Assembly (NCBI GenBank): GCA_044341565.1
Contig: JBIIRM010000002.1
Location: 1,812-65,811 of the forward strand
Source of the DNA: Minisyncoccia bacterium
Lineage (GTDB): Bacteria > Patescibacteriota > Minisyncoccia > SW-4-49-11
Length of the DNA stretch: 64,000 nucleotides
Direction of reading: 5' to 3'
Both the position numbers and the translations under genes were made by a program. How positions within the stretch are numbered: the stretch's first letter is position 1; the number at the start of each line of letters is the position of its first letter. This document shows positions 1 through 64,000 of the stretch, one piece after another. The notes below the pieces were generated by a model that saw nothing but the letters and a program-made list of their open reading frames with translations, was not told the DNA's origin and searched no databases.

Positions 1-303
1 AGGATGTTTACGATTGATTTTGGCTATACTATTTTCCATAATTTCATCAAAGCTAATATTTAGCTCATCTAATGTTAAATTAAAATACCATAACAAATCT
101 CCCAGTTCTTCTTTTACCTTTTTGGTGTCTAAAGGGGAAAGGGCTTTTTTGGATTTTTTAATTAAATCTAATACTTTTACCGATTCAGTGACAAGCCCGG
201 TGCTGGCATAATCTAATCGGGGAGAGGCATCTCCCGTATGAAAATCACTATAATTTGCATAATCGGTTCTAAGTGCTTGCTTTTTATAATCATTTAAATC
301 CAT
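1..303 (-). CDS. MazG-like nucleoside triphosphate pyrophosphohydrolase. The 3' end runs off the window start; the start codon is at 303.
   Basis: Reverse-strand translation begins MDLNDYKKQALRT...EELGDLLWYFNLTLDELNISFDEIMENSIAKINRKHP. The EExGD-type motif and helix pattern are typical of the MazG/NTP-PPase all-alpha family. It is absent from the ORF track only because it runs off the edge. Confidence 0.5.
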   Translation of the reverse strand, partial: MDLNDYKKQALRTDYANYSDFHTGDASPRLDYASTGLVTESVKVLDLIKKSKKALSPLDTKKVKEELGDLLWYFNLTLDELNISFDEIMENSIAKINRKHP

Positions 304-307
304 ATAT

Positions 308-3286
308 TTATATTCCGTAATTGATAGCCCCAATAGTAGGAAATTTAGCTTTAGTTGAATTAAAGAATAATTGGAGATCTTCTAAAGGAAGTGGTCTATT
401 ATAGGCAGATATATGAGATATATTTCCTCGATCAAGATAATAGATAGATGTGGTATAGGGAGGAGTGATGAGATTAGATGGGTAAATATCTGGAGCAGTA
501 AATACAAGATCCCCATTAATATATAGCCTAATTGGTTCATTTATGGTATTCGTAATAGCAATATGATACCATTTATTAGCTTCTGGGAGTATATTCGTAT
601 TATATGTATACTCTAGATATTCATAATCATCAGTCAGGTTATTATATGTAGCGCTACCAGTATTTATCATAAAATAACCTGACTCTATATATACAGAGTT
701 ATTAAAGGAATCCATTTGATCACTAGCATACGTAGAAATTAACGTAGTAGTATTCTCATCTAATACGGGCTTCACCCAAGTCATATAGGTAGAATTAGCC
801 AGAGACTCATCACCAGATAAATCTGTATTTATTGTAGTATAGTCAGCTCCTCTTAAACTACCCCCCTCATTAGAATCATACATAATACTAGGGTCTAAGG
901 ATATATCTCTATCATTAGGACTTAAATCATTCCAAGTTGTACCGCTTCCAGGATAAGATTCTGCACATACGTCTACATACTGAAGCAGACCATTATTGAT
1001 AGGAGGAGAAATACAATCTGTAGGGAAAATAAATGGATTAGTAGCTGGTAATTCTGGAGTTTCCTTAAAACAACTAAATATACAATTAGCATTATTACGA
1101 AGAGTAGGGAATGACACACCATTGCTTTGCCAAATAGTATCAAAATTCCAAGTATTAAAACTATTAGTCTGATACATTTGAGAAGTTGTAAGTGGAGTAG
1201 CATTATCTGCGGAAGATGTCTGTAAACTCGTCTCAGTATTCCAATAATTATTAGTACTATTTACTGCTAAATCTCCAGGATTAGTCAAAACAAACTCAAC
1301 TTGTCCAGCAAAACCGTTATTAATAGGATTTATAGCAAGAGGATTTTCAGAAATGACTTTTCCAGTAGAATAGCTACTCCTAATAACAGAATCTGTATTA
1401 TTGCCAACAAATCCACCAGTATAGATGCCCAATAGGAGAGTGTCTGTAGGTCCGAATAAATCCGAATTAGGCAATATCATCACATTACCTGTGGCATAAG
1501 AATTATGAATACCTATTTCTATAGGAGGATTGGTGTCTGCAATAGTAATTTCTGTACTTTCACCACCCAATATTGGATTTACTCCCTGCATATTACCTAC
1601 AAATCCTCCTGCATAATCAGACCCAATAGACACATTACCTGTAGTATATGAATTCATAATAGAAGTAGTCGCTCCACTCATACTACCAACAAAACCACCA
1701 GCAGTATAGGTATCAACAGACACATTGCCCGTAGCATGGGAGTTGCGAATACTTCCGCCGCCCATTATAGCTACAAATCCTCCTCCATGACCTCCTAATT
1801 TTCCTATATCAGGCTCATATACTACAGTTACATCTCCATTAGCACAAGAATTGAGTATTTCACCATTCTGCATTTGTCCTACAAGTCCACCAATAGATGC
1901 CCCCCCATCAACATCTGCATTAGCTGTAGAATTAGATATAGTCCCATCTTCCATCCAACCTATAAGCCCACCAATAATATTTCCACTACCATGTACCTGT
2001 CCATTAACAAGAGAATTGTCTATAAGTCCATTATTCATCCAACCCACAAGTCCGCCTCCATAGTAACCAAATCTTGCCCAAGATACACCCTCTACAACAG
2101 CATTACGTATTTCAGTTGTACCATCTGCATATCCCACTAGACCTCCTACATAGTGCTTTGCTAATATATAATTATCTTGTAATACAATATCATAAATCTT
2201 TGCATTATTCGTACGAGAAAATAATCCTACATAATAATTAAAGCCATCATTAAACCATGACCCCTCACGATTAATAGTAAGCCCTAATATCCCATATCCA
2301 TTACCATCAAAAGTCCCTGTAAAAGGTTCATCCGTATACCCATCTCCACCGATAGGGATAAATCCAAGTCCTTCATTCCAAGTCTCAGTACCTGTGGCAT
2401 CAATATGATTACCAAGTTTATAGGCAGCATTTAAGTCTTCACTCATAGCCTGTAATTCCCAGTCATTGTTAATAATATATGGGTTTTCTTTGGTACCATT
2501 CCCTGCTAGATCTGTAAAGACCTCTTCAATATTGGTAGGTTCAGAATCATGAGGTGTAGAGAGAGTATTAATAATGGAAATCTGGTTACTATATGTGGTA
2601 CCAGAATTAGTAGTGACATAAGCTCGGACATAATAATTATTCCTAATTTGCATATCATTAAACGAGGAGTCAAAATTACCATCAATATCAGAAGAAGATA
2701 TAACATTGTCAGAAAGAGTTGGATTAGGAGTTGTAGAATAAACAATTCCATTCCCTAATATAGTAGTGTTACCAGCTATAATAACAGTATTAATATCTGC
2801 ACAAGTGGCATTACACTTTACAAGAGTAACATTGATACTTAAGGGAACTGGTAAATTAGGGGTATTGGGGATAGTAATAGTGGGAGTAGGAGTATTAGGA
2901 ATAATAGTAGGGGTAGGAGTAGTTGGTTTAGCTTTAGGCTTCTGAGCTAATTTTTTAGGAGGGATAATAGGAGTGATTTCTTCATCCACCTTAATTTCGG
3001 GCTCAGGAAGCTGAATATCTATATCTGGAGTATTAGGTATAGGGGCATTAGGCTTTATTGGAGTAGAGACTTTAGGAGGTATAGGTGTCTGAACCAGAGG
3101 AGCTTTATTAAAAAAGCCATTAAATAAAGAAGGAATAATCCCCCCAGCAATAACAATAACAAATAATAATAAAATAGCAGTAATAATAATTAATCTATTT
3201 CTTCTTTTCGCTTCTTGTTTTTTTTGTTCATTAAACCTGAGCTGTATAGCAGGATCCTGCTCTATATTAAAGGGGATATTTTCCAT
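308..3286 (-). CDS. Large membrane-anchored cell-surface protein. It has a short Lys/Arg-rich cytoplasmic N-terminus, a single transmembrane helix, a Pro/Thr-rich stalk, about ten GLUG-type repeats (GGLVG/GGFVG) and a C-terminal LamG/concanavalin-like jelly-roll domain.
   Basis: 992-aa ORF. The N-terminus LIIITAILLLFVIVIAGGII is a transmembrane helix. It is followed by PTPTPTIIPNTPTPT and repeated GGLVGY/GGLIGW/GGFVGS/GGFVGN motifs. The C-terminal third has a lectin-like composition. The function is inferred from motif recognition only. Confidence 0.55.
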   Translation of the reverse strand: MENIPFNIEQDPAIQLRFNEQKKQEAKRRNRLIIITAILLLFVIVIAGGIIPSLFNGFFNKAPLVQTPIPPKVSTPIKPNAPIPNTPDIDIQLPEPEIKVDEEITPIIPPKKLAQKPKAKPTTPTPTIIPNTPTPTITIPNTPNLPVPLSINVTLVKCNATCADINTVIIAGNTTILGNGIVYSTTPNPTLSDNVISSSDIDGNFDSSFNDMQIRNNYYVRAYVTTNSGTTYSNQISIINTLSTPHDSEPTNIEEVFTDLAGNGTKENPYIINNDWELQAMSEDLNAAYKLGNHIDATGTETWNEGLGFIPIGGDGYTDEPFTGTFDGNGYGILGLTINREGSWFNDGFNYYVGLFSRTNNAKIYDIVLQDNYILAKHYVGGLVGYADGTTEIRNAVVEGVSWARFGYYGGGLVGWMNNGLIDNSLVNGQVHGSGNIIGGLIGWMEDGTISNSTANADVDGGASIGGLVGQMQNGEILNSCANGDVTVVYEPDIGKLGGHGGGFVAIMGGGSIRNSHATGNVSVDTYTAGGFVGSMSGATTSIMNSYTTGNVSIGSDYAGGFVGNMQGVNPILGGESTEITIADTNPPIEIGIHNSYATGNVMILPNSDLFGPTDTLLLGIYTGGFVGNNTDSVIRSSYSTGKVISENPLAINPINNGFAGQVEFVLTNPGDLAVNSTNNYWNTETSLQTSSADNATPLTTSQMYQTNSFNTWNFDTIWQSNGVSFPTLRNNANCIFSCFKETPELPATNPFIFPTDCISPPINNGLLQYVDVCAESYPGSGTTWNDLSPNDRDISLDPSIMYDSNEGGSLRGADYTTINTDLSGDESLANSTYMTWVKPVLDENTTTLISTYASDQMDSFNNSVYIESGYFMINTGSATYNNLTDDYEYLEYTYNTNILPEANKWYHIAITNTINEPIRLYINGDLVFTAPDIYPSNLITPPYTTSIYYLDRGNISHISAYNRPLPLEDLQLFFNSTKAKFPTIGAINYGI

Positions 3287-3394
3287 GAAGTATATTTTGT
3301 ATTTATTAAGATACTATTATTATAGCACAATTATTGAAAAAATATAATATTATGATATACTAAATATATTCTTAAAAATATACAAATATACGCT

Positions 3395-5149
3395 ATGAAA
3401 ACTGATTCTGAATTTGTTATTGCAATTGCGGGTAAGGCTGGACAAGGAGTGCTTAGTATGGGTGACTTTATACAGCACATTGCAAAAGATTTGGGATTAT
3501 ATAGTTTTATCTGGGTAGATTATCCTAGTCTTATTAAAGGGGGGCATAATATCGTATTTATTCGTATATCTAATATCCCTATATATGCTCCTGTTGAATA
3601 TATTAGTTATCTTATTGCTCTTGATGCTGAAAGTATAGAAATACATTTTGATGAAATTGTGAATAAAGGAGTTCTTATATATGATAATGATATTGTAAAA
3701 CAAAAAATTAGTCGTAAAATAACTAAAAAACAACAATTTTTTGGTGTAGGGGTGCCATTCAATGCTATTTCTCGAGGTATTAATAAATCATCTCGCTATG
3801 TGAATACCGCTGCAATAGCTGTATTACATTTTGTATTAAATTGGTCTTTAGATACATATACTCATATTATTGAAAAGAAATTCAAGAAGAAAAGCCAAAA
3901 AATTGTTGATGATAATATAGCGGCTTTGAATCAAGCTTATGCATATGTTGAGGAGCATTATGATCATATTTTTAGTAAGGAGCTTAATCAGGGAGAAGCA
4001 AAACCATATTATTCTATTAATGGAAGTCAGGCTTTGGCCTATGGAGCTATCAAGGCGGGGGTGAAATTTACCGCGGCTTATCCGATGACTCCGGCTACTC
4101 CCATATTTGATTCCTTAGCTCAATATGCCGATGAATATGGAATTATTGCCAAACAAGCTGAGGATGAGATTTCAGCAATTTGTATGACAGTAGGAGCTTC
4201 TTATGCAGGCGCTCGGGCTCTTACCATGTCATCAGGAGGGGGTTTTTCTTTAATGGTAGAGGCTTTGGGACTTGCTGGTATTACAGAAACTCCACTTGTC
4301 GTGATTAATGCAATGCGAGGGGGACCAAGTACAGGGCTTCCTACTAAAACTGAGCAATCAGATCTGCGATTTGTATTGCATGCCTCACAGGGGGAATTCC
4401 CAAGAGTAGTATTGGCTCCTGGAGATAGTGTAGAATTATATACTATGATACAAGAGGCATTTAATCTTGCTGATTTATATCAATTACCGGTACTTGTATT
4501 AACTGATAAATATTTAGCTACTTCACAAATGATATTCCCAAAAGATATTGATTTGAATGCAACTAATATTGATAGGGGAATATTAATTCATAGTAAAAGT
4601 GATATTGGGAGTGACAAATATGCTCGATATCTCTTTACCCAGGATGGTGTCTCTCCGAGAGCCCTTCCTGGTTCTCGAGGTATTACTTTTCATTCAGGAT
4701 CTGATGAACATAATGAGTATGGGGAAATTAGTGAAGATGCTCAAAATAGAGTGAAAATGATGGATAAGAGAATGAAAAAAGAGCATAGTCTTTTACCATC
4801 TATTCCAAAGCCAGAAGTATATGGTAATACTTATTCAGAAATTACTCTTATTAGCTGGGGGTCAACCAAATGGGCTTGTATTGAGGCAATAGAATTATTA
4901 GCTAAACATAATATTACTGCTAATGTAATACATTTTACTTATATATATCCTTTTAATATTCGGAAAACACAACCATTATTAAGTCGTATTAATAGAGCTA
5001 TAGTAGTAGAAAATAATGCTACGGGTCAATTCGCTGGACTTTTGAAACAGTATTTTAATTTTGAACCTGAGCATGCATTATTAAAATATGATGGACATCC
5101 TTTTTATCCGACTGAAATTAGTAATATTATTCGTAAAGAAATGTTTTAA
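3395..5149 (+). CDS. korA: 2-oxoacid:ferredoxin oxidoreductase, fused gamma-alpha subunit (KorA/PorA-like)
   Basis: N-terminal gamma-domain motif AIAGKAGQGV. Alpha-domain motifs AAYPMTPATPI and GGGFSLMVEALGLAG. It is followed immediately by the TPP-binding beta subunit. Confidence 0.8.
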   Translation: MKTDSEFVIAIAGKAGQGVLSMGDFIQHIAKDLGLYSFIWVDYPSLIKGGHNIVFIRISNIPIYAPVEYISYLIALDAESIEIHFDEIVNKGVLIYDNDIVKQKISRKITKKQQFFGVGVPFNAISRGINKSSRYVNTAAIAVLHFVLNWSLDTYTHIIEKKFKKKSQKIVDDNIAALNQAYAYVEEHYDHIFSKELNQGEAKPYYSINGSQALAYGAIKAGVKFTAAYPMTPATPIFDSLAQYADEYGIIAKQAEDEISAICMTVGASYAGARALTMSSGGGFSLMVEALGLAGITETPLVVINAMRGGPSTGLPTKTEQSDLRFVLHASQGEFPRVVLAPGDSVELYTMIQEAFNLADLYQLPVLVLTDKYLATSQMIFPKDIDLNATNIDRGILIHSKSDIGSDKYARYLFTQDGVSPRALPGSRGITFHSGSDEHNEYGEISEDAQNRVKMMDKRMKKEHSLLPSIPKPEVYGNTYSEITLISWGSTKWACIEAIELLAKHNITANVIHFTYIYPFNIRKTQPLLSRINRAIVVENNATGQFAGLLKQYFNFEPEHALLKYDGHPFYPTEISNIIRKEMF

Positions 5150-5152
5150 TAT

Positions 5153-6022
5153 ATGAAACCAAAAAAAGACTTATCATCACATTATACTCAATCAACTCCA
5201 AACTGGTGTCCAGGATGTGGGAATTATGGAATTTGGGTGGCACTCAAAAATGCTTTACAAGAATTAAAAATCCCAGCTCATAAAGTGGTATTAGTGGGAG
5301 ATGTTGGATGTTCAGGTAAATTATCCTATTGGACAGATTATAACGGATTTGCTGGATTACATGGAAGATCTATTCCTATTGCTGAGGGAATAAAAATGGC
5401 TAATTCTGATCTTACTATTATTGTAGTAGGAGGGGATGGGGGATTATTAGGAGAAGGATTACAGCATTTTTTGCATGCTTGTCGTCGTAATGTAAATATA
5501 GCAGTTATATTACATAATAATCAGGTATATGGACTTACTACAGGTCAGACTTCACCAACTTCTGATCCTGGATATAAAAGTTCAACCACTCCAGAAGGAT
5601 CTTATGAAACACCCTTAAATCCATCTCTTTTAGCTCTTACCGCACAGGCAACTTTTGTATCAGCAAGCTTTGCGGGGAATGTTCCTCATTTGACTCAAAC
5701 TATTAAATCAGCTATTCTACATCCAGGATTTGCTCTAGTTGATGCGTATCAGCCTTGTGTGACATATAATTATATTAATACCTATGAATTCTATTCCAAG
5801 AGGGTATATGATGTAACAACAACTCCCTATAAACCTAATGATAGATTTCGTGCAATGAAAAAATCTACCGAAATTGAAGGGGGTAAAAAATTCCCAATAG
5901 GAATATTATTTCAGGATACGGAGAAGCCATCTTTGCAGGAAAATATTCAAAATAGAGTGAAGCCACTCGTAAAACAACCAATCAAAAATATTTCCGTTAA
6001 GTCTTTATTTGAACAAGATTAG
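5153..6022 (+). CDS. korB: 2-oxoacid:ferredoxin oxidoreductase beta subunit (TPP-binding)
   Basis: WCPGCGNYGI and GDVGCSG...GGDGG motifs are characteristic of OFOR beta subunits. Confidence 0.85.
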   Translation: MKPKKDLSSHYTQSTPNWCPGCGNYGIWVALKNALQELKIPAHKVVLVGDVGCSGKLSYWTDYNGFAGLHGRSIPIAEGIKMANSDLTIIVVGGDGGLLGEGLQHFLHACRRNVNIAVILHNNQVYGLTTGQTSPTSDPGYKSSTTPEGSYETPLNPSLLALTAQATFVSASFAGNVPHLTQTIKSAILHPGFALVDAYQPCVTYNYINTYEFYSKRVYDVTTTPYKPNDRFRAMKKSTEIEGGKKFPIGILFQDTEKPSLQENIQNRVKPLVKQPIKNISVKSLFEQD

Positions 6023-6025
6023 TAT

Positions 6026-6850
6026 ATGTCAGCTAAAATAGGAAAACTTCATATTGATACATTAAGTAAAAAAGAAGTTTTATCTCGAATTGAAAATGCA
6101 ATTGAGAAAAAAGATATATTGCAAATTGTAACTCCCTATTCAGAATTTGTAGTGGAGGCAGAATATAATACTAAATTTAGGGATGCAATTAATGCTAGTG
6201 AATTAAGGTTACCAGATGGAATTGGAATATTATGGGCAGGAGCTTATTTAGCTCATAAATGGAAGAGTTTATGGGGATCTTTATATGCTATTATGAATCA
6301 AGATAGTAAATTATATGCTATTTTTCCAGAAAAAATTAGTGGCTCAGACTTGATTTATGATATATTAGCTCTTGCAAGCAAAGCAGGATCAAGAATATAT
6401 TTATTGGGAGCAACAGAAGATGTATCGATAGCTGTACAGCAATATATTCATCAAGAATATCCTCGTATTACAATTGCTGGACGCAATACCAAAAAAGTTA
6501 AATTACAAGACAATGAATTATATCAAGAAATATTAGATAGTCATTCAGATATTGTATTAATAGCTTTGTCTTATCCTAAACAGGAAATTATTGGAAGTCA
6601 GCTAAAACAGTATTTTATTAAATATAAGCATAAAGGAATTATTGCCTGTATAGGAGGAAGTCTAGATTTTATTGCAGGTAGCCAGAGACGAGCTCCGAAA
6701 TGGATGCAAAAGCTAGGGTTGGAGTGGCTATTTCGTATAATTCAGCAGCCCAAAAGGATTAGACGAATTTATAAAGCTACCGTAGAATATATTCTTCTAA
6801 TCTCGAAGTATAAATCAAATATTGACAAAAACAAGGATAATGCTGTATAA
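6026..6850 (+). CDS. WecB/TagA/CpsF-family glycosyltransferase
   Basis: LRLPDGIGILWA and RIYLLGA motifs match the WecG/TagA family. Its last ~20 codons are encoded by the direct-repeat unit that is also found at 9054-9097. Confidence 0.7.
   Translation: MSAKIGKLHIDTLSKKEVLSRIENAIEKKDILQIVTPYSEFVVEAEYNTKFRDAINASELRLPDGIGILWAGAYLAHKWKSLWGSLYAIMNQDSKLYAIFPEKISGSDLIYDILALASKAGSRIYLLGATEDVSIAVQQYIHQEYPRITIAGRNTKKVKLQDNELYQEILDSHSDIVLIALSYPKQEIIGSQLKQYFIKYKHKGIIACIGGSLDFIAGSQRRAPKWMQKLGLEWLFRIIQQPKRIRRIYKATVEYILLISKYKSNIDKNKDNAV
6786..6828. repeat. Direct repeat copy A (~43 bp identical, ~68 bp at ~85% identity). It carries a TTGACA -35 box.
   Basis: atatattcttctaatctcgaagtataaatcaaatattgacaaa is identical to 9054-9097. 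The similarity continues into the -10 region (ggataatgctgtataat versus gtataataatgtataat). Confidence 0.85.
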
Positions 6851-6863
6851 TTAATAAACATAT

Positions 6864-9017
6864 ATGAAAATAAAAATAAAAAGAGTAAAGAAAGGATTCA
6901 CCTTACTCGAGATACTACTCGTAATAGTCGCAATAGGAATATTAGCAGCAATAGTATTAGTAGCAATCAACCCAAATAGACAAATAAGCCAAGTAAGGAA
7001 TGCGCAAAGGAGGTCGGATGTCAATACATTATATAAAGCACTGGAACAATATCTAATAGATAATCAAGTATATCCAGCAGATATAGATGGAACAACATCA
7101 AAAGAAGTTTGTAATACAGGAACAAGAAGTATAACAGATGATCTCCCCGATGAAAATTATTGTGATGGAAAAGCCGACTTAAGAGTCTTAGTCCCAGATT
7201 ATATAGCAGCCATACCAGTAGATCCAAGTGGGAATAACTATACAGTAAGGAAAAATGAAAGTAATAGCAATAATATTAAAATTTGTGTTAATGCCCCTGG
7301 GGTAGAATTAGGAAAAATTATAAAAATAAACTGTGAAGGCGAGGATGTAGCCTCAGGAGTACTTTTGCCATCAGATATATCGCCTTTTATAGAAGGTTTT
7401 GATGATTCTCTTGGAGAGTCGTTGTACGACGAACCTGGCACTAACGATGGAAGCTATGGATATGTATTTAATACCACTGAAGAGAGTATTGTAAACGCTT
7501 TAGGTTTTTCAGCACAAGACAACTGGACAAACACCAATCTAACATATACAGTTCAACTTTTGTCTTTTTCTGTTAACCCAGAAGATCCTGACATAGAGAC
7601 CTCCCTTACCTACCTATCTCTAGCAGAACTCACATTCAATCCCAATGATCCCGACTTACTTTTAGTTGATGGTTACTACTGGAAGCCTCTTCCAACTCCT
7701 ATTAATCTTGCAGCGTCCTCAAGCGATCCATATACCGGTTATAGCATAGTCGCTATTGGTAACTTTACTGATAATTTAGATCTAACACTACGTGGTAATT
7801 TTAAGGAAATTGATGGGCAACCGATCTTCTCTTCTTTGGGACTATATGAATTTGGTGGCTATAATCAAGTAGGTGCTCCATTTTATCCTTTGCCAATTCA
7901 AAGTAATGATCAATATGGATATTGGAATACTAATATATCAATTAAGTCACTTCAGGATCCTACCCCTGAAGGCTTTAATGGCCGAGTCGAAACTTTGGCT
8001 ATTCAATCAGATGGTAAAATATTTGTGGGGGGATGGTTTACTAACTATGAAGGGGTTGATTCAGTAAATAAAATAACCCGTCTTAATAGTGATGGAAGTA
8101 GAGATGATACCTTTATAGGCTCAGGATTTGATTCAGAATATAACGATGATTTGGAAGTTACTAGAGTTGACACTATTGCCATCCAAGCTAATGGCAAGAT
8201 AGTAGTGGGAGGCTCATTTACCAGCTACCAAGGAATAGCATCTAATAGAATAATCCGTCTTAATAGTGATGGAAGTATAGATACAAGTTTTAATGTAGAG
8301 ATAGAGTTTGATGATTGGGTGAGCGCTATTGCTATCCAGTCAGATGGAAAAATATTAGTAGGAGCAGATTATAATAAAATAATCCGTCTGAATAGTAATG
8401 GAAGTATAGACAGTAGCTTTAATATAGGAACAGGTTTTAATAATGCTGTAACTAATATTACTTTACAAAGTGATGGAAAAGTATTGGTAGGAGGAGTTTT
8501 TACTGGATATAATGGAGAATTAGCTAATAGAATAACCAGACTTAATTCAAATGGAAGTATAGACACAAGCTTTAATATGGGTACAGGCTTTGATAGTTGG
8601 GTTAACACCATCGCCATACAGGATGATGGAAAGATAATAGTGGGTGGAAATTTTTCTAGTTATCAGGGAGTAACAGCTAATAAAATAATCCGTCTGAATA
8701 GTAATGGAAGTATAGACAGTAGCTTTAATATAGGAACAGGTTTTAATAATGCTGTAACTAATATTACTTTACAAAGTGATGGAAAAGTATTGGTAGGAGG
8801 AGTTTTTACTGGATATAATGGAGAATTAGCTAATAGAATAACCAGACTTAATTCAAATGGAAGTAGAGATCTTAGCTTTGATATGGGATCAGGATTTAAT
8901 AATACGGTACAAACAATAACCGTTGATAGTGATGGAAAGATAATAGTAGGAGGTGATTTTACTAGTTATAAAGATCAAATTGCTAATTATTTTATTATAA
9001 TATATGAAGAATTGTAG
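6864..9017 (+). CDS. Type IV pilin-like (prepilin leader) protein fused to a delta-60-repeat beta-propeller. Candidate pilus-associated adhesin.
   Basis: N-terminus MKIKIKRVKKG/FTLLEILLVIVAIGILAAI is a class III signal peptide with a prepilin cleavage/methylation motif. The C-terminal ~450 aa consist of repeats (I)IRLNSxGSxDxSFxxGTGF...QSDGKxxVGGxFTxYxG, which is the delta-60 repeat pattern. The N-domain is paralogous to the small pilin at 17964. Confidence 0.7.
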   Translation: MKIKIKRVKKGFTLLEILLVIVAIGILAAIVLVAINPNRQISQVRNAQRRSDVNTLYKALEQYLIDNQVYPADIDGTTSKEVCNTGTRSITDDLPDENYCDGKADLRVLVPDYIAAIPVDPSGNNYTVRKNESNSNNIKICVNAPGVELGKIIKINCEGEDVASGVLLPSDISPFIEGFDDSLGESLYDEPGTNDGSYGYVFNTTEESIVNALGFSAQDNWTNTNLTYTVQLLSFSVNPEDPDIETSLTYLSLAELTFNPNDPDLLLVDGYYWKPLPTPINLAASSSDPYTGYSIVAIGNFTDNLDLTLRGNFKEIDGQPIFSSLGLYEFGGYNQVGAPFYPLPIQSNDQYGYWNTNISIKSLQDPTPEGFNGRVETLAIQSDGKIFVGGWFTNYEGVDSVNKITRLNSDGSRDDTFIGSGFDSEYNDDLEVTRVDTIAIQANGKIVVGGSFTSYQGIASNRIIRLNSDGSIDTSFNVEIEFDDWVSAIAIQSDGKILVGADYNKIIRLNSNGSIDSSFNIGTGFNNAVTNITLQSDGKVLVGGVFTGYNGELANRITRLNSNGSIDTSFNMGTGFDSWVNTIAIQDDGKIIVGGNFSSYQGVTANKIIRLNSNGSIDSSFNIGTGFNNAVTNITLQSDGKVLVGGVFTGYNGELANRITRLNSNGSRDLSFDMGSGFNNTVQTITVDSDGKIIVGGDFTSYKDQIANYFIIIYEEL
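8375..8559. repeat. Intragenic perfect direct repeat, copy 1 (~185 bp)
   Basis: The sequence taataaaataatccgtctgaatagtaatggaagtatagacagtagc...cttaattcaaatggaagta recurs exactly at ~8683-8865. It encodes an identical delta-60 blade, IIRLNSNGSIDSSFNIGTGFNNAVTNITLQSDGKVLVGGVFTGYNGELANRITRLNSNGS. Confidence 0.85.
8683..8865. repeat. Intragenic perfect direct repeat, copy 2
   Basis: See copy 1. The boundaries are approximate to within a few bases. Confidence 0.85.
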
Positions 9018-9053
9018 TAGATATCAATCTACCAAAAGAGTTATATCACATTA

Positions 9054-9097
9054 AATATATTCTTCTAATCTCGAAGTATAAATCAAATATTGACAAA
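9054..9097. repeat. Direct repeat copy B. It carries the TTGACA -35 box of the rpmF promoter.
   Basis: Identical 43-mer to 6786-6828. It is followed by ttgacaaacataagtataataatgtataat, which is TTGACA-N18-TATAAT. Confidence 0.85.
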
Positions 9098-9145
9098 CAT
9101 AAGTATAATAATGTATAATTAACAGTAATTAAGTAATTATTTTGT

Positions 9146-9283
9146 ATGGCAGTACCAAAGAAGAGACATAATCATAGTAGAACCGGGAAAAACCGTTCTC
9201 ATCATGCTTTAAAACAAGTAGAAGCAAGAGTACGAGGAGTTTCTCATCGTTTGAAGAAATTTTTGACCCGAACTAATGGATAA
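9146..9283 (+). CDS. rpmF: 50S ribosomal protein L32
   Basis: 45-aa ORF MAVPKKRHNHSRTGKNRSHHALKQVEARVRG.... The MAVPKK..SR..RRSHHAL pattern is diagnostic of bL32. It is not in the ORF track because it is shorter than 60 aa. Confidence 0.7.
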   Translation: MAVPKKRHNHSRTGKNRSHHALKQVEARVRGVSHRLKKFLTRTNG

Positions 9284-9321
9284 TGTTTAGTTTATAAATC
9301 GTCCTTAAATACCAAAAAAAT

Positions 9322-9756
9322 ATGGCAAATAGGCACTTTATGAGATCAGTAGCAATGCAAACACTGTATCAGATTGATGTTGCTGATTTATGGGAATATG
9401 AACAACTTTGGGATATTATTCAAGAGTCTTTATATCGTTTAGCTGAGGGAATAGAGGATATTTCTTATATTAAAGAGGTTATTTCAGGAGTATTAGAGCA
9501 TCGTACTCAAATTGATGCGGCTATTAGTAAATATGCTACTGGTTGGGTGGTAGAGACTATTGCTCCTGTTGAGCGAAATATTTTGCGTCTTGCAATTTAT
9601 GAAATTGACTACTATCAAGATAAAGATATTCCTCCTAAAGTTGCTATCAATGAAGCTATTGAACTAGCCAAAGCATTTAGTGGACCCGCAGCGGGGAAAT
9701 TTGTCAATGGAATATTAGGAGGATTATATAAGGATAAAGAGCCTATGAGTGTATGA
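9322..9756 (+). CDS. nusB: Transcription antitermination factor NusB
   Basis: [16 protein letters not shown]-terminal motif and NusB length. Confidence 0.8.
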
Positions 9757-10433
9757 GTAGATTAGCCATACTACAAGAGAAAATTGGATACCATTTTAAG
9801 AATATTGATTTATTAGAGCAAGCTTTAACACATAGATCTTATCTTAATGAAAACCCAGCATTTAAACTTGGCCATAATGAAAGGTTTGAGTTTTATGGGG
9901 ATGCAATATTAGAAGATATTGTTACAGCCTATTTGTTTCATCATTATACTGATAAAAATGAAGGGGAATTAACTAATTTAAGGGCAGCTCTTGTTAGGGG
10001 AGCTCATTTAGCTGAAATAGCTGAGCGCTTGGAATTAGACCAGTATTTAAATATATCTAATGGCGAGCGTAATGATCCAGGAGCAAAATCTTATATTAAT
10101 GCTAATGCAATTGAGGCTTTAATAGCAGCTATTCGACTAGATGGGGGATATGAAGTGGCCCAGAATTTTATTGATACCTTTATTATTCCAGATATCGAGA
10201 TAATTATTAAAGAAAAATTATTTATTGATGCTAAAAGTGTATTTCAAGAAAAAATTCAAGAACAAAAAGGTATTACTCCTCGATATGAAGTTATTACGGA
10301 GAAGGGTCCAGACCATAATAAAATATTTGAAGTGGCAGTATATGTAGAAAATATTGAATATGGAAAAGGTAAAGGTGCTTCTAAACAAAAAGCAGAGCAG
10401 GATGCTGCAAAAAATGCACTTGATAACATATAA
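9753..10433 (+). CDS. rnc: Ribonuclease III
   Basis: [12 protein letters not shown] catalytic signature plus a C-terminal dsRBD ([20 protein letters not shown]). Confidence 0.85.
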
Positions 10434-10436
10434 TAT

Positions 10437-10895
10437 ATGCATATAGGATATGATATTGATGGAGTTTTAACAAAGCGTGATTATACTCATGTATCTCGCT
10501 TTGGAATTAGGGGATTTATTGCCTTTTTTCAAGCATATTTCCCCCAAGTGATTAAACGTTGGACATTAAATCAGCCTTTACAAGATGATATAGAAATTGC
10601 CCAAAAAATTTCAAATGAACATACTATTTCTATTATTACGGCAAGACCAGCATCATTCCGCCGTTATACTGCACAATGGTTAAAAAATATTGCAAAAATA
10701 GAATATGATCATTTATATTGTGTAGGGCTTAAGAATGGGTTTTCTGAGCGTAAATTAAAAGTTGCTCAAGATTTGGAAATTGATGTTTTCCTGGATGATA
10801 CCAAAGAGACTATTGAATTATTTGAGGCCAATGGAATTAATGCTCATAAATTTGAAACATGGGCTGAGGTACAAGTCTATCTTAAAACATTATGA
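10437..10895 (+). CDS. HAD-superfamily hydrolase (5'(3')-nucleotidase-like)
   Basis: N-terminal YDIDGV (DxDGV) motif I and a small ~150 aa HAD core. Confidence 0.5.
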   Translation: MHIGYDIDGVLTKRDYTHVSRFGIRGFIAFFQAYFPQVIKRWTLNQPLQDDIEIAQKISNEHTISIITARPASFRRYTAQWLKNIAKIEYDHLYCVGLKNGFSERKLKVAQDLEIDVFLDDTKETIELFEANGINAHKFETWAEVQVYLKTL

Positions 10896-11794
10896 CAATA
10901 TTACAAGGTTTTATATTAGGTTTAGTACAAGGTATTACTGAAGTACTCCCTGTATCGAGTACTGCTCATCTTATATTAACGCAAAAATTATTGGGGCTTG
11001 ATAGTATTGGAATTTCATTTGATGTTATGATGAATTTTGGAAGTTTGATTGCAATTATTATTTATTTTAGGGATATATGGCTTGATTTAATTGTGGGAGT
11101 ACTCAATTTTATCAAAATCCGTGTCAGTGTTTGGCTGAGAGCAAGACCTCACATAAAACAATATACCCCAAGATTCAAATCGATGGAAACTCAGTATTCA
11201 TTGGAGACATCATTTTATACACAATCTTTACAATCAGCTAGAACAGCAGTATTTTTAGCCCTAGCTACTCTTCCGGCTCTTTCAATTGGATATATATTAA
11301 AAGATTGGATTGAAAGCTATGCCAGAACCCCATTTGTTATAGCTATTGCTTTGATTATGGGTGCTATTCTTCTTGAAATTGCTGACAGAATAGGAAAAAG
11401 AGAATTAACATTGCATACTATTACTCCAATGAGAGTTTTGATTATTGGATGTACTCAAGTATTATCTCTTATCCCTGGATTTTCCCGTACGGGTTCCACT
11501 ATGACGGGGGGATTATTTGTAGGGCTTAATCGTAAAGATAGTGCAGCCTTTGCTTTTTTATTAGGGGCTCCTGTTATTCTGATTGCAACAATTGCTACAT
11601 TGCCAGATTTTATTGCTGAATATAGTTATTCTGCTGCAAGTGTAATTGCATTTATTACCTCAGGAATTGTTACTTATATTACTATTCATATTTTGTATAC
11701 CATTATACAAAAGCAATCCTTTCGTATTTTTGTTGTGTATCGTATTATTCTTGGTATACTATTATTAGTAGCTATATATAAATCAATATTATGA
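10892..11794 (+). CDS. uppP: Undecaprenyl-diphosphatase
   Basis: LPVSSTAHLIL and PGFSRTGST motifs of BacA/UppP. Multi-transmembrane. Confidence 0.85.
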   Translation: MTILQGFILGLVQGITEVLPVSSTAHLILTQKLLGLDSIGISFDVMMNFGSLIAIIIYFRDIWLDLIVGVLNFIKIRVSVWLRARPHIKQYTPRFKSMETQYSLETSFYTQSLQSARTAVFLALATLPALSIGYILKDWIESYARTPFVIAIALIMGAILLEIADRIGKRELTLHTITPMRVLIIGCTQVLSLIPGFSRTGSTMTGGLFVGLNRKDSAAFAFLLGAPVILIATIATLPDFIAEYSYSAASVIAFITSGIVTYITIHILYTIIQKQSFRIFVVYRIILGILLLVAIYKSIL

Positions 11795-12537
11795 AAACAA
11801 TTGTCTGTAATTGGAAAATGAATCCAAGCTCCATTGAAGAGGTAAATGAAATTGTTGATATTATTGCGGGGAATACTACTTCGGTAGGAAGAGCCGAGCT
11901 TATTATATTGCCTCCAAGTATTTATATATCTACCTTACAGCAATATCAATCTCGTTTATTTGCATCTCTGGGGGTACAGGATATTTCCTCTCAAGCCTCT
12001 GGAGCTTATACAGGACAGCTTTCAGCAGAAATGGTATATAATCTGGGACTCGAATATGCTCTTATTGGGCATTCTGAGACAAGAATATATCAACATTATA
12101 CTACTCAGGATATAGCAGATAAACTTACTCAGGTTCTTACACATAATCTTATTCCTATTCTTTGTGTGGGGTATGAAGAAAATCCTAATTTAGAGGAAGT
12201 AAATACAGATACAATAAAACAAGAATTATATGACATTATTGAACCCAATAAAGAATTATTAGCGGGGAAACATATTATTATTGCTTATGAGCCAATTTGG
12301 GCTATCGGTACTGGAAAAACGCCAAGTCTTGAGAGTATTGAGACTGTGAGTATTTTTATTAAGCGTATGGTTTTGGATATTTTAACTCCAGAGTCTCAAA
12401 ATACAGTGGCGGTATTATATGGAGGTAGTGTGAATAAAGACAATATACAGGAATTATCATCGATTCCTTCAGTGTCAGGTTTTTTGATAGGGGGAGCTTC
12501 TCTTGATAAGGAGCAAATCCCTATTTTATTAGGATAA
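11791..12537 (+). CDS. tpiA: Triosephosphate isomerase
   Basis: IAYEPIWAIGTGKT active-site motif. Confidence 0.85.
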   Translation: MKTIVCNWKMNPSSIEEVNEIVDIIAGNTTSVGRAELIILPPSIYISTLQQYQSRLFASLGVQDISSQASGAYTGQLSAEMVYNLGLEYALIGHSETRIYQHYTTQDIADKLTQVLTHNLIPILCVGYEENPNLEEVNTDTIKQELYDIIEPNKELLAGKHIIIAYEPIWAIGTGKTPSLESIETVSIFIKRMVLDILTPESQNTVAVLYGGSVNKDNIQELSSIPSVSGFLIGGASLDKEQIPILLG

Positions 12538-12594
12538 CAGATTGAGTGTTCCGTAATACTATGTTATGCTAACAGTATAGTTAATATAAGAAGT

Positions 12595-12999
12595 ATGAAA
12601 ATAGATATTATTACTCAAACTCAAGAAAATACCGATTATCGTAAAGTTATTGCAACCGGAGCCGACAGTCAATTAGTATTAATGAGTTTAGCCCCAGGAG
12701 AAGATATTGGAGAAGAGGTATATGGTGAAATAGATCAAATTACTGTGGTTGTGGATGGTACAGGTAGGCTTGAAATACCTGGGGAAGAAGATGATGGAAT
12801 TGAAGTAGGAGATTTAATTTTTACTCCAGCGGGGATACAACATAATATTATTAATGATTCTGAAGGGGGTTTAAAATTATATACTATTTATGCTCCTCCA
12901 GAACATGAACCTGGAGAAGTATTAGAAAAACAAGAAGAAGATTTAAGTGAAATTGAACAGGAAGAATTAGATGAAGTTTTAGATCAATTTGATGAATAA
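12595..12999 (+). CDS. Cupin-domain protein with an acidic C-terminal tail
   Basis: Small beta-barrel-like sequence with His-containing motifs. The C-terminus EEDLSEIEQEELDEVLDQFDE is acidic. It lies immediately upstream of the response regulator. Confidence 0.45.
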   Translation: MKIDIITQTQENTDYRKVIATGADSQLVLMSLAPGEDIGEEVYGEIDQITVVVDGTGRLEIPGEEDDGIEVGDLIFTPAGIQHNIINDSEGGLKLYTIYAPPEHEPGEVLEKQEEDLSEIEQEELDEVLDQFDE

Positions 13000-13002
13000 T
13001 AT

Positions 13003-13662
13003 ATGCATATACTCATCATAGAAGATGAAGCTGAAATAGCCAATACCCTTAAAATTTATTTAGAAAAACAAGGGTATGCTGTTGATATACGCTATGATGG
13101 AGATATGGGATTTTCAGCTTTAAAGTTGAATCAATATGATTGTTGTCTGTTAGATTTGAATTTACCTGGTAAAGATGGTATGGCAATTATTCATGATATC
13201 AGGGAGCTTGGGAATTTAATTCCAATTATTATGCTTACCGCCCGTTCTCAAATATATGATAAATTAGATGGATTTAAGCATGGGGCAGATGATTATATTA
13301 CCAAGCCCTTTCATTTGGCTGAAGTATTAGCTCGAATAGAGGCAGTTATACGAAGATTTTCAGACAATAAGCATACTCAATTAACTCTTGCTCAATATGA
13401 GATTATCCCTCATCAAAATCGAGTAATAGGGGATAATAAAACCATTGAGCTCTCAACTAAAGAGATGAGATTACTAGAATATTTAGTCCGTAATCAAAAT
13501 CGAATTATATCAGCAGAAGAATTATTAGAGCATGTATGGGATGATTCAGTAGATATGTTTTCTGATACGGTAAAAACTCATATCAAAACTCTAAGGCGTA
13601 AAATTGATCCTAATAAAACCTTAATCAAAACGGTAAAAGGAAAAGGCTATGGAATAATCTAG
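13003..13662 (+). CDS. OmpR-family DNA-binding response regulator
   Basis: Receiver domain (IIEDE...LLDLNLPGKDG...ITKPF) plus a C-terminal winged-helix domain (TVKGKGYGI). Confidence 0.85.
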   Translation: MHILIIEDEAEIANTLKIYLEKQGYAVDIRYDGDMGFSALKLNQYDCCLLDLNLPGKDGMAIIHDIRELGNLIPIIMLTARSQIYDKLDGFKHGADDYITKPFHLAEVLARIEAVIRRFSDNKHTQLTLAQYEIIPHQNRVIGDNKTIELSTKEMRLLEYLVRNQNRIISAEELLEHVWDDSVDMFSDTVKTHIKTLRRKIDPNKTLIKTVKGKGYGII

Positions 13663-13779
13663 GATTCATTATTGAGCATATTGATATATTTGTGTTTTTC
13701 TTCACGTTGGCTTCACTCATATAGGTATATTCTATAAATAGAATCACAAGATGATTCAATAATAACTAAGGATACCAAT

Positions 13780-13935
13780 ATGAGATACCAGAAGCAATTT
13801 GTTCAACAAAAGGTTAGGGTACTCGGGATGGCATCACATCTTAAGCTAACTAATCATAGATCAAGTATAGGTTCACATACGATGATCAAAAAAGATGGTG
13901 CCGAAAGAGTATTCAAAGGCAAACATAGGTATTAG
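13780..13935 (+). CDS. Possible small basic protein (51 aa) in the response-regulator/histidine-kinase intergenic region
   Basis: An ATG is preceded by aaGGAtaccaat (a Shine-Dalgarno-like sequence 7 nt upstream). Translation MRYQKQFVQQKVRVLGMASHLKLTNHRSSIGSHTMIKKDGAERVFKGKHRY. Local GC is higher than the surroundings. No homolog was recognised. Confidence 0.25.
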   Translation: MRYQKQFVQQKVRVLGMASHLKLTNHRSSIGSHTMIKKDGAERVFKGKHRY

Positions 13936-14114
13936 AGGTCAACCTTGATCTAATACAATTAAAGTACTTTGCACCTTATTCACACAATAACAATTAAATC
14001 ATATTATCACTATCTGATATCAGATATATATACTCCTAAGTGGAGAAAAGCTGTTTAGCAAATAGAAAAAGAGAAGTTTAAACCTTCTCTCTTTTCTGTG
14101 TTATAATTCACAAT

Positions 14115-15260
14115 ATGTCTCAATATATTCACACATTACAATTTCGACTCACCATGTATTATACAGGACTTTTTGTTCTGTTGAGTCTTATTGTACTGAT
14201 AACATTGAATGTATTGGCAGCAAGATATTATCAGCAAACTGAATTAGGTTTAGATGGATTATCTGAATACAGTAATGTTTTTTCTGGATTTGAAGATGGA
14301 AGTTTCCCTCAAGATAAATTTATTGAAGTTATTCGTGAAATTCGTGAGCAAGATTTATCTACGATTCGCCGCAGTTCATTTTTTATATTTGCAATTCTTG
14401 TAGGGTTATCTTTAGCGGGGGGGAATGCTATATCAGCCCAAGTGTTAAGCCCTATAAAAGATATTAATAAACAAATTAAAGCAATTCAAGCTGAGTCAAT
14501 TGAAAAAATAACATATCCTCATTTAGACGAAGAATTACAAGAACTCATCTCATCAATTAATGAGATGCTTTTGCGTTTGGGGAAAAGTTTTCGCTCACAA
14601 AAGGAATTTATTGAATTTGCCTCTCATGAGCTCAAAACTCCATTATCTGTAATGATGGCAAAAACTGATTTAGTATTAGCAGATACCAAATTAGGCAAAG
14701 ACAACACGGTATTATTACAGGGAATACAAACTAAAATTGATTATCTCAATGATTTAATTAATGATTTATCTTTATTATCTTTATCAAAAGAACATTTGCA
14801 ATTTGAATCGATAAGTATACAGTCAATTTTAGATACCGTTATACATAATGTACAAGCAAAAGCTAAGTTAAAAGATATTACCATTACTATTACAGGTAAA
14901 AAGCTTAATACAACTTTACCCCTAGTACCCATTTTGATTACTCAAGCGGTAGAGAATATTATAGAAAATGCTATTCAATATTCTAGTAAAGGGGGTACAA
15001 TTATTATTGATACCCAAATTTATAAAAAATTCTTTACTATGCGTATTCAAGATACGGGTATTGGAATTCCAGAAAATGTTATACATCGTATTTTTGATAA
15101 ATTTTATCGAGTAGATGCATCAAGATCCAGGCATACTGGAGGTAGGGGACTAGGGCTAACCCTTACCAAAGCAATTATAGAATTACATAATGGAACTATT
15201 CGAGTTGAATCTGAGGAAGGTAAGGGAACAGTATTTACTCTACATATCCCAATTGGCTAA
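14115..15260 (+). CDS. Sensor histidine kinase (partner of 13003)
   Basis: Two transmembrane segments. HisKA motif ASHELKTPLS. HATPase_c motifs (QDTGIGIP, GGRGLGLTL). Confidence 0.85.
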   Translation: MSQYIHTLQFRLTMYYTGLFVLLSLIVLITLNVLAARYYQQTELGLDGLSEYSNVFSGFEDGSFPQDKFIEVIREIREQDLSTIRRSSFFIFAILVGLSLAGGNAISAQVLSPIKDINKQIKAIQAESIEKITYPHLDEELQELISSINEMLLRLGKSFRSQKEFIEFASHELKTPLSVMMAKTDLVLADTKLGKDNTVLLQGIQTKIDYLNDLINDLSLLSLSKEHLQFESISIQSILDTVIHNVQAKAKLKDITITITGKKLNTTLPLVPILITQAVENIIENAIQYSSKGGTIIIDTQIYKKFFTMRIQDTGIGIPENVIHRIFDKFYRVDASRSRHTGGRGLGLTLTKAIIELHNGTIRVESEEGKGTVFTLHIPIG

Positions 15261-15265
15261 TAGTA

Positions 15266-16120
15266 TTAGCGACTAGATATAAGAGACTTATACAAAAGTA
15301 TTCCAAAAAATAGTATTGCATTGATAGTTACAATAGTAGCTCCCGTTGGGATATTTCCAATAAAAGAAATAATAATTCCAATCAGTATACTAATAAGGGC
15401 AATAATAATAGCAAAAATAATAGTTTGCTGAAAACTTTTTGCAATTTGTAAACTAGAACTTGCAGGAAGAATAAGTAAAGCTGAAATTAATAATGCACCA
15501 GCTAATTTGATACTCATAATAACGGTAAGAGCAGTAATAATAGAGAATACTATATCTAATCTAGATACGGGAAGCCCACTAATTTTAGCTTGTTCGGTAT
15601 TAAATGAAATTGCTACAAATTCTTGATAAAAAAGGATAATAATAGATAGTATAGAAATTGATCCAATAATAGCAAATATCAATTCCTGCTGATTAATAGC
15701 TAAAATATTACCAAAAAGATAGCTAAAAATATCAATATTAAATCCTGTGGTAATACTTGATATAATAACTCCAATAGCAAGTCCAAGAGATGCGAGTATT
15801 CCAATAATAGCATCTCCTTCAATAATATTATTCCGAGTGAGAGTATAAATAATAAGAGATGCAATAATCACAAGGGGGATAGCAACAAATAAGGGATATA
15901 TGCCAAAAGCAATACCAATAGCAATTGCTCCAAAACTAATATGAGCAAGACCATCTCCAATTAGAGACATTTTACGAAGTACCAGAAATACCCCAAGAAC
16001 TGCACAAACAAGCCCAAGGAAAAACCCGGCAATAATAGCCTGCTCAACGAATTGATATTGTAAGAGGTTAATAAGATTATTCATGTTGATGACAAATAAG
16101 ATGTTTTGACCCCTCTCCAA
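15266..16120 (-). CDS. znuB: Metal (Zn/Mn) ABC transporter permease
   Basis: ~8 transmembrane ABC-3 family permease, in an operon with the ATPase and the His-rich substrate-binding protein. Confidence 0.75.
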   Translation of the reverse strand: MERGQNILFVINMNNLINLLQYQFVEQAIIAGFFLGLVCAVLGVFLVLRKMSLIGDGLAHISFGAIAIGIAFGIYPLFVAIPLVIIASLIIYTLTRNNIIEGDAIIGILASLGLAIGVIISSITTGFNIDIFSYLFGNILAINQQELIFAIIGSISILSIIILFYQEFVAISFNTEQAKISGLPVSRLDIVFSIITALTVIMSIKLAGALLISALLILPASSSLQIAKSFQQTIIFAIIIALISILIGIIISFIGNIPTGATIVTINAILFFGILLYKSLISSR

Positions 16121-16826
16121 AATAATTACTCATGGAATCAGATTCGCAAAATTCATGAAAGTCCCCCCAAAAGATAATATGAGTATCAATGAGAAGAATT
16201 TTATCAGCATAATTTCCAATATCATTAGTATCATGCGTGATAAGGAGAATAGTTAAACCTTGTTTATGAAGTTTACTAATTTGCTCATAAAAGGTATTTC
16301 TAATTTCAGGATCAAGAGCATTGGTGGGCTCATCGAGAATTAATACCTTTGGTTTTGATACCAGAGCTTTTGCTAGCCATACTCTTTGCCTTTGACCTCC
16401 TGATAAATCATGAATAGAGGTTTTTGCTAAATCCTGTATATCAAGAGATTTGAGAGTTTCATGAATAGTTTGTATATTATCTTTGCTAAGTATACGAGGC
16501 CAAGAAAGGGTCGAAATCAGCCCTAGGGACACGATTTCCTCTACTGTCGCAGGGAATTGATGAGAATATTGATTTAAAGATTGAGGTACATACCCTATAT
16601 AATTCCAATTATGAAAATTAGCAAGGGGTTTATCCCAAAGCTTAATAGAACCCGTATAGGGATTTAGATTTAATATGGTACGAATAAGAGTAGATTTTCC
16701 TGCTCCATTTGGACCGGTAATACCAATAAAATCACCTTGTTTAATATCAAGGCTAATACTCTGTAATATCTGACTTATGCCAAATGATACAGAGACATTA
16801 TCAAGGGATATAATACTATTCTTCAT
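16077..16826 (-). CDS. znuC: Metal ABC transporter ATP-binding protein
   Basis: Walker A GPNGAGKST, signature LSGGQRQRV and Walker B ILDEP. Confidence 0.8.
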   Translation of the reverse strand: MKNSIISLDNVSVSFGISQILQSISLDIKQGDFIGITGPNGAGKSTLIRTILNLNPYTGSIKLWDKPLANFHNWNYIGYVPQSLNQYSHQFPATVEEIVSLGLISTLSWPRILSKDNIQTIHETLKSLDIQDLAKTSIHDLSGGQRQRVWLAKALVSKPKVLILDEPTNALDPEIRNTFYEQISKLHKQGLTILLITHDTNDIGNYADKILLIDTHIIFWGDFHEFCESDSMSNYFGEGSKHLICHQHE

Positions 16827-16843
16827 TGAGATAAGTATAGCAT

Positions 16844-17845
16844 TTATTTACAATCAAGCCCAGCACGTAAATTCTCTAGATTTTCTCGCATAATATCAAT
16901 AAAAGATATTCCAGATTTGAATTGATCAGATGTGATATTATGTGCACCATTGAGTAATAATATTGGGACTCCCGTTTCATCTGATATAGTCTTTGCGATA
17001 CGAGGTTCAATTAATTCTTCACTAAATACGGCCTTGGATTTTTCTTCCTTAACTTCATCAATTAGCATTGCAATATCTTTAGCTGAAGTATCACTATTAG
17101 GGCTTAATTCTTCCGTGGTAATATATTCAAGATTATATTTACGAGCTAAATATTCGAATGTCCTATGTCCAGCTTGAATAATAGTTTTATTTGTACAAGT
17201 TGAGAGAGTATTAGTATAATCTGTATCAAGTTGAGTTAAATTTTGTATTAATTTCTCTGTATTTTGACTTAATAGACTATTATCTATGATATTTTTTGAG
17301 GATACAGTATCAGAAATTGTCTTTGTTGCGATAATAGTATTATTAAAGTCTAACCAGAAATGAGGATCTATAGCAGATTTTCCATCCTTATTGTCATTAT
17401 GTTCCTCATCATGATGATTATCATGCCCGTGGTCATGACTGTGATTCTCGGAAGACTCAATAAGGGGAATATTTTTACTTGCATCAATAACTGTTACTGA
17501 TTGTGGTAGATTGCTAATAATATCTTTTACCCAAGGCTCCATATACTCACCAGTATAGATGAATATATCTGCTTCTTGAATTTTGATAATATCCTGCGGA
17601 GTCGGCTCAAAGGAATGAGGCTCTATGCCAGGGGGTAGTAGAAGAGATATATTAGCCTTATCTCCTATTAAGATTTTGGTAATATCATAGAAGGGGAATA
17701 AAGTAGTTACAATAACGGGTTTTTGTGCTTGGTTCGGAATTTGTGTAGTATTTGTGGATGTATTTTGGGGTCTATTGATTGCAAATACGGCTGCTACCCC
17801 TAATAGGAGGAGAGTAATGATTAATATGAAGCGAGATAATTTCAT
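16844..17845 (-). CDS. znuA: Metal ABC transporter substrate-binding protein with a His-rich loop (ZnuA-like)
   Basis: The track ORF extends to 18151, but the likely start is MKLSRFILIITLLLLGVAAVFA (signal peptide) at 17845. The His-rich segment HSHDHGHDNHHDEEHNDNKD is typical of ZnuA. Confidence 0.7.
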   Translation of the reverse strand: MKLSRFILIITLLLLGVAAVFAINRPQNTSTNTTQIPNQAQKPVIVTTLFPFYDITKILIGDKANISLLLPPGIEPHSFEPTPQDIIKIQEADIFIYTGEYMEPWVKDIISNLPQSVTVIDASKNIPLIESSENHSHDHGHDNHHDEEHNDNKDGKSAIDPHFWLDFNNTIIATKTISDTVSSKNIIDNSLLSQNTEKLIQNLTQLDTDYTNTLSTCTNKTIIQAGHRTFEYLARKYNLEYITTEELSPNSDTSAKDIAMLIDEVKEEKSKAVFSEELIEPRIAKTISDETGVPILLLNGAHNITSDQFKSGISFIDIMRENLENLRAGLDCK

Positions 17846-17963
17846 TATGTTAGAATTACTAATATAAATATAGTATATACTAGTTGCAAATGATTTGCAA
17901 CTAGTTGAATTGGACTCTGATGAAGTATATGATAGAATAAGTATAAGATTCAATATAATATAT

Positions 17964-18356
17964 ATGATTAATAAAAATAAAAAAGGATTTACCTTATTAG
18001 AAATAATACTCACAATTACTGCAATTGGGATATTATCGGCAATAGCTTTGGTGGCATTAAACCCGAATAAACAATTAGAGGCGGGAAAAGCGGTTAAAAG
18101 AAAAGCAGATATGGATGCTATTGCAAAGGCAATAGAGCAATATGTTGTCAATAATCGGGGACAATATCCACCAGCCCTACAATCTGTAGTGACAGGAGGA
18201 ACGGTAGGATTATGTGCTACAAATCCTTGTACAGGAGGTATAGATTTGACTACAGATCTAGACCCCTATATAGCAGCTATACCATTACCTGATATAGGTC
18301 AATATACTATTACTAAAACAGCCGCAGGTATTATATTGGAATATTCGTCTTTCTGA
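17964..18356 (+). CDS. Small type IV pilin / pseudopilin
   Basis: The likely start is MINKNKKG/FTLLEIILTITAIGILSAIALVALNP, a prepilin N-terminal methylation motif. The track ORF starts upstream at 17895. The N-domain is paralogous to the N-terminus of 6864. Confidence 0.6.
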   Translation: MINKNKKGFTLLEIILTITAIGILSAIALVALNPNKQLEAGKAVKRKADMDAIAKAIEQYVVNNRGQYPPALQSVVTGGTVGLCATNPCTGGIDLTTDLDPYIAAIPLPDIGQYTITKTAAGIILEYSSF

Positions 18357-18415
18357 TATAATTTTAACTAATATAATCAGATAAATCTTTTCAATCATAT
18401 GATATACTATATTAT

Positions 18416-19051
18416 ATGATTGTATTTATTCGAAGAAGTATAGGTATTCTAATTATCGGAGCTATAATTTTTATTGCATATACGAATGCTTCAATTTCCC
18501 ATGACCCTATACCATTTATTAAAAATAAAGCAGATGATTTAAAAGATCATAAGGTGGGTTTGGTATTAGGAACCAGTGAGCGTATGATTGGGGGAGGGGA
18601 TAATCCCTATTTCGTCAATCGTATTGAGGCAGCAGTAGAATTATATCAAAAAGGTAAAATCAAAAAGATTTTAGTAAGTGGAGATAATGCAGATATCTCT
18701 TATAATGAGCCTAAGGCAATGCAAACAGCATTATTGGAGCGGGGTATTCCTAAGGAGGATATAGTACTCGATTATGCGGGATTTCGTACTCTTGACTCTG
18801 TAGTACGCTCCCGAGATATATTTGGGCAAAATGATATTGTTATTATTTCTCAGGAATTTCATATCAAAAGAGCAGTATATATTGCCCGAACTTTGGGCAT
18901 TGATGCAGAGGGATTTGTCGCAAAAGGAGTTCCAGTAAAATCGAGTATTCGTACACAGGCACGAGAAATTCTGGCTCGAACTCAGGCATGGACTGATATA
19001 CATATCTTGAATCGGCAACCTAAATTCCTTGGAGAAAAAGAAGTCATATAA
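18416..19051 (+). CDS. DUF218 / SanA-YdcF family membrane-anchored protein
   Basis: N-terminal transmembrane helix. KILVSGDN...ISQEFHIKRA pattern of the DUF218 family. Confidence 0.5.
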   Translation: MIVFIRRSIGILIIGAIIFIAYTNASISHDPIPFIKNKADDLKDHKVGLVLGTSERMIGGGDNPYFVNRIEAAVELYQKGKIKKILVSGDNADISYNEPKAMQTALLERGIPKEDIVLDYAGFRTLDSVVRSRDIFGQNDIVIISQEFHIKRAVYIARTLGIDAEGFVAKGVPVKSSIRTQAREILARTQAWTDIHILNRQPKFLGEKEVI

Positions 19052-19087
19052 ACAAAAAGAAGTATCTGATACTCCTTTTTGTTAGCT

Positions 19088-19288
19088 TTAGACAGCTAAG
19101 CTTTTATTAATAGTTCGCATACAAGTAGTACAAGCTTTTACTTTAGTTCCATCAGGAAGAGTATAGGGCTGTACATTTACTTTTTGAGTATGCTTACTAG
19201 TAGGATTATAATTACCACGTAAAAGTTTACGCTTGGTTACAACCATCGCTTTTTTTGAACAAATTGGTAATTCACATCGTCGAGACAT
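19088..19288 (-). CDS. rpmB: 50S ribosomal protein L28
   Basis: MSRRCEL...GN..S...R...N pattern and a 66-aa basic protein are consistent with bL28. Confidence 0.55.
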   Translation of the reverse strand: MSRRCELPICSKKAMVVTKRKLLRGNYNPTSKHTQKVNVQPYTLPDGTKVKACTTCMRTINKSLAV

Positions 19289-19350
19289 ACTATAAAGTTA
19301 ACGGTATTATTGAGATTGATGACAAAATATGGTATTATTATACCTGTTAG

Positions 19351-20001
19351 ATGAATAAAAGTCAACTGCCTATCAATATGGATACAACTTTAATTATATT
19401 TCAAATTATTATTTTGATATTTGCGGTGATTATTCATGAGGTGTCACATGGAGTAATAGCTTTAGCCCTTGGAGACCCGACAGCAAAATTAGCAGGAAGA
19501 TTAACCCTCAACCCTATCCCTCATATTGATATATATGGTTCAATTATATTACCTCTATTGATGGGGATTGCCAGTAGTGGGGCTTTTATGTTTGGTTATG
19601 CTAAGCCAGTTCCATTTAATCCTTATTTATTAAGAGATCAAAAATGGGCGCCAGCTCTGGTTGCACTTGCGGGGCCAGGGTCAAATATATTATTAGCTTT
19701 AGGGCTTGGGGCATTGTATCGTATAGCGGGATTATTTATGGTAATTCCCCAAGAAGTAGCACAATTATTTGGTATTGCAGTAATTATTAATATTGTACTT
19801 GCGGTATTTAATTCTATTCCCATTCCTCCCCTTGATGGATCCAAAATGATTGCTCCACTACTTCCCTATAATATTATTAGGAGTAAAGCCTATGCCGTAT
19901 TAGAAGAACAAGGAATGTTTATTGTACTCATATTTGCTTTATTTGGTTTTGGACTGATTAGTCCTTTTATATTTAGGCTCACTAATTTAATTTTGGGTTA
20001 A
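19351..20001 (+). CDS. Peptidase M50 / site-2 protease-family membrane metalloprotease
   Basis: HEVSH (HExxH) lies in a transmembrane helix, and the downstream NSIPIPPLDGSK is the LDG motif. Confidence 0.6.
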   Translation: MNKSQLPINMDTTLIIFQIIILIFAVIIHEVSHGVIALALGDPTAKLAGRLTLNPIPHIDIYGSIILPLLMGIASSGAFMFGYAKPVPFNPYLLRDQKWAPALVALAGPGSNILLALGLGALYRIAGLFMVIPQEVAQLFGIAVIINIVLAVFNSIPIPPLDGSKMIAPLLPYNIIRSKAYAVLEEQGMFIVLIFALFGFGLISPFIFRLTNLILG

Positions 20002-20002
20002 T

Positions 20003-20284
20003 ATGCAATATGTAAAACTTATTGTGTCAGGGCGAGTGCAAATGGTGAGATTTCGAGTCTTTGTAGTCAGTATCGCAAAAAAACTCAATATTATAGGTAC
20101 AGTAGAAAATCTTCCAGATGGGACGGTTCAAATTGAAGCCTGGGGGGAGTCAAAACAATTACAAGAGCTGATTAAGAGAGTTCATAAAGGATCTACTCTT
20201 TCACGCGTTGACAATGTGGCTGAGTTTTGGGATAATAAAGAGTATATTGTAGTCAGTTCACGAGAGTTTAGAATAATACACTGA
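20003..20284 (+). CDS. acyP: Acylphosphatase
   Basis: VSGRVQMVRFRVFV...GTVENLPDGTVQIEAWG matches the acylphosphatase VxGxVQGVxFR / NxxDGxVE signatures. Confidence 0.7.
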   Translation: MQYVKLIVSGRVQMVRFRVFVVSIAKKLNIIGTVENLPDGTVQIEAWGESKQLQELIKRVHKGSTLSRVDNVAEFWDNKEYIVVSSREFRIIH

Positions 20285-20287
20285 AAT

Positions 20288-20740
20288 ATGCAGATACTTT
20301 TAAATCAAGATGTCCCATCAATAGGTAAAAAAGGAGATATTATCACCATATCAGAAGGGTATGGACGAAATTTCTTATTGCGTAAAAGATTGGGTATAAT
20401 ACCAACAGCTCAAGATATTGCTCGCAAAAACTCTCAAGTCAAGCAGTCAGAAGCAAATGAAAAAGCTCATCTAGAAGCTCTAAATAATCTCAAAAGCAAA
20501 TTAGAGAATTATTCATTAACTTTCATTGCCAAGACCAATTCAGAAGGACATTTGTTTGGGGCTATTAAAGAAAGTGATATTGTCTTAAAACTTAATACTG
20601 AATTTGGAGAATTATTCGAAAAGCAAATGATTCATATTGCAAGTCCCATTAAAGCAATAGGAAAATATACTATTGATATTCATCTCACCCACATTATAAA
20701 AACTAAGCTAGAACTGTATGTCAATTCGGAAAACGAGTAA
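20288..20740 (+). CDS. rplI: 50S ribosomal protein L9
   Basis: MQILLNQDVPSIGKKGDIITISEGYGRNFLL is the canonical bL9 N-domain. Confidence 0.8.
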   Translation: MQILLNQDVPSIGKKGDIITISEGYGRNFLLRKRLGIIPTAQDIARKNSQVKQSEANEKAHLEALNNLKSKLENYSLTFIAKTNSEGHLFGAIKESDIVLKLNTEFGELFEKQMIHIASPIKAIGKYTIDIHLTHIIKTKLELYVNSENE

Positions 20741-22376
20741 AGCAAAAAAATCAAATCCTAAATATATTTTTGTAGTTGGGGGTGTAATGTCAGGAGTGGG
20801 TAAGGGGATTACCACCTCATCAATGGCTTTAATTCTCCAATCTCGTGGCTTCAATGTGACAGCTGTCAAAATTGATCCTTATGTCAATGTAGATGCGGGG
20901 ACTATGAATCCATTGGAGCATGGGGAGACTTTTGTACTTGCTGATGGCCTTGAATGTGATCAGGATATGGGGAATTATGAGAGATTTCTTGATACTAAAT
21001 TGACACGAACTAATTATATGACTACAGGTTCTGTGTATCAATCAGTGATAGAGCAGGAGCGGGCACTTAAATTTGAAGGAAAATGTGTAAGTGTAGTGCC
21101 ACATATCCCGAATGAGGTAACAAGTCGCATTAAACAAGCTCAGAAAACACATGATGCCGATATTACTATTATTGAAATTGGAGGGACCGCAGGTGAATAT
21201 GAGAATTTATTATTCTTAGAATCAGCGAGATTACTTAAATTAGAAAACCCACAAGATGTATTATTTGTATTGGTAAGTTATCTTCCTATTCCAAGTAAAA
21301 TTGGTGAGATGAAAACGAAACCAACTCAGCATGCCTCAAGACTACTTAATAGTGCTGGGATACAAGCAGATATGATTGTAGCTCGTTCTAGTCACCCCCT
21401 TGATGATATACGAAAACAAAAATTATCTATTATGTGTAATGTCTCAGCAGATGATGTTATCTCAGCTCCTGATGTAGATAGTATTTATCATGTGCCAATT
21501 AATTTTGAATATGATAATCTTTCAACCAAATTATTAAAAAAATTAGATTTACGACCTCGTAAAAGAGATTTGAAAGAATGGACTAGCTTTACCCAAAAAA
21601 TTGATACTGCAAATAAGGAAATTAAAATTGGTATTGTAGGGAAATATTTTAATAGTGGAAATTTTGTATTAAGTGATGCCTATATATCAGTAATTGAGGC
21701 AATTAAGCATGCGAGTTTTTCTTCTCGCCTCAAGCCAGTAATTGATTGGATAGATAGCTCTGAATTTGAAAATGATTCTAAAAAAGTTTCAAGACTCAAA
21801 CAATATGATGGAATTATTATTCCAGGAGGATTTGGTGAGCGAGGAGTAGAGGGAAAATTAAAAGCGATACAATATGCCCGTGAGAATAAAATCCCATATT
21901 TGGGACTATGTTATGGTATGCAACTCGCCGTAGTAGAATTTGCTCGTAATGTGGCTAAGATTAAAGGTGCTCATACAGCAGAAATAGATCCTAAAACTCC
22001 AAATCTAGTAATTGATATTATGGAGGGGCAGGATACTAATTTGGAACAAGAAGCAATGGGAGCAACTATGAGATTAGGAGAATATCTTTGTGATATAACC
22101 CCTAAAACTCTTACACGTAAATTATATAATACTGCTCAAGTTCAGGAGAGACATCGTCATCGCTATGAAGTAAATAATCAATATCGGGAAGAATTAGAAA
22201 AAGCTGGACTTACTATTGCAGGAGTTAATACAGAGAATAATTTAGTAGAAATTATTGAACTTGCCAGTCACCCATTCTTTATAGGGACACAATTTCATCC
22301 TGAACTTATTTCTCATCCTCTTGACCCACATCCATTATTCAAGGGTTTTGTAAAAGCTTGTCAAAAAAGTAAATAG
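20718..22376 (+). CDS. pyrG: CTP synthase
   Basis: KYIFVVGGVMSGVGKGI N-terminus. Glutamine amidotransferase domain (GLCYGMQ, HRHRYEVN). It overlaps the rplI 3' end by 23 nt. Confidence 0.9.
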   Translation: MSIRKTSKAKKSNPKYIFVVGGVMSGVGKGITTSSMALILQSRGFNVTAVKIDPYVNVDAGTMNPLEHGETFVLADGLECDQDMGNYERFLDTKLTRTNYMTTGSVYQSVIEQERALKFEGKCVSVVPHIPNEVTSRIKQAQKTHDADITIIEIGGTAGEYENLLFLESARLLKLENPQDVLFVLVSYLPIPSKIGEMKTKPTQHASRLLNSAGIQADMIVARSSHPLDDIRKQKLSIMCNVSADDVISAPDVDSIYHVPINFEYDNLSTKLLKKLDLRPRKRDLKEWTSFTQKIDTANKEIKIGIVGKYFNSGNFVLSDAYISVIEAIKHASFSSRLKPVIDWIDSSEFENDSKKVSRLKQYDGIIIPGGFGERGVEGKLKAIQYARENKIPYLGLCYGMQLAVVEFARNVAKIKGAHTAEIDPKTPNLVIDIMEGQDTNLEQEAMGATMRLGEYLCDITPKTLTRKLYNTAQVQERHRHRYEVNNQYREELEKAGLTIAGVNTENNLVEIIELASHPFFIGTQFHPELISHPLDPHPLFKGFVKACQKSK

Positions 22377-22381
22377 ACATA

Positions 22382-22410
22382 TTGACAATTATTGATTCAT
22401 ATGCTATTAT
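22382..22410 (+). promoter_or_regulatory. Sigma-70-type promoter, TTGACA-N17-(atgc)TATTAT, upstream of rpsP
   Basis: ttgacaattattgattcatatgctattat. It has the same architecture, including the atgcTA extended -10 region, as promoters at 44759, 45200, 46328 and 47947. Confidence 0.45.
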
Positions 22411-22447
22411 ATTTATAAGAATTGTATAAATTATCATATTTTAACTT

Positions 22448-22729
22448 ATGTTACGAATTCGATTGTCCCGAGTAGGGAAGAAAAATACTCCTATTTATAA
22501 AGTGGTTGTTGCAGAAAAAAGCCGTCCTGTAAAAGGAAAATTTATTGAATCTCTTGGGGTATATAATCCAGGGAATAAAGATCAAGCTCTTAATGCAGAA
22601 CGAATTAAGTATTGGATTTCAGTTGGAGCTCAGCCTTCACAAACAGTACATAATCTTTTGATACGACATAATATCATAGAAGCTACAAAAATCCCTGTAA
22701 CACGATTCAAAGCTAGTGAGTCAAAATAA
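22448..22729 (+). CDS. rpsP: 30S ribosomal protein S16
   Basis: MLRIRLSRVGKKNTPIYKVVVAEKSRP matches the bS16 N-terminus. Confidence 0.85.
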   Translation: MLRIRLSRVGKKNTPIYKVVVAEKSRPVKGKFIESLGVYNPGNKDQALNAERIKYWISVGAQPSQTVHNLLIRHNIIEATKIPVTRFKASESK

Positions 22730-22737
22730 ATTTATAT

Positions 22738-22787
22738 ATAGATTTTACTAATCAGGAGTAAAAAGGGTTCGATTCCCTCAAATCTAC
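22738..22787 (+). other. tRNA-like minihelix (acceptor stem plus T-arm only, ~49 nt). A tRNA 3'-half remnant or a tRNA-like processing element.
   Basis: tagattt-ta-ctaatcaggagtaaa-aagggTTCGATTccctc-aaatcta-c. The perfect GGTTCGATTCC T-loop consensus is flanked by a 7-bp acceptor helix (tagattt/aaatcta). There is no D-arm or anticodon arm and no CCA. Confidence 0.35.
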
Positions 22788-22891
22788 ATTTTTTAGAGAA
22801 AATTACATTGCTGTTTGCATATCTTATTTTATATTACAGGCAGAATAGCTATAGATAATCTCAAAGAAAATAATAATATTAATCGCATTAT

Positions 22892-24658
22892 ATGCAATCA
22901 AAACGACCGTACAATAATAATTTACAGAATAAGAATAACCGTTCTCGATCTCAAGGAAAAAGTTTTGCTCAAAAAAGAACTATTCCTGAAACCTCACGCC
23001 AAGCTCTCAAGATAATTCCTTTGGGAGGCCTTGATGGTGTTGGCAAGAATATGTATATATTTGAACAAGAGAATGATATTCTGATTGTCGATATGGGGCT
23101 TCAAATGCCCGGTGCTAATCAACCAGGAATTGATTATATTATCCCCAATACACAATATTTGATGGATAATAGCTCCAAAATAAAGGGAGTAGTATTAACT
23201 TCACCACATCCCGATCATATTGGGGCTGTTCCATATCTTTTACATTTATTCCCTAATTTGCATATTTATGCAACCGAGGCTTTATTTGCAATATTGGAGT
23301 CTAGGCAAGATTTTTATTCTCAAGGGGTAAAATACAAAAAACATATTATTAAACCCTATAATTCTATACGAGTAGGATCCTTTAAAGTGAATGTTTTCCC
23401 AACTCCATTTAATGTTATGGGTTCAATAGGATTATGTGTGTATACTATGCAAGGAAAGGTATTTTATCTCTCTAGCTATAAATTGGATAGTGAATCTACA
23501 GAAAAAAATGAATTTCTCGATTATATAAAGGAATTAGCTGGAGCTGATACATTTGCTCTTTTATCAGGTAGTTCAGCTACAGAATCACAGGGATTTGCAC
23601 CGACAGAAGCATCTATTGCAGAACATATTGATTCGGTTATAGCTCGCAAGACAGGTGCTGTATTTGTGTCTACATTCCCCTCTATGATTGGGCGCATGCA
23701 ACAAATTGTCAATGCAATAGAAGCTCATAACAAGCATTTATTCATTGAAGGAAAAAGTTTACTTAATACTTTTAATACATGTCGCAAAAAGGGGCTTATT
23801 CAAATAAAATCAGGTACTATAGTAGGGCCTAGTTTACTCGGGGATACTCCAAGAGAGCAATTAGTAGTATTAATATCTGGTTCTCATGGAGATGATATTC
23901 CTCATTTGATGAGACTGGCTAATAATGAGCATAGTGTATTCTCAATTAAAGAAGGGGATATTGTTATGTATCCTGGGGCTTTAATTCCTGGAAATGCCCG
24001 TTCAGCAGCTCGAGTAAATGATAATTTTGCTAAATTAGGAGCTTTTGTAGAATATTATCAGCCATTAGATACACGATTTGGGGCTTATGGAAGACATGAA
24101 GATAGTCTAGCTGTATTAAAAGCAATTCGTCCTAAATATTATGTACCTATTAGTGGATCACATCATTTGTTGAGGTCTAATGGAGATATTGCCATTGAAG
24201 GTGGGTATCCAGATCGCAATGTTGTAGTTGGTATGAATGGAAAAGTTATTCTATTTGATTATAAACAAAGACGTATTACTCCGGAAAAAGTTCCTACTTC
24301 CAATGTAATTGTAGATGGGCTTGGAGTTGGTGATTTAACCAATGTAGTTATACATGATAGGCAAACAATGTCAGAAGAGGGTATATTCCATATTGTAGCC
24401 CTACTGAATGCAGATACTCGAGAAATATCAGGAGATATTGTGGTAGTATCAAAAGGATTTGTAGATAATGAATCTTCAGATAAATTATTTAATGAAGTAA
24501 AAGAACAAACAAGATTAATTGTATTAGCTCTTTTGAAACAATCTGATGAAGTAAATATTGCCTATATACAAGATCAAGTAAGAGAGAATATTGGTCGCTT
24601 ATTACTTACGAAAACGGAAAGAAGACCAATGATTTTACCAATAATAATGAATATTTAA
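22892..24658 (+). CDS. rnj: Ribonuclease J (metallo-beta-lactamase / beta-CASP), paralog 1
   Basis: MBL motif TSPHPDHIG and the beta-CASP plus C-terminal domain architecture. 588 aa. Confidence 0.85.
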   Translation: MQSKRPYNNNLQNKNNRSRSQGKSFAQKRTIPETSRQALKIIPLGGLDGVGKNMYIFEQENDILIVDMGLQMPGANQPGIDYIIPNTQYLMDNSSKIKGVVLTSPHPDHIGAVPYLLHLFPNLHIYATEALFAILESRQDFYSQGVKYKKHIIKPYNSIRVGSFKVNVFPTPFNVMGSIGLCVYTMQGKVFYLSSYKLDSESTEKNEFLDYIKELAGADTFALLSGSSATESQGFAPTEASIAEHIDSVIARKTGAVFVSTFPSMIGRMQQIVNAIEAHNKHLFIEGKSLLNTFNTCRKKGLIQIKSGTIVGPSLLGDTPREQLVVLISGSHGDDIPHLMRLANNEHSVFSIKEGDIVMYPGALIPGNARSAARVNDNFAKLGAFVEYYQPLDTRFGAYGRHEDSLAVLKAIRPKYYVPISGSHHLLRSNGDIAIEGGYPDRNVVVGMNGKVILFDYKQRRITPEKVPTSNVIVDGLGVGDLTNVVIHDRQTMSEEGIFHIVALLNADTREISGDIVVVSKGFVDNESSDKLFNEVKEQTRLIVLALLKQSDEVNIAYIQDQVRENIGRLLLTKTERRPMILPIIMNI

Positions 24659-24659
24659 T

Positions 24660-26435
24660 ATGAAATCGTATCAACACTCTGAAATTAAGAGAGGAACAAC
24701 TTTTGTGACAGATTTAAGTCATAAAAGTAATGACTATCTTAATGCAAAAGAACCATTTAAGACTAAAGATAATCTTTTGAAAATTATTCCACTGGGTGGA
24801 TCAGAAGAAATTGGAGGTCGTAATATGACGGTAATAGAATATGGAAAAGATATTCTCGTCATTGATATTGGGATGAAATTCCCAGAAGAAGATCAACCAG
24901 GAGTTGATTATATTATCCCCAATCCCAGTTATCTTAAGGGGAAAGAGGATAATATTCGAGCTGTACTAATTACGCATGGACATATGGATCATATTGGAGG
25001 AGTATCTCAGGTTATGTCTATGATTGGTAATCCTCCTATATATGCACCTGCCCTACCTCTTGCTATGATGCAAAGACGACAAAGTGAATTCACTACCGTG
25101 CCTCCATTAAATGGAAAAGTAGCTAAATTAAATGAAAAGCTTAAATTTGGAGTATTTACTGTAACCTTTCTTCATATTAATCACAGTATTCCAGATTCAA
25201 CTATGATTAAGATTGAAACTCCAGAAGGAGTTATTCTGCATACGGGAGATTTCAAAATAGATGCTACTCCTATTGGAGAAGAGCCAGCTAATTTGGAAAT
25301 GTATCGCAAAATTGGTGATGAGGGAGTATTGGTATTATTATCTGATAGTACTAGTGCTTCTCGTCCCGGAAGAGTAACTTCTGAGATGACAATTCAAAAT
25401 AATATTGATCATATTTTTGAGAATGCTACCGGTAAAATTATTGTTACTACATTTTCTAGTACACTCAATCGTATACAACAAATGATTCATTTATCTGAAA
25501 AATATAATCGTAAAGTTGTAATTGAAGGATTTAGTATGAAAACGAATGTTCAAATTCTCCATGAAATTGGATATGCACATTTTTCTCCTCAAACTGTTAT
25601 TAGTGCACAAGAGGCTCGTAATATTCCTCCAGAAAACCTTACTATTATTTGTACAGGAGCTCAGGGAGATGAACGCTCAGCCCTAACCCGTATGGCTAAT
25701 CGTGAGCATCGGAATTTCCATATTGAAAAGGGAGATACCGTAGTATTCTCATCTTCTGTAGTTCCAGGTAATGAGGAGTCAGTACAAAAGGTGAAAGATG
25801 CTATTGCTCGCCAAAGAGCTCATATTATTCATTATAAAATGATGGAAGTTCATGTTTCCGGACATGCACAAAGAGATGATTTAAAACAATTATTAGATTT
25901 AATTCGTCCTAAATATTTACAGCCAATTTATGGAGATTTTTATTCTCTCAAATCTCATCGTGATTTAGCTCTAGAAGTTGGTATGAAAAAAGATAATATC
26001 TTACTTACTGATAATGGAAGAATTATAGAAATATATAAGGGTGAAGCCCGTGTAACTACTGAGAAAGTTAATGCTAGCACTATGATGGTGGATGGACTCG
26101 GAGTAGGGGATTTAAAAGAAATTGTAATCCGAGATAGACAATCTTTGGCTCAAGATGGTATTGTAACGGTAGTAGCTTTAGTTGATTTCAAAAAGGGAAA
26201 GCTTATTCGTGAACCAGAAATTATTTCTAAGGGATTTGTACATATACAAACATCTACCAAATTAATACAATCTATACAAGCTCGAGTACAAGAGCATATT
26301 GAGAAGAAATTGTCTCATGGAGAAGATCAAAGTATTGAATATATTCAACAATCAATTCGTGAAGATTTAGGTCTATTCTTATTCAGAACTACCCATAGAA
26401 GACCAATGATTATACCGGTTATTATTGAAATATAA
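24660..26435 (+). CDS. rnj: Ribonuclease J, paralog 2
   Basis: ITHGHMDHIGG MBL motif and HVSGHA motif. It is collinear with paralog 1, and the C-termini are similar (RRPMI(L/I)P(I/V)I). Confidence 0.85.
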   Translation: MKSYQHSEIKRGTTFVTDLSHKSNDYLNAKEPFKTKDNLLKIIPLGGSEEIGGRNMTVIEYGKDILVIDIGMKFPEEDQPGVDYIIPNPSYLKGKEDNIRAVLITHGHMDHIGGVSQVMSMIGNPPIYAPALPLAMMQRRQSEFTTVPPLNGKVAKLNEKLKFGVFTVTFLHINHSIPDSTMIKIETPEGVILHTGDFKIDATPIGEEPANLEMYRKIGDEGVLVLLSDSTSASRPGRVTSEMTIQNNIDHIFENATGKIIVTTFSSTLNRIQQMIHLSEKYNRKVVIEGFSMKTNVQILHEIGYAHFSPQTVISAQEARNIPPENLTIICTGAQGDERSALTRMANREHRNFHIEKGDTVVFSSSVVPGNEESVQKVKDAIARQRAHIIHYKMMEVHVSGHAQRDDLKQLLDLIRPKYLQPIYGDFYSLKSHRDLALEVGMKKDNILLTDNGRIIEIYKGEARVTTEKVNASTMMVDGLGVGDLKEIVIRDRQSLAQDGIVTVVALVDFKKGKLIREPEIISKGFVHIQTSTKLIQSIQARVQEHIEKKLSHGEDQSIEYIQQSIREDLGLFLFRTTHRRPMIIPVIIEI

Positions 26436-26438
26436 TAC

Positions 26439-27158
26439 ATGAGCCCGATTCATAATAGTTTCGCGTATCTGATTAAACAAATAGATTTACCTGATACTGA
26501 TAGATTGGGAGTATTTTATACCAAGGAGTATGGAAAACAAACCTTATTATTAAAGGGAATCAAAAAATCTACATCAAAATTACAATATCGATTATATGAT
26601 TGGGGAAAATCAGATATTGAATTTATTGTGGGAAGAAATATATCCAGGCTTATTGCCATTAGGGATATTGATTCACATACGGATATATATAAAAGTATAG
26701 AAGGGGCTGCCCTTATGGGACTTATATTTGAATTATTAGATCAATTAACAGATGATAATCATAGGGATATTGGGGTATTTGAATGTATAGAAGACTATAT
26801 TGATTTAGTTAGACATCATTATACGAAACCTCAATTATTAGTAGGGTGGCTATTAATACGATTATTATATATGCTTGGATATGGAATGAATTTATCTCAT
26901 TGTGTTATTACAGGTAATACTAAGGCTAAAGATTTTGGTATTAGTGTGAGGTCGGGAGGGCTTGTAATATCCCAGTTAGCTGCAGATATAGATGATTATA
27001 TTGAAGTGAATACCGAATTGATTTATACTTTGCGTCAATGGCAAAAAGGTATTTGGTTAGAAATTGAAGATTTTCCTTGGAGTATTGTTCAATATCATTT
27101 ACAATGGTATAAACTTAAAAGTAATTCTTTAGCTATAATTCGTAAAAGTGTGATATAA
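26439..27158 (+). CDS. recO: DNA repair protein RecO (a variant lacking the Zn site)
   Basis: N-terminal OB-fold pattern SFAYLIKQIDLPDTDRLGVFYTKEYGK and LLGYGMNLSHC resemble RecO. Only a single Cys is present where the C4 Zn motif normally sits. Confidence 0.55.
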   Translation: MSPIHNSFAYLIKQIDLPDTDRLGVFYTKEYGKQTLLLKGIKKSTSKLQYRLYDWGKSDIEFIVGRNISRLIAIRDIDSHTDIYKSIEGAALMGLIFELLDQLTDDNHRDIGVFECIEDYIDLVRHHYTKPQLLVGWLLIRLLYMLGYGMNLSHCVITGNTKAKDFGISVRSGGLVISQLAADIDDYIEVNTELIYTLRQWQKGIWLEIEDFPWSIVQYHLQWYKLKSNSLAIIRKSVI

Positions 27159-27183
27159 TAAATTATATATTGCTAAAAATACT

Positions 27184-29088
27184 ATGGCATTAAAAGATAT
27201 AGAAAAACAAATTTATCAAAAAGAAGATCGTGAAGTCTTAGATCAGGAGCGTACGCAGCATACACCATATAGTGTATATGCTAAACATGATGAGGCTCAG
27301 GCTCCATCACTGACTTCTTTTGAGACTGCAGATCAAACATTTGTTCAAAAACATAAGAAGAAAATTACTTTATGGAGCTTGATTGCTTTAACAGTATTTG
27401 TGGTAATAGGAATAGCTGGTTTTATATATGCCCTTAATCAGCAAAGATTTTCTGATAAAAGAGTAGTATTAGAGGTAAAGGGAGAATCTCAAGTAAGTGC
27501 CGGTGAAGAGCTTAGCTATACACTTACATATCGTAATGATAACCTTGTAGCTTTAGAGAATGCTGAGATTACGGTGGAATTACCAAAGGCCCTAACAGAT
27601 TCTTCCCTGAATATTCTTGGACAAGAAAAATCAGAAATACGTGAATATTCCTTAGGAGAATTAGCTCCACGTTCCAAAGGAGAAATCACCATAAAAGGAC
27701 GATTAATAGGGGAACAGGGAAATATACAGACTATTAAAGCAACATTAAATTATAAACCAAGTATTTTAAGCTCAAGTTTTGATACTAAAACTGAATTTGC
27801 AACTACCATAGCAGATAGCCCTGTCATTATTGATATACAATCTCCTCTCGAAAGTGTAAGTGGGGATACAGTTAATTATGTAGTAACGGTTAATAATAAG
27901 GGATCAAGTGATTTAAAGGATTTAGAATTGCGTTTAGAATATCCTGATACTTTTGCTTTTGTTTCGTCTAATATACCAGCTACGGGAAATGAGCAAAATA
28001 CCTTTACTATATCCAACTTAAAAGCAAAAGGAGCTTTTAGCGTAACTGTTAGCGGTAATCTTGGAGGTACTGATCAAGAAATTAAAATTCTAAAAGCCCA
28101 AATTGGAGAAAATAAACAAGGAGCATTTACTTTGTATGCAAGTAGTCAGAATTCAACTAAATTAGGCTCTCCTTATGTGAGTGTGGTACAAAAAGTAAGC
28201 CCTGCCTCAGGAATAGTGTCGGCAGGTGAAACTCTAGAGTATACTGTCAGTATTCGAAATAATACGCAAGTGAGAATAGGGGAGGGATTATTAAAAGTCA
28301 AACTGGATAGTAATTTATTGGACATAACTAAATTAAGAGCTTTAGGAGCTGATTTTGATGCGGGTAGTAATACCATTATTTGGCGAGCCAATGCATTACC
28401 TCAACTTAAGACATTTGCCCCAAATGAAGAGGGGACGGTTACTTTTTCTGTACCAGTAAAGCGTATTATTCCTATTGATGATTTTCAAGATATTAATTAT
28501 GTTATTAAAACACAGGCTACATTTGAAAGTGATGAAGTTCCTACAACTCTTGGAGTTAATAAAATTATTCAAGGGAATGCTAGTGAAGTAAAATTAGCTA
28601 CACGTCTTATTTCAAAATCAAATATATATTATAAAAATTCAGCAAGTTCTATTATTAATAATGGCCCTATTCCATTGAAATTAGCTCAAACTACAACATT
28701 TACGGTGAATTGGGAAATACAAAATTTGAGTAATGATGTCTCTGGTGTAGTATTAAAGGCTACATTACCAGCTAATGTTACTTGGACGGGACAGAGTACA
28801 AATAATGGTATTGGAAAATTAAGTTATAATGATAAAACCAAAGAAATTGTTTGGGATATTGGTAATGTACCCGCTAATACAGGATTATTAAGGCCTCTTT
28901 ATAGAGCGGTATTCCAGATTGCAATTAATCCTACTCCAAATCAATTAGGACAAGAGCCAAGTTTATTGAGTAAAGTAAATTATACGGGAAAAGATGTATT
29001 TACAGGAATTGATTTGTCTGGTAACATAGATATTCCAACTAGTAATCAAGTTACTGATGTAAAAGGTCAGCTTACTGTAGAGAATTAA
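27184..29088 (+). CDS. Membrane-anchored surface protein with repeated Ig-like (DUF11-like) domains
   Basis: A transmembrane helix lies at ~aa 62-84 (LIALTVFVVIGIAGFIYAL). Repeated ~100-aa modules carry G(E/D)xLxYTxxxxN patterns. Confidence 0.4.
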   Translation: MALKDIEKQIYQKEDREVLDQERTQHTPYSVYAKHDEAQAPSLTSFETADQTFVQKHKKKITLWSLIALTVFVVIGIAGFIYALNQQRFSDKRVVLEVKGESQVSAGEELSYTLTYRNDNLVALENAEITVELPKALTDSSLNILGQEKSEIREYSLGELAPRSKGEITIKGRLIGEQGNIQTIKATLNYKPSILSSSFDTKTEFATTIADSPVIIDIQSPLESVSGDTVNYVVTVNNKGSSDLKDLELRLEYPDTFAFVSSNIPATGNEQNTFTISNLKAKGAFSVTVSGNLGGTDQEIKILKAQIGENKQGAFTLYASSQNSTKLGSPYVSVVQKVSPASGIVSAGETLEYTVSIRNNTQVRIGEGLLKVKLDSNLLDITKLRALGADFDAGSNTIIWRANALPQLKTFAPNEEGTVTFSVPVKRIIPIDDFQDINYVIKTQATFESDEVPTTLGVNKIIQGNASEVKLATRLISKSNIYYKNSASSIINNGPIPLKLAQTTTFTVNWEIQNLSNDVSGVVLKATLPANVTWTGQSTNNGIGKLSYNDKTKEIVWDIGNVPANTGLLRPLYRAVFQIAINPTPNQLGQEPSLLSKVNYTGKDVFTGIDLSGNIDIPTSNQVTDVKGQLTVEN

Positions 29089-29095
29089 ACAGTTT

Positions 29096-30262
29096 ATGTT
29101 TGAGATATCAGAGAAAATCCATGCTCTAAGACATGGTATATTAGAGACGACACATAATAATATATCTACTCCTTTTTTTATGCCCGTGGCCACTAAGGGT
29201 AGTATTCGAGGTATTGGTAATCAGGAAATACTAACTCAATTCCCAACCGATATTATCTTGATGAATACCTATCATCTGTATTTGAAACCAGGATATGAAT
29301 TAGTACATAAGCTAGGAGGATTACATCAATTTACCAATTGGCCCAAAGCTATTTTGACAGATAGTGGGGGATTTCAGGTATTTAGTTTATCTAATATTAA
29401 TAAAATTACTGAAGAAGGGGTATATTTCCGGTCTCATCTAGATGGAAGTGAGCATTTATTAAGTCCAGAAGAGTCTATTCGCACACAATATTATTTAGGT
29501 AGTGATATTATTATGGTTTTAGATGAATGTCCCCCTGGGAATTCTGATAGAGCCTATATTTTGAAATCATTAGAATTAACAACAAGATGGGCAAAACGCT
29601 CCAAAGATGAATTAGAAAGATTATTGCAAAGTGATCCCAGAAAAGATAATAGCAGACCATTATTATTTGGCATTGTACAAGGTGGTATTTATGAAGATTT
29701 ACGCAAATTAAGTTTAGCCCAATTACAAGAAATTGGATTTGATGGATATGCAATTGGAGGTGTTTCAGTAGGGGAATCGAGAGCTGATGTATTACAAGTA
29801 ATACAATGGATTACTCCATTATTACCGGAAAATAAACCTCGCTATTTGATGGGGCTTGGTAAACCAGAAGAAATTGCCTATGCCAGTTCACTTGGTGTAG
29901 ATATGTTCGATTGTGTTATCCCAACGAGAGAAGCCCGCCATGGTACAATATATGTTTGGAAATCAGCCAATAAGGAACAAGATGTACATCAATATTTACG
30001 TGATTTAGAGCAAAATAAAGAGTCAGCAAGTCTTCCAGAAATAAAATTCTTTGATATTCTCAAAATACAAAATCTTATATATCGGGAAGATACTCATACT
30101 ATTGATCCTTATGCTGAGTGGGAGGGATCTCAAGCATATACGAGAGCTTATATACGGCATTTGTATAATGTCAAAGAACAATATGCCCTAGAATATCTGA
30201 GTAGACATAATTTACAATTCTATTTGGAGATGATGCAATATATTAGATCATTTAAGGGATAA
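29096..30262 (+). CDS. tgt: Queuine/tRNA-guanine transglycosylase homolog lacking the Zn-binding CxCxxC motif
   Basis: LTDSGGFQVFSL (catalytic Asp), DGSEHLLSPEES, VLDEC, RPRYLMGLGKPEE and MFDCVIPTR motifs are all present. The segment [20 protein letters not shown] of E. coli Tgt is replaced by DPYAEWEGSQAYTRAYIRHL. Confidence 0.75.
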   Translation: MFEISEKIHALRHGILETTHNNISTPFFMPVATKGSIRGIGNQEILTQFPTDIILMNTYHLYLKPGYELVHKLGGLHQFTNWPKAILTDSGGFQVFSLSNINKITEEGVYFRSHLDGSEHLLSPEESIRTQYYLGSDIIMVLDECPPGNSDRAYILKSLELTTRWAKRSKDELERLLQSDPRKDNSRPLLFGIVQGGIYEDLRKLSLAQLQEIGFDGYAIGGVSVGESRADVLQVIQWITPLLPENKPRYLMGLGKPEEIAYASSLGVDMFDCVIPTREARHGTIYVWKSANKEQDVHQYLRDLEQNKESASLPEIKFFDILKIQNLIYREDTHTIDPYAEWEGSQAYTRAYIRHLYNVKEQYALEYLSRHNLQFYLEMMQYIRSFKG

Positions 30263-30266
30263 GAAT

Positions 30267-31010
30267 ATGAAAATAGGAGTATTATGGTTCCCTGGATGGA
30301 CATCAACAGAGCATGATTTACATGAAATGATGCAATATTTACAAGAAAAAGGTATTGAATATAAAAGTATTAATTTAAAGGGACATAATACCAAATCCTC
30401 TGATTTACATGGAGTAACATATCAGGATTGGCTATATCAAGCTGAGAGAGCTTATCTTCAGGCTATGAAAAAGTGGGATATTGTATTTGTAGGGGGGCTT
30501 TCTACTGGGGGGCAATTAGCTTTGTATATAGCTTCCAAATATCCGGTAAATGGGATTATTTCTATTGGTACTCCACTTCGTATTAAGATTCAATGGAGTA
30601 TGAGATATTTTGCTCATCTTCTCAAATATATACCCTATCAAATACAGAAAAAGAATTCATTTCCTGAAAAACGTATTCAAGAAATATCATTATCTCGTAA
30701 GGGAGCCTATAATTCTTTTCCTATTAGTTCAGCGGCTCAAGTGTATTTATTGACCAAACAGGTAAGAAGATTTTATATTAAAAAGGTGAAAGACCCAATT
30801 TTACTTATACAATCAACTACGGATCATTTGATACCAGATTATAATATTGATATATTCAAAAAATGGCTTAAAACTCCAGCCAAATATATTCAAACTATGT
30901 GGATTAAAGATTCCTATCATCTGGTAAATTTAGATCATAGTAAAGAAAAAGTATTTAAGAAAATATATGCATTTATTCAAAAATATAGTATGATACAAAA
31001 AGATAAATAA
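30267..31010 (+). CDS. Alpha/beta-hydrolase (esterase/lipase-like)
   Basis: GGLSTGG (GxSxG nucleophile elbow). ~250 aa. Confidence 0.55.
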   Translation: MKIGVLWFPGWTSTEHDLHEMMQYLQEKGIEYKSINLKGHNTKSSDLHGVTYQDWLYQAERAYLQAMKKWDIVFVGGLSTGGQLALYIASKYPVNGIISIGTPLRIKIQWSMRYFAHLLKYIPYQIQKKNSFPEKRIQEISLSRKGAYNSFPISSAAQVYLLTKQVRRFYIKKVKDPILLIQSTTDHLIPDYNIDIFKKWLKTPAKYIQTMWIKDSYHLVNLDHSKEKVFKKIYAFIQKYSMIQKDK

Positions 31011-31021
31011 TATATATATAT

Positions 31022-31699
31022 ATGTCAAATTTAGTATTCGATATTGAAACAGTAGGGGATAATTGGGAATCTTTAGATGTTGATACTCAAAAATATTTAT
31101 TAAAATATGCTGAGAATGAGGAGCAACAAGAATTAGTAAAGACCACATTAGGATTATATCCTCTTACAGGTCAAATTGTTGCAATAGGATTATATGACCC
31201 TGATAAAGATATTAAAAGTGTGTACTTACAGGCTCCTAATGGTAAATTAGAAGAACGATATGAAAAGGATGGAGTACATTATTTGGTGGGTAGCGAGGCT
31301 GAAATCTTAGAAAAGTTTTGGGCTACTATTCGCAAGTATTCAACCTTTATTACCTTTAATGGAAGATCATTTGATTGTCCTTATATTTTGATGCGATCAG
31401 CCATTCATCGTATTAAACCTACTAAAAATTTGATACCATATCGCTATTCTGATAAAGAGCATATTGATTTATTTGATCAATTAACATTTTATAATACAAC
31501 AAAACGATTTAATTTAGATTATTTTTGTAAACGATTTGGGATTACAAGTCCAAAAAGTGCTGGAGTTACCGGTTTAGATGTACCTCAGATGTTTATTGAT
31601 GGTAAATATCATGATATTGCAGAATATTGTATGAGAGATGTAGTCGCAACAGGTGAACTATTTCAAATTTGGCGAGATTATATTAAATCTTCTCTATGA
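31022..31699 (+). CDS. Stand-alone PolB-type 3'-5' exonuclease-domain protein (DEDD family)
   Basis: FDIETVG (Exo I) and YCMRDVVAT (Exo III YxxxD) motifs. Confidence 0.55.
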   Translation: MSNLVFDIETVGDNWESLDVDTQKYLLKYAENEEQQELVKTTLGLYPLTGQIVAIGLYDPDKDIKSVYLQAPNGKLEERYEKDGVHYLVGSEAEILEKFWATIRKYSTFITFNGRSFDCPYILMRSAIHRIKPTKNLIPYRYSDKEHIDLFDQLTFYNTTKRFNLDYFCKRFGITSPKSAGVTGLDVPQMFIDGKYHDIAEYCMRDVVATGELFQIWRDYIKSSL

Positions 31700-32547
31700 G
31701 CCTTAAACTCTCAATTGTTATTTTAGCTTGGAATAATCAAAAAGATTTACAGGCTTGTATTGAGTCTATCAGGGATACATATAAGGAATATTATCAGCTT
31801 ATTATTATCGATAATGGCTCTACAGATAATACGGCTGCATATTTACAGGAATTAGATCAAATATGGGATAATAAGAAAGCTCTATTAACTATTATTACGA
31901 ATAAAGATAATTTGGGTTATGCTGCGGGGAATAATGTTGCCTTAAAACATATTCAGGGGGAATATACTCTTTGGCTTAATCAAGATATTGTAGTACAGCC
32001 AAGTAGTATTGAGGAATTGGTCGCTATATTAGATAGGCATTCTGAATATAGTATGGTGGCTCCTCAATTACAATATCCAGATGGGAGTATACAAAAAAGT
32101 TGTAGGCAGCTCCCGAACCCTAAACATATGCTCAGCTCAGTTATTAAGGGGGCATGGAATGATAATTTTGATTATACTCAAAGCCAAGAATGTGAACAAC
32201 CTATGGCATCAGCTATTATGATACGAAGTAGTATTATACAGGAAATTGGGGGATTTGATGATAATGCTGATTATTGGTTATTCTTTAATGATGTCGATTT
32301 ATCCAAAAATTTGCAATCAAGAGGATATATTACCTATTATGTAGCCCAGGCTCATATGTATCATTATCATGGGGCAAGCACTAAAAAACTTCTTAATATG
32401 AAGAAAAGACTATATTGGCAAAGGGGATTTAATCGATATTTTAGTAAATGGTATTATACTCAATGGTATCAAAAAATAGCATTATATATATTCTCATGGA
32501 TATTATTTGGAGGACTGAGTATAAGAGATGTAATTCGTGGAAAATAG
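31696..32547 (+). CDS. Family-2 glycosyltransferase
   Basis: LSIVILAWNNQKDL...IIIDNGSTDNT (GT-A fold; DxD-like DVD present). Confidence 0.7.
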   Translation: MSLKLSIVILAWNNQKDLQACIESIRDTYKEYYQLIIIDNGSTDNTAAYLQELDQIWDNKKALLTIITNKDNLGYAAGNNVALKHIQGEYTLWLNQDIVVQPSSIEELVAILDRHSEYSMVAPQLQYPDGSIQKSCRQLPNPKHMLSSVIKGAWNDNFDYTQSQECEQPMASAIMIRSSIIQEIGGFDDNADYWLFFNDVDLSKNLQSRGYITYYVAQAHMYHYHGASTKKLLNMKKRLYWQRGFNRYFSKWYYTQWYQKIALYIFSWILFGGLSIRDVIRGK

Positions 32548-32594
32548 TAGTAATATATGATATAATAGATAGCAATTAAGAACAAGATATTGGT

Positions 32595-34028
32595 ATGATT
32601 AAAACAAGAATAGCTCCCTCTCCTACAGGAAATCTTCATATAGGAACTGCAAGGACGGCATTATTTAATTATTTATACGCCAAAAATCAAAAAGGAATAT
32701 TTTCTATTCGTATTGAAGATACTGATATCGCTCGCTCAACTAAAGAATCAGAGCAAGATATTATAGAGGGATTAGAATGGCTTGGATTAATTCCTGATGA
32801 GGGTGTTTCGGTGAAAGGGGAAATAGGGGGGCTGGGACCTTATCGCCAAAGTCAAAGAGGGGATATATATAAACCCTATTTGGAACAATTAATACAAAGT
32901 GGCAATGCTTTTTGGTGTAATCTTACTGAACAAGAAATTGATATCTTAAAACAGCAGGCTAATGACAAAAACGAGCAATTTGTATTGAGGTCTCCCTATC
33001 GTGATCAGAGTATTGAGCCTACTCAAGAATCAGTTTTAAGATTTAAGGTAAGTGACACTAAAATTAGTTTTGAGGATAAAATTAAAGGATTCATTGAATT
33101 TGATACTTCTTTACTGGGTGATTTTGTCATAGCAAAAAATTTAGATTATCCTCTATATAATTTTGTAGTAGTAATAGATGATGAATTAATGCAAATTACC
33201 CATATTATCCGAGGAGATGATCATATCGCAAATACCCCAAAGCAAATACTTATTAATCAGGCTTTGGGATTTAGCCGTAAGAATTTTGCTCATTTACCTC
33301 TTATTCTGGCTCCTGATAAATCAAAAATGTCTAAGCGTTTTGGAGCAACCTCTATTCGAGAATATAAGGATCAGGGATATTTACCAGAAGCTCTTATTAA
33401 TTTCCTCGCTTTACTTGGATGGAATGAAGGAAATGATAGGGAATATTATACTATGGGTGAAATCATCGAGAAGTTTAGTCTTAAGCGGGTACAGAAAAGT
33501 GGAGCAATTTTTAATATTCAGAAATTAGACTCAATTAATTCTCATTATATCAAGCAATTAAGCCCTGAGGAACAAATTGAACTTGGTACTCAATATCTTA
33601 TACAAAATGGATTTGATATTGATATATGGAGCCCTAAACAGCTCAAAGCCATTATTCAACTCGAAATAAATCGTATCAAAAAATTTGCTGATATTGGTAA
33701 GGAAATTGGCTTTTTATGGAATCAGCCTGAATATAGTCCTGATATATTGGCTTTTAAGGCTATGACAAAAGAAGATAGTATTGTAAGTCTTGAGTGGTCT
33801 TATCAATTAGTGTATACTATAGAGGAAAGTCAATTTGATACAATAGAGTCTATTATAAAAGATGCTATACAAAAAGATAATAGACAAATGGGAGAAATAT
33901 TATGGCCTTTAAGAGTTGCATTATCGGGATTAGAAAAGTCGCCATCACCATTCGAGATGATCTCAATAATGGGTAAAGAGGAGACTCTAAAACGCATTCA
34001 ATATGCTCAAAATATGCTGAGAGAATAA
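32595..34028 (+). CDS. gltX: Glutamyl-tRNA synthetase
   Basis: RIAPSPTGNLHIGTARTALFNY (HIGH motif) and KMSKR motif. Confidence 0.9.
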   Translation: MIKTRIAPSPTGNLHIGTARTALFNYLYAKNQKGIFSIRIEDTDIARSTKESEQDIIEGLEWLGLIPDEGVSVKGEIGGLGPYRQSQRGDIYKPYLEQLIQSGNAFWCNLTEQEIDILKQQANDKNEQFVLRSPYRDQSIEPTQESVLRFKVSDTKISFEDKIKGFIEFDTSLLGDFVIAKNLDYPLYNFVVVIDDELMQITHIIRGDDHIANTPKQILINQALGFSRKNFAHLPLILAPDKSKMSKRFGATSIREYKDQGYLPEALINFLALLGWNEGNDREYYTMGEIIEKFSLKRVQKSGAIFNIQKLDSINSHYIKQLSPEEQIELGTQYLIQNGFDIDIWSPKQLKAIIQLEINRIKKFADIGKEIGFLWNQPEYSPDILAFKAMTKEDSIVSLEWSYQLVYTIEESQFDTIESIIKDAIQKDNRQMGEILWPLRVALSGLEKSPSPFEMISIMGKEETLKRIQYAQNMLRE

Positions 34029-34067
34029 TTGACACAATATAAGTCCTAGAACAAACAAGAATACAAT

Positions 34068-35315
34068 ATGAAATTAAGACATACAATTGCAGTATTCAGT
34101 ATAATAGCCTTGATTATAACTCAAGGAGCTATTCCAGTATTAGCAGTAACCCAATCAGAGATTAATACAAAAAATGCTCAAATTCAAAAAATTGAACAAC
34201 AAATTCAAGCAATTCAGAATAAAAAAAATCAAACTTCACAGCAAAAAAGTAGTAAAGAAGCAGAAGTTAATGCACTGAGAGGACAGGTCAATCAATTGAA
34301 TTCAGATATTAAAAATTTGCAGGGACAATTAGTAGAAGTGGGCCAAAAATTAAATGAAACAGAAGGAAATATTCAAGAAACAACACAAAATATTCAAGAT
34401 TTAGAAAGTCAAATTGCAAGTAATAAAGAGACAATTAGAAGTTTAGTAGAGAGTTTATATAAGCAGTCTCAAGTAAAAAATGAAATCGTCGCAGCTGTAA
34501 GTGCAGATACATTATCTGAAGTATTCAATGAGGTAGAATATTCCGATACGATGCAAAGTAAAATACAAGTTCTTCTTGCTGATATTATGTCAAAAAAAGA
34601 AGCCCTAGATATAGCAAATCAAAATTTGTCCAATCAAAAGGCTACATTAGCATCTACACAGGGTACATTACAGGATAGAAAAGAATCAATTGAAAGTAAT
34701 AAAAATCAAGTTCAAAATCAAGCTCAAGCTTCTGCTGTAGCTGTAAATCAATTAAATTCTAGTCTTAATAGTTTGTCATCTCAGGAACAAGTGCTTGAGA
34801 AGCAAAGACGAGCAACAGCGGTTGAACTTGCTAATTTAGAAGCGGCTTTATCTCGTCAATTTGGAGGTGGGGGAACAGTATGTTCAGCTCGAGGATATTC
34901 TTGGCCTGTACAGGGGGGTAAAATTACACAAGGATATGGTATGACTTCATTTGCAAAAACAGGAGCTTATGGAGGTGCTGGACATAATGGCATTGATATT
35001 GGGGCTCCAAACGGTACTCCTGTATATGCTACCGCAGCAGGTACGGTGGTAAGTGTTGGATTTAATAATAATTCCTATGGAAAATGGATAGTAATTAAAC
35101 ATACAGACGGATACTTCTCATTATACGGTCACTTATCAGCTCAAAATGTATCAAATGGACAATCTGTCACCAGAGGACAGAGAATTGGGGCAATAGGTTC
35201 AACAGGTTTTGCAACAGGGCCTCATCTTCATTTTACGATTTATTTGCCTAATTCTCTCAGAATTGGATCTAGTCCACAGGGAGCTCCGGTAAACCCATCA
35301 AGTTGTGGCTATTAG
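34068..35315 (+). CDS. M23-family peptidoglycan metalloendopeptidase with an N-terminal signal peptide and a long coiled coil (EnvC-like)
   Basis: Q/N-rich heptad region ~aa 30-260. The C-terminus has GHNGIDIGAPNGTPVYA...HLHFTIY M23 motifs. Confidence 0.8.
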   Translation: MKLRHTIAVFSIIALIITQGAIPVLAVTQSEINTKNAQIQKIEQQIQAIQNKKNQTSQQKSSKEAEVNALRGQVNQLNSDIKNLQGQLVEVGQKLNETEGNIQETTQNIQDLESQIASNKETIRSLVESLYKQSQVKNEIVAAVSADTLSEVFNEVEYSDTMQSKIQVLLADIMSKKEALDIANQNLSNQKATLASTQGTLQDRKESIESNKNQVQNQAQASAVAVNQLNSSLNSLSSQEQVLEKQRRATAVELANLEAALSRQFGGGGTVCSARGYSWPVQGGKITQGYGMTSFAKTGAYGGAGHNGIDIGAPNGTPVYATAAGTVVSVGFNNNSYGKWIVIKHTDGYFSLYGHLSAQNVSNGQSVTRGQRIGAIGSTGFATGPHLHFTIYLPNSLRIGSSPQGAPVNPSSCGY

Positions 35316-35318
35316 TAT

Positions 35319-35768
35319 ATGAAAAAACGTTTAAGTAGTAAATCAACGACAAAATCTCCTTCAAAGCATTATGTTCGAAATGGATTTATTGGATTATTGC
35401 TTATTATAGCTATTGGATTTATTGCAAAGAATCTTTTTATTATATTTGAACGTAAATATGCAATAGAACAAGAAAAACAAGCATTAACTAAACAAGTTGC
35501 TCGTATTAAACAAGATTTTTTGTCTCTAGAGCAGATAAAAGAATATATTAGCTCTTCTGCTTATCAAGAAAAAGAAGCTAAACAAAAACTTGATCTCAAG
35601 AAACCAGGTGAACAAGTAGTATTAATAACTCCAGGCTCAATTACGGCTAATCTTAATGATCAAGATTTAGTATCAATTCTAAGAGCCCCCCAAGCCGAAA
35701 AAAGACTTCCAGCTCAAACCAATCCAGAGCGATGGTGGGCATTTTTCTTTGATAAAGAGCGATTATAA
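35319..35768 (+). CDS. FtsB/DivIC-like septum-formation initiator
   Basis: Basic N-terminus, a single transmembrane helix (LLLIIAIGFIA), a coiled coil, then KKPGEQVVLITPG. Confidence 0.45.
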   Translation: MKKRLSSKSTTKSPSKHYVRNGFIGLLLIIAIGFIAKNLFIIFERKYAIEQEKQALTKQVARIKQDFLSLEQIKEYISSSAYQEKEAKQKLDLKKPGEQVVLITPGSITANLNDQDLVSILRAPQAEKRLPAQTNPERWWAFFFDKERL

Positions 35769-35773
35769 TAATG

Positions 35774-35845
35774 TTGTCCGACCAGGACTCGAACCTAGAT
35801 TAACAGGACCAAAACCTGTCGTCCTACCAATTAGACGATCGGACA
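35774..35845 (-). tRNA. tRNA-Gln (anticodon UUG)
   Basis: Reverse complement TGTCCGA-TC-GTCT-AATTGGTA-GGAC-G-ACAGG-TTTTGGT-CCTGT-TAAT-CTAGG-TTCGAGT-CCTGG-TCGGACA-A. The cloverleaf was folded by hand. It has a U1-A72 pair, TTG at positions 34-36, and no encoded CCA. Confidence 0.8.
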
Positions 35846-36081
35846 TATAAATTAAATTATATCAAATATTTTAGGATAAATCAATTATTTTTAATTTACT
35901 CCAAAGAATGGTGCAATAATATAAGAAAGTAGTCCTAATAATATGATGATAAAAAATATAATAAATACTGTTTTTTTAACAAAGCGTTTGAGTTTTGGGG
36001 AAATAGTCATAATTAATTGAAATTTTATCATATATAGTGTATAATACATCTATGAGTATAATAATGTCAAGATAAATCTGT

Positions 36082-36750
36082 ATGAAAAAAGAAGTTATAT
36101 CATTAGTGGTAGAAAAGCGTGAAAAGAAAGGAAGTAGCCAAAGTGTTATTTTACGAAAACAAGGATTAGTTCCAGGAGTATTATATGGAAGTGGACTGGG
36201 TAAGGCAAAGCCAGAATTAATACAAATTAATGCTCTTGAGCTTAATAAAATATTAGCTGAAGTAGAAGAGTCAACTCTTATTACTATTGTCTTGGGAAAA
36301 AAATCATATCCTACTCTTGTGAAGGATATTCAAAGAAATCCATTAAAGGCTGAAATTTTATCTATTGATTTTTTTGCACCTGATTTAAATGAAGAGGTTG
36401 AAACACCCGTAGTTCTTGAATTTGAGGGAGTATCTCAATCAGAAAAAGATGGAAATATTTTAATCAAAATTCATCAAGAAATAGAGGTAGCTGCTTTGCC
36501 TGGAGATTTGCCAGAACATATAGTAGTTGATATATCAACTCTTGAGACAGTAGATGATGTGATTCGTGTTTCTGATTTAGTATTCCCAAAGGGAGTTACC
36601 TCTTTACTTGAGGCAGAAGAATTAATTGCAATTACGGAAGCTCCACAATCGGAAGAAGAGCCAGAACTTAGCAAAGAAGAATTAGATGCTTTAGAGAAAT
36701 CTCAAGCTGAAAATAACTCTAAAGATAAAGAGGAAGAAGAAACAGAATAA
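36082..36750 (+). CDS. rplY: 50S ribosomal protein L25 / general stress protein Ctc
   Basis: N-terminus MKKEVISLVVEKREKKGSSQSVILRKQGLVPGVLYG and an acidic C-terminal tail. Confidence 0.75.
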   Translation: MKKEVISLVVEKREKKGSSQSVILRKQGLVPGVLYGSGLGKAKPELIQINALELNKILAEVEESTLITIVLGKKSYPTLVKDIQRNPLKAEILSIDFFAPDLNEEVETPVVLEFEGVSQSEKDGNILIKIHQEIEVAALPGDLPEHIVVDISTLETVDDVIRVSDLVFPKGVTSLLEAEELIAITEAPQSEEEPELSKEELDALEKSQAENNSKDKEEEETE

Positions 36751-36758
36751 TATTTACT

Positions 36759-38117
36759 ATGAGTTCTAAAAACAAAAATAATTTCATCTCAAAAATCATA
36801 CAATATAGTAGTATATATGTATTGATATTGGGTTTTATTTTAATTCCTGCATATCCTGTATTAGCTAATTCTAAATTGGAAGACACCAAGAAGAATTTGA
36901 GTACTGAATTGACTAAAATTCAAGATTTAACTGATTCTAAAAAAGAAACTGATGTAAAAGTGAGAACATTGGCTAAAGAATTAGAGTCTCTTGATAATGA
37001 AATTAATTCTTCTCAAAAAAATCTTGATGCTACTAATAAAGATATTAATTCTATACAAACAGAATTAGGTGAAACTCGACAATATATTAGTACTTTGGAG
37101 CAAACAATTGTTGCTCAAAAATCTCTGATTAAGGAATATATTAGTAGTTTATATACTCAAAAAGATGTATCATTATTCGAGGTGGTATTATCTGAAGATC
37201 AATTATCTGAATTATTAGGTTCAGTGCAGAAAACAGGAGTTATGCAAGACTCTATTACTGAATCTATTGGTTTAATTCAAGCCAAAGAAAAAGAAATTGT
37301 ATCAGAAAAACAACATTTATTTGATAAAGAAGAAGAGCTAATTGCATTGAGACAGTCTCAAGAACAGCAAAAGAATTTATTAGAGCAAACTCAATCAGAT
37401 AAAGAAACCTTATTTGCCCAAACTAAAGGGGAGCAATCTCAATATGAAGCTTTATTAAAAGAATCATTTGCAACTAAGCAAAATCTTTTGAATAGTATTA
37501 AAGTATTAGGTGGTTCTGATGGAAGACCAGGAGCTATTTCTCTAGAAGAAGCTTATGCTTTGGCTTCGGCTAATACGGCAAGACTTGGTAATAAAATACG
37601 TCCAGAATATTTAGTCGGTGTGATGAAAACAGAGTCTGGACTTGGAGGTAATGTAGGGAGGTCATTTTATAAAGATTCATTAAGTGGATGTGCTGCACGT
37701 GAAGGGAATACCACAAAATTAAATTATACTCGCGAAGAACAATCTTTTGAAAAAATTACTTCTGCATTAAATTTACCAATTACTCAACCGGTATCTGGAT
37801 GTCCTTATCCTAAATATATTGGAACGGGAGGAGCTATGGGGCCTGCTCAAGTAATGCCTGCAACATGGCTTGGCTATGAAGGAAAATTAAAAGGATTAAA
37901 AGGGTCAGCTGTAAGCCCATGGAGTATTGAAGATGCTATGCTGGCAATGGGAATGATTTTACTTGGTAAAGTGGGGGATCAATCTATTGCAGGTAATGAG
38001 GAATTAGAACGTAAAGCTGCCTTATGTTATCTTGGGGGATGTAATGTTAAGAATATGTGGTATGCAGATACAGTATTAAATGAAGCTACAAGAACCAAAG
38101 AATTACTTGGAAAATAA
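36759..38117 (+). CDS. Secreted coiled-coil protein with a C-terminal lysozyme-like (lytic transglycosylase-like) domain
   Basis: Signal peptide/transmembrane helix, then a ~250-aa coiled coil. The C-terminus has LVGVMKTESGLGGNVG (an ES-containing catalytic-type motif). The architecture parallels the M23 protein at 34068. Confidence 0.4.
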   Translation: MSSKNKNNFISKIIQYSSIYVLILGFILIPAYPVLANSKLEDTKKNLSTELTKIQDLTDSKKETDVKVRTLAKELESLDNEINSSQKNLDATNKDINSIQTELGETRQYISTLEQTIVAQKSLIKEYISSLYTQKDVSLFEVVLSEDQLSELLGSVQKTGVMQDSITESIGLIQAKEKEIVSEKQHLFDKEEELIALRQSQEQQKNLLEQTQSDKETLFAQTKGEQSQYEALLKESFATKQNLLNSIKVLGGSDGRPGAISLEEAYALASANTARLGNKIRPEYLVGVMKTESGLGGNVGRSFYKDSLSGCAAREGNTTKLNYTREEQSFEKITSALNLPITQPVSGCPYPKYIGTGGAMGPAQVMPATWLGYEGKLKGLKGSAVSPWSIEDAMLAMGMILLGKVGDQSIAGNEELERKAALCYLGGCNVKNMWYADTVLNEATRTKELLGK

Positions 38118-38150
38118 AATCCCCTCACACTAAACAGAGAAAAGGGGATT
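38118..38150. terminator. Bidirectional intrinsic terminator between convergent genes
   Basis: Hairpin aatcccctcacactaaacagagaaaaggggatt, flanked by A/T runs on both sides. Confidence 0.5.
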
Positions 38151-38176
38151 GATTTAATTTATGTTATAAGGTCTTT

Positions 38177-38764
38177 TTATAGGGAGGGTACGGAAGCGGT
38201 GTATTTGCTCCATGCATGAATTTGTCCTTCGGTTAGGTTTTGAGCCTTTTGTACGGTATCTGATAAATCATCTAGACTAAAAGCAATATCTTGTCCAGCA
38301 TTAAGACTTTTTTGATAATAGGTATTTTTCAATACTGTTTCAGCATATAGTCTTTGTTCTTTTGACAGAGATATATTTTTCTCTTTGATATACTCAGATA
38401 CTGCATTTCGAGCTAAATGAGTGACCCCATCACCCATTCTTGCCTTTACCGTAATCTCAGAGTCATTTTTTTGAATATCTACACTCGTATCATTATTCTT
38501 TTTTTCATCTTCAGTCTTTGCAGCTTCGTCTTGATTCTCAGTCTTATCAGTCATTTCATCCTGTGTCTTATCTTCGTCTTTCTTTATATCTTCAACTTTC
38601 TCTTCTACGCTCTTATCTTTCTTATCAGTATTGGTATCTCGGTTGAATGCATATACTCCACTAACTATCAAGAATATGATTAAAAATATTGATAAAATAT
38701 TTTTAGCCCAAAATCCTTGCTCTTCTTCTGGTTGTTCTTCTGTTGTTTTCTTTTCTTCACTCAC
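38177..38764 (-). CDS. Membrane-anchored acidic/low-complexity protein of unknown function
   Basis: Acidic N-terminus, a transmembrane helix (ILSIFLIIFLIVSGVYAF), a D/E/K-rich linker and a C-terminal globular part. Confidence 0.4.
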   Translation of the reverse strand: MSEEKKTTEEQPEEEQGFWAKNILSIFLIIFLIVSGVYAFNRDTNTDKKDKSVEEKVEDIKKDEDKTQDEMTDKTENQDEAAKTEDEKKNNDTSVDIQKNDSEITVKARMGDGVTHLARNAVSEYIKEKNISLSKEQRLYAETVLKNTYYQKSLNAGQDIAFSLDDLSDTVQKAQNLTEGQIHAWSKYTASVPSL

Positions 38765-38792
38765 TTCTATTCACCTCCTTTCTTTGATTAAT

Positions 38793-39668
38793 CTATTGAT
38801 TGAATTCTATCAGTATATGTCGGTCTAAACCTTGTAAATCTGGATATATGGTTATATTAGATGCTACAAAGATTGTCTGTATAATATCTTGTAAAGGACT
38901 GACTTGTTCAGGGTTTATCTCAATTAATATCTTGGGATATACAATAAAACAACTCTTAATATCTTGTATTAACCTGATATAATGCTCTAATCCATTATTA
39001 TTGGAATAAAGCGCTAAATCTGGTTCATATAAAAGGGAGTCGTCTGTATATTGATTTTGATCGAGATAAGGTAAATTTGCAATAATTAAATTAGGTTGTA
39101 ATTCTTGAGGGAATACATCAATAAGATCTCCCTCAAAAAACTCAATAAGACTTTGCTTACCTGTAATTAGTATAGCATTATTTTGTGCAATCTGTAAGGC
39201 TAATGGGGATATATCAGAGGCATATATGTCAGCATTTGGCATTTCAATAGCTAGAGTAACAGCAATACAACCGCTACCAGTACCGATTTCCCAAATAATG
39301 GGGTGGGCAATATTCTCAAATACTATTTTTGTAATATCAATAATAGCTTCAGTTTCTGGGCGAGGTATTAATACCTGTTCATTCACGATAAAGTCTCGTC
39401 CATAAAATTCTTTATGTCCTATAATATAAGCAATTGGCTTATGCTTTAGCCTCTCCTGTACACATTCTTGTATAGCCTCTATTTCCCTAGTCAATATAGT
39501 ATCCTCCTGATGCATTATAGTCTCAAGTTTATTGAGCCCTAATACATATTCAATAATAATATAGGTATCCAATTCAGGAGTAGGGGATAGAGATTGAAGA
39601 GTAGTATTACTCTGTTGTATTATTTCTTTGATAGTCATCGAATGCTTGTAAAATAAGGGTAAAATCAC
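38793..39668 (-). CDS. prmC: Release-factor glutamine N5-methyltransferase
   Basis: SAM motif EIGTGSGCIA and IANLPY (an NPPY-like motif). It overlaps the prfA 3' end. Confidence 0.75.
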   Translation of the reverse strand: MILPLFYKHSMTIKEIIQQSNTTLQSLSPTPELDTYIIIEYVLGLNKLETIMHQEDTILTREIEAIQECVQERLKHKPIAYIIGHKEFYGRDFIVNEQVLIPRPETEAIIDITKIVFENIAHPIIWEIGTGSGCIAVTLAIEMPNADIYASDISPLALQIAQNNAILITGKQSLIEFFEGDLIDVFPQELQPNLIIANLPYLDQNQYTDDSLLYEPDLALYSNNNGLEHYIRLIQDIKSCFIVYPKILIEINPEQVSPLQDIIQTIFVASNITIYPDLQGLDRHILIEFNQ

Positions 39669-40650
39669 CTAATAATATTCCTTCTATATTCGAAAAATTT
39701 TGTTTAATCCTATGATCAGTTATACGGTCTTGGGGGAAATTATAGGTACGAATTTTCTCTGATCTATCTCCAGTCCCAATTTGATTTTTTCGAAAAGAAG
39801 CTTCTTTTTCAGCTTGCTCTTGTTTCATTCTATCTAGAATACGAGTACGTAAAATTTTCATTGCCTTTTCCTTATTTTTGAGCTGAGATTTTTCATCTTG
39901 GCAAGAAACTACTACATTAGTAGGGATATGAGTAATACGAACAGCTGAATCAGTGGTATTAACACTTTGTCCTCCTGGTCCACTGGATCGAAATACATCA
40001 ATTTTTAAATCATTAGGATTAATATCGATGTCAACTTCTTTTGCAATAGGTAATACGGCAACAGTAATAGTAGAAGTATGTACACGGCCAGCTTTTTCTG
40101 TTTTGGGTACTCTTTGCACTCGATGAACTCCACTTTCATATTGTAGATATTTATAGACCTCTGGTCCCCGAGCTTCAATAACAATTTCTTTTATTCCTCC
40201 TACCGAATTCTCGGATAAAGATAATATCTCCGTTTTAGCTCCATTTTTCTGAAGAAAATTAATATAAGCCTTGAATAGCTCTAAAGCAAATAAACCGGCC
40301 TCATCTCCTCCAGCCCCTGCTCGAATTTCTACAATAATTTCATCTGCAAAAGTTTCTTTGGGAGATATAATATCATGCCAAGCTTTTTCTTTTTCAGTTA
40401 ATTCTAATTCCAAACGAGCAATTTCCTCTTCGGCAATTTCTTTCATCTCGGGGTCGCTGAGTAGAACTTTAGCTTCTGCTAATTGAGATTTTATTGTCTC
40501 AATACCTTGTAATAAGGTAATATGACTGGCAAGTTCAGTATGTCTTTTTGAAATAGTAATAAAATCAGAACTACCAAATATCTGAGGTTCAGACATTTGG
40601 GTAGATAATAGTTCATATTCTGCTTGAATATCGGGTAGGGAGGGAATCAT
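39607..40650 (-). CDS. prfA: Peptide chain release factor 1
   Basis: SGPGGQSVNTTDSAVRITHIPT (GGQ motif). Confidence 0.9.
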   Translation of the reverse strand: MIPSLPDIQAEYELLSTQMSEPQIFGSSDFITISKRHTELASHITLLQGIETIKSQLAEAKVLLSDPEMKEIAEEEIARLELELTEKEKAWHDIISPKETFADEIIVEIRAGAGGDEAGLFALELFKAYINFLQKNGAKTEILSLSENSVGGIKEIVIEARGPEVYKYLQYESGVHRVQRVPKTEKAGRVHTSTITVAVLPIAKEVDIDINPNDLKIDVFRSSGPGGQSVNTTDSAVRITHIPTNVVVSCQDEKSQLKNKEKAMKILRTRILDRMKQEQAEKEASFRKNQIGTGDRSEKIRTYNFPQDRITDHRIKQNFSNIEGILLGDFTLILQAFDDYQRNNTTE

Positions 40651-40680
40651 ATTATTGTCCCTAAATATAAGTTGAGGGAG

Positions 40681-40902
40681 TTATTTATTTGAGAGCTTAT
40701 CTTTCTTCTCTAATTTAGCTCGGAATTTCTCAACTCTTCCAGCGGTATCTACCAAAGTTCTTTTTCCTGTATAAAAAGGATGACATTTTGAACATACTTC
40801 AATAGAAATTTTTTCTCTTGTAGCTCCAATTTCAAATTCAGTACTACAAGAAATACATTTAACAGTAGTATGATAATAGGTTGGGTGAATGCCAGATTTC
40901 AT
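40681..40902 (-). CDS. rpmE: 50S ribosomal protein L31
   Basis: MKSGIHPTYYHTTVKCISCSTEFEIGAT with a CxxC pair. Confidence 0.85.
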   Translation of the reverse strand: MKSGIHPTYYHTTVKCISCSTEFEIGATREKISIEVCSKCHPFYTGKRTLVDTAGRVEKFRAKLEKKDKLSNK

Positions 40903-41049
40903 AAATAGATATATTAATCATTACATAATTGTCTATAAGTATAGCATATATATCTCATAAAGTCAATCCATATGAGTGGTATTGTAATACAGTTGTTTTG
41001 TGTATATTTGTATGCTATACTTTTACTATATTATAATACATATCATAAT

Positions 41050-41802
41050 ATGGAGTCCAATCTCACTTTGGGTGATATTATATCCAAAATACAAAGAAAA
41101 TTTAATACGGTTATTATTATAACACTTATTTTTGTATTAGTCGGAGTGGGTATTACTCTTATTATACCAAAACAATATAGGGGAGAATCTCAATTTGTTG
41201 TTATTCAAAAGGCAAATCCAGAAATTGACTCCTATACGGCACAAAGATCAATTGATTCTAAAGTAGATTTATTAGTGAATTTGGTATATACTGATACATT
41301 TTTTGCAAGTGTTACAGCGGATAATGTTGATATCAAGAATGCATTTCCTGAAAATCTGAAGGATAGAAGAACCGCATTTGCTCGTAATATTATTGTTGAA
41401 GCTAAGGGAACTGGTTTTGTCTCAGTATCAACCTATGATGTCTCCTCTGAACTTGCCCTTACTATGAATAAAGTCGTAGTGGATAAATTAATTGAACAGG
41501 CAAAGGTATTATTTGGAGAAACAGGTACTATTCAAGTTGTAAATCAATCATCTCTGTATGATGGAGTTGGGCGGCCAGATATTTTGGTTAATCTCTTGGG
41601 ATCAGCTCTATTAGGATTTTCTATTGCGATTGGATATGTTATTGCAAGGCGAGATCAAAGTATATCATATGATTTTGGTGTTGATAATTTTGTGTCCCCA
41701 CAACTTCCTGATGAATATGAAATAGCTGAAAACCCTATTATTGATTTAACTCCACCCCCATCTATAAGTCCAGATACAGAGTATGACTCAGATAAGTTCT
41801 AA
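41050..41802 (+). CDS. Wzz-like polysaccharide chain-length determinant / co-polymerase
   Basis: The likely start is MESNLTL; the track ORF begins at 40972. An N-terminal transmembrane helix, a periplasmic-type domain and a C-terminal transmembrane helix (LLGFSIAIGYVIARR) give the Wzz topology. Confidence 0.45.
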   Translation: MESNLTLGDIISKIQRKFNTVIIITLIFVLVGVGITLIIPKQYRGESQFVVIQKANPEIDSYTAQRSIDSKVDLLVNLVYTDTFFASVTADNVDIKNAFPENLKDRRTAFARNIIVEAKGTGFVSVSTYDVSSELALTMNKVVVDKLIEQAKVLFGETGTIQVVNQSSLYDGVGRPDILVNLLGSALLGFSIAIGYVIARRDQSISYDFGVDNFVSPQLPDEYEIAENPIIDLTPPPSISPDTEYDSDKF

Positions 41803-43177
41803 TATAATTATTGGACTTGGGGCTATAAGTTTACTTATATGTATTTTACTTAATGCTCCTGGTATCATATTTGCGGCAGTTATTCTTAGTTGGGTATTTG
41901 TATTCATATTATCTATTTCTTTAGAAGTAGGTTTATTTACTTTGATTTTTTTACGGCCAGCTATAGATATTATTAGCCCTTTTACATTACCTGATTTTCC
42001 TATTATTAATTTGGGATCTACTATTGCTATAATGATAATAGTATTGTCATTCATATATATATATAAACACCGAATAGTAGTATATAATTCACATATCCCT
42101 TTAATGTGGAGTTTAGGACTGATTGTACTTGTATATATTATTTTTAGTTTTACAGGGATTTCATTGTTTGTCGGATTACAGGAAACAGTGAGAGTATTGA
42201 GTTTTATTATGCTCTATTTTGTGGGGTGGATATATGTTTCACATCAAAATAAATTAATGAATATAATGAGAGTTATTATATATGGGAGTATTATTCCACT
42301 ATTCGTTGCATATATTGAATATTTTTCTGGCACAGGATTATATACTAATCCTGGGTTTGAAAATCGTATTGCAGGTACATTTGGACATCCTAATGTACTT
42401 GCGTATTATTCTATTATTATCCTTGCATTAATTGGGAGTATATGGCTGAATAAGAATACTACTATTTCAATAGATGAAAAGAGATTATTAGGAAGTATTG
42501 GCTTATTATATATTATTATTCTTTTGGTTACTTTTACACGAGGTGCCTGGTTTGGGCTTATCATGTTAATTGCCTTAATAGGATTAATTAAATATCCACG
42601 TAAAAGTTTAATTATTACATCAATAGGATTAGGATTTATTGCTTTAGTATTATCTATATATCAGATTTTATCTCCCCCTACTGTTTTAGATTTACCGCCA
42701 CTAACTACTTTACCTGTGATTAATAGAGTATCAGGCTTATTTAATGCCGACCCCAGTGATTCGGTGATATGGAGATTAACTATGTGGACAGATATGTATG
42801 AAAAAGCCTGGGAGTCCCCTATAATAGGTTTTGGTACAGGAAGTTCTCAAATTATGGTTGAGCAAACACGAGGTACATTTAGAGGTTCTCTTGAAGTACA
42901 TAATGATTATATCAAAATATTCCTAGAACAAGGATTGATTGGCCTTATGATATATGGAATATTAATACTTAATATTCTAGGAGTATTATATTATCGCTAT
43001 ATACAGGGTAAAAATATCTATATTTTATATTTAGCATCCTTGATGACGGTGATTTATATAGTGAGTTTTTGGGATAATTTACTTCGTGGAACAGTATTAA
43101 TGTGGATATTATTCCTTTTATTGGGGGCAGTATTACATTATCAGAGTTTAGATAATAAATCAGATACGAGTATATGA
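41783..43177 (+). CDS. O-antigen ligase/polymerase family (Wzy_C) membrane protein
   Basis: ~11 transmembrane segments with a large loop containing TRGAWFGLIMLIAL. Confidence 0.6.
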   Translation: MTQISSNIIIGLGAISLLICILLNAPGIIFAAVILSWVFVFILSISLEVGLFTLIFLRPAIDIISPFTLPDFPIINLGSTIAIMIIVLSFIYIYKHRIVVYNSHIPLMWSLGLIVLVYIIFSFTGISLFVGLQETVRVLSFIMLYFVGWIYVSHQNKLMNIMRVIIYGSIIPLFVAYIEYFSGTGLYTNPGFENRIAGTFGHPNVLAYYSIIILALIGSIWLNKNTTISIDEKRLLGSIGLLYIIILLVTFTRGAWFGLIMLIALIGLIKYPRKSLIITSIGLGFIALVLSIYQILSPPTVLDLPPLTTLPVINRVSGLFNADPSDSVIWRLTMWTDMYEKAWESPIIGFGTGSSQIMVEQTRGTFRGSLEVHNDYIKIFLEQGLIGLMIYGILILNILGVLYYRYIQGKNIYILYLASLMTVIYIVSFWDNLLRGTVLMWILFLLLGAVLHYQSLDNKSDTSI

Positions 43178-44238
43178 AAATTTTAGTATTAGGTCGACAA
43201 CATATAGCTAAATCAGAGGATATTATTAAAGGTCTTCAGGATTTGGGACATACTGTACATTATCTCCTTTTCCCTTCCCTCCAATATCCTCAAAATTATT
43301 ATACTACTCATACAGGAAATATATCGACTCTATCATATACATCCAAGATAGCATATTATTGGGGACATTATCATAGTATACGGAAATATATGACATCTCA
43401 TCTTGATACGGATTATGATTATATTTTAGCTATAGATTGGTTTGAGGGATATATTGCTCTTTCACTCCGAGATTATTTTAAGGATATCCCTATAATATAT
43501 TATGCCTATGATTATTATTTTTATTCTAATAGACTTTCATCACGCTATATTATTAACAAAATAGAGGCCTCAGTATATAAGCGGGCAAATATGGTCTGGG
43601 CTTTGAGTTCACAAATTATTATAGAACATGAAAAAAAACATATTAATAAATCTTTGGTATTGACTATACCATTAGGGATTCATACTCAAAAAATTGCTCC
43701 CTATAAACCCGATTCAAGACAAATACTCTTTATGGGTAATTTTAAAGAAGGGCATAATTTACGATTATTGGTAAATGTTTTTGCAAAATTATCTCCAGAC
43801 TATCATCTACATCTTATAGGTAAGGGTAATTTATATCAAGAAATTGAGAAAATAATTCAACCTGCAAGCTCTAATATTACTTTATATGGATTTCAAGATG
43901 AACAGCAAATACAAGAATTAGTAGTGAAGCATCATATTGGTTTTGGAATAGCTTTATATGAGAATACATTAGAAATATCTTGTGCTGATCCAGGGAAAAT
44001 TAAAGATTATCTTTCATTGGGGCTCCCAATTATTACTACTCCATATCCTAGTATAAGTAAGGATATACAAGAATATAATTTAGGATTAGTAATACAAGAT
44101 AATGAAGAAAGTTTATATACAACATTAATTCATATAGATGAAAATAATATGAATAAGTTTGCAAAAAATATTATAAGATACACTCAACAACATAGTTATG
44201 CTAAAATATTAGCTAAAGCTTTATCTCAGAGTAAATGA
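43174..44238 (+). CDS. Family-1 (GT4-like) glycosyltransferase
   Basis: C-terminal GT-B Rossmann half and an E..GH..-like motif region. Part of the polysaccharide cluster. Confidence 0.55.
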   Translation: MKILVLGRQHIAKSEDIIKGLQDLGHTVHYLLFPSLQYPQNYYTTHTGNISTLSYTSKIAYYWGHYHSIRKYMTSHLDTDYDYILAIDWFEGYIALSLRDYFKDIPIIYYAYDYYFYSNRLSSRYIINKIEASVYKRANMVWALSSQIIIEHEKKHINKSLVLTIPLGIHTQKIAPYKPDSRQILFMGNFKEGHNLRLLVNVFAKLSPDYHLHLIGKGNLYQEIEKIIQPASSNITLYGFQDEQQIQELVVKHHIGFGIALYENTLEISCADPGKIKDYLSLGLPIITTPYPSISKDIQEYNLGLVIQDNEESLYTTLIHIDENNMNKFAKNIIRYTQQHSYAKILAKALSQSK

Positions 44239-44300
44239 TATCTATTGATAAAATGTCATATATATGATAGGGTAGAGATGTCCATCTTTGGTTATTTACC

Positions 44301-44696
44301 ATGAAAAAGCTCTTTCTCCCTTTTGTAACAGCAATTTCAGTTCTATTCCCAATGGCAGCAACAGCTCAATGGTGGGGTGAATCTTTTGAAAGTATTGAAT
44401 ATAATGGGGTGATAATTCGCTCCGATATTCGTCCACGCACTATTATTTGTCCTATTGTGGAATCACAAGGATTACCTTGTGATGGATATCAAGGATTCAA
44501 TGCATCCACCAGGACTCATATTTTTAGAAATAATGGGAATTGGAATAATAATAGAAACTGGAATAATCAGTGGCAAAACCCAGGATGGAATAATAATCAA
44601 CATTGGAGACAGCCTAATTCAGGATGGAATAATAATGGAGGTTGCCTCTTCAAAAAATGGACGCGAGATGGTGGCTTTGCAATCGGGAATTGCTGA
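44301..44696 (+). CDS. Small secreted Asn/Trp-rich repeat protein
   Basis: Signal peptide MKKLFLPFVTAISVLFPMAATAQ. NWNNNRNWNNQWQNPGWNNN repeats. Several Cys. Host-like AT-rich composition. Confidence 0.5.
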   Translation: MKKLFLPFVTAISVLFPMAATAQWWGESFESIEYNGVIIRSDIRPRTIICPIVESQGLPCDGYQGFNASTRTHIFRNNGNWNNNRNWNNQWQNPGWNNNQHWRQPNSGWNNNGGCLFKKWTRDGGFAIGNC

Positions 44697-44716
44697 TACA
44701 TTATTTTCCAATCTCA

Positions 44717-44753
44717 AGCCGGTAGCAATAGCTGCCGGTATTTTTTTGTTTTT
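44717..44753 (+). terminator. Intrinsic terminator
   Basis: agccggtagcaatagctgccggt hairpin followed by tttttttgttttt. Confidence 0.55.
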
Positions 44754-44758
44754 ATATC

Positions 44759-44787
44759 TTGACAAATAAGATATAATATGCTATAGT
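44759..44787 (+). promoter_or_regulatory. Sigma-70-type promoter TTGACA-N17-TATAGT with a TGc extended -10 region
   Basis: ttgacaaataagatataatatgctatagt. Confidence 0.5.
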
Positions 44788-44812
44788 CACTAAGTCGTTT
44801 CGTGGATAAACC

Positions 44813-45124
44813 ATGAAAACTCTTACCAAGTTCATCGCCGGCGCTCTGCTGGCAGGCACCACACTTCTGACCGTGGCTCCCGCCACGGCTCAGTCCCTCA
44901 GCGGCAGGGTCGCCGTCGGACCCATCGGGTCCACCACGAGGGCCTGGACCTCGGTCTCCGAAGCTCAGTCCCTGTGTGCCCGCAATGGGTGCTGGGTGAC
45001 CGATGGGGTGGAGGTGTCACCCGGTAATTGGGTACCGAACACTCTGTTCCCGGGGGCGAAATCCCTCAGGGATTCAGCTGGGAACGGCCTGCTCGAGATT
45101 CCTCGAGCGACATCTCCTCGCTGA
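44813..45124 (+). CDS. GC-rich island gene 1: small secreted protein (103 aa)
   Basis: Signal peptide MKTLTKFIAGALLAGTTLLTVAPATAQ. Mature region carries CARNGCW. Coding GC is roughly 60% by eye with high GC3, against a low-GC genome. The start codon is preceded by gtGGATAAACCatg. Confidence 0.6.
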   Translation: MKTLTKFIAGALLAGTTLLTVAPATAQSLSGRVAVGPIGSTTRAWTSVSEAQSLCARNGCWVTDGVEVSPGNWVPNTLFPGAKSLRDSAGNGLLEIPRATSPR

Positions 45125-45150
45125 GGTGTCAGTTCAGTTTAGTTCAATAA

Positions 45151-45176
45151 GCCTCTGCAATGCAGGGGCCTTTTTT
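45151..45176 (+). terminator. GC-rich intrinsic terminator
   Basis: gcctctgcaatgcaggggcc hairpin followed by tttttt. Confidence 0.6.
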
Positions 45177-45199
45177 ATATATTGAAATGTTGTCAATAC

Positions 45200-45228
45200 T
45201 TGACTTTTTGGTTTAAATATGCTATTAT
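45200..45228 (+). promoter_or_regulatory. Sigma-70-type promoter TTGACT-N17-TATTAT with a TGc extended -10 region
   Basis: ttgactttttggtttaaatatgctattat. Confidence 0.5.
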
Positions 45229-45255
45229 AGATCCGTCTTTCATGGGTTTATCCTA

Positions 45256-46254
45256 ATGAAAAAGTTCATTCCCATCTTGCTTGGCTCTGTTTTACTGGCT
45301 TCGGCTGGAAAGGCGGAGACATTGCCTTTGAGGCTCCAGATCAGCACCCCAGATTCCAATCGGGCGGTGAGGGTGATCATAAGTCCCAGTCAAGCGAAAG
45401 CCTCGGCAGGGCTGGTAACAGCTCGTCCTGGTTCCAATCCCTCGGACTGGGCACCTCAGTACAATAGACTGATTAACCAAAAGGCCCTCGGGTCTCGCGG
45501 TCAATCGGGTGCTGGGCTCACAGCAGGTACGCCTCGGCGTTTCTGTCTGGTGCCTTTGTACCAGGAGGTGAAAAATCTCTCTGCGCTCCCTTGTGGAGCT
45601 TATGGGGAGAGTATCAACTTCCGGTCCAATGGACCCCTTGCCTTCAGCCTTATCAGTGTCAAATCTGATGGTGGATGGCAATGGCTCGACAATGGGCCTA
45701 AGGGGGCTGGTACTGGTGGTCTTACTCTTGTAAGTTCACCAGGCTGGGAAGTTGCTGGGTGGGGACATACCTCAAAAGGGTATGTCCCCACCAGCAGGGG
45801 AGTATTCTTTGGCCCCATCTTCACGGGTGGGGACTTGGCTACCTCGAGGATTTTATCCTCGACTCCCGCCTCGGCGGTGAGGGAGCCTATCTGGCGTCTG
45901 CCAGATTCTGGGCTCAGGTTCCCGGCAGTGATCACGGTCAGCAATGATCGTATCACTCTCTCCACCACCCCCATTCCCGGGGCGCAATATTTCTTCCTCC
46001 CTCGGGAGGGCGGTATGTCGGTAGGACGCGAATTCATCGCAATTCAGCCAGGAGTAGCATTCCAAGCTGGAGTTCAGCTGAACTCCTCCGCTACCGATGC
46101 TGGCACCTTTGGTGCCAAGCTTCCCGATGGCAAGATTGCCTGGATTCAATGGGGATCTCGTCCTGATGGACGTGACACCCGGGTCAAGGTGATTAATCAA
46201 GGTGGTCAGCCCTGGGTTCAGCAAGGTTGGAGCTTGGTCCGCGTTCATCGCTGA
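45256..46254 (+). CDS. GC-rich island gene 2: secreted protein (332 aa), no recognised domain
   Basis: Signal peptide MKKFIPILLGSVLLASAGKAE. Gly/Trp/Ser-rich. Roughly 55% GC by eye. Upstream is the inverted motif catgGGTTTATCC. The antisense ORFs in the track across this gene are GC-composition artefacts. Confidence 0.65.
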   Translation: MKKFIPILLGSVLLASAGKAETLPLRLQISTPDSNRAVRVIISPSQAKASAGLVTARPGSNPSDWAPQYNRLINQKALGSRGQSGAGLTAGTPRRFCLVPLYQEVKNLSALPCGAYGESINFRSNGPLAFSLISVKSDGGWQWLDNGPKGAGTGGLTLVSSPGWEVAGWGHTSKGYVPTSRGVFFGPIFTGGDLATSRILSSTPASAVREPIWRLPDSGLRFPAVITVSNDRITLSTTPIPGAQYFFLPREGGMSVGREFIAIQPGVAFQAGVQLNSSATDAGTFGAKLPDGKIAWIQWGSRPDGRDTRVKVINQGGQPWVQQGWSLVRVHR

Positions 46255-46261
46255 TCAGACT

Positions 46262-46288
46262 CCTCATATCAGCCCTCACAATTTGTGG
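46262..46288 (+). terminator. GC-rich intrinsic terminator
   Basis: gccctcacaatttgtgggggc hairpin followed by tttttt. Confidence 0.6.
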
Positions 46289-46327
46289 GGGCTTTTTTAT
46301 TTCTCTCCAAAAACACTATAATAGATG

Positions 46328-46356
46328 TTGTTAGCTATTGACAAAATCGTGTTTTT
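46328..46356 (+). promoter_or_regulatory. Sigma-70-type promoter TTGACA-N17-TAGTAT with a TGc extended -10 region
   Basis: ttgacaaaatcgtgtttttatgctagtat. Confidence 0.5.
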
Positions 46357-46394
46357 ATGCTAGTATGCGAGAGTTCTTTACCAGGAGTTTTACG

Positions 46395-47528
46395 ATGAAA
46401 AATCGTAACATCTTGGGGATGTTTGCAATCGTTCTTCCACTACTTGCCCCTATGGGTGTCAAGGCGGAGAATTTGCTCTCATCACCTCAATCGAATATCC
46501 AGGCAGAAATGCCTCGGAGACTCTCAACTCGAGAGCAAGCAGCTGAGCTTCGCGCCATGCGTGAAGCTGCCGAGGCTCGTAATGCTGGAAGTGTTCCGCA
46601 AATGTCACAGACTCCACCTGGACCACCACCGGTTTTGCCGGTAACTCAGGTTGTGACACAACAACCTGTCAATCCTGTGGTTGCAGGACCTGTTGTTACC
46701 CCTTTTCAAAAGGGCGGTGGAGAATCCTCCCTGTTCGGTGGTAATAACACCAATATCAGGGGGGAGGCAGAGTACAGTAGCACTCCCAGCCAGATCAATT
46801 CCAAGGCTGGAGTCACGCTGGCTCCCAAGGGGAAACCTTTCCTGATGCAAGTTACCGGCTATCAAAGCTCGGGAACTTGCCCAGCAGGTCCGGGAGGTAC
46901 TTGTTCCTATGATTCCAGTAAGCTGGATATCTATGGGGCTCTGAGAGGCTGGTCTTCCACTACCGAGTGGAATGCTGGTCCCTTTGTCCGTTTCCAGCAG
47001 AATAATGCTAATGGGACTTGGAAAAGCCCCGATGGTCTTTATTCCGGTGAATGGAAGTCGGATAAGCCTCAGACTGATGTCGGTATCCGAGCCCGGATTC
47101 GTCATCGCCTGGACCCCAAGTCTTCCGCCAATCCTTGGATTGGTGCAGGTGGCGAATACGATTTCGCCAATGGAGGCTATGACGCCTTCGGCGAAGGCGG
47201 TATTCGCCCCGGCAACTCCAAGAATCCCTGGAATCTGTATGTCCAGGGGGGTGTGAATACTGACGGAGGATATTTTTATCCCGAGGTCACCACACCTAAT
47301 CTGGTGGGGGATGCCAATTCGAAGCTGCAGGTCCAGCTTCAGGCAAAGGGAGTTCTTTATGGCCTCGGCCGTGATAACTCCACTAGTCGAGTTGAACTCG
47401 GGGCCCCCATCACCCTGAATCTCAGCCGCAATACGGCTATTCAGGTGGTGCCAGCCTATGTGCTGGGACTCGACTCCAATACCCGCTCAGGGTTTGGGGG
47501 CACAGTAAAGCTCCGCTTCGGCTTCTGA
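46395..47528 (+). CDS. GC-rich island gene 3: secreted protein with an outer-membrane-beta-barrel-like C-terminus (porin-like)
   Basis: The likely start is MKNRNILGMFAIVLPLLAPMGVKAE (signal peptide); the track ORF starts at 46338. It has a short Ala/Glu/Arg helical segment and a Pro-rich linker. The Gly/aromatic-rich body ends ...GGTVKLRFGF, a terminal Phe with alternating hydrophobics typical of OMP beta-signals. Roughly 58% GC by eye. Confidence 0.6.
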   Translation: MKNRNILGMFAIVLPLLAPMGVKAENLLSSPQSNIQAEMPRRLSTREQAAELRAMREAAEARNAGSVPQMSQTPPGPPPVLPVTQVVTQQPVNPVVAGPVVTPFQKGGGESSLFGGNNTNIRGEAEYSSTPSQINSKAGVTLAPKGKPFLMQVTGYQSSGTCPAGPGGTCSYDSSKLDIYGALRGWSSTTEWNAGPFVRFQQNNANGTWKSPDGLYSGEWKSDKPQTDVGIRARIRHRLDPKSSANPWIGAGGEYDFANGGYDAFGEGGIRPGNSKNPWNLYVQGGVNTDGGYFYPEVTTPNLVGDANSKLQVQLQAKGVLYGLGRDNSTSRVELGAPITLNLSRNTAIQVVPAYVLGLDSNTRSGFGGTVKLRFGF

Positions 47529-47687
47529 AGTAAAACCAAAAATGATAGCAACTAACCCCTCACGGGGAGCAGTCGCCTTGACCATCTCTGGTTTTATACC
47601 CCTATATCTCCAGCTGCTTGCAGTTGGGGATTTTCATTTTGTAAGAATATAGGCTATAATAGATTTTATATCTGCTCTTTTAGATTC

Positions 47688-47879
47688 ATGAGACGCAACC
47701 CAGTCTTACTGATTATATCTATTTTGGTAGCTGTAATCATTCAGCATAGTATTGCCGAAGAAGATATTATGTCAGAGAATATTCCTCATCAGTCTCAGGT
47801 ACTGCTTAGTATTTTGTCTCTCCTCTCAGGTTTGATTGGAGCTGATATATTTATGACAGGTATTCGACTCATTTGGTAA
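47688..47879 (+). CDS. Possible small two-helix membrane protein (63 aa)
   Basis: MRRNPVLLIISILVAVIIQHSIAEED...LLSILSLLSGLIGADIF. It is preceded by a ggctataat -10-like box and followed by a weak hairpin plus T-rich run. Confidence 0.3.
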   Translation: MRRNPVLLIISILVAVIIQHSIAEEDIMSENIPHQSQVLLSILSLLSGLIGADIFMTGIRLIW

Positions 47880-47946
47880 TGCTTCAACTTTAGGTTCACT
47901 CTCAATTCGAGGGTGGGCTTTTCTTTATTTCAGTTGTTGAAAACTT

Positions 47947-47975
47947 TTGACATTTGAGTCAAAATATGCTATAAT
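47947..47975 (+). promoter_or_regulatory. Sigma-70-type promoter TTGACA-N17-TATAAT with a TGc extended -10 region
   Basis: ttgacatttgagtcaaaatatgctataat, upstream of the glycosyltransferase at 48007. Confidence 0.5.
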
Positions 47976-48006
47976 TTATATTAATTAGATTACTATTAGT
48001 ATTTTC

Positions 48007-49188
48007 ATGAAAATTGCTTTTATAGGTCAAAAAGGTATTCCTGCCTCAGCTGGGGGTGGTGTGGAGAACTATGTTGATAATATTGCAGTGAGACTTGCTC
48101 GACGGAACCATGATATTATTGTTTATACACGTAAATCCTATGCTCCTGAAGGGAATTATAAAGGGGTACAGGTAATTGAAACCCCTTCTATTGCCACCAA
48201 AAGTTTGGATGCTATTACTCATACATTTACTTCTATTTGGAATAGTTTTTTTATCCCAGATTTGGATGTACTTCATATCAATTCAGTGGGCCCCGCCTTA
48301 TTAACTCCATTTGCTCGCCTCGGATTTGCTATCAAATATCTATTTGGACATAGATATACCAAGGTGGTATTTACATTTCATAGTGCTGATTGGTATCATG
48401 GAAAATGGAATCTTTTTGCTAAGTCAATGTTAAAATTAGGGGCTTGGACAGGATGTCATTTTGCTGATGAAGTAGTAACAGTTTCTAAGAGTTTACGCTA
48501 TTTTATATCTCGAGAATTTGATATTAAGGCTACTTATATACCAAATGGTACCGTGTTTAATCATATTAGTTCTGATTCAAAATTAGCCAAATTTGGTCTC
48601 AAAAAACAAGGCTATATTGTATTTATTGCAAGACTAGTTAAACATAAAAATGCTCATATTTTGATACAGGCGTATCAGCAAATGGCTCATAAATATGGGA
48701 AAAAGCTTGTTATTGTGGGAGGACCTTCTTATACCAGAGAATATGAACAATATCTTCATGATTTAGCAGATGGAGATAAAAATATTATATTTACCGGTCA
48801 TCAATTAGGCAGAACATTAAAACAATTATTTGCTAATGCAGCAATATATGTTCTTCCATCATCTTCAGAGGGATTATCTATTTCTCTTTTGGAGGCAGGA
48901 AGTTATGGAATTCCTGTTATTGTATCCGATATTCGCGAAAATCTTGAAATTGTGGGGGATCTTGGGCATATTGCAAAGGTGAATAATATTGCTTCTCTCA
49001 AACATCAATTAGAGCATGTATTGGGGGATTATCGAGGAGCTTTGGAACTTGCGGACATATTACAAGAGGAAATACGGTATCATTATTCTTGGAATCATAT
49101 TATAAAAGCTCTTGAAAATGTATATCAGAGAGACTCTCGTCTATATAGGGGTGCTGGTATTCAGGTTACGGCAGCTTTGAAATATTAA
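48007..49188 (+). CDS. Family-1 (GT4) glycosyltransferase
   Basis: GT-B fold. The C-terminal half has EGLSISLLEAGSYGIPVIVSD (an E-x7-E-like motif). Confidence 0.7.
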   Translation: MKIAFIGQKGIPASAGGGVENYVDNIAVRLARRNHDIIVYTRKSYAPEGNYKGVQVIETPSIATKSLDAITHTFTSIWNSFFIPDLDVLHINSVGPALLTPFARLGFAIKYLFGHRYTKVVFTFHSADWYHGKWNLFAKSMLKLGAWTGCHFADEVVTVSKSLRYFISREFDIKATYIPNGTVFNHISSDSKLAKFGLKKQGYIVFIARLVKHKNAHILIQAYQQMAHKYGKKLVIVGGPSYTREYEQYLHDLADGDKNIIFTGHQLGRTLKQLFANAAIYVLPSSSEGLSISLLEAGSYGIPVIVSDIRENLEIVGDLGHIAKVNNIASLKHQLEHVLGDYRGALELADILQEEIRYHYSWNHIIKALENVYQRDSRLYRGAGIQVTAALKY

Positions 49189-49193
49189 TAGAT

Positions 49194-50480
49194 ATGAAAA
49201 AAGTCTCTCCCAAAAAGAGAATTTTGACTATATTAGGTATTATACTATTGATTATTATTAGTATAAGTCTTATTATTTGGGGAATTATTTGGTCTCAATA
49301 TAGACAGGAAATTAATTTGGCTCAAGCTATACAAAAACAGGGAGATGTCACCTATTTAGTATTATTCCAGAACACCTTAGAATTAAGACCAACAGGGGGA
49401 TTTGTAGGTAATTTTGCAGAAGTTACTTTGAGTAAAGGAAAAGTGAAAAAGTATACTATTTATAATACGAATGCCTTTGATTATGGAAAGCCTGGTATTA
49501 ATGCTCCTGAGCCTATAAAAATTATGCTAGGAGTCGATACATTACAAATGAGAGATGGAAATTGGTCTCCAGATTTTCCTACTACAGCAAAACAAATGAT
49601 TGATTTATATAAATTGGAGGGGGGAAGTCAAAATATAAATGGTATTATTGCAGTAAATGCTGCTGTTCTCCCTGAAATATTAAAAATTATTGGGCCAGTG
49701 AATGTAGAGGGAATAGATGGAGAATTAAATGCCGATAATGTATTATTATCTGTACAATATGAACTTAATTTTGGATTTATTGATAAGGGGATAAGTCGTG
49801 CTGACCGTAAAGAGCCTATTAAAAATTTAGCAGTTGAAGTAGAGAAGAGAATTCGCAAAGCCTCTCCTCAAACATTATATAAAATTGGGAATATGCTTAT
49901 AGAGCAGGCTAATCAAAAGCAACTATTATTATGGAGCTCAGATCAAAAAGTACAAGATAAAGTTGAGACTTTGAATTGGGATGGGGCTATTGAGAATAAT
50001 GGGGAGGGGGATTATTTTATGTTAGTAGATGCTAATTTAGGTTCTCTCAAAACAGATTATTATATGAAGCGAGATATTAGTAAAACAGTTAATACTTGTG
50101 GGGACAAATTATGCTCCACAATTACCATACGATATACTAATACTGCTCAGACTGCCTCACCTCTCAATAATGATTATAAGTCATATAGTAGAATATTATT
50201 ACCACAAAATGCTTTTATTAATACTATTACTGGTATTGAAAAAGACAAAATTGACTATAATAGCGAATATAATAAAAAAGTAGCAGGATTTCAAATAGAT
50301 ATTCCTTTTAATAGTACTAAGGATATTTTCATTGATTATACTATTCCCAAAACTCAACAATATAGTTTGCAAATTCAAAAACAGCCAGGTATTGCAGGAT
50401 TTGGATTTAATTTAGATTATAAGCCAAAGTCAAAACAAGTATCTGAATATATTAATTCTGATTGGAATTGGAAAGAATAA
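49194..50480 (+). CDS. DUF4012-family membrane-anchored protein
   Basis: An N-terminal transmembrane helix, then LVLFQNTLELRPTGGFVGNFAEV, which is the conserved motif of DUF4012. Confidence 0.5.
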   Translation: MKKVSPKKRILTILGIILLIIISISLIIWGIIWSQYRQEINLAQAIQKQGDVTYLVLFQNTLELRPTGGFVGNFAEVTLSKGKVKKYTIYNTNAFDYGKPGINAPEPIKIMLGVDTLQMRDGNWSPDFPTTAKQMIDLYKLEGGSQNINGIIAVNAAVLPEILKIIGPVNVEGIDGELNADNVLLSVQYELNFGFIDKGISRADRKEPIKNLAVEVEKRIRKASPQTLYKIGNMLIEQANQKQLLLWSSDQKVQDKVETLNWDGAIENNGEGDYFMLVDANLGSLKTDYYMKRDISKTVNTCGDKLCSTITIRYTNTAQTASPLNNDYKSYSRILLPQNAFINTITGIEKDKIDYNSEYNKKVAGFQIDIPFNSTKDIFIDYTIPKTQQYSLQIQKQPGIAGFGFNLDYKPKSKQVSEYINSDWNWKE

Positions 50481-52607
50481 TTATTCAAAATGTACGGTAT
50501 CTTCAAAATGCGATAGACGAGATTTTAATTCTGGATACATATTAAGAGTAGTATCTTGATTCAGGATTTCTTGTGATATATTACGAGTTTGTACAATAAT
50601 CTCTTTATTGAGTAATGCCTCCATACTAATATCTGATATTCCACTTTGATTAGATCCAATAAATTGACCTGGACCTCTAATAGCTAAATCTTTTTCCGCG
50701 AGCTCAAATCCATTATTGGCTTTTTCAATAGCTTTTAATCTTTGATTCATGGACACTTCTTGCTCACCCGTTTCAAATAGAAAACAAAAGGATTGATATT
50801 CTCCTCGGCCCACTCTTCCTCGGAATTGATGTAATTGAGCGAGTCCAAAGCGCTCAGCCCCTTCTATCACCATAATACTGGCATTCGGGATATCAATACC
50901 AACTTCTATTACTGAGGTGGCAACAAGTATATCAAATGTCCGATTTTTGAAATCTTGAATAATTGTATCTTTTTCGGCAGTTTTCATTTTCCCATGCATC
51001 ATATTAATTCTCAGATCAGGGAATATATTTTGAGATAAGTCAATAAAAGTTTCTTCTACGGATTTGATATCAGATTCTTCATCAGCTTCAATCTTGGGGC
51101 ATACCACAAAGGCTTGTCTACCGGATTGTATATGTTTACGTATAAAGGTATAGGCTTCTGATCTTTTGGATGGAGGTACTAATTTAGTTTTTATGAGTTT
51201 TCTTCCAGCGGGATATTCATCTAATAGAGATATATCTAAATCCCCATATATACTAAGAGCTAAAGTTCTTGGTATTGGGGTTGCTGTCATACTTAAGAGA
51301 TGAGAAATTGTCTCAGAGCTTTTATCCTTAGCTTTACTAATCATAGTTTGTAATTCTGCTCTTTGCTTTACTCCGAATCGATGTTGCTCATCTACGATAA
51401 CAAGAGCAAGATCTTTATATTGTAATTGATCAGTAATAACACTATGAGTACCAATAACAATATCAATATTTCCCCTTGCAATTTTACGTAATAATTCTTT
51501 TTTAGGAATAGTAGTCCAAGACCCAAGTTCAATATCAGTAGATATACGAGATTCTTTAGAGGTAATCAAGGCGATAATTGGGGGTGAGGTTATATTCTGT
51601 GTTAATTTGGTGATTCCTTCAAAATGTTGAGTTGCAAGTATTTCAGTAGGGGCCATCATTACCGATTGAGCTGTATTAAAATAGGAATTAAGCATTGCTA
51701 TTGTTGCGACAATGGTTTTGCCAGTACCAACATCTCCCTCTAATAATCTATTCATAGGGGATGGTTTGGCAATATCACCCAGGATTTCTTGTATAGATTT
51801 TTGCTGAGCCTTGGTTAGCTCAAAGGGTAGCTTACTAATAAATTCTTGAATTCTGTCTGTTTGAGTCATTAATGCAGGAGCATATTTAGATTGAAAGAGC
51901 AGTTTTTGTTTGGCAATATATAATTGCATAATAAAAGCTTCTTCGAATATTAGTCTTTGTTTAGCTTGATGAATATTATCGGTACTGCGAGGATAATGTA
52001 AATATTGAATAGCGGTATTAATATCAGGGATATGAGCTTTTTGTAAAACCCATTCAGGTAAAGTCTCAGGTAATAGTCCAAATTGCTTAATAGCAAGATC
52101 AATACGATATCTTAACATTTTTGAGGTTATACCAAAGGTTTCTGGGTAAATAGGTACTAATCGATGAGAATGTAAGAGGATTTTTTGTGGTAATATTCTC
52201 TCAAAACTAATATTGCTAAGAGGGGATTTAGTATTAGGTTTTATAATAGCAGATAGGGCATATTGTGAACCTATTTGAAGAGACTCAAATAATAATTTTT
52301 GATTAAAAAGGGTAATAGTATATTGATCAGTCTCATCTTGTATAGTAATTTCCCCCAAAACAAGATTACGACCTCTGAGGCGAGTCGATTTCTTATGAAT
52401 AATAGTTATTTCAAATACAGCAGGAGTTCCTGGGATAATAGTATTAATATTATTTAAGGTTTGAAAATGAGTATAATTAATAAATTTTTTGGGTGGATAT
52501 AAAAGGAGTTGTGCAAGAGTATGAATTCCTAATTTATGAAAACTGCTAATAAGCCTAGGAGTAGGTTTTGGCTTTAATTCTTCAATAGGGGTATAGAGAA
52601 CATTCAT
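50481..52607 (-). CDS. recG: ATP-dependent DNA helicase RecG
   Basis: Wedge domain plus helicase motifs GDVGTGKT (Walker A) and DEQHRFGV (DEQH box). 708 aa. Confidence 0.9.
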   Translation of the reverse strand: MNVLYTPIEELKPKPTPRLISSFHKLGIHTLAQLLLYPPKKFINYTHFQTLNNINTIIPGTPAVFEITIIHKKSTRLRGRNLVLGEITIQDETDQYTITLFNQKLLFESLQIGSQYALSAIIKPNTKSPLSNISFERILPQKILLHSHRLVPIYPETFGITSKMLRYRIDLAIKQFGLLPETLPEWVLQKAHIPDINTAIQYLHYPRSTDNIHQAKQRLIFEEAFIMQLYIAKQKLLFQSKYAPALMTQTDRIQEFISKLPFELTKAQQKSIQEILGDIAKPSPMNRLLEGDVGTGKTIVATIAMLNSYFNTAQSVMMAPTEILATQHFEGITKLTQNITSPPIIALITSKESRISTDIELGSWTTIPKKELLRKIARGNIDIVIGTHSVITDQLQYKDLALVIVDEQHRFGVKQRAELQTMISKAKDKSSETISHLLSMTATPIPRTLALSIYGDLDISLLDEYPAGRKLIKTKLVPPSKRSEAYTFIRKHIQSGRQAFVVCPKIEADEESDIKSVEETFIDLSQNIFPDLRINMMHGKMKTAEKDTIIQDFKNRTFDILVATSVIEVGIDIPNASIMVIEGAERFGLAQLHQFRGRVGRGEYQSFCFLFETGEQEVSMNQRLKAIEKANNGFELAEKDLAIRGPGQFIGSNQSGISDISMEALLNKEIIVQTRNISQEILNQDTTLNMYPELKSRLSHFEDTVHFE

Positions 52608-52618
52608 ACATATAATAT

Positions 52619-52695
52619 TGGTGTACCTAAGAGGGTTCGAACCTCTGACCTCAGGTTCCGCAAACCTGCGCTCTATCCAACTGAGCTATAGGTAC
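52619..52695 (-). tRNA. tRNA-Arg (anticodon GCG by hand folding). CCA is encoded.
   Basis: Reverse complement GTACCTA-TA-GCTC-AGTTGGATA-GAGC-G-CAGGT-TTGCGGA-ACCTG-AGGTC-AGAGG-TTCGAAC-CCTCT-TAGGTAC-A-CCA. All stems are canonical. The anticodon assignment depends on my loop register. Confidence 0.75.
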
Positions 52696-52696
52696 A

Positions 52697-53173
52697 TTAA
52701 ATTTTAAGGAAATGATCTAAGGTGTCAAAAAATGATTCTTTCCCATCTTCTCTAGGGATAAATTGCTCAAGTATATCAGCAATATCATCAGGATTTTCTT
52801 TTCCAAGAGGAATGCGGGTATGGGTTAAGACACCTTTTGCCATATGAAGAGATATGAATCTGACATCTTGTCTTATAAAAACACCAAATGATTCAATATC
52901 TTGAAATTGAAATGTTCTTTTGGAGTCTAAATTAATTCCTGTCTCAGTAATTTCAACAGTTATATATTCAGGATCTTTACTTGATATTAATAGGGTAACA
53001 ACAAAGGTTAAAACAAATACCACAAACATCATTGGGGAGCGGGTGAATATTGCATATACCAAAAGGAGAACACCTATAATACCAAAAAGAGCATACCAAG
53101 TAGGGGTTTTTTCATATTTATCAAACTCTAAGGCTTGATAGTTGTAAAGAGATGATTTTTTTTGTTTAGCCAT
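52697..53173 (-). CDS. Membrane protein of unknown function (two transmembrane helices plus a C-terminal soluble domain)
   Basis: Transmembrane helices WYALFGIIGVLLLVYAIF and MMFVVFVLTFVVTLLI. Confidence 0.4.
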   Translation of the reverse strand: MAKQKKSSLYNYQALEFDKYEKTPTWYALFGIIGVLLLVYAIFTRSPMMFVVFVLTFVVTLLISSKDPEYITVEITETGINLDSKRTFQFQDIESFGVFIRQDVRFISLHMAKGVLTHTRIPLGKENPDDIADILEQFIPREDGKESFFDTLDHFLKI

Positions 53174-53233
53174 AATAAATATATTGGTATTTCGAGTTAA
53201 TTATAGCATATATCTTTTGATTCGAAAAGATAA

Positions 53234-53926
53234 TTATATCCTTTGATCTTTTCGCCAAGACTCGATGGCTTGATGATTTCCTGATAATAATATTTCGGGC
53301 ACTTCCCAATTAGCAGGGGCATCAGGTTTAATTAATTGGGGATTAGTAGGAGTAAAAATAGCTGGACGAGAATAATGAGGATATTCCTTAGTATCAGTAT
53401 TAGTCCAGGATTCCTCAGTTAGAGATTCTTGATTACCAAGTACTTCAGGAATATGTCGAGAAATAGCATCGAGCATAACCAGAGCAGGTAATTCACCCCC
53501 TGTTAATACAAATTGCCCAATAGATAAGGATTCATGGGTTAAATATTTTTCTACTCTTGAGTCCACACCTTCATAGCGACCACAAATAAAAATAATATGA
53601 TTATAGGTATCCCCAAGAGATATAGCCTTTTCTTGATTAAATATTGGAGCCCCCGCCTTGGTTAAAATAATATGTTTTTTGGTATCAGGATATTGATTAA
53701 TGAGGGAAGAAAGAGCCTCATAAATAGGTTCTATTTGTAATATCATACCAGCACCACCCCCAAATGGAGTATCATCAACTTTATTATGAGGATTATTGGT
53801 ATAATCACGTATATTATGAATACCAACTTCAATACTTTGTTTGAGATTTTGAGCCCTCCCAACTACTCCATTATTAATATAAGGAGTAATAATTTCTGGA
53901 AAAAGAGTTAATATATCAAAACGCAT
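53234..53926 (-). CDS. trmD: tRNA (guanine37-N1)-methyltransferase
   Basis: MRFDILTLFPE N-terminus and the SPOUT-fold motifs of TrmD. Confidence 0.9.
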   Translation of the reverse strand: MRFDILTLFPEIITPYINNGVVGRAQNLKQSIEVGIHNIRDYTNNPHNKVDDTPFGGGAGMILQIEPIYEALSSLINQYPDTKKHIILTKAGAPIFNQEKAISLGDTYNHIIFICGRYEGVDSRVEKYLTHESLSIGQFVLTGGELPALVMLDAISRHIPEVLGNQESLTEESWTNTDTKEYPHYSRPAIFTPTNPQLIKPDAPANWEVPEILLSGNHQAIESWRKDQRI

Positions 53927-53929
53927 ATA

Positions 53930-54253
53930 TTAGAGATTCAAGTTATCCACAGCTTGATTAATATCTTCTGAATTAGATAATCGAGTTTCATTTCTCACAC
54001 CTTGTTCTGGCTCAAGAATTTTGAGATTAACTCGAGCATTATTACGAGCTCCCACAATACGGAGAAGGGAGCGAATTGCCTTGGCAGTAGATCCTGCCTT
54101 TCCAATCACATAACCCATATCACTGGGATTGACTTGTAACGTTATTAATACTCCCATTTCATCCACTGTTCTTTCAATCAGAACATCATTAGGATTATCT
54201 ACAATTGACTTAACAATATATGAAACAAATTCTTTATCTACGGTGCTTTCCAT
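53930..54253 (-). CDS. KH-domain RNA-binding protein (KhpA/YlqC-like)
   Basis: VIGKAGSTAKAIRSLL (GxxG KH motif). It sits in the classical position upstream of trmD. Confidence 0.7.
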   Translation of the reverse strand: MESTVDKEFVSYIVKSIVDNPNDVLIERTVDEMGVLITLQVNPSDMGYVIGKAGSTAKAIRSLLRIVGARNNARVNLKILEPEQGVRNETRLSNSEDINQAVDNLNL

Positions 54254-54339
54254 TTCTGTGTTTTTATCTGTTAATCAAAGTTATATAAACTTTATTGCTA
54301 TTATATCATATCTTTTATACTCTTGATAATAGATATTGG

Positions 54340-55047
54340 CTAATGAGCCAAAACAAGCGCATGTATATCGCAAAAACCCTGTTTATATAAGGATTTAGCA
54401 GCCTCTTCAATTGTGGATAACGTAGTTGTAACATCATCAATAATAATTATGGTAGAGTTTTTTGGAGCTCGAGAATAAGCCTCAAAAGAATCAATTACAT
54501 TCTCTATTCTATCTTGCCTGTCTTTAATACGCATTTGTTGTGGGGTATCACGTATACGCTGTAAATCAAGATAAAGAGGTAATTTGAGCTTATCAGCTAA
54601 ATATTGAGCTAATAATACAGATTGATTATATCCCCGAAATTGTAATCGTTTGTTATGAAGGGGAATGGGACAGAGAATAATATTGGACTTTAATCGTATA
54701 TGTTGTGTGAGGGTACGAAGCATTATGGCTCCTAGGGGCTCAGCTATTTGGGGAATATTTTTATACTTGAGATAATGAATACTTTTACGTATAATTGGAT
54801 CATTAAATGGGGTACAGGTAAGTATACTCATAAGTTTACCCTCTACAAGATTAGGTTGAATATTTGTATGTATTTTGGGGACAAATAATGATTTCTGTTG
54901 TATATATTTGTGTATCCAGAGATTAGGCTTATGTAGGATTTTGGATAGGCAATCAGCGCATAAATTCGAAATATGAAGTTTATGGCAAATAATACATTGA
55001 TTCGGTATTATGCTATTTTGTAATAATGTGGATAGTGAATCTTGCAT
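54340..55047 (-). CDS. comF: ComF-family protein (N-terminal Zn finger plus phosphoribosyltransferase domain)
   Basis: CIICHKL...CADC zinc finger. PRTase motif IIIDDVTTTLST. Confidence 0.7.
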   Translation of the reverse strand: MQDSLSTLLQNSIIPNQCIICHKLHISNLCADCLSKILHKPNLWIHKYIQQKSLFVPKIHTNIQPNLVEGKLMSILTCTPFNDPIIRKSIHYLKYKNIPQIAEPLGAIMLRTLTQHIRLKSNIILCPIPLHNKRLQFRGYNQSVLLAQYLADKLKLPLYLDLQRIRDTPQQMRIKDRQDRIENVIDSFEAYSRAPKNSTIIIIDDVTTTLSTIEEAAKSLYKQGFCDIHALVLAH

Positions 55048-55103
55048 ATTTATATACCATATGATATTATTATACTATAGAATAATATCAATAAATAAAA
55101 GCA

Positions 55104-56174
55104 ATGTTAGGATTAGGAGTAAAAAATTCGTTTGGTATTGATATTGGTACACAAACTATTAAAATTTCGGAAGTTCAAAAACAAGGAGGGAAAATATCCG
55201 TGATTAATTATAGTATTTGGGATGATGATTTAGATAATATTATTCAAGAGAAAAACGGGGAACATATTATTTCTGTATCTCAGATTACCACCATTATACA
55301 AGCTATGCTTAATGCTGCTAAAATGGAAATAAAGGAGGCATATATTGCAATCCCTTCATATTTAGCTTTTTCAGCAGTTGTTCAATTTCCTCTTATGTCA
55401 TTTGAAGAATTGTCTACAGCTGTACCACTTGAAGCAAAACAATATATTCCTGTTCCTTTAACCAGCGTGCAATTAGATTGGATGAATTTAGGGCCTAATA
55501 AGGAAAAAGATAAATTAAATGTATTAGTAATTGCCATTCCTAATAGTGTGGTAAATACGTATATTGAAGTAAGTAAAGCCCTAGGTATTACGATTAAGGG
55601 ATTTGAATTAGATGCTTTCTCTATTATTCGTTCTATTGATTTGCCCAATAGTCAAGTATGTGTTGTAGATATTGGGGCAAGAACCAGTACGGTAAGTATT
55701 GTTAATACAGAAGATCAATTGCAATTAATACAATCATTTGATTTTGGAGGGAATCATATTACGGATAAAATTTCATCTTCTCATAATATATCCAGTATAG
55801 AAGCAGAAAAACTCAAAAAAGATAATGGAATATCTGGTCCTAAGTCAGAAATATCAGCCTTAATACAATCTGGGATTAAGAGCTTTTTTGAAAATGAAGT
55901 ATTGCGTATTATTCACCAATTCCAAGATAATAATGAAGAAAAAATACAAGATATTGTATTGCTTGGTGGCTTTGCTAAAATGGACGGTATTCGAGAATTT
56001 GTTGATTTAGTTATTAATAATCAATTAGGAGTAAGTCAAAAAATTACTATTACTGTTGCAGAACCCTATTCTAATCTGAGCATTAAAGGGGTGAAGGATA
56101 AGGAAGTTCTGCATGCAATTTGGCATGATTTGGTATTGTCAATTGGTATTTCACTTAAAGATTATGTCGAATAA
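55104..56174 (+). CDS. pilM: Type IV pilus assembly protein PilM (actin-like ATPase)
   Basis: FGIDIGTQTIKI N-terminus, with VVDIGARTST and GGF actin-fold motifs. Confidence 0.8.
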   Translation: MLGLGVKNSFGIDIGTQTIKISEVQKQGGKISVINYSIWDDDLDNIIQEKNGEHIISVSQITTIIQAMLNAAKMEIKEAYIAIPSYLAFSAVVQFPLMSFEELSTAVPLEAKQYIPVPLTSVQLDWMNLGPNKEKDKLNVLVIAIPNSVVNTYIEVSKALGITIKGFELDAFSIIRSIDLPNSQVCVVDIGARTSTVSIVNTEDQLQLIQSFDFGGNHITDKISSSHNISSIEAEKLKKDNGISGPKSEISALIQSGIKSFFENEVLRIIHQFQDNNEEKIQDIVLLGGFAKMDGIREFVDLVINNQLGVSQKITITVAEPYSNLSIKGVKDKEVLHAIWHDLVLSIGISLKDYVE

Positions 56175-56706
56175 TATGGAAAATATTAGCTTTATTCCTA
56201 ATAGACAAAAAGGCTCAGAGGGATATGTGACTATTAAAGAGGAGCATCCTTATCGGGGGTATATTATTGGATTTATATTGACATTAATTATATACATAGG
56301 AGTATTGGGTTCTGTTTATTGGGTTTATATTATAAAGCCTACGAATGAATATAATCAAATTTTAGCAGATTTAAATGAAAGAAATAGTGTATATTATCCA
56401 AAAGATGATTTAGAAAAAACAGTGTATAATGTGAATACATTGATTTCTCAAACATATGATCCAGTTGAAATTATGAAAGAAATTGAAGCAACATATACTA
56501 CTGGGTTTAAAACAAGTTCTTGGGTATATAGTGCACAAAAAAAGACTATTATTCTTTCAGCACAAGCGCTTTCTTTTGATGATGCTAATTCTCAAATATC
56601 TAAGATAAAGGAGGTTAAAGGTGTTATAGATGCTTCTTCCCCAGATATTAGGAAGAATTCTGAGGGTAGTGGAGTTAGTCTTGATATATTGATTAAGTTA
56701 AAGTAG
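56164..56706 (+). CDS. pilN: PilN-like bitopic membrane protein
   Basis: The start is taken at MSNNMENISF, overlapping the pilM stop. There is a single transmembrane helix (IIGFILTLIIYIGVLGSVYWVYII). The assignment rests on position in the pilMNO order. Confidence 0.45.
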   Translation: MSNNMENISFIPNRQKGSEGYVTIKEEHPYRGYIIGFILTLIIYIGVLGSVYWVYIIKPTNEYNQILADLNERNSVYYPKDDLEKTVYNVNTLISQTYDPVEIMKEIEATYTTGFKTSSWVYSAQKKTIILSAQALSFDDANSQISKIKEVKGVIDASSPDIRKNSEGSGVSLDILIKLK

Positions 56707-56711
56707 ATGAT

Positions 56712-57242
56712 ATGAATCAAAAAACCCTTTTATCCATTTCATTCTGTATTATATTTATTACTTTGATTTGGACAATAACTAATTTTTATACTGATTTTTT
56801 GACAAGTAAATTCTCTGGAGTAAAGGAATTACAGAAAAAAACACAAATTACCCAATCATTTGCTGATCAAAAGTCGCCCTCAGAATTGGCAAAAAGAATA
56901 AATGAATTCACACCAGATTCACTGGATAAGACCGCGATTACAACAGAATTTACACAATTTGCAAGAGAATCTAATATTGAAATAGCTTCCATCTCTGTAG
57001 ATGAGCAGGGTTCACTAATAAAAGATACTAATAACTTAGATACCAATAATACTTCTATTAATACATTAAGACCAGTGAATATTTTATTAAAAATAACTGG
57101 AGGTAGAAGAGAAATATATACTTTTTTACAAAAATTAATACAATCAAAGCGATATATAGGGGTGAATACCGTTAGCTTATCTTTTGCTAAAGGATTAGGT
57201 AATATAGAGGGAGCTATTAATGCAATAACATATTATAAATAA
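56712..57242 (+). CDS. pilO: PilO-like bitopic membrane protein
   Basis: N-terminal transmembrane helix (LLSISFCIIFITLIWTI), ~175 aa, positioned after pilM and pilN. Confidence 0.4.
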   Translation: MNQKTLLSISFCIIFITLIWTITNFYTDFLTSKFSGVKELQKKTQITQSFADQKSPSELAKRINEFTPDSLDKTAITTEFTQFARESNIEIASISVDEQGSLIKDTNNLDTNNTSINTLRPVNILLKITGGRREIYTFLQKLIQSKRYIGVNTVSLSFAKGLGNIEGAINAITYYK

Positions 57243-57428
57243 ATATGAAAAATATATCTCAAATTATTGAAAGGTATCACAAATTCATTATAGTATCAGT
57301 TAGTATTATAGCTGTAGGCTATTTTGGATATCAAATATTTGCTATTATATTAAATCATATATCTGTTGGGGATACCGATATAGTAGCACCTAGCTTTGAT
57401 ACTATTAGTAGTTATTTTAAGTTATAAT

Positions 57429-59144
57429 ATGCAATTAGATTTAAAAAAAACATTTGAATTGTTGAAAAATGAATTTCCTGATAAATTTAAGTCAATAGCT
57501 TCTTTTGATACTATAACAGAATCAGAAATTAAAGCCTTTCTCGAGAAAAATTTTACGGAAAAAGAATTAATAACAGTAAATGCTCAAATTTTGGGATTAG
57601 AATTTATAGATTTAGAGAATATTAGTATACCAAAAGAATTATATGATATTTTACCGGTTAATATTATGCAAAGATATACCTTAATTCCTTTTGCACAAGA
57701 AAATAATACTATTTCTATCGCTATTGCTGACCCACAAAATTATACTGCTATACAAGCTCTTAAGTTTATTTTTCAAGAAAAAAAATTATCTTTTGAGTTA
57801 TTGGTCGCAATAGAATCAGATATTAAACGAACTCTCAAAAGAACAGGAACTTTAAAAAATGCAGTTACAGAAAATCTTGAGGAATTTCATCAAAAAAATG
57901 AAGCAGAACAAATACTCCCAGATACCACAGGTATTACAACAGAAAATTTAGAAAGTGCTCCTATTATCAAAATTGTATCTGTTATTATTAGAAATGCCGT
58001 AGAAGGGGGAGCATCAGATATACATATTGAAGGAACTGATGAATCGGTACGGGTAAGATTTCGTGTGGATGGAGTATTACATACTAGTTTGATTTTACCA
58101 AAAGAAGCCTATTCTCCCGTTGTTGCTCGTATTAAAATTTTATCAAATCTCAAAATTGATGAGCAAAGAAAGCCCCAGGATGGAAGATTTTCTATTTTAG
58201 ATAAAGATAAAAAAGTAGATTTTCGTGTATCGACTTTCCCTACCCAATATGGAGAAAAGGTAGTATTGAGAATTTTAGATACTTCGAACGGTATTAGATC
58301 ATTAGAGCAATTAGGATTTATTGGTCCTCGAGTAAACTTGATTCAAGAAGCAATCAAAAAACCATTTGGTATGCTTCTATTAACAGGACCAACGGGATCT
58401 GGTAAATCAACTACAGTTTATACTCTGTTATCACAAATTAATACGGATGATATTAATATTGTGACATTAGAGGATCCAATAGAATACTATTTATCTGGAG
58501 TTAATCAGTCTCAGGTAAAGCCAGAAATAAATTACACCTTTGCTTCTGGACTTAGATCAATTTTGAGGCAGGATCCAGATGTTATTATGGTAGGAGAAAT
58601 CCGAGATGGTGAAACCGCAGGGCTTGCGGTACAATCAGCTTTAACGGGGCATATTGTGTTCTCAACTCTACATACTAATGATGCTCCAGGAGCATTACCT
58701 CGGCTTATTGATATGGGGGTAGAGCCATTTTTGTTATCTGCCTCACTACAAATAGTTATTGCACAGCGATTAGTAAGAAAATTATGTGAGGAATGTAAAC
58801 AAGCAGTTCCCTTAGATGGAAAAGAAAGAGAATATATACAAGAGTCTTTGACTACATTAACTCCCGAATATATCAAAGAAGTATATAATGGTAATTATGA
58901 TACATTATACACGCCTGTGGGCTGTGCCAAATGCTCGGGTGGATTCAAAGGAAGAATGGCAATTTTTGAGGTAGTGGTAATGACAGAGGAATTACAAGCA
59001 ATTGTAGAAAAAAAATTCAATGAAAATGAGGTTTCTGAATATCTTCGAGCCCATGATTATGTTACCCTAAAACAAGATGGTATATTAAAGGTATTGCAGG
59101 GATATCTTTCTCTCCCAGAGTTATTAACAACTATAGAGATATAG
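57429..59144 (+). CDS. pilB: Type IV pilus assembly ATPase PilB (GspE family)
   Basis: The start is taken at MQLDLKK; the track ORF starts at 57396. Walker A LLLTGPTGSGKSTT. Asp and His boxes. A C-terminal tetra-Cys Zn motif (CEECKQ...CAKC). Confidence 0.9.
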   Translation: MQLDLKKTFELLKNEFPDKFKSIASFDTITESEIKAFLEKNFTEKELITVNAQILGLEFIDLENISIPKELYDILPVNIMQRYTLIPFAQENNTISIAIADPQNYTAIQALKFIFQEKKLSFELLVAIESDIKRTLKRTGTLKNAVTENLEEFHQKNEAEQILPDTTGITTENLESAPIIKIVSVIIRNAVEGGASDIHIEGTDESVRVRFRVDGVLHTSLILPKEAYSPVVARIKILSNLKIDEQRKPQDGRFSILDKDKKVDFRVSTFPTQYGEKVVLRILDTSNGIRSLEQLGFIGPRVNLIQEAIKKPFGMLLLTGPTGSGKSTTVYTLLSQINTDDINIVTLEDPIEYYLSGVNQSQVKPEINYTFASGLRSILRQDPDVIMVGEIRDGETAGLAVQSALTGHIVFSTLHTNDAPGALPRLIDMGVEPFLLSASLQIVIAQRLVRKLCEECKQAVPLDGKEREYIQESLTTLTPEYIKEVYNGNYDTLYTPVGCAKCSGGFKGRMAIFEVVVMTEELQAIVEKKFNENEVSEYLRAHDYVTLKQDGILKVLQGYLSLPELLTTIEI

Positions 59145-59201
59145 GCAAAATAATAAAGATATGATATTATTAATACAAAATAAGAGTAAATAAACATATA
59201 T

Positions 59202-59582
59202 ATGAAGAATCACATATTATTGATTGAGGATGATAGTTTCATTACACAAATGTATGCTACAAAAATTGATGAATTAGGTTTTAATGTATTTACCGCCTCT
59301 AATCAACCTGAGGTAAAGGATATTCTTGCTAAAAATGGAAAACAAATTAGTTTAATTCTTCTTGACCTTATACTTCCTGATGTGAGTGGATTTGATATAT
59401 TGCAATGGATAAAAAAGCAAGCTAATCTTAAAGATATTCCTGTAGTTGTCTTGAGTAATTTATCTTCTCAGGCTGATATTAATCAAGCTTTTGAGCTTGG
59501 GGCAGTTGATTATATTGTAAAATCAAATTATACTCCTACTGAGGTAATGCGTACGGTACAAAAGTATTTACCAACATCTTAA
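59202..59582 (+). CDS. Single-domain response-regulator receiver (PilH/CheY-like)
   Basis: ILLIEDD...LLDLILPDVSGFD...VVVLS...KS receiver motifs and no output domain. It is embedded between pilB and pilT. Confidence 0.75.
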   Translation: MKNHILLIEDDSFITQMYATKIDELGFNVFTASNQPEVKDILAKNGKQISLILLDLILPDVSGFDILQWIKKQANLKDIPVVVLSNLSSQADINQAFELGAVDYIVKSNYTPTEVMRTVQKYLPTS

Positions 59583-59592
59583 ACACAGATAT

Positions 59593-60666
59593 ATGTCAAT
59601 CGATTTAAAACCAATAATAACACAAATAGTAAATATCAAAGGATCAGATATTCATCTTACTACGGGGAGTAAACCAGTACTTAGAATTAAGAATAGATTA
59701 ATTCCTCTTGAAGATCAGCCGGTATTAACTAAGGAGGTTCTTGATGAATTCTTAAAATCTATTTTACGAGAAGATCAAGTAATAGCCTTATATGCTGGTG
59801 AGGAACAAGATTTTGCCTATACATTCCCTGAATCAAATGCTCGATTCCGTGTAAATGCTTTTATTGCTCAAGCTAATCCTAATCTGGTAATGAGATATTT
59901 ACCATCTGAGATTTTAACCTTTGAGCAATTGGGGCTTCCCTCTGTTATGCATCAATTCTCTCAATTAATACAAGGATTTGTGCTTGTTACCGGGCCAACA
60001 GGTTCGGGTAAATCTACTACATTAGCATCAGTGATTAATGAGATTAATCATACCCGAGATGTAAAAATTGTTACTATTGAAGATCCAATTGAATTTATTT
60101 ATACTTCAGATAAAAGTATTATTACTCAAAGAGAAGTAGGTTATGATACTAAAAGTTTTACCAATGCACTTCAATCATCTTTTCGTCAGGATATAGATGT
60201 TATTCTTTTAGGGGAAATGAGAGATTTGGATACTGTTCAAGTTGCAGTAACTGCAGCTGAGACAGGGCATCTTGTTTTTTCAACACTTCATACCAATAGT
60301 GCTGCCCAGTCCATTGACCGTATTATTGATACCTTCCCTGTTCATCAACAAGGACAGGTAAGATCTCAATTATCTACATCTCTACAAGCTGTTGTCTCAC
60401 AGAGACTTATACCTACTATTAAAGGAGATTTAACTCCAGCTCTTGAAATCCTATTAGCTAATAATGCGGTAAAAAGTCTTATTCGAGAAAATCGAATTTA
60501 TCAATTGGACACTGTTATTGAAACTCATCGTAAAGAAGGTATGATATCTATGAATTTATCATTATTTGATCTTATTCGCACAGGAATTGTATCATTCGAA
60601 ACGGCTTTATTATATTCCCCTGACCCCATTAGTTTGAGGAATATGCTAAAACGATCAACATTATAA
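59593..60666 (+). CDS. pilT: Twitching-motility (retraction) ATPase PilT
   Basis: Walker A VLVTGPTGSGKSTT, with GHLVFSTLHTNSA and AIRNLIRE-like (AVKSLIRE) motifs. Confidence 0.9.
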   Translation: MSIDLKPIITQIVNIKGSDIHLTTGSKPVLRIKNRLIPLEDQPVLTKEVLDEFLKSILREDQVIALYAGEEQDFAYTFPESNARFRVNAFIAQANPNLVMRYLPSEILTFEQLGLPSVMHQFSQLIQGFVLVTGPTGSGKSTTLASVINEINHTRDVKIVTIEDPIEFIYTSDKSIITQREVGYDTKSFTNALQSSFRQDIDVILLGEMRDLDTVQVAVTAAETGHLVFSTLHTNSAAQSIDRIIDTFPVHQQGQVRSQLSTSLQAVVSQRLIPTIKGDLTPALEILLANNAVKSLIRENRIYQLDTVIETHRKEGMISMNLSLFDLIRTGIVSFETALLYSPDPISLRNMLKRSTL

Positions 60667-60676
60667 TACATAATAT

Positions 60677-61894
60677 ATGGCAAAATTTAGTTATTTAGCA
60701 AAATCACAAGATGGGAAATCAAGACAAGGATTTATCAATGCTGTTAATGAGGATATTGCTTTAACAGATTTACAATCTAAGGGACTTATTGTTATTTCTC
60801 TGAAAAATACTAATAGTCAATCTTTATTTAAACAAGATTTAGAAATATTTAATAGGGTATCAGAAAGAGAATTAGTAATATTTTCTCGTATAATGGCAAC
60901 ATTTTTAGAAGTACAAATTCCTTTAATTGAAGCCCTCTCACTAATAAGACAGCAGAATAAGAAGAATAAATACTTTATATCAATACTCGATCAATTAATA
61001 GCAGATGTTCAAGATGGTAATTTATTATCTGAGGCAATGGCGAAGCATCCAAAAGTATTCAGCCAATTATATGTTGCTATGACGCGTTCTGGGGAGGCTG
61101 CAGGAGGATTACAAGAATCTCTCTTATATATGGCGGATTATCTTGAGGGGCAATATGATTTGAATAATAAAATTAAGGGAGCTTTAGCATATCCGGTATT
61201 TGTATTATTAGTGTTTTTTATTATTGGACTTGGTATCGCATATTTTGTCCTACCACAATTAGTACAAGTTCTTAATGATTTAGGGACAGATGTGCAATTA
61301 CCTTGGACTACACAACTTATTATATTGGGTTCTAAGCTATTACAACAATTTATAGGAGTTATAGTAGGAGGACTTATACTCTTTGTGGGAGGATTTATAC
61401 TCTTTCTTCGTACAGAGGGGGGTACAAGATGGGCTGATAAATGGAAATTAAAATTGCCACTTTTTGGAGCATTATTTGTAAAATTATATGTAACTCGTTT
61501 CTCTTCCAATATGAACACTCTATTACAGGGAGGAGTTCCTATTCTTACAGCTCTTGAAATTAGTTCAATGGTAGTGGGTAATATTGTATTCAAAAATATT
61601 ATTCAGGACGCTATTAATACTATGAAGGATGGTGGAGAATTATCCAAGGCACTGCTACAGCATAAGGAATTCCCATACGTGGCATCTCAAATTATATCGG
61701 TAGGAGAGAAAACGGGAAAAATGAATTCTGTATTAAAAACATTATCACGATTTTATAAAACAGAAGTAGATAATGTCGTAGCTAATTTAACAGTATTATT
61801 GGAGCCAGTTATGATAGTAGTACTGGGAATAGGAGTTGCAATATTTGTAGTATCTATATTGCTTCCTATTTACAATATAGCAGGTTCAATTTAA
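60677..61894 (+). CDS. pilC: Type IV pilus inner-membrane platform protein PilC (GspF family)
   Basis: Two T2SSF domains and three transmembrane segments. 405 aa. Confidence 0.85.
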
Positions 61895-61937
61895 TATATA
61901 TATATATGAAATATATACAGAAGGGGGGTGTAAACAA

Positions 61938-62354
61938 ATGAAACAGTTAAAAAAAGGATTTACACTTATTGAGCTTTTGGTTGTTATTGCTATTATTGGT
62001 ATTTTAGCAGCTATTGTACTTGTCAATGTATCTCAAGCTCGTCAAAAAGCTAGAGCAGCTGCTATTCTTGCGGCTTTGGGCCAGGTTAGAACATATATGG
62101 AGTTAAATGTCAATGCAAATGGTAGTTATCCAGCAGTATCAACTTTAACTAGTATTGCACAAAGCGTTGCAAATAGCCAAGGAACTACATTAACAGGAAG
62201 TGGTGCAAACTCAGCAACTTATCGAGCTTATACAACCCCTAGTAGTACTGGGGCTTGGGGCGCTGGTATTACAGCTATATGTGTGGATAGTACCGGTACT
62301 AGTAAAACGTATACCACGACATTTACTCCGGGAACTGCAGACACTTGTCCATAA
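61938..62354 (+). CDS. pilA: Major type IV pilin (PilA-like)
   Basis: [31 protein letters not shown] prepilin motif with E5, then an Ala/Thr/Ser-rich C-domain with a C-terminal Cys pair (CVDS...TCP). Confidence 0.8.
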
Positions 62355-62445
62355 TTCAAATTACTTTGTATAGATAAGAGATTGTTTAATCTTTTATCTA
62401 TCAAAATAATTGGAATATATTGTGTATAAAGATAAATAGAATAAT

Positions 62446-63276
62446 ATGGATGCAATATATTATATATTAGGAATAATATTTACTTTAGGTTTGGGTATAG
62501 GAAGTTTTTTGAATGTGGTATTATTCAGGATGACTACTGAGAAAAAGTTCTGGAATGGTAGATCAGAATGTATGAGTTGTCATCATACTCTTGAATGGTA
62601 TGAGCTGATACCATTATTCTCTTATATTATACAGAGAGGTAGATGTAGAGAATGTCAAGTAAAGCTATCTCTGCAATACCCTTTGGTTGAATTATTAACA
62701 GCGATACTGTTTACAGGATTTGCTTATTTGTATATTCCGGATTTAATATCTCTGTATAGTTTTACCCCTATACAATATATACGAGGGCTTATTATATATA
62801 TTCTTATAACTCAACTTATTATTGTCTTTGTATATGATTTGCAGTATCAATTAATTTCCGTAATTCAGCTAAGAGCCATACAAATATTAGGGTTAATATA
62901 TTTTGGTATAGACTATTATCAAGCTCGTATTATGCCAGATTCTCTTATTACCGCTTTATTAAGTGCTGGTATTGTATTATTCTTGTATATTATTACCAAA
63001 AAGCAAGGTATAGGTTGGGGGGATGTGGAATTATTTGCGGGATTGGGATTATTTATCCCCTTAATGTGGTTTGTCCCATTTTTCTTTGGGTCATTTGTAA
63101 TAGGAATGATATGGGGAATACTAGTAATGATTATGAATCGCAATTCTTCTCTGAAGCAAAAAATTGCTTTTGGACCAAGTATTATACTTTCATTTGTAAT
63201 AATATATACCTTAATTCAAGTACAGCTTGTACCAAGTACTAATATATGGTATTATTGGATTATATATAATATATAA
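62446..63276 (+). CDS. pilD: Prepilin peptidase (A24 family)
   Basis: N-terminal Zn motif CMSCHHTLEWYELIPL...RGRCRECQ and a catalytic GWGDVELFAGLG segment. Confidence 0.85.
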   Translation: MDAIYYILGIIFTLGLGIGSFLNVVLFRMTTEKKFWNGRSECMSCHHTLEWYELIPLFSYIIQRGRCRECQVKLSLQYPLVELLTAILFTGFAYLYIPDLISLYSFTPIQYIRGLIIYILITQLIIVFVYDLQYQLISVIQLRAIQILGLIYFGIDYYQARIMPDSLITALLSAGIVLFLYIITKKQGIGWGDVELFAGLGLFIPLMWFVPFFFGSFVIGMIWGILVMIMNRNSSLKQKIAFGPSIILSFVIIYTLIQVQLVPSTNIWYYWIIYNI

Positions 63277-63278
63277 AA

Positions 63279-63764
63279 ATGAAAAAAGGATTTACATTAG
63301 CAGAATTAATCGTATCCATCTCCATTATCACCCTATTATCTGTTATTGGTGTACAGACTTATGTTACTGCTCAGCGTAGCGCACAATTAAAGTCAGATGT
63401 AATAACAGTGACTTCTGCTATTAGACAAGCTCAGAATAGAGCTTTATCTCCTTCTCGAAGTGATTTAACTGGAATAGGAATTGATGATGAGCTTTGTGCT
63501 ATGGGGGTGGAGGTAATTGCACCAAAGACAATTAAAAGTTATTATGTTGTGAAGCCATGTAGTACTACTACTCCCACTTATTATGGTACAGACATAGTAT
63601 TACAAAGTGCTACATTGAAGTCAGGAGGGAAATTTGAATTCAGATTACCTTTTGCTAATAATAGATCCACAGCACAATCAATACAATTAGAATTGCCAGG
63701 ATCAGGAGTGGTGGAAAAAACAATCACTGTTACAAAAGATTCTGGATTAATTAAGGTTGAATAA
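63279..63764 (+). CDS. Minor pilin / pseudopilin
   Basis: MKKG/FTLAELIVSISIITLLSVIGV. Confidence 0.65.
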   Translation: MKKGFTLAELIVSISIITLLSVIGVQTYVTAQRSAQLKSDVITVTSAIRQAQNRALSPSRSDLTGIGIDDELCAMGVEVIAPKTIKSYYVVKPCSTTTPTYYGTDIVLQSATLKSGGKFEFRLPFANNRSTAQSIQLELPGSGVVEKTITVTKDSGLIKVE

Positions 63765-63765
63765 A

Positions 63766-64000
63766 ATGAAAAGAGGAGCAACATTAGTAGGAGCAATAGT
63801 AGCAACAATGATATTGTCAATTTCCTTTATAGCAATTTTAGATTTACAGGCAGGTATTATTAAAGCTCAATCTAATAACCAATATGACAATACTGCTAAT
63901 TTATTAATGTCAGAGGGCTTAGAAATAGTAAGAGCCATATATCAAAGTAATCTCAATGATACAGGTACATGGAATAAAGGATTGGCAGATGGTACATATG
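63766..64000 (+). CDS. Minor pilin / pseudopilin (PilV/W-like); the 3' end runs off the window end
   Basis: MKRGATLVGAIVATMILSISFIAIL, a prepilin-like N-terminus with Gly in place of Glu5. Confidence 0.45.
   Translation, partial: MKRGATLVGAIVATMILSISFIAILDLQAGIIKAQSNNQYDNTANLLMSEGLEIVRAIYQSNLNDTGTWNKGLADGTY

Follow-up and report, generated by a model that had tools for sequence, protein, structure and literature searches.

Gain of a modular type IV pilin gene at a promoter in the tagA tail of an ultra-small freshwater bacterium, probably by homologous recombination

How does a gene for a large surface protein come to lie between tagA, which encodes a glycosyltransferase, and the ribosomal protein gene rpmF in an ultra-small bacterium, framed by two copies of a direct repeat that each hold a perfect promoter? 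The locus is part of the window, the stretch of 64,000 nucleotides that was analysed as a whole; its features are collected in Table 1.

Table 1. Features of the tagA-rpmF locus and of the pilus gene region in the window
Feature	Position	Strand	Remarks
tagA, WecG/TagA/CpsF-family glycosyltransferase, 274 aa	6026..6850	+	PF03808 E 1e-45, TIGR00696
Mosaic patch	~6707..9140		outer shells L091-type; inner shells beside the pilin gene L096-type
Direct repeat, copy 1	6786..6854	+	44-mer 6786-6829; -35 6822-6827; -10 6846-6851; tagA stop 6848-6850
Tri-modular type IV pilin gene, 717 aa	6864..9017	+	PF07963, TIGR02532, PF17164 x7, TIGR02608
Two-blade unit of 306 nt, duplicated in tandem	8372..8983	+	188 nt exact, 8372-8559 = 8678-8865
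3' flank of the insert, 36 nt	9018..9053	+	novel right-hand junction at 9053/9054
Direct repeat, copy 2	9054..9122	+	-35 9090-9095; -10 9114-9119; non-coding duplicate of the last 21 codons of tagA
rpmF, ribosomal protein L32, 45 aa	9146..9283	+	immediately after tagA in every relative
nusB	9322-9756	+	downstream of rpmF
rnc	9753-10433	+	downstream of nusB
Type IV pilus machinery	57396..63764	+	Pfam T2SSE+MshEN, T2SSE, T2SSF, N_methyl, Peptidase_A24
A24 prepilin peptidase gene	62446-63276

The pilin-propeller protein and its pilus machinery

The 717-aa product is composed of a leader with a pilin module (aa 1-~160), a middle domain (aa ~169-368) and a seven-bladed propeller (aa ~370-717). Its N-terminus, MKIKIKRVKKG/FTLLEILLV, has the features of a class III signal peptide, namely a short basic leader, Gly at -1, a hydrophobic N-terminus and Glu at +5, and the N-methylation motif is recognized by PF07963 (24.2 bits, cutoff 21.2) as well as TIGR02532 (26.7 bits, cutoff 16.3). 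Residues 10-139 match the GspG-like family TIGR01710 (E 4e-14), a match under the equivalog cutoff, and the AlphaFold2 (AF2) model displays a helix at 14-67 followed by a beta region to about residue 155, with a pLDDT of ~90. The non-pilin C-terminal part consists of the domain at aa 169-368 and seven DUF5122 repeats, the latter detected by PF17164 as seven stretches in tandem (280 bits, cutoff 27) and by the delta-60 model TIGR02608 (183.5 bits, cutoff 76.5); the entry IPR013431 we take to be the same delta-60 repeat. In the AF2 model seven repeated beta units extend over 370-717 with a pLDDT >90, and the top Foldseek matches are all propellers, the best among PDB entries, designed as well as natural, reaching E values of 3e-13 to 1e-8.

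The fusion of a prepilin leader to a delta-60 propeller that the initial annotation had read from the sequence is consequently upheld by profile searches above the curated cutoffs, by the AF2 model with its pilin helix and propeller, and by Foldseek alike. The blades number seven and not about eight, and the architecture, correct for both of its modules, had left out the middle domain of ~200 aa. This domain is modelled with a pLDDT <50, finds no match in Pfam or NCBIfam at E values up to 5 and is 54% identical to secreted proteins of ~250 aa. The other two assemblies of the lineage lack the two-blade duplication and encode proteins of 615 and 621 aa with five blades, a difference which may be due to assembly collapse; the exact 717-aa protein has no record in the contig index. 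Sister pilins are found by the hundreds in the same clade, with N-terminal modules 55-74% identical and C-terminal modules of the FGE-sulfatase, LamG and DUF285 types.

The pilus region of the window encodes a PilB-like ATPase, a response regulator, a PilT-like ATPase, a PilC platform protein and an A24 prepilin peptidase, together with a pilin of 138 aa, probably the major pilin, and a second small pilin. The leader would be cleaved by the A24 peptidase and the protein then assembled by the PilB/PilC/PilT machinery (57-62 kb), with the ~200-aa domain and the seven-bladed propeller shown on the pilus or at its tip as a putative ligand- or host-binding module. Sequence, structural model and analogy together suggest a modular type IV pilin with an adhesin role, a role that has been demonstrated for a modular pilin elsewhere (PMC8179133). 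Alternatively, the N-terminus might do no more than anchor the propeller in the membrane, or direct its secretion, for display on the cell surface, or the protein might be a pseudopilus subunit, in either case with no role in a pilus. The best pilin-family match, though below cutoff, is indeed the type II secretion pseudopilin GspG, and a bulky C-terminal load of 550 aa could be hard to pack into the body of a filament; on the other hand, the genome has genes for PilB, PilT and PilC as well as for small pilins and for a peptidase that would process prepilins, and the type IV pili of Streptococcus sanguinis do take up bulky modular pilins (PMC8179133), which makes this reading unlikely.

An insertion between tagA and rpmF

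Within the Parcubacteria/Paceibacteria, at least 12 lineages related to that of the window, on more than 40 contigs, have tagA followed by rpmF with no insert. Seven species-level genomes (L002-L006, L008 and L009) have rpmF about 27 nt past tagA and no pilin gene, and the empty metagenome contigs comprise L082-L085 as well as 24 contigs with TagA P0006, one with P0005 and ten with P0007. All relatives keep the length of 274 aa and the tail of tagA, the ancestral rpmF promoter lies inside the last ~10 codons of this gene, and AATATTGACAAA...TATAAT is conserved in the tail at the empty sites. The insert occurs only in the lineage of the window, with identical junctions in the window itself, in L001 and in a contig of 75 kb from sample 3300059473. 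The synteny of the relatives shows a gain, in line with the insertion between a glycosyltransferase gene and rpmF that the initial annotation had proposed: a single-gene unit of ~2.27 kb was integrated exactly at the tagA-tail promoter in this lineage. The insert holds no second ORF, tRNA or Rfam match, its 3' flank (9018..9053) neither a terminator nor homology to the empty site, and Rfam and ARAGORN searches found no structured RNA or tRNA near the locus as an integration target.

The repeat around the insert lies where it had been placed before. Its exact core is 44 nt long (6786-6829 = 9054-9097) rather than 43, and similarity, earlier given as up to 68 nt, reaches 69 nt (6786-6854 and 9054-9122), with 64 of 69 positions identical; all five mismatches are within the final 25 nt and none within the first 44. 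There are no further copies in the 64-kb window, and two matches occurred in none of 100 shuffles. Both copies have TTGACA-18-TATAAT at 12 of 12 positions (6822-6851 and 9090-9119), with only one other perfect instance in the window, at 47947 (three in total), and the assumption that the repeat supplies the TTGACA box for the pilin gene (6864) as well as for rpmF agrees with the perfect -35 and -10 elements of both copies. A genome-wide repeated promoter element was considered and rejected, the 44-mer being present twice and the perfect sigma-70 promoter three times in the 64 kb. Copy 1 forms the end of the WecG/TagA gene, 21 codons plus the stop, and is the predicted promoter of the pilin gene, whose leader would measure only ~5-7 nt. 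Copy 2 is intergenic, with rpmF beginning 23 nt past its end, and is the predicted promoter for rpmF-nusB-rnc. The absence of a Shine-Dalgarno sequence is no argument against expression of the pilin gene because such sequences are rare across this genome (3 of 56 genes).

That the structure is an artefact, a chimeric contig that joins alleles of co-occurring strains, is highly unlikely. Although the data are metagenomic, several tail alleles co-occur in freshwater samples and the 188-nt exact repeat in the blade region can mislead assemblers, the same junctions and both repeat copies are present in three independent assemblies from different samples, and the reading frames are all intact.

Could the order tagA-pilin-rpmF with its repeats be ancestral and the gene have been lost from all relatives by recombination between the repeats? 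An identical repeat of 44 nt can support RecA-mediated deletion, and excision from the window structure is predicted to yield a sequence that differs from the L091 allele at only 3 nt. Moreover, in the distant lineage L087-L090, whose TagA is 45% identical, a gene for a pilin with a 14-blade DUF5122 propeller directly follows POR-tagA and has a short flanking repeat, a 16-mer of the tagA tail that recurs just past this gene (two matches, 0.04 expected). However, such a history would require at least 12 independent precise losses, with the flanks of the window nested in the all-empty L002-L004 clade; the L096/L005-type allele, which pairs a B spacer with a normal rpmF leader, could not arise by excision from the window structure; the identical 44-mer copies point to a recent event; and in L087 the gene downstream of the pilin-propeller gene is not rpmF. 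Ancestry is accordingly considered quite improbable. A match of 12-13 nt, GTAGATATCAAT, between the 3' flank of the window pilin gene and the tagA-pilin spacer of L087-L090 was dismissed as evidence of a common origin, its blastn-short E value of about 0.5 being like that of several random 13-mers.

Allele mosaic and route of acquisition

The initial annotation had implied a duplicative insertion, of which the insertion stands and the simple duplication does not. Scored at the sites where the alleles L091 and L096 differ, the sequence up to and into copy 1 is of L091-type at 20 of 20 sites (6707-6796) and from there on of L096-type at 10 of 10 (6797-6857), and copy 2 is of L096-type at 3 of 3 sites (equivalents of 6797-6805), then of L091-type at 8 of 8, in a stretch that runs from the equivalent of 6830 through the rpmF leader. 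The identity of the blocks to their respective alleles amounts to 73/74, 28/28 and 43/43, as against 50/74, 19/28 and 27/43 to L004. Of the two perfect blocks, one covers spacer and -10 box in copy 1 and matches the L096 allele, by which the cassette is seen to have carried a promoter as had been suggested; the other is the corresponding part of copy 2 and matches the L091 allele. On this site-by-site reading the two repeat copies are reciprocal chimeras, that is L091/L096 hybrids, of two natural tagA-tail alleles. Outside the patch the window is L004-like, with 97-100% identity at 4895-6095 and 9146-9899, and the TagA protein is likewise a mosaic: it resembles L004 to about aa 228 and P0006/L091 from there on, except for its last 6 aa, which are P0005/L096-like.

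These allele states bear directly on an in-situ origin of the repeat, in which 69 nt of the resident tail would have been copied during an illegitimate insertion and the five mismatches would have arisen by later drift. Direct repeats around a single inserted gene do resemble a target duplication, but the confinement of all mismatches to the last 25 nt and their allele states, which together with two to three sites beyond are L096 in copy 1 (7/7) and L091 in copy 2 (8/8), make drift very improbable: both states are natural in empty-site genomes, and drift would not remake two existing alleles.

A site-specific mobile element, such as an integrative element, a transposon or an integron-like cassette, which targets and rebuilds the 3' end of tagA, is a still more remote prospect. 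Integrative elements typically enter the 3' end of a gene, replace that end and leave att-like direct repeats, and in L007 a second, different rearrangement starts in the same -35 box. Against such an element, the only ORF between the repeats is the pilin gene, with neither integrase nor transposase nor recombinase beside it, the insert boundaries lack terminal inverted repeats, the 69 nt far exceed the target-site duplications of transposons and insertion sequences, which are short (2-15 bp), and viral contigs gave no match; in addition, foreign sequence also covers the 80 nt left of copy 1 as well as copy 2 itself, a pattern that homologous exchange predicts. A phage or viral source was likewise rejected, with neither protein-pattern nor DNA matches in viral contigs.

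The best explanation, to which a probability of roughly 0.7 is given, is the gain of a modular pilin gene by homologous, Campbell-type recombination, followed by spread through recombination and with a function in display on the pilus. The incoming DNA would have comprised the last ~65 nt of an L096-type tagA with its own -35 and -10 boxes, 6 nt, the pilin ORF and the 36-nt 3' flank, and would stem from a source genome in which the pilin gene probably lies directly behind tagA. Recombination with a resident L091-type tagA tail, by a single crossover of a circularized fragment or an equivalent event, would have doubled the 69-nt homology. Copy 1 would then unite the resident left half with the incoming right half, leave tagA intact and drive the pilin gene via a very short leader; copy 2, with the incoming left and the resident right half, would let rpmF keep its original promoter. 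Finally, ordinary homologous recombination within the conserved genes on either side would have transferred the whole patch to a genome of the L004-like kind.

The crossover junction of copy 1 maps to 6786-6797 and that of copy 2 to 6805-6830, a discrepancy that calls for a brief tract of gene conversion or for an allele not yet sampled. GC and GC3 of the pilin gene match the genome, so that the donor would be a related low-GC lineage. The pilin-propeller gene of L087-L090, directly behind tagA and with the 16-mer after it, also speaks for such a gain. The search for a donor, in which this pilin gene would sit immediately behind an L096-type tagA, was negative: the full-length protein and its N-terminal part brought up only strain variants of the window locus (P0122), a degenerate tagA-tail pattern retrieved only empty sites from metagenome contigs, and P0005, P0006 and P0007, the TagA lineages closest in their tails, are all empty. 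In a circular form or tandem copy one repeat would link the pilin 3' end (...CACATTA) to TAATAAACATATATG; neither a circular form nor an empty site was seen in the same strain background, the TagA 90% cluster of which consists of one sequence.

A broader and doubtful idea is that the tagA-tail/rpmF promoter is a recurrent docking site that works without an integrase, at which adhesin-pilin cassettes, each a modular pilin gene with a promoter-bearing tagA tail, would excise by recombination between their repeats, enter cells as DNA and re-integrate at the corresponding site of other species by homologous recombination. Type IV pili serve as DNA-uptake devices in Patescibacteria. Hints of a docking site are the nested mosaic of the window, the tagA-pilin-propeller arrangement of L087 with its 16-nt repeat and the independent breakpoint inside this -35 box in L007. 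If this were true, ultra-small episymbionts would swap host-recognition modules without a recombinase.

Significance and comparison with known systems

Those Patescibacteria that are in culture grow attached to host cells, which they bind by means of type IV pili. The locus offers a dated-looking, sequence-resolved case of an adhesin-type pilin that entered a streamlined genome without damage, by re-use of a promoter in a gene tail such that a perfect promoter is retained for each of tagA, the new gene and the ribosomal-protein operon. As far as alleles can tell, the pattern shows the gene passing by homologous recombination from species to species within a genus, and the propeller and middle domain are candidates for studies of host specificity. 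Otherwise the biology is as expected, modular pilins and recombination-mediated gene gain both being known, and the case is a clear but fairly ordinary transfer of a putative surface adhesin gene between related species of ultra-small freshwater bacteria.

A pilin that displays a propeller had been described as of a kind not characterized experimentally, which holds for this particular module but not for the class, as two such pilins of S. sanguinis, PilB and PilC, both modular type IV pilins, have been characterized experimentally (Raynaud et al., 2021, PNAS; PMC8179133). The InterPro survey of the same study lists 1219 proteins with 264 architectures, among them, in Dataset S1, IPR012902-IPR013431(-IPR013431) with five proteins, and also LamG, FGE-sulfatase and DUF285 modules such as those of the sister pilins here (PMC8179133); the combination of a pilin with delta-60 repeats thus appears to be catalogued already. 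Like the window pilin, those of S. sanguinis combine a class III signal peptide with a pilin module of small size that displays a bulky C-terminal module. In contrast to the former, the window pilin bears two grafted modules, the ~200-aa domain and a complete seven-bladed propeller, and belongs to an uncultivated Parcubacterium.

In the PilY1/PilC tip adhesins of Gram-negative type IV pili a beta-propeller acts as an adhesin at the pilus tip, as is proposed for the window protein, and a functional analogy of modular pilins to PilY1 has been drawn (PMC8179133). PilY1, however, is no pilin; its propeller (IPR008707), unrelated in sequence to DUF5122, is the carrier that docks on minor pilins, whereas in the window protein the pilin module itself is the carrier. 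DUF5122 proteins secreted by the type IX secretion system (T9SS) of Bacteroidota are 45-61% identical to the propeller module but possess a C-terminal T9SS sorting domain (PF18962) instead of an N-terminal prepilin leader, and follow another route of export and display.

With respect to the insertion, integrative elements with attL and attR, which supply a replacement for the gene end they enter, offer a similar picture: the target gene stays intact, direct repeats flank the element, and a partial copy of the gene is displaced to its other side. The window differs in its single-gene cargo, in the lack of an integrase and in an exchange pattern that fits homologous rather than site-specific recombination. 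Closer is Campbell-type insertion, as of suicide plasmids or circularized fragments, in which the repeats are the region of homology and the copies are reciprocal hybrids of resident and incoming sequence, just as the site-by-site table finds for the repeats here, with the difference that the event in the window would be a natural one, in which a homology of only ~44-69 nt doubles as gene tail and promoter.

Repeat, promoters and empty sites between tagA and rpmF

The gene lying between tagA and rpmF is flanked by a direct repeat of 69 nt, recognized by sequence reading and by a repeat finder run on the window, which is identical at 64 of 69 positions, with all five mismatches within the final 25 nt. 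The initial annotation had placed this repeat correctly and had recognized that similarity extends through the -10 region, but the identical initial part is 44 and not 43 nt long. Exactly two copies of the 44-mer are present in the 64 kb, a count reached by no shuffle. As also proposed, a -35 box is provided at the end of tagA by copy 1 and before rpmF by copy 2; both copies contain a perfect TTGACA-18-TATAAT, found elsewhere in the whole window only at 47947.

Features and allele composition of the locus (allele rows count only positions that differ between the relatives L091 and L096, in copy 1 coordinates)
Feature	Position	Strand	Description
tagA	6026-6850	+	WecG/TagA-family glycosyltransferase, 274 aa (PF03808, E 1e-45)
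Repeat copy 1	6786-6854	+	final 21 codons and stop codon of tagA
Pilin-propeller ORF	6864-9017	+	717 aa, three modules
Repeat copy 2	9054-9122	+	intergenic, ends 23 nt before rpmF
rpmF	9146-9283	+	followed by nusB and rnc
Pilus machinery	57.4-63.8 kb		PilB-like ATPase, PilT, PilC, two small pilins, A24 prepilin peptidase
Copy 1, first part	6707-6796		20 sites, L091-type 20/20
Copy 1, second part	6797-6857		10 sites, L096-type 10/10
Copy 2, inside 44-mer	equivalents of 6797-6805		3 sites, L096-type 3/3
Copy 2, second part	equivalents of 6830-6860		8 sites, L091-type 8/8

With promoters inferred from consensus matching, the pilin gene, whose ATG has the perfect promoter of copy 1 12 nt upstream, is predicted to be transcribed with a leader of approximately 5-7 nt, while rpmF-nusB-rnc would have retained the original promoter via copy 2. 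A terminator after the pilin gene is not predicted, so read-through into rpmF is likely. Copy 1 keeps the TagA reading frame, and only the last six residues are changed, from one natural variant to another. The lack of a Shine-Dalgarno sequence before the pilin gene is genome-typical (motif at 3 of 56 genes) and thus no case against its expression; the sequence around start codons in the window is conserved, 'TAT ATG'-like with a T in position -1.

A scan of the TagA protein against one genome per species retrieved MAGs of eight close relatives with Parcubacteria or Paceibacteria annotation, and seven of these (L002-L006, L008 and L009) show the order POR-alpha, POR-beta, tagA, rpmF, nusB, rnc with a tagA-rpmF gap of about 27 nt and no pilin gene. 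The same empty site is present in four metagenome contigs retrieved with a degenerate tagA-tail pattern and in contigs encoding the TagA proteins P0006 (24 contigs), P0005 (one) and P0007 (10). The insert was found only in the window, in the relative L001 and in a 75-kb contig of another sample, with an identical TagA protein in all three; an assembly artefact is made very unlikely by the identical junctions across these three assemblies. Synteny therefore upholds the proposed insertion between the glycosyltransferase gene and rpmF.

The tagA tails of all empty sites possess an invariant AATATTGACAAA and a TATAAT overlapping or abutting the stop codon, so that the ancestral rpmF promoter would reside inside the final codons of tagA. 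When window 6820-6851 was compared with the tagA tails of L002-L009, L091 and L096, all positions of the promoter codons N-I-D-K (AAT ATT GAC AAA) and of TATAA(T) at or abutting the stop were invariant in at least 12 lineages, and neighbouring codons were variable at their third positions; the tagA tail is apparently under dual coding and promoter constraint.

A predicted modular pilin with a beta-propeller

At the N-terminus of the protein, MKIKIKRVKKG/FTLLEILLV scores above cutoff as a prepilin methylation motif (PF07963, TIGR02532), and residues 10-139 are GspG-type pilin-like at a score below the equivalog cutoff (TIGR01710, E 4e-14). In the C-terminal half, 7 stretches match DUF5122 (PF17164, 280 bits), the delta-60 repeat model matches as well (TIGR02608, 183.5 bits versus a cutoff of 76.5), and motif counting gives seven blades of 51 aa each. 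An AlphaFold2 model with a 40-sequence alignment as input has a long N-terminal helix (14-67) followed by a pilin globule with pLDDT around 90, no confident model for 161-368 and a seven-fold repeated beta structure (370-717, pLDDT above 90), and the best Foldseek matches in the PDB are all beta-propellers. The suggested fusion of a prepilin leader with a delta-60 propeller thus holds, with seven instead of about eight blades.

The middle domain (aa 169-368, nt ~7368-7967), without a Pfam or NCBIfam match even at E = 5, is 54% identical to stand-alone secreted proteins of ~250 aa (P0242, P0245, P0246, P0262) and apparently represents a so far undescribed family of extracellular domains. These stand-alone proteins carry a signal peptide, and their C-terminal tail (…PLPLLGAGSAFxWSRRLRSKIK), hydrophobic plus basic, is like a sorting signal.

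Blade number differs between assemblies. A 306-nt tandem duplication (8372-8983; exact core of 188 nt, 8372-8559 = 8678-8865) corresponds to two blades, while L001 (3204-3509) and the 75-kb contig carry a single copy of the unit and encode five-bladed proteins of 621 and 615 aa; L001 has also lost ~19 nt, among them the stop codon at which the gene ends in the window. Short-read assemblers may collapse exact repeats exceeding typical assembly k-mers, and because this exact repeat is of such length, seven versus five blades can be either real copy-number variation or assembly collapse.

The window encodes the assembly and processing machinery that the protein would need. An adhesin role of the protein is a reasonable inference. 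An additional small pilin gene is located at ~17.97-18.36 kb (17895-18356), and a protein of 992 aa that combines GLUG repeats with a LamG domain is encoded just upstream of the POR genes (308-3286, minus strand). The relatives L005, L094, L083 and L003 have a modular pilin after tpiA, where the window has none; its FGE-sulfatase module was seen in L094, the only one of the four that was both scanned and uncut in the pilin gene.

The delta-60 repeat entry of InterPro we take to be IPR013431. Modular type IV pilins combine a pilin module with a grafted functional module that the filament displays; this was shown for two Streptococcus sanguinis pilins, PilB with a vWA module and PilC with a lectin module, and an InterPro survey of 1219 proteins with 264 architectures includes IPR012902-IPR013431 and IPR012902-IPR013431-IPR013431 (5 proteins) as well as LamG, FGE-sulfatase and DUF285 modules (PMC8179133). 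The latter three modules are carried by sister pilins of the window protein. While the initial annotation regarded such a fusion as of a kind not characterized experimentally, the class is hence published (PMC8179133); the three-part architecture, though, has close relatives in protein searches only among its own strain variants. Hundreds of Parcubacteria pilins with other C-terminal modules share 55-74% identity with the N-terminal pilin module, and Bacteroidota delta-60 proteins sorted by the T9SS share 45-61% with the propeller; the fusion is thus a further outcome of module shuffling within this class.

Allele mosaic and possible source of the insert

Outside a patch of ~6707-9140, the window is 97-100% identical to the relative L004 (4895-6095 and from 9146 on). 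Within the patch, ~6707-6796 is the L091/L092 allele (73/74 matches over 6712-6785 versus 50/74 for L004), copy 1 at 6797-6857 is the L096 allele (28/28 over 6830-6857 versus 21/28 for L091), and spacer, -10 box and rpmF leader of copy 2 are the L091 allele (43/43 over 9098-9140), before L004-like sequence resumes (139/143 over 9141-9283). Since both allele types occur naturally as ordinary tagA-rpmF junctions, the copies, although indeed a direct repeat, are not a plain duplicate as initially assumed, but would be reciprocal hybrids of a resident L091-type and an incoming L096-type allele; a duplicate pair that drifted apart later is excluded by the allele comparison with the empty sites of relatives. 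Such reciprocal hybrids are as expected from a single homologous crossover, which would have joined the chromosome and DNA with its own tagA tail ahead of the pilin gene. The crossover junctions lie apart (6786-6797 for copy 1 versus 6805-6830 for copy 2), and in both copies the intervening 9 nt are L096-type; either a short tract of conversion or an allele outside the sampled ones would account for this offset. The layering, L004-like outermost, then L091-type, with L096-type innermost, suggests a second step, in which the finished patch would have entered an L004-like genome through recombination in conserved flanks.

GC and GC3 of the insert match those of the genome, which points to a related low-GC donor. 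P0139, the best full-length homologue (953 aa with 14 blades, 42% identity), has its gene immediately after a 274-aa tagA that in turn follows POR-alpha/beta, in a distant Parcubacteria lineage (L087-L090) with a TagA 45% identical to that of the window, and a second modular pilin with DUF285 repeats follows (L087 9957-12332). In this lineage, the tagA-tail 16-mer AAAAATATGATATAAT occurs exactly twice (L087 6950-6965 and 9869-9884; 0.04 expected), the second time just after the pilin-propeller gene, in the same topology as in the window. Given this linkage, a donor in which an L096-type tagA precedes the pilin gene is plausible; full-length and N-terminal protein searches did not find one.

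In another species, the relative L007 (MAG JAULZW010000016.1, 8790-8921), the tagA tail is interrupted within the -35 box, between …AAATCAAATAT and GAATAAGATGAG…, and gives way to unrelated sequence with a strong hairpin terminator, the contig ending 120 nt on. Its TagA lineage shows the empty site in ten other contigs, and the break may represent a second independent event at the tagA tail or an assembly chimera. That adhesin-pilin cassettes dock repeatedly, and without a recombinase, at the tagA-tail promoter seems improbable. In L098 (3100-8700), two pilin-DUF5122 genes (886 and 856 aa) stand in tandem, with a PNPase-region gene on one side and infA-rpsM on the other; each of the two is preceded by a promoter-bearing 62-nt repeat (59/62) and followed by a 23-nt exact repeat.

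Elsewhere in the window, a ~3-kb island (44750-47950) of 45-53% GC in the 33% GC genome reads as several GC-rich genes of small secreted proteins, each under an AT-rich promoter close to the consensus and with a terminator hairpin; the ATG at 44814 opens MKTLTKFIAGALLAGTTLLTVAPATAQ. The island contains no rRNA, Rfam matches in the whole window being two tRNAs only, and its ORFs 45256-46254 and 46338-47528 have no Pfam match; it looks like horizontally acquired high-GC genes on native promoters.

Relation to known systems

Transposition or site-specific integration is improbable, as the insert contains one ORF and neither a recombinase gene nor terminal inverted repeats; the locus has no tRNA or other Rfam feature, and relatives of the insert were not found in viral contigs. 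Insertion by homologous recombination, with reciprocal chimeric repeats and a nested mosaic, is thus the reading supported by sequence comparison. The locus would be a well-resolved example of known processes and no new kind of system: its protein fits the modular type IV pilins, and its mode of insertion, distinct from that of transposons and integrase-dependent elements, resembles Campbell-type insertion-duplication.

Follow-up and report, generated by a model that had tools for sequence, protein, structure and literature searches.

A recombining array of promoter-gene-terminator modules encoding exported proteins in an AT-rich Saccharibacteria lineage

Positions 44245-47920 of the 64 kb stretch of DNA analyzed here (the window) contain a tandem run of separately bounded genes inside a surface-polysaccharide cluster, three of them GC-rich within an AT-rich genome. 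This island consists of five plus-strand promoter-ORF-terminator modules, confirming the five-module array reported in a preliminary description; all five ORFs are present, the start of ORF4 being moved from the listed TTG at 46338 to an ATG behind AGGAG (46395). We read the array, with a probability of roughly 0.6, as a hypervariable locus that undergoes recombination and encodes proteins of the cell envelope or of host contact. The interpretation offered in the preliminary description is partly supported as a whole, and three features go beyond it: a codon-usage anomaly that is both large and persistent, the exchange of coding sequences slot by slot, and the barrel protein. The features of the locus are as follows.

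40972-44238, plus strand: Wzz-like, Wzy_C (O-antigen-ligase-like) and GT4 glycosyltransferase genes (Pfam matches), upstream context
44245-44273, plus strand: P1, weak promoter-like site for ORF1, TTGATA-17-TAGGGT with TG extension
44301-44696, plus strand: ORF1, 131-aa exported protein, N/W-rich; GC 0.39, GC3 0.29
44718-44739, plus strand: T1, intrinsic terminator, 9 bp stem with 6 G-C pairs, then ATTTTTTT; dG -16.9, z -4.5
44759-44787, plus strand: P2, promoter of ORF2, TTGACA-17-TATAGT with TGn
44813-45124, plus strand: ORF2, 103-aa exported protein; GC 0.63, GC3 0.70
45151-45169, plus strand: T2, intrinsic terminator, hairpin and T-run found by folding
45200-45228, plus strand: P3, promoter of ORF3, TTGACT-17-TATTAT with TGn
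45256-46254, plus strand: ORF3, 332-aa exported protein; GC 0.56, GC3 0.55
46271-46293, plus strand: T3, intrinsic terminator, 10 bp, 6 G-C pairs, TTTTTT; z -4.1
46338-46366, plus strand: P4, promoter of the barrel slot (ORF4), TTGACA-17-TAGTAT with TGn
46395-47528, plus strand: ORF4, 377-aa exported protein; GC 0.54, GC3 0.51
47529-47600, plus strand: conserved 3'-UTR segment behind the barrel gene
47606-47631, plus strand: T4, intrinsic terminator, 11 bp, 5 G-C pairs
47631-47660, plus strand: P5, promoter-like site for ORF5, TTTTCA-18-TATAAT
47688-47879, plus strand: ORF5, 63-aa peptide with two hydrophobic helices; GC 0.37, GC3 0.33
47892-47920, plus strand: T5, intrinsic terminator, 12 bp, 5 G-C pairs; z -3.8
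47947-50480, plus strand: GT4 glycosyltransferase and DUF4012 genes, including a promoter at 47947-47975; downstream context of normal composition

The array sits within the order Wzz-Wzy-GT4 / array / GT4-DUF4012, its upstream neighbors overlapping as an operon and being AT-rich like the genome (GC ~0.30). It is laid out unlike the remainder of the window, as had been described, with gaps of 116-159 bp between array genes compared with -4 to +30 bp at most other same-strand junctions. The locus proteins are 96-100% identical in amino acid sequence to those of a contig from a MAG of Candidatus Saccharibacteria, a group of tiny parasites, and one independent assembly (L001; related loci carry L numbers) is identical to the window in DNA across 13.6 kb.

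The strict promoter motif TTGAC-N14-16-TGnTAnnnT occurs six times in the window against 0.69 expected, none of 100 shuffles reaching six. Four of these copies are located at the array, starting at 44759, 45200 and 46338 (before ORF2-4) and at 47947 (before the downstream GT4 gene, matching the consensus at 12/12 positions), and a repeat search groups the same four promoters into one 41-nt family. In all six promoters, those of ORF1-5 and of the downstream GT4 gene, the -10 element ends 26-32 nt before the ATG. The earlier claim of a promoter for every gene therefore holds for ORF2-4, which have the strict motif, and for ORF5 with its TTTTCA-18-TATAAT, but ORF1 has only a weak variant, identical in L002 and with variants preceding the ORF1 homologues of L007, L010 and L018. 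No terminator was found between 44238 and ORF1, where the spacer shows no folding advantage over shuffled sequence (z -0.71); since P1 is also weak, read-through from the upstream operon into ORF1 is possible.

A hairpin with a T-run lies 14-79 nt past the stop codon of all five ORFs (stem 8-12 bp, 5-6 G-C pairs), so that the terminators assigned to the first four genes were recovered, whereas their restriction to those four was not, as ORF5 is followed by T5. Computational folding reproduces the hairpins, three of the five flanks standing clearly above shuffles in fold stability (z -3.8 to -4.5, 0/200 as good) and those of ORF2 and ORF4 less so (z -2.4 and -2.5; 5/200 and 2/200 as good). In the ~62 kb scanned, no terminator-like site outside the island has more than 3 G-C pairs, and the number of sites there is not clearly above that in shuffles. 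Among 42 cassette genes from 11 loci (the window and 10 related ones), the strict promoter motif is found at 36, starting ~33-91 nt ahead of the start codon (mostly 53-73 nt), and a clear hairpin-T terminator at 32, with stems that differ in sequence across the loci while pairing is kept. Each slot would comprise one CDS for a Sec-exported protein, preceded by a strong native promoter of the sigma-70 type with extended -10 and by a 5' UTR of ~20-25 nt, and closed by an intrinsic terminator; because every slot has its own promoter and terminator, each product would be made from its own transcript, as sequence and conservation suggest.

Tandem same-strand cassettes of foreign composition might also indicate an integron-like or otherwise mobile cassette array, or else an assembly chimera, a reading that we find scarcely credible. 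A separate promoter serves every cassette, the inverted repeats belong to short terminator hairpins followed by T-runs and are not attC sites, and no integrase is evident among the neighboring genes. Identical or syntenic sequence is present in JGI, ENA, Logan and NCBI assemblies from different samples, and a chimera is therefore excluded.

The products were described earlier as exported or membrane proteins, in agreement with the Sec-type signal peptides of ORF1-4, which end at AxA-like sites (cleavage marked below by a slash), and with the two-helix membrane peptide of ORF5. ORF1 (...AATA/QWW, 4 Cys) contains the conserved core ESIEYNG.IIR..IRPRT.IC followed by a low-complexity N/W/Q-rich tract, has six homologue clusters and gave no family match. 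ORF2 (...APATA/QSL, 2 Cys) has orthologues in L002, L003, L006, L015 and L017 and was missed in the JGI gene calls. ORF3 (...AGKA/ETLPL) is all-beta and G/S/P/A-rich, with 21 homologue clusters at 74-100% identity, full length throughout; its AF2 model is too poor to be used (pLDDT 44.6), and ORF4 is the only one of the five products with an assigned fold. ORF5 has divergent homologues in L002, L006 and L010 and, among the related loci compared, is absent in L003, L007, L015, L017 and L019. ORF2-4 are under purifying selection (dN/dS 0.14-0.25; 0.20-0.21 for ORF2, 0.14-0.25 for ORF3), which, together with the visible signal peptides, indicates that the cassette genes are real.

The earlier comparison with bacteriocin loci, a reading on which ORF5 would be an immunity protein alongside small secreted antimicrobials, is favored by the small size and export of the products, by their monocistronic units and strain-dependent content, and by the small membrane peptide at the end of the array. 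This comparison is not supported: the signal peptides are ordinary Sec leaders with no double-glycine leader among them, the products reach from 103 to 377 aa and include a large barrel, and neither an ABC/C39 exporter nor a modification enzyme, regulator or recognizable immunity gene is present nearby. ORF5 is moreover absent from many loci that retain the other genes, and there are no PADLOC or PHROG matches, leaving a bacteriocin or toxin-immunity array only a slim chance.

ORF4 begins with a signal peptide (...GVKA/ENL), followed by a conserved helix (LRAMREAAEARN) that a Pro-rich linker (PGPPPV) joins to a C-terminal barrel ending ...KLRFGF. Its AF2 model contains a 14-16-strand beta-barrel, residues 121-377 having pLDDT values of 74-93, mostly 82-93, in blocks of 10, and all 50 matches listed by Foldseek against the PDB are outer-membrane barrels (FadL, FapF, autotransporters, OmpG, BamA), with E-values down to 4e-7 and moderate TM-scores (0.31-0.59). 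Polarity alternates along many of the strands, F is the last residue in 31 of 36 family members, and sub-threshold Pfam matches were obtained to Autotransporter (three members) and OMP_b-brl_2 (one). The family has 40 homologue clusters, and barrel types 1 and 2 share ~30% identity. ORF4 thus looks like a barrel of the outer-membrane-protein type, modelled with good confidence, although it is not obvious where such a protein would reside in a phylum reported to be without an outer membrane (PMC12102498).

Of the 50 Foldseek matches listed, 17 are FapF chains (best E 1.8e-6, target-normalised TM 0.49-0.52), and a Fap/curli-like functional-amyloid export system could be envisaged, in which ORF4 would act as a FapF-like secretion channel and ORF1, the one constant partner and bearer of the N/W/Q-rich tract, as the fibre subunit. 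FapF is built of a helix, a disordered linker and a barrel, an order that ORF4 shares. The matches are nevertheless generic for outer-membrane barrels, FadL and autotransporters scoring equally; sequence similarity to the Fap or Csg families is lacking, as are equivalents of FapA, B, D, E or CsgE, F, G; L018 has ORF1 without a barrel gene; and the short repeat tract of ORF1 shows poor conservation among relatives. We therefore hold amyloid export to be very improbable.

The three genes previously noted as GC-rich are so in their CDSs (56-64% GC), while the spacers have only ~30-36%. GC3 averages 0.194 +/- 0.017 in 28 other genes of the window (maximum 0.233), whereas along the array it runs 0.29, 0.70, 0.55, 0.51, 0.33 and then 0.21, with switches in GC occurring within ~100 bp at boundaries that coincide with CDS ends. 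Codon choice is inverted relative to the rest (TTA 0.03 vs 0.48, ATC 0.59 vs 0.07). Ribosomal-protein genes have a GC3 of 0.16-0.18, and the other large surface proteins of the window (GLUG, DUF11, DUF5122) are encoded where GC is normal. Across six orthologues GC3 is unchanged; 84% of 4-fold sites are variable, and the consensus GC4 (0.58, 0.58, 0.73) is close to that of the tips, the flanks having 0.15-0.18. The GC-rich composition hence looks stationary instead of being that of a fading import, an argument built on six sequences whose ancestor was set by majority rule, a procedure biased at such saturation; for control genes the same calculation implies an equilibrium of 0.32-0.37 against an observed ~0.22. 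Polarised differences between the window and L006 comprise 29 S>W and 19 W>S changes, which may be recombination imports instead of mutations. A codon usage at its own steady state would require a gene-specific force that maintains GC, most likely selection on the coding sequence or mRNA.

ORF2, ORF3 and ORF4 gave no match in Pfam, NCBIfam, PHROG, PADLOC or PDB sequences, and a word-indexed search of 5.8 billion proteins yielded no homologues outside the lineage. An exhaustive profile search with ORF3 (1.84 billion representatives) returned its own family, the distant P0062 (L013), one marginal match and nothing else, and viral and plasmid collections held no relatives of the cassette proteins. 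Homologues of ORF2-4 thus appear confined to this lineage. These searches weigh against import of the three GC-rich genes from a donor that would itself be GC-rich, probably diderm and perhaps the host bacterium, with donor composition retained and native promoters evolved or captured later. Such an import is favored by a codon usage wholly unlike that of the genome, by the OMP-type barrel, a diderm feature, by the attached lifestyle of Saccharibacteria on other bacteria (10.64898/2026.03.03.709456) and by one relative, L018, without GC-rich genes. Yet flanking repeats are lacking, there is no evident ORF for an integrase or transposase, and the closest tRNA genes are about 5-8 kb off. The island occupies the same site even in lineages with synonymous saturation of the flanks, its GC boundaries coincide with CDS ends between native spacers conserved slot by slot, and GC4 shows no sign of decay despite the variability of 4-fold sites. 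We consider import with retained composition a minor possibility; an ancient import followed by active maintenance of GC is possible.

All related loci examined lie at the same site, upstream of a conserved GT4 gene whose protein is 77-92% identical across all close relatives and which forms the right-hand border of the array site. Module number, raised earlier as something that might vary between strains, ranges from 1 to 5 among relatives and involves about ten protein families. L006 shares the content of the window (ORF1-ORF2-ORF3-type-1 barrel-ORF5), L002 differs by a type-2 barrel, and L003, L015 and L017 are without ORF5; L019 carries ORF1-H122-type-1 barrel, L007 and L010 carry A269-ORF1-S122/S132-type-2 barrel, L014 has four other families, and L018 has ORF1 alone, ORF1 being the only module recorded at every related locus.

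Compared with L010 or L002, the spacers of the window are 67-81% identical (62% for the ORF5/GT4 spacer; shuffled maximum 0.54), while CDSs between conserved spacers show background similarity (0.48-0.52). Promoters, terminators and spacers are thus conserved slot by slot around CDSs that are unrelated or mosaic. The P2 slot promoter precedes ORF2 in two relatives (L002, L017) and unrelated genes, S122/S132, in two others (L007, L010), and P4 is almost identical in L002, L007, L010 and L017, ahead of type-1 and type-2 barrel genes alike. T1 is almost identical in L002, L003, L007 and L010; the T2 position is occupied in relatives by hairpins of other sequence; T3 is retained in L002, L003 and L015 with a changed stem sequence, and T4 in L002 and L010 with compensatory changes. 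The segment at 47529-47600 is almost identical in the window, L002 and L010 despite different upstream barrel types, and has no Rfam match or covariation support.

Recombination is frequent across the region, island included, with mosaic blocks over the 39-52 kb interval. Signal-peptide types a and b occur with barrel types 1 and 2 in all four combinations; ORF4 of L017 is 87.5% identical to that of the window but the flanking GT4 protein only 78%; dS between the window and L003 is 2.1-4.7 in the flank and 0.9-1.3 in the island, an order that is reversed in the comparison with L002; and the window and L006 form a mosaic of blocks at 100% and at 88-90% identity. GC-biased gene conversion at a recombination hot spot might raise GC without selection on composition, the rest of our reading being unchanged. 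The clear recombination and mosaicism at the locus fit this, as do the slightly raised GC3 values of ORF1 and ORF5, and the Borrelia vls antigenic-variation locus is reportedly GC-rich within an AT-rich genome as well. We nonetheless judge it unlikely, since the switches at CDS ends are sharper than typical conversion tracts, the flanking genes also recombine yet keep a GC3 of ~0.2, and an effect of 30-50 points is far above those known for GC-biased gene conversion in bacteria.

In the recombining hypervariable locus that we favor, the conserved AT-rich regulatory scaffolds would serve as homology arms through which recombination replaces or reshuffles CDSs, which would explain the differences in cassette number and identity that the locus comparison shows between strains. 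Export signals, genomic context and variability make a role of the products as effectors or host-contact factors plausible. The ORF4 barrel, carried on a helix and proline-rich stalk, could form a pore or anchor in the outermost cell layer or at the host-cell contact, and cassette diversity may reflect host and/or phage pressure, as at other variable surface loci. The distant ORF3 relative in L013 lies in a similar promoter-terminator module after a similar GT4 gene, on a genome fragment of ~45% GC.

The DNA at 44.2-48.0 kb is best read as a hypervariable locus that recombines and encodes envelope or host-contact proteins, in which conserved promoter-terminator slots would hold replaceable GC-rich coding cassettes. 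Five plus-strand open reading frames make up this array, and the coordinates that a preliminary description had given for them were confirmed:

44301-44696, plus strand: ORF1, typical Sec signal peptide ending ATA/Q
44813-45124, plus strand: ORF2, typical Sec signal peptide ending ATA/Q
45256-46254, plus strand: ORF3, typical Sec signal peptide ending GKA/E
46395-47528, plus strand: ORF4, typical Sec signal peptide ending VKA/E; predicted barrel
47688-47879, plus strand: ORF5, peptide with two hydrophobic helices

The start of ORF4 is most likely the ATG at 46395, with AGGAG ahead of it; the listed TTG (46338) shares bases with the -35 hexamer of the gene's own promoter. Genes for Wzz, Wzy_C and a GT4 glycosyltransferase lie upstream of the array and GT4 and DUF4012 genes downstream, and a surface location of the products is suggested by these polysaccharide-gene neighbours together with the signal peptides. 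RecG, TrmD, PilM, a type IV pilus ATPase and two RNase J genes are encoded farther out in the window. Independent assemblies carry the same DNA: locus L001 (Logan assembly) is identical to the window over 13.6 kb, and the proteins encoded on a MAG contig named "uncultured Candidatus Saccharibacteria bacterium" are the same, at 96-100% amino acid identity. An assembly chimera is therefore excluded.

Transcription signals accompany each of the five genes. The motif TTGAC-N14-16-TGnTAnnnT occurs six times in the 64 kb against 0.69 expected, and none of 100 shuffles reached six copies. Four of the six stand in the array region, before ORF2, ORF3, ORF4 and the downstream GT4 gene, and form one 41-nt repeat family in a repeat search; because the remaining two lie ahead of the L31 gene and an S16-like ribosomal-protein gene (22448), this strict motif is taken to be the native consensus for strong promoters. 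A weaker version of the same layout precedes ORF1 (44245-44273), and ORF5 has a promoter-like site, TTTTCA-18-TATAAT. The -35/-10 hexamers, of sigma-70 type, are thus found ahead of the ORFs at 16-18 nt spacing and above chance, and the end of the -10 element lies 26-32 nt from the ATG in all six cases (ORF1-5 and the downstream GT4 gene). Each ORF has, on its 3' side, a hairpin (stem of 8-12 bp, 5-6 of them G-C) and then a T-run; the preliminary description had seen clear terminators behind the first four, which are present, and its limit to four falls away since ORF5 is terminated too. On computational folding, three of the five flanks clearly beat their shuffles (z -3.8 to -4.5), and those of ORF2 and ORF4 are weaker (z -2.4 and -2.5). 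No terminator-like site with more than 3 G-C pairs was found in the scanned window outside the array, where counts of such sites (16, 8 and 4) show no clear excess over shuffle means of 9.3, 7.8 and 5.9.

Spacing also sets the array apart from the packed operons around it, as had been claimed, with gaps of 116-159 bp vs mostly -4 to +30 bp at other same-strand junctions. The proposal of five independently transcribed units agrees with the promoter and terminator motifs of all five genes, but no terminator separates the upstream GT4 gene from ORF1, and read-through from that gene may also reach ORF1. Judged by these motifs, the array would consist of promoter-gene-terminator transcription units.

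ORF2, ORF3 and ORF4 behave as protein-coding genes, with dN/dS of 0.14-0.25 between orthologues. Non-coding RNA was rejected as an account of the GC-rich DNA, given nothing above threshold in Rfam and dN/dS below 0.25. JGI gene calls leave out ORF2 on the window's contig (44813-45124) and place antisense ORFs on its counterparts in L002 (9578-9862) and L003 (9575-9865); these antisense ORFs are broken in the window. The plus-strand frame of ORF2 is regarded as the real gene because it is conserved, encodes a signal peptide and lies between promoter and terminator. Gene finders are evidently misled by GC-rich cassettes in an AT-rich genome: ORF2 is missed or placed on the wrong strand, and ORF3 and ORF4 are likewise overlain by long antisense ORFs (129-166 aa). 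Annotation of CPR MAGs therefore probably underreports cassettes of this kind.

The five array proteins had no match in Pfam, NCBIfam, PHROGs or PADLOC, nor did the cassette proteins of relatives in Pfam, PHROGs or PADLOC, and PDB sequence profile searches with the ORF3 and ORF4 families gave no match. For ORF3, 21 homologue clusters were recovered (74-100% identity, all full length), to which an exhaustive profile search of 1.84 billion representatives added one distant relative and one marginal match. ORF4 has 40 homologue clusters in two families, type-1 barrels at 55-100% identity and type-2 barrels at 27-34%. Every homologue whose context was fetched occupies the syntenic position in a related AT-rich genome, in a GC-rich block vs flanks of 30-35% GC. 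The distant ORF3 relative lies on a fragment of ~45% GC (L013), after the same kind of GT4 gene and again as a promoter-gene-terminator module. No relatives were found on IMG/VR viral contigs (ORF3 and ORF4 families) or plasmids (ORF4 family). The array encodes a small, strain-variable group of exported and probably strongly expressed proteins with no known relatives, set in a surface-polysaccharide cluster. Saccharibacteria, like other CPR bacteria, spend their lives attached to host bacteria; to our knowledge few molecules of that interface are known, and the locus supplies concrete candidates.

Comparison among strains, proposed in the preliminary description as a way to see whether module number varies, showed that it does, with 1 to 5 modules drawn from about ten protein families. 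Alternative gene sets occupy a fixed site upstream of the conserved GT4 gene in the window and in the assembled loci L002, L003, L006, L007, L010 and L014-L019.

Gene sets at the site upstream of the conserved GT4 gene
Window, L006: ORF1, ORF2, ORF3, type-1 barrel, ORF5
L002: ORF1, ORF2, ORF3, type-2 barrel, ORF5
L003, L015, L017: array without ORF5
L019: ORF1, an unrelated 122-aa protein (H122), type-1 barrel
L014: four other exported proteins, one with APVSAPAPEP repeats
L007, L010: 269/277-aa protein (A269), ORF1, 122/132-aa protein (S122/S132), type-2 barrel, with or without ORF5
L018: ORF1 only, no GC-rich DNA

S122 and S132 are homologous to the N-terminal domain of A269. Homology of ORF2 and H122 was considered and rejected on comparison. 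Across 11 loci (the window and 10 relatives), the strict promoter was found for 36 of 42 cassette genes, starting ~33-91 nt (mostly 53-73) before the start codon, and a clear hairpin-T terminator for 32 of 42; stems in relatives often differ in sequence and retain their pairing. Conservation of promoters, terminators and spacers follows position, also where they surround coding sequences of different families. Under strict gap scoring (lenient gap penalties gave uninformative values), spacer identity between the window and L010 or L002 is mostly 67-81%, with 62% for the spacer between ORF5 and the GT4 gene, against a shuffled maximum of 0.54, and the small-protein and barrel coding sequences between those spacers show background similarity (0.48-0.52). 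The barrel-slot promoter TTGACAAAATnGTGTTTTTATGCTAGTnT is common to type-1 and type-2 barrel genes, and the ORF2 promoter also stands before S122 and S132. The slot design, with conserved scaffolds and replaceable coding sequences, suggests a way in which minimal genomes diversify their surface without mobile-element machinery.

Exchange incongruent with the genome backbone was found together with hybrid cassettes, as expected of a hypervariable cassette locus. Each of the two signal-peptide types is seen with each of the two barrel types. Between L017 and the window, the flanking GT4 protein is 78% identical and ORF4 87.5%; between the window and L003, dS is saturated in the flanks (2.1-4.7) and 0.9-1.3 in the GC-rich island, and between the window and L002 it is 0.6 in the flanks and 0.8-1.1 in the island. 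Comparison with L006 over 39200-52200 (13 kb, housekeeping genes included) gave alternating blocks of 100% and 88-90% identity, a mosaic that indicates frequent homologous recombination in this population. Recombination is frequent across the whole region, not at the island alone.

Such tandem, same-orientation, individually exchangeable single-gene units of atypical composition resemble an integron array, yet this explanation is less likely: no integrase (IntI), attI or attC was found, a promoter and terminator accompany every unit, the inverted repeats are terminators, and exchange apparently proceeds via spacer homology. Also less likely is a bacteriocin or toxin-immunity locus. The preliminary description had drawn the bacteriocin analogy from the array of small exported proteins, and closer analysis did not support it, given leaders of Sec rather than double-glycine type, mature products of 8-37 kDa, no ABC/C39 gene nearby and no PADLOC match.

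Composition also distinguishes the locus. GC content of the window is 30-37%, and the array stretch reaches 51-53% per kb. The rise is confined to the three coding sequences of the island, with 150-nt peaks of 0.69 (ORF2), 0.60 (ORF3) and 0.58 (ORF4) and spacers of ~0.30-0.36. GC3 is 0.70, 0.55 and 0.51 for these genes, respectively, vs 0.194 +/- 0.017 (maximum 0.233) for 28 other window genes, and is only slightly raised in ORF1 (0.29) and ORF5 (0.33). Codon choice in the island is inverted relative to the genome.

Codon and site usage in the island and the background
TTA (Leu): island 0.03, background 0.48
ATA (Ile): island 0.03, background 0.31
AGA (Arg): island 0.06, background 0.39
ATC (Ile): island 0.59, background 0.07
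TTC (Phe): island 0.74, background 0.16
A at 4-fold sites: island 0.16, background 0.38

A general expression-linked bias was rejected on the ribosomal-protein genes L25 and S16, which have GC3 of 0.16-0.18, S16 with the same promoter type. A property of exported proteins in general was likewise rejected, on GLUG/Laminin_G, DUF5122 and DUF11 proteins encoded in regions of ordinary composition. These are large putative surface proteins in AT-rich DNA: GLUG plus Laminin_G_3 (992 aa, 308-3286, minus strand), DUF5122 beta-propeller (717 aa, 6864-9017) and DUF11 (634 aa, 27184-29088).

GC3 is nearly constant over six orthologues (ORF3 0.53-0.55, ORF4 0.45-0.54, ORF2 0.63-0.73), and 84% of ORF3 4-fold sites with a conserved amino acid are variable among the six sequences. 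In a steady-state test on these six, which is biased towards 0.5 at this saturation (controls imply 0.32-0.37 vs ~0.22 observed), the majority-rule consensus GC4 of ORF3 is 0.58 vs 0.50-0.61 at the tips, with equal per-site deviations both ways (S>W 0.206, W>S 0.200), and the same procedure gives 0.15-0.18 for three flanking genes. The 4-fold sites of ORF4 show the same behaviour, and those of ORF2 stand at about 0.7. The contrast between island and flanks in consensus GC4 holds despite the bias, and nothing in these alignments indicates decay. Polarised differences between the window and L006 number 29 S>W vs 19 W>S, and since these genomes differ by recombined blocks the counts are no clean mutation spectrum.

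A horizontally acquired foreign island would account for the atypical composition and codon usage (GC3 0.51-0.70 vs 0.194 +/- 0.017), but it is less likely than the recombining surface-protein locus. No integrase or transposase is evident in the neighbouring genes, there are no flanking direct repeats, and the nearest tRNA genes are at 35773 and 52619; no donor lineage or homologue outside the clade was found, the contexts examined all being syntenic in related genomes. The lack of decay, the GC boundaries that coincide sharply with the coding sequences, the native spacers and the missing outside homologue together argue against recent, un-ameliorated import and for a gene-specific force. As such a force, pure gBGC is the less likely candidate, and selection on the coding sequence or mRNA is ranked above it because composition flips within ~100 bp and equally recombining flanks stay AT-rich. 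Neighbouring coding sequences 30-50 GC3 points apart, a difference seemingly lasting through synonymous turnover, present a clean evolutionary puzzle; if selection is the cause, this would be among the sharpest bacterial cases of gene-specific selection on synonymous composition.

ORF4 is the array protein for which a fold could be predicted. Read by eye, its Sec signal peptide, MKNRNILGMFAIVLPLLAPMGVKA with EN after the cleavage point, has a charged n-region, a hydrophobic core and a VKA cleavage motif. An AF2 model built on a 36-sequence alignment has pLDDT of 74-93 per 10-residue block over residues 121-377 (mostly 82-93) and contains 14-16 long antiparallel strands by DSSP; many strands alternate a hydrophobic and a polar face. 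The modelled structure would be a closed antiparallel barrel with an even number of strands and a hydrophobic outer face. All 50 PDB matches listed by Foldseek were outer-membrane barrels (FadL, FapF, autotransporter beta-domains, OmpG, BamA, TamA), with E-values down to 4e-7 and TM-scores of 0.31-0.59. The AF2 model of ORF3 had a pLDDT of 44.6 and was left out of the fold search.

In its predicted fold, ORF4 thus resembles an OMP barrel. It shares with diderm OMPs (FadL, FapF, autotransporter beta-domains, OmpG, BamA) the fold over residues ~118-377, a signal peptide, dyad-alternating strands, weak Autotransporter and OMP_b-brl_2 signals and a C-terminal Phe, which is found in 31 of 36 family members (...LRFGF, ...RIGF, ...GFRF); the full zeta-x-G-x-x-aromatic-x-aromatic beta-signal is matched only in part in the family. 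Unlike them, it lacks family-level sequence membership: the window protein had no Pfam or NCBIfam match and the family no PDB sequence match, and the best Pfam scores in the family, Autotransporter at E 7.5e-4 (3/36) and OMP_b-brl_2 at 0.055 (1/36), lie below curated cut-offs. A conserved helix (LRAMREAAEARN) and a PGPPPV-type linker precede the barrel, and this stalk is common to type-1 barrels, type-2 barrels and a non-barrel cassette in L014, a further difference from diderm OMPs. So is the reported absence of an outer membrane from the phylum, Patescibacteria having been proposed to lack one (PMC12102498); ORF4 is accordingly a predicted membrane barrel that should not exist in such a cell. 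No outer-membrane insertion machinery (BAM/Omp85) was found among the window proteins scanned, which cover 64 kb of genome, and a literature search found no report of a barrel, porin or GC-rich surface genes in Saccharibacteria or Patescibacteria. The fold likeness to FapF is the sole link to a Fap/curli-like functional amyloid system, and it is generic; with no FapA-F or CsgA-G sequence match, that system is a less likely explanation.

The barrel and the codon usage can be joined in one interpretation, which we consider unlikely as a whole. ORF4 would be a genuine OMP-type barrel on a Pro-rich stalk, with exchangeable partners, installed in a lipid layer beyond the cell's own cytoplasmic membrane, and the GC-rich codons of these cassettes would be held by selection rather than be a relic of transfer. 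That layer would be the outer membrane or mycomembrane of the host at the attachment site, the barrel then being a nutrient-tapping pore, or else an unrecognised outer layer of the epibiont itself. Candidate reasons for selected GC-rich codons are mRNA stability (two RNase J genes), avoidance of spurious AT-rich signals and translation pacing for export. The RNase J genes are adjacent paralogues (22892-26435; 588 and 591 aa), and a link of mRNA decay to the GC-rich coding sequences is possible.

In logic, the nearest analogue would be the S-layer cassette (SLC) of Clostridioides difficile, and in composition the vls locus of Borrelia. The SLC passes between strains by homologous recombination without regard to the genome backbone, and has a glycosylation cluster beside it. 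It comprises slpA-secA2-cwp genes, is hypervariable, with 14 cassette types and hybrid cassettes among them, and encodes a phage receptor (PMC8809339). Like it, the array is a compact run of genes, here for putative surface proteins, that keeps one chromosomal position and has many alternative, partly hybrid versions among strains; the phage-receptor role of SLC products offers a rationale for such diversity. The array proteins are unrelated to SlpA/Cwp and contain neither CWB2 nor SLH domains, every gene is served by a separate promoter and terminator, codon usage of the cassettes is foreign, and whole protein families, not alleles alone, are swapped inside conserved regulatory slots.

The vls locus produces surface-protein variation and is much more GC-rich than the very AT-rich Borrelia genome, with a composition conserved across species while the sequence diverges. 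Its mechanism is segmental gene conversion, in which silent cassettes of a single cell line donate segments to one expression site. GC skew of vls is strong, and its product is a lipoprotein. The array shares with it a GC-rich locus of putative surface variation in an AT-rich genome and a composition kept while sequence diverges. Unlike vls, it is not accompanied by silent copies in the window, and GC skew along its GC-rich stretch is not sustained (-0.16 to +0.15); a promoter stands before every cassette, the signals are of Sec and not lipoprotein type, and variation is seen between lineages only. Family swapping in fixed slots, monocistronic cassettes, gene-to-gene codon contrast and the presence of one OMP-type barrel separate the array from both systems. 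O-antigen and capsule loci of wzx/wzy type share its neighbourhood (Wzz, Wzy_C, GT4) and variation consistent with recombination at conserved borders, but the variable part here encodes exported proteins, not sugar-pathway enzymes, and is monocistronic rather than one long operon.

At 41783-44238, Wzy_C and the upstream GT4 are 42-75% identical in amino acid sequence among relatives, vs 75-94% for RecG or the downstream GT4, and L007, L010 and L018 have a different GT4 on the opposite strand in place of the upstream one; variability therefore extends to the polysaccharide genes of the locus. Homologues of the downstream GT4 at 41-46% identity led to four further loci (L021:998-4091, L030:187-1697, L035:1211-4778 and L040:2905-3984), in which GC-rich signal-peptide genes (52-58% GC, GC3 0.55-0.72) lie upstream in surroundings of ~38-46% GC. 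One of their proteins has a sub-threshold OMP_b-brl match, and others have bacterial Ig-like surface domains. A relation of ORF4 to the OMP_b-brl-like protein of L021 was rejected, with an hhalign probability of 1.4%. GC-rich surface-protein genes adjoining this glycosyltransferase may be a wider pattern.

In the 3' UTR of the barrel gene (47529-47600), the window, L002 and L010 have ~3 differences in ~70 nt, despite different upstream barrel types and a neighbouring GT4 dS of 0.6, and loci without ORF5 have a second sequence version. A structured RNA was rejected for this segment, which had no Rfam match and no covariation support; a role as recombination anchor or mRNA element is possible. 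ORF1 contains an imperfect TGGAATAATAAT (W-N-N-N) repeat tract at 44529-44650 whose length and sequence vary among relatives. Inside ORF3, a perfect 14-nt inverted repeat, GGTGGGGACATACC ... GGTATGTCCCCACC (45758-45792), folds at -32.5 kcal/mol over 42 nt; the hairpin is weaker in L002, L003, L015 and L017 (-13 to -19 kcal/mol), with the same codons and partly different stem bases.

Follow-up and report, generated by a model that had tools for sequence, protein, structure and literature searches.

This locus raises the question of why the genome of an ultra-small CPR/Paceibacteria lake bacterium, with a GC content of 33%, carries adjacent genes for secreted proteins whose base composition looks foreign, and whether this composition is a remnant of gene transfer or is actively maintained. 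In the window, by which we mean the whole 64 kb stretch of DNA under analysis, GC at 1 kb resolution lies between 0.26 and 0.39 throughout, with the exception of 45-48 kb (0.46-0.53). The initial annotation had estimated a GC jump over 44813-47528 by eye, and the sliding-window profile that it proposed bears this out: in 100-nt steps GC reaches 0.55-0.71 within three open reading frames (ORFs), g1, g2 and g3, and drops sharply to 0.33-0.38 in the spacers between them (0.33-0.39 in the per-feature composition). Computed GC and GC3 span 0.54-0.64 and 0.50-0.70, respectively (0.635 and 0.702 for g1, 0.558 and 0.547 for g2, 0.535 and 0.505 for g3), versus 0.330±0.021 and 0.200±0.026 in background genes (n=56; maximum GC3 0.25). 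The island and its surroundings comprise the following features.

41828-47910, forward strand: replaceable block, with the genes for the Wzy_C protein (41783-43177) and GT4a (43174-44238), g0, g1, g2, g3 and g4.
44301-44696, forward strand: g0, small secreted N/W/Q-rich protein with 4 Cys; low-GC array member, GC3 0.29.
44712-44830, forward strand: junction 1, with g0 terminator (44718-44739), g1 promoter (44759-44787), 5' UTR and first signal-peptide codons.
44813-45124, forward strand: g1, secreted protein of 103 aa, no known family; overlooked by gene callers on the source contig.
45151-45228, forward strand: junction 2, with g1 terminator (45151-45169) and g2 promoter (45200-45228).
45256-46254, forward strand: g2, 332-aa secreted protein, predominantly beta, no known family.
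46273-46475, forward strand: junction 3, with g2 terminator (46271-46293), g3 promoter (46338-46366), 5' UTR with AGGAG, and the signal-peptide coding part of g3.
46395-47528, forward strand: g3, 377 aa; predicted signal peptide (1-24), helix (45-63), disordered Pro-rich linker (66-117), then barrel.
47529-47631, forward strand: g3 3' region, with a conserved non-coding element (47529-47600), then a terminator hairpin (47606-47631).
47688-47879, forward strand: g4, candidate ORF for a hydrophobic product of 63 aa; promoter-like site at 47631-47660, terminator at 47892-47920.
47947-47975, forward strand: GT4b promoter, consensus 12/12 plus TG; the gene is conserved and lies downstream, at the right edge of the variable block.

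About half of the GC excess of the island stems from amino acid composition, with G, A, P, R and W increased and I, K, E and D decreased, and the other half from synonymous choice, island GC3 being 0.548 versus 0.219 predicted from island amino acids and background codon choice. Codon shares are accordingly shifted relative to the background, as for CTG (0.34 vs 0.04), ATC (0.59 vs 0.07) and TTC (0.74 vs 0.17). The high GC is gene-specific and not regional: Wzy and GT4a have a GC3 of 0.20 and 0.16 although both lie within the same variable block, g0 and the spacers are AT-rich even where placed between GC-rich genes, and in the type-B loci, where it is flanked by high-GC genes, g0 retains a GC3 of 0.31-0.36.

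Purifying selection acts on all three ORFs in the frames given here (dN/dS 0.15-0.27), with values of 0.22-0.25 for g1, in which position-3 changes predominate, and 0.15-0.19 for g2. Their N-termini fit the signal peptides that had been claimed for them, each combining, as judged by eye, a K/R n-region, a hydrophobic core and an AxA-type cleavage site (ATA↓QS, GKA↓ET and VKA↓EN). The promoter TTGAC[AT]-N17 (ending ATGC)-TAnnnT occurs in exact form at 44759 (g1), 45200 (g2) and 46338 (g3), and the same exact type is found at 47947 (GT4b), 22382 (rpsP) and, on the reverse strand, 40938 (rpmE); a scan allowing at most one mismatch gave 9 matches versus 1.9±1.3 expected. Hairpin and T-run terminators follow g1, g2 and g3 at the positions listed above. 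Every island gene has its own promoter and its own terminator, both kept in all loci, in keeping with the native-type promoters and monocistronic layout initially proposed. The g3 start at 46395 was also upheld: gene callers had taken the ATG at 46365, which is overlapped by the -10 box of the promoter, and the downstream start is therefore correct.

It could be suspected that an assembly chimera or binning contamination has joined GC-rich foreign DNA to a CPR contig; indeed, short contigs carry many of the family members, which indicates that assembly is frequently interrupted at the island. This explanation is hardly credible, however, as the search for the cassette in related genomes recovered it, in the same place and with the same junctions, in at least 11 long CPR contigs that were assembled independently and represent different samples, assemblers and lineages, and native promoters and terminators lie inside the island, whose boundaries diverge along with the host genome. 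The synteny L25...RF1-L31-Wzz-Wzy-[island]-GT4b-DUF4012-RecG is common to JGI, ENA, Logan and GTDB MAG assemblies, with flank proteins that are 75-93% identical between loci and with a GC block of ~3 kb per locus against a background of 0.30-0.36.

The high-GC genes share a further property, namely an excess of predicted mRNA structure. Native minus synonymous-permuted minimum free energy (MFE), a control that preserves codon usage, amounts to -6.7, -10.4 and -10.0 kcal/mol per 120 nt for g1, g2 and g3, respectively, versus -0.77±1.27 for background genes (n=57). By such thermodynamic prediction, every high-GC gene of every cassette type is ~7-11 kcal/mol per 120 nt more stable than its permuted controls, and the folding excess of the long island genes has z-scores of -4 to -10 in all cassette types and lineages (-6.5 to -7.3 for g2; the fold z-score of g1 is -3.1). 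Dinucleotide shuffling gave z-scores of -6.3, -5.1, -3.9 and -3.1 for island segments and +0.6 for GT4b, consensus-fold z-scores are -3.1 for g2, -2.2 for type-A g3 and +0.06 for GT4b, and the sense strand folds better than the antisense strand in 7/7 genes. For g4, which has a 33% identical homolog in the related locus L010, GC3 is 0.33 and the fold excess -5.3. In E. coli outer membrane protein (OMP) genes of equal GC the excess is -1 to -2.5 (-1.2 to -2.5 for ompA, fadL and ompF), and in locus L022, with a background of 43% GC, the g3 homolog has a normal GC3 (0.36) and keeps the folding excess (z -6.4). The island transcripts are thus shown, as far as modelled structures go, to be exceptionally folded.

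A structured non-coding RNA was considered and rejected, as the genes are coding according to their dN/dS and as 3/52 predicted pairs are compensatory, no more than in shuffles; Rfam gave no match at threshold. Predicted paired synonymous sites evolve no more slowly than unpaired ones, which implies that either global foldedness, and not individual helices, is selected or a non-selective process creates self-complementarity; no clear opening of the structure is seen at initiation regions. Genes for ribosomal proteins that have this promoter type show no folding excess, so high expression does not by itself call for one. It might also be argued that genome-rare GC-ending codons slow elongation and thereby couple the synthesis of beta-rich proteins to Sec export, folding being a by-product, a view in line with the strong shift towards CTG, ATC and TTC and with the secretion of all products. 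Such translational tuning appears quite improbable, considering that the native order folds 7-11 kcal/mol per 120 nt better at equal codon usage, that g0, the pilins and large surface proteins of the window and island are secreted with normal codons, and that GC3 of g3 in L022 is normal.

As to the origin of the composition, two readings had been put forward in the initial annotation, of which a maintained cassette array of foreign composition fits well, whereas horizontally acquired, perhaps host-derived cargo domesticated gene by gene does not. Acquisition from a GC-rich Gram-negative donor, with native promoters and with GC reflecting the donor, would agree with the foreign-like base composition and amino acid usage, with the predicted fold and C-terminal aromatic signal of g3 (see below), which are typical of Gram-negative OMPs, and with the greater similarity of islands between species: compared with L002 the island is 83.4% identical and the flanks 72.7%, and island synonymous divergence is below that of the flanks, which fits lateral spread. 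On the other hand, no relatives of g1, g2 or g3 outside the CPR clade were found in 5.8 billion sequences (word-indexed) or 1.84 billion HMMER-scanned cluster representatives, the exhaustive profile HMM search returning 4 clusters, all of them family members, and there is no homolog of these families in Pfam, NCBIfam, PHROGs or PDB. Close relatives number only 10 for g1, and relatives only 21 for g2 (74-100% identity). Every long genomic context of the family is a low-GC CPR contig with the same locus, and no member occurs in a GC-rich context or on a viral contig; neither an integrase, nor an att repeat, nor a tRNA target was found in or next to the island, where the promoter set is the sole direct-repeat family. 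As the signature recurs in several protein families that are unrelated to each other and belong to different cassette types, transfer would require many events from unseen donors, and the E. coli OMP genes of equal GC lack the folding excess.

Substitution patterns also speak against a foreign origin, which we consider unlikely. At synonymous sites, S->W and W->S changes have per-site rates of 0.153 and 0.170 in the island versus 0.365 and 0.131 in the flanks, implying an equilibrium GC3 of 0.53 (equal to that observed) and 0.26, respectively; the polarised S->W:W->S counts, approximate because of parsimony and a saturated outgroup, are 58:39 in the island, where ~4.5:1 would be expected under flank bias. 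Moreover, a GC3 of at least 0.45 is retained in orthologs with synonymously saturated flanks. The island thus appears to be at compositional equilibrium and not ameliorating, and its coding bodies are shown to be held GC-rich. High GC that is kept by selection and accompanies unusually folded mRNAs would therefore not be a fading trace of gene transfer.

The surrounding block is subject to extensive replacement. Flanking DNA of the window and L010 is 87-88% identical up to 41827 and again from 47911, and within the block only three junction patches align; the g3 and Wzy proteins are 29% and 43% identical, L010 is devoid of GT4a and g2, and loci of types A and B differ in the proteins that they encode. 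The aligned patches include junction 1 (85% identity, despite unrelated flanking coding sequences), junction 3 (78%, across cassette types) and the g3 3' region (83% over 47515-47698, although the barrel types differ), the position of the latter being taken by a different element in five other loci (L002, L003, L006, L007 and L008). Within g3, the N-terminal module and the barrel reassort, identities being 77% and 25%, respectively, between homologs P0005 and P0030, and 35% and 74% between P0005 and P0008. Such alignments show that lineages have exchanged whole cassettes and protein modules, and that AT-rich terminator-promoter-signal-peptide junctions are retained in different cassette types; these junctions would act as homology anchors for exchange. 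Envelope and surface genes in and around the block comprise Wzz, Wzy_C, two GT4 genes, DUF4012 and the secreted proteins.

Frequent homologous recombination at this hypervariable locus could in itself raise GC through GC-biased gene conversion, with neither RNA nor protein output being selected. Mosaic alleles clearly mark the locus as a hotspot of recombination, the reduced S->W and increased W->S rates are those expected of such conversion, and GC3 is mildly elevated in g0 and g4 (0.29-0.36). Nevertheless, this account is improbable: Wzy and GT4a keep ordinary GC3 inside the replaced block, the spacers and g0 are AT-rich, biased conversion predicts no excess self-complementarity, sense-strand asymmetry or conserved consensus folding, and L022 has the folding excess without the GC3 anomaly. 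A GC3 shift from 0.2 to 0.55-0.70 is also too large, the effects reported in bacteria being, to our knowledge, far smaller. Antigenic variation as in Lyme Borrelia, where high GC would promote segmental gene conversion with silent vls cassettes as donors, is likewise suggested by mosaic alleles at a high-GC surface-protein locus of an AT-rich genome, but must be regarded as very improbable, given a coding-strand GC skew of 0.014 versus ~0.52 in vls, 0 G4 motifs, an own promoter for each gene, the lack of internal cassette repeats, and blastn and tblastn searches against the rest of the 64 kb window in which neither silent nor partial copies appeared.

The explanation that we favour, and hold to be somewhat probable, is that these envelope-protein cassettes are native, hypervariable and probably highly expressed, and that folding of their mRNAs is under selection. 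The island would represent an array, native and common to the clade, whose monocistronic genes encode envelope proteins exported by the Sec route; it lies within a cell-surface (Wzy/GT4) locus that is hypervariable in freshwater Paceibacteria, and selection would favour folded and hence long-lived mRNA. It has been reported that structure in coding sequences raises functional mRNA half-life in other systems (bioRxiv 10.1101/549022). Folded mRNA, in combination with ribosomal-protein-type promoters and strong terminators, would lead to high protein output in a cell that has few ribosomes and degrades its RNA by an RNase J-type system; the window contains two RNase J genes. A host-interaction or effector role of the island products, putative as it is, is plausible.

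Regarding these products, the AF2 model of g2 is poor (pLDDT 44.6), and for g3 a 14-strand barrel of outer-membrane (OM) type is predicted from 36 sequences over residues 118-377 (nt 46746-47525, terminal RFGF). The predicted model is a closed, antiparallel, all-beta meander barrel, and lipid-facing and lumen residues alternate in a clear dyad pattern in 8/14 strands (e.g. ISAVL vs QNKGT, VLAIL vs REGPTN, FGVLF vs GGTKRG). A C-terminal aromatic beta-signal is present, type A ending in VKLRFGF and type B in RFGFRF, and within the family G366 and G368 are invariant, R374 and G376 nearly so. The ending GGTVKLRFGF, from which an OMP-like character had been proposed, is confirmed, and the barrel prediction agrees with that proposal. 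No match to known OMP families was obtained for g3 in Pfam, NCBIfam or PDB sequences, and the exhaustive profile search returned its own family only. As previously remarked, OM machinery is not visible nearby: a scan of ~35 window proteins revealed no Bam, Lpt, Omp or secretin family. Because CPR bacteria have been described as monoderm (PMC8871954), there is no obvious membrane for this barrel.

Within the favoured explanation, g3 would be a tethered porin-like 14-strand barrel, composed of an anchor helix, a Pro-rich spacer of ~50 residues and the barrel. Its location would be a lipid layer external to the cytoplasmic membrane, and g1 and g2 would be its putative secreted partners. A bolder proposal, to which we give a small chance, is that the predicted barrel does not belong to the envelope of the CPR cell itself but is exported, inserted into the outer membrane of a Gram-negative host and tied to the epibiont by the helix and the ~50-residue Pro-rich tether, in which case g3 would be accepted by the BAM machinery of the host owing to its conserved C-terminal F-x-F signal. 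If so, g3 would serve for grappling and at the same time as a pore for nutrients, g1 and g2 would be accessory factors, and the occurrence of barrel types A and B would follow host range or phage pressure; the hyper-folded GC-rich mRNAs would be long-lived stored messages of a ribosome-poor cell, permitting quick synthesis on host contact. A weaker variant would have this Paceibacteria clade possess an unrecognised outer lipid layer.

Several known systems resemble parts of this locus. Replacement flexible genomic islands of aquatic bacteria, in which O-antigen, capsule and S-layer glycosylation clusters are swapped between conserved flanks, usually have a GC content equal to or below that of the genome. 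These surface-glycotype loci and ours have in common a fixed chromosomal site, conserved housekeeping flanks, divergent or non-homologous versions in close relatives, and here Wzz, Wzy_C and GT4 genes; they differ in that the present block holds high-GC secreted-protein genes with folded mRNAs and is exchanged in a modular way, down to single genes and protein modules, at conserved promoter and terminator junctions. In the vlp, vsp and vsa loci of Mycoplasma, surface-protein genes are arrayed as monocistronic units, with conserved promoters, 5' UTRs and signal-peptide parts and with variable mature parts. The island has a comparable layout, although its products are not lipoproteins, phase-variation repeats and invertases are lacking, and its variation is seen between genomes.

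With the 14-strand barrels of Gram-negative bacteria (OmpG, FadL/TodX, CymA, PorV/BamG), g3 shares a Sec signal peptide, the hydrophobic/polar alternation of strands and the C-terminal F-x-F, whereas it has no sequence homology to any OMP family, carries an additional N-terminal helix and Pro-rich tether ahead of the barrel, and belongs to a host described as monoderm, in a window devoid of Bam, Lpt and Omp genes. The OmpM/SlpA tether-porins of diderm Terrabacteria combine an SLH domain, a coiled-coil stalk and a beta-barrel (PMC10628300, PMC9388160). In g3 there is no SLH domain according to Pfam, a single 19-residue helix (45-63) followed by the disordered Pro-rich segment is predicted where these porins have a long coiled coil, 14 strands are predicted instead of 16-30, and no outer membrane is known for the CPR host lineage. 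Finally, the vls cassettes of Borrelia have 49% G+C versus 28.6% in the chromosome, for which selection has been inferred (PMC11499132). In both cases the G+C of surface-protein genes lies ~20 points above that of an AT-rich genome, apparently by selection and across divergent species; the island, however, has no GC skew, G-runs, G4 motifs, silent cassette array or single expression site, and the property associated with its high GC is mRNA foldedness. The predicted folding excess in transcripts of the high-GC secreted-protein cassettes is the new element of this locus.

Across the 64-kb window GC content per kb ranges from 0.26 to 0.39, with the exception of 45-48 kb, where it reaches 0.46-0.53, and at 100-nt resolution this rise resolves into three plus-strand ORFs that climb to GC 0.55-0.71 and are separated by spacers of 0.33-0.38. 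The computed 1-kb and 100-nt profiles, together with per-gene GC and GC3, confirm the sharply bounded high-GC island described in the initial annotation, delimited by AT-rich spacers and borne out in all its details:

44813-45124, plus strand: g1, 103 aa, GC 0.635, GC3 0.702
45256-46254, plus strand: g2, 332 aa, GC 0.558, GC3 0.547
46395-47528, plus strand: g3, 377 aa, GC 0.535, GC3 0.505

The remaining window genes (n=56) have a GC of 0.330±0.021 and a GC3 of 0.200±0.026, with a maximum of 0.25. Roughly half of the island GC excess resides in amino-acid composition (G, A, P, R and W up; I, K, E and D down) and the other half in synonymous choice; the island amino acids encoded with background codon choice would be expected to yield GC3 0.219 and GC 0.433, compared to the observed 0.548 and 0.559. 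A purely regional source of the high GC, such as biased gene conversion, is ranked low because other parts of the same variable block are AT-rich, namely the gene for a Wzy_C protein (Wzy; GC3 0.20), the upstream glycosyltransferase gene GT4a (GC3 0.16), the spacers, and the small neighbouring ORF g0 (GC3 0.29-0.36), which is AT-rich even where flanked by GC-rich genes. The GC anomaly is gene-specific, and it is not brought about by secreted or surface status alone, since three large putative surface proteins (308-3286, minus strand; 6864-9017; 27184-29088), which carry among them a GLUG motif with a LamG-like region, DUF5122 beta-propeller repeats and DUF11/DUF7927 repeats, are encoded at normal low GC.

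Classical Sec signal peptides, judged by eye, are present at the N-terminus of the g1, g2 and g3 products, as had been claimed for three secreted proteins, and the g3 product terminates in GGTVKLRFGF. The promoter architecture previously noted before rpsP and a glycosyltransferase gene was recovered as TTGAC[AT]-N17(..ATGC)-TAnnnT, with exact matches before g1, g2, g3 and the downstream glycosyltransferase gene GT4b, and it also precedes rpsP (22448-22729) and rpmE (40681-40902, minus strand); allowing at most one mismatch, nine matches occur in the window versus 1.9±1.3 expected. Directly after each of the three genes lies a hairpin followed by a T-run, in line with the proposal of individual terminators. 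The true start of g3 is placed at 46395 because an upstream ATG at 46365 is overlapped by the g3 -10 box. Comparison with orthologs shows a predominance of third-position changes in all three genes, and relative to the related loci L002 and L003 dN/dS amounts to 0.22-0.25 for g1, 0.15-0.19 for g2 and 0.18-0.27 for g3. In the source contig g1 was missed by gene callers, and in L003 a minus-strand ORF was called instead. The g2 coding sequence also contains a perfect 14-bp hairpin (GGTGGGGACATACC / GGTATGTCCCCACC, 7-nt loop; 45758-45792), which is only partially conserved among orthologs.

The exact g3 product and its relatives were found on JGI, ENA and Logan contigs and in five species-representative MAGs of GTDB, whose labels read Paceibacteria, Parcubacteria or Paceibacterota and in one case Saccharibacteria, so that the search for the same cassette in related genomes located it at a syntenic site. 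The gene order is constant (L25 - x452 - PrmC - RF1 - L31 - Wzz - Wzy - island - GT4b - DUF4012 - RecG - TrmD - PilM), and all long contexts display a block of ~3 kb at GC 0.50-0.66 against a background of 0.30-0.36; this constant synteny and the recurrence of the block in contigs of separate sources exclude a chimeric assembly. One of these loci, L006 (CAZYEN010000022.1), belongs to a MAG titled 'Candidatus Saccharibacteria', a label that is probably loose; the identity of its flank proteins to their window counterparts is ~55-80% (~80% for RecG, RF1 and x452), as in loci titled Paceibacteria or Parcubacteria. Assemblies often break at or inside the island (L013, L014, L015 and L018, besides many protein matches on contigs of 1-6 kb), and these breaks and short GC-rich contigs fit either strain-level heterogeneity or coverage and GC effects. 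Binning will consequently often lose the island genes. As a separate observation, a tRNA-Arg (52619-52695) bears the anticodon GCG; in bacteria the codons CGU/CGC/CGA are normally read by an ACG (inosine) tRNA, and a different decoding arrangement may therefore exist in this lineage.

Variation at this site takes the form of an exchange of cassettes. Between the window and locus L010 the flanking DNA is 87-88% identical, and the RecG and RF1 proteins 93%, but this similarity falls away sharply between the Wzy start (41828) and position 47910, shortly upstream of the GT4b promoter; inside that block Wzy is 43% identical, the g3 counterpart 29%, and GT4a and g2 are missing. Only three patches align inside the block, two of which (44712-44830, 85%; 46273-46475, 78%) are terminator-promoter-signal-peptide junctions, while the third (47515-47698, 83%) comprises the g3 end and a conserved downstream element. 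Compared to L002, on the other hand, the island is 83.4% identical and the flanks lower at 72.7%. Type-A loci are arranged as g0-g1-g2-g3A, whereas type-B loci encode a 270-aa protein, g0, a 90-130-aa protein related to the N-terminal half of the 270-aa protein, and g3B; L009 and L006 hold additional cassette variants, and the cassette proteins of all types are secreted and belong to no known family. Even within the g3 family the N-terminal module and the barrel reassort, as protein P0005 is 77% and 25% identical in these respective parts to P0030, yet 35% and 74% identical to P0008.

Several elements in and around the array merit separate description. In the type-B loci (L007 2268-3578, L008 6815-8125, L009 6470-7818, L010 6600-7984) a different sequence occupies the place of GT4a, with a weak GT4-like match on the minus strand in L007, and Wzy_C itself comes in two classes that follow the cassette type, sharing 59-64% identity with the window protein in type A and 41-44% in type B. 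The g0 gene (window 44301-44696; L007 4510-4962, L008 9065-9472, L010 8909-9337) encodes a small secreted protein that is rich in N, Q, W and Y, has conserved Cys residues and in most relatives ends in ..GGCVYQ[DN]K.[IV]R[IV]LCN; it holds WNNN-type 22-nt repeats (44541-44646), is low in GC and fast-evolving (dN/dS ~0.3), shifts its array position between cassette types, and has a GC-rich paralog in L009 (s118, 38% identical). Directly 3' of g3 lies a non-coding element (47529-47600) with a CCCCTCACGGGG hairpin, ~83% conserved in L010 and also present in L009 despite the different barrel type at both loci, while L002, L003, L006, L007 and L008 carry another conserved element at this position (..CCCTTGGAGG..GGGAGTTAGTCTGAAAAACTGAATA..); because this distribution crosses barrel types, the two alternative 3' modules assort independently of them. 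Finally, g4 (47688-47879) is a candidate 63-aa hydrophobic ORF with its own promoter-like site and terminator, a mildly raised GC3 of 0.33, a predicted fold excess of -5.3 kcal/mol per 120 nt, and a counterpart with 33% identity in L010; L002 and L003 have no counterpart.

It had been suggested that the island represents horizontally acquired, perhaps host-derived, cargo. Searches of Pfam, NCBIfam, PHROGs and PDB sequences gave no match for g1, g2 or g3, the first three databases held no family for any of g0-g4 or the type-B cassette proteins, and the g2 and g3 profiles had no match among PDB sequences. A word-indexed search of 5.8 billion sequences returned close relatives only (g3 ~40 clusters, g2 21, g1 10), and when the g3 alignment served as an HMMER profile to search 1.84 billion cluster representatives exhaustively, four clusters came back, all clear family members; GC-rich genomes and viral contigs yielded no family member, the viral contig scan having been done for g3. 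Mobile-element insertion was ruled out, as att repeats, an integrase and a tRNA target are all absent. Synonymous third-position changes were polarised by parsimony with L003 as the outgroup, and the resulting per-site rates, which are rough because the flanks are saturated, are 0.153 (S to W) and 0.170 (W to S) for the island and 0.365 and 0.131 for the flanks. They imply, as a rough parsimony estimate, an equilibrium GC3 of 0.53 for the island, equal to the observed value, and of 0.26 for the flanks, and the island estimate agrees with a GC3 of at least 0.45 throughout the lineages, even among cassette types that share just ~30% identity in their g3 proteins. Island dS (0.34-1.2) is two- to four-fold below flank dS, which could reflect synonymous-site constraint, more recent lateral exchange, or both. 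With no homologs outside the family in the databases searched, a composition at equilibrium and no member in GC-rich genomes or viruses, the notion of acquired cargo finds no support.

The island genes are further distinguished by their predicted transcript structure, all folding values being thermodynamic predictions. When the mean MFE of 120-nt windows was compared with within-gene synonymous-codon permutations that leave protein, codon usage and GC3 unchanged, the native sequences were more stable by 6.7 (g1), 10.4 (g2) and 10.0 (g3) kcal/mol, the corresponding values being -0.77±1.27 for background genes (n=57; most extreme -3.7), -1.2 for rpsP and -0.6 for rpmE. The excess recurs in all GC-rich genes of all cassette types and lineages tested (z -4 to -10 for long genes, -1.6 to -3.9 for short ones), whereas g0 lacks it and the tested flanking genes show little or none (GT4b z +0.5 to -3.6). 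Dinucleotide-preserving shuffles of island segments gave z values of -6.3 and -5.1 (0/200 shuffles fold as well), -3.9 and -3.1, versus +0.6 for a GT4b segment, and consensus folding of ortholog alignments against column shuffles that preserve codon position and conservation gave mean z values of -3.1 (g2), -2.2 (g3A) and +0.06 (GT4b). At the same GC (0.49-0.54) E. coli ompA, fadL and ompF show an excess of only -1.2 to -2.5 kcal/mol, with an MFE per 120 nt of -30 to -34 kcal/mol as opposed to -43 to -50 for the island genes. Because the excess is larger on the sense than on the antisense strand in 7/7 genes, the sense strand also using more G·U pairs, the transcript rather than the DNA is implicated. 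Most telling is the more divergent relative L022, which shares the g3-GT4b-DUF4012 synteny at a background GC of ~0.43: its g3 homolog, of ordinary GC3 (0.36; neighbour 0.39), retains a folding excess (z -6.4; neighbour -1.0), which suggests that the folded transcript is the conserved trait. GC enrichment looks like the means of achieving foldedness where genomic GC is 33%.

No specific conserved RNA helix could be established. In the best window 3/52 pairs were compensatory, which is not above shuffles, predicted paired synonymous sites evolve no slower than unpaired ones, and the gene starts gave no clear picture of an open initiation region followed by a folded body; when the island was scanned against Rfam with a permissive cutoff, the only matches lay over the g2 terminator and were below threshold. 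Since covariation, paired-site rates and start regions gave no support for particular helices, the claim made here is that selection probably acts on foldedness as a whole, while individual helices turn over. Directly downstream of rpsP lie two adjacent RNase J paralogs (22892-24658 and 24660-26435), a Gram-positive-type mRNA decay machinery that bears on the mRNA-stability reading.

Taken together, these data argue for an island composition at equilibrium, accompanied by an mRNA foldedness that we take to be selected and that the composition appears to serve or at least to accompany. The alternative raised in the initial annotation, a maintained array of secreted-protein cassettes of foreign composition, is supported, and is sharpened by the folded mRNA and the recombining surface locus. 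A sharp anomaly in GC and codon usage need not signal foreign origin, which calls for caution in composition-based detection of horizontal transfer, and the island may represent a naturally occurring case in which transcript stability has shaped coding sequences.

The AlphaFold model of g3, based on 36 sequences, comprises a helix (45-63), a Pro-rich disordered segment (66-117) and a confident 14-strand up-and-down beta domain (118-377; pLDDT mostly 85-92), and g3 is accordingly predicted to be a tethered OM-type barrel; the g2 prediction was poor (pLDDT 44.6). The earlier view of g3 as OMP-like thus stands as a predicted fold, and does not extend to sequence membership in a known OMP family, none having been found. 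The ~35 window proteins scanned included no member of the Bam, Lpt, Omp or secretin families. In other respects the window has a typical CPR appearance, with two RNase J genes, TGT, PFOR, an M23 peptidase and type IV pilus components (PilM/B/T/C/D and a pilin). CPR cells described so far are monoderm (PMC8871954), which gives the predicted g3 barrel no obvious membrane to reside in. Among freshwater Paceibacteria both free-living cells and cells attached to hosts are found (PMC9166423), so that a host-contact role of these putative envelope proteins is possible. A conserved site with hypervariable content, strong promoters and a predicted OM-type beta-barrel on a tether provides a concrete molecular candidate for contact of CPR/Patescibacteria with their hosts or environment.

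The array is native and conserved, its base composition is in equilibrium, and each gene has a consensus ribosomal-protein-type promoter and its own terminator; the predicted excess of folding is particular to the island genes, and sequence comparison indicates that exchange is modular around conserved junctions. Folded coding regions have been shown in other systems to lengthen functional mRNA life (bioRxiv 10.1101/549022). In the array they may likewise confer longer functional mRNA life and higher protein output, and its products would therefore be major envelope proteins. The AT-rich junctions could serve as the homology anchors through which cassettes are replaced, the Wzy_C and GT4a proteins, which co-vary, might modify the array proteins or their surrounding layer, and phage or host pressure may lie behind cassette diversification. 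Coding bodies that can be swapped between conserved junctions point to homologous recombination as a simple means by which organisms with tiny genomes could diversify their surface.

Among known systems, Borrelia vls (PMC11499132) shows a similarly maintained GC elevation; however, the island has a GC skew of 0.014 and lacks G4 motifs, and the window contains no silent cassettes, on which grounds a vls-like mechanism was rejected. The predicted g3 barrel resembles those of 14-strand Gram-negative OMPs, and the architecture of g3 is similar to that of the OmpM/SlpA tether-porins, although g3 has neither an SLH domain nor a long coiled coil. Literature searches turned up no description in CPR of OMP-like barrels, of GC islands or of coding genes that are GC-rich and hyper-folded. 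The island appears, as judged from sequence, to be a hypervariable surface locus of a known kind with two features that we have not found described, and in its behaviour it resembles the replacement flexible genomic islands that encode surface structures.
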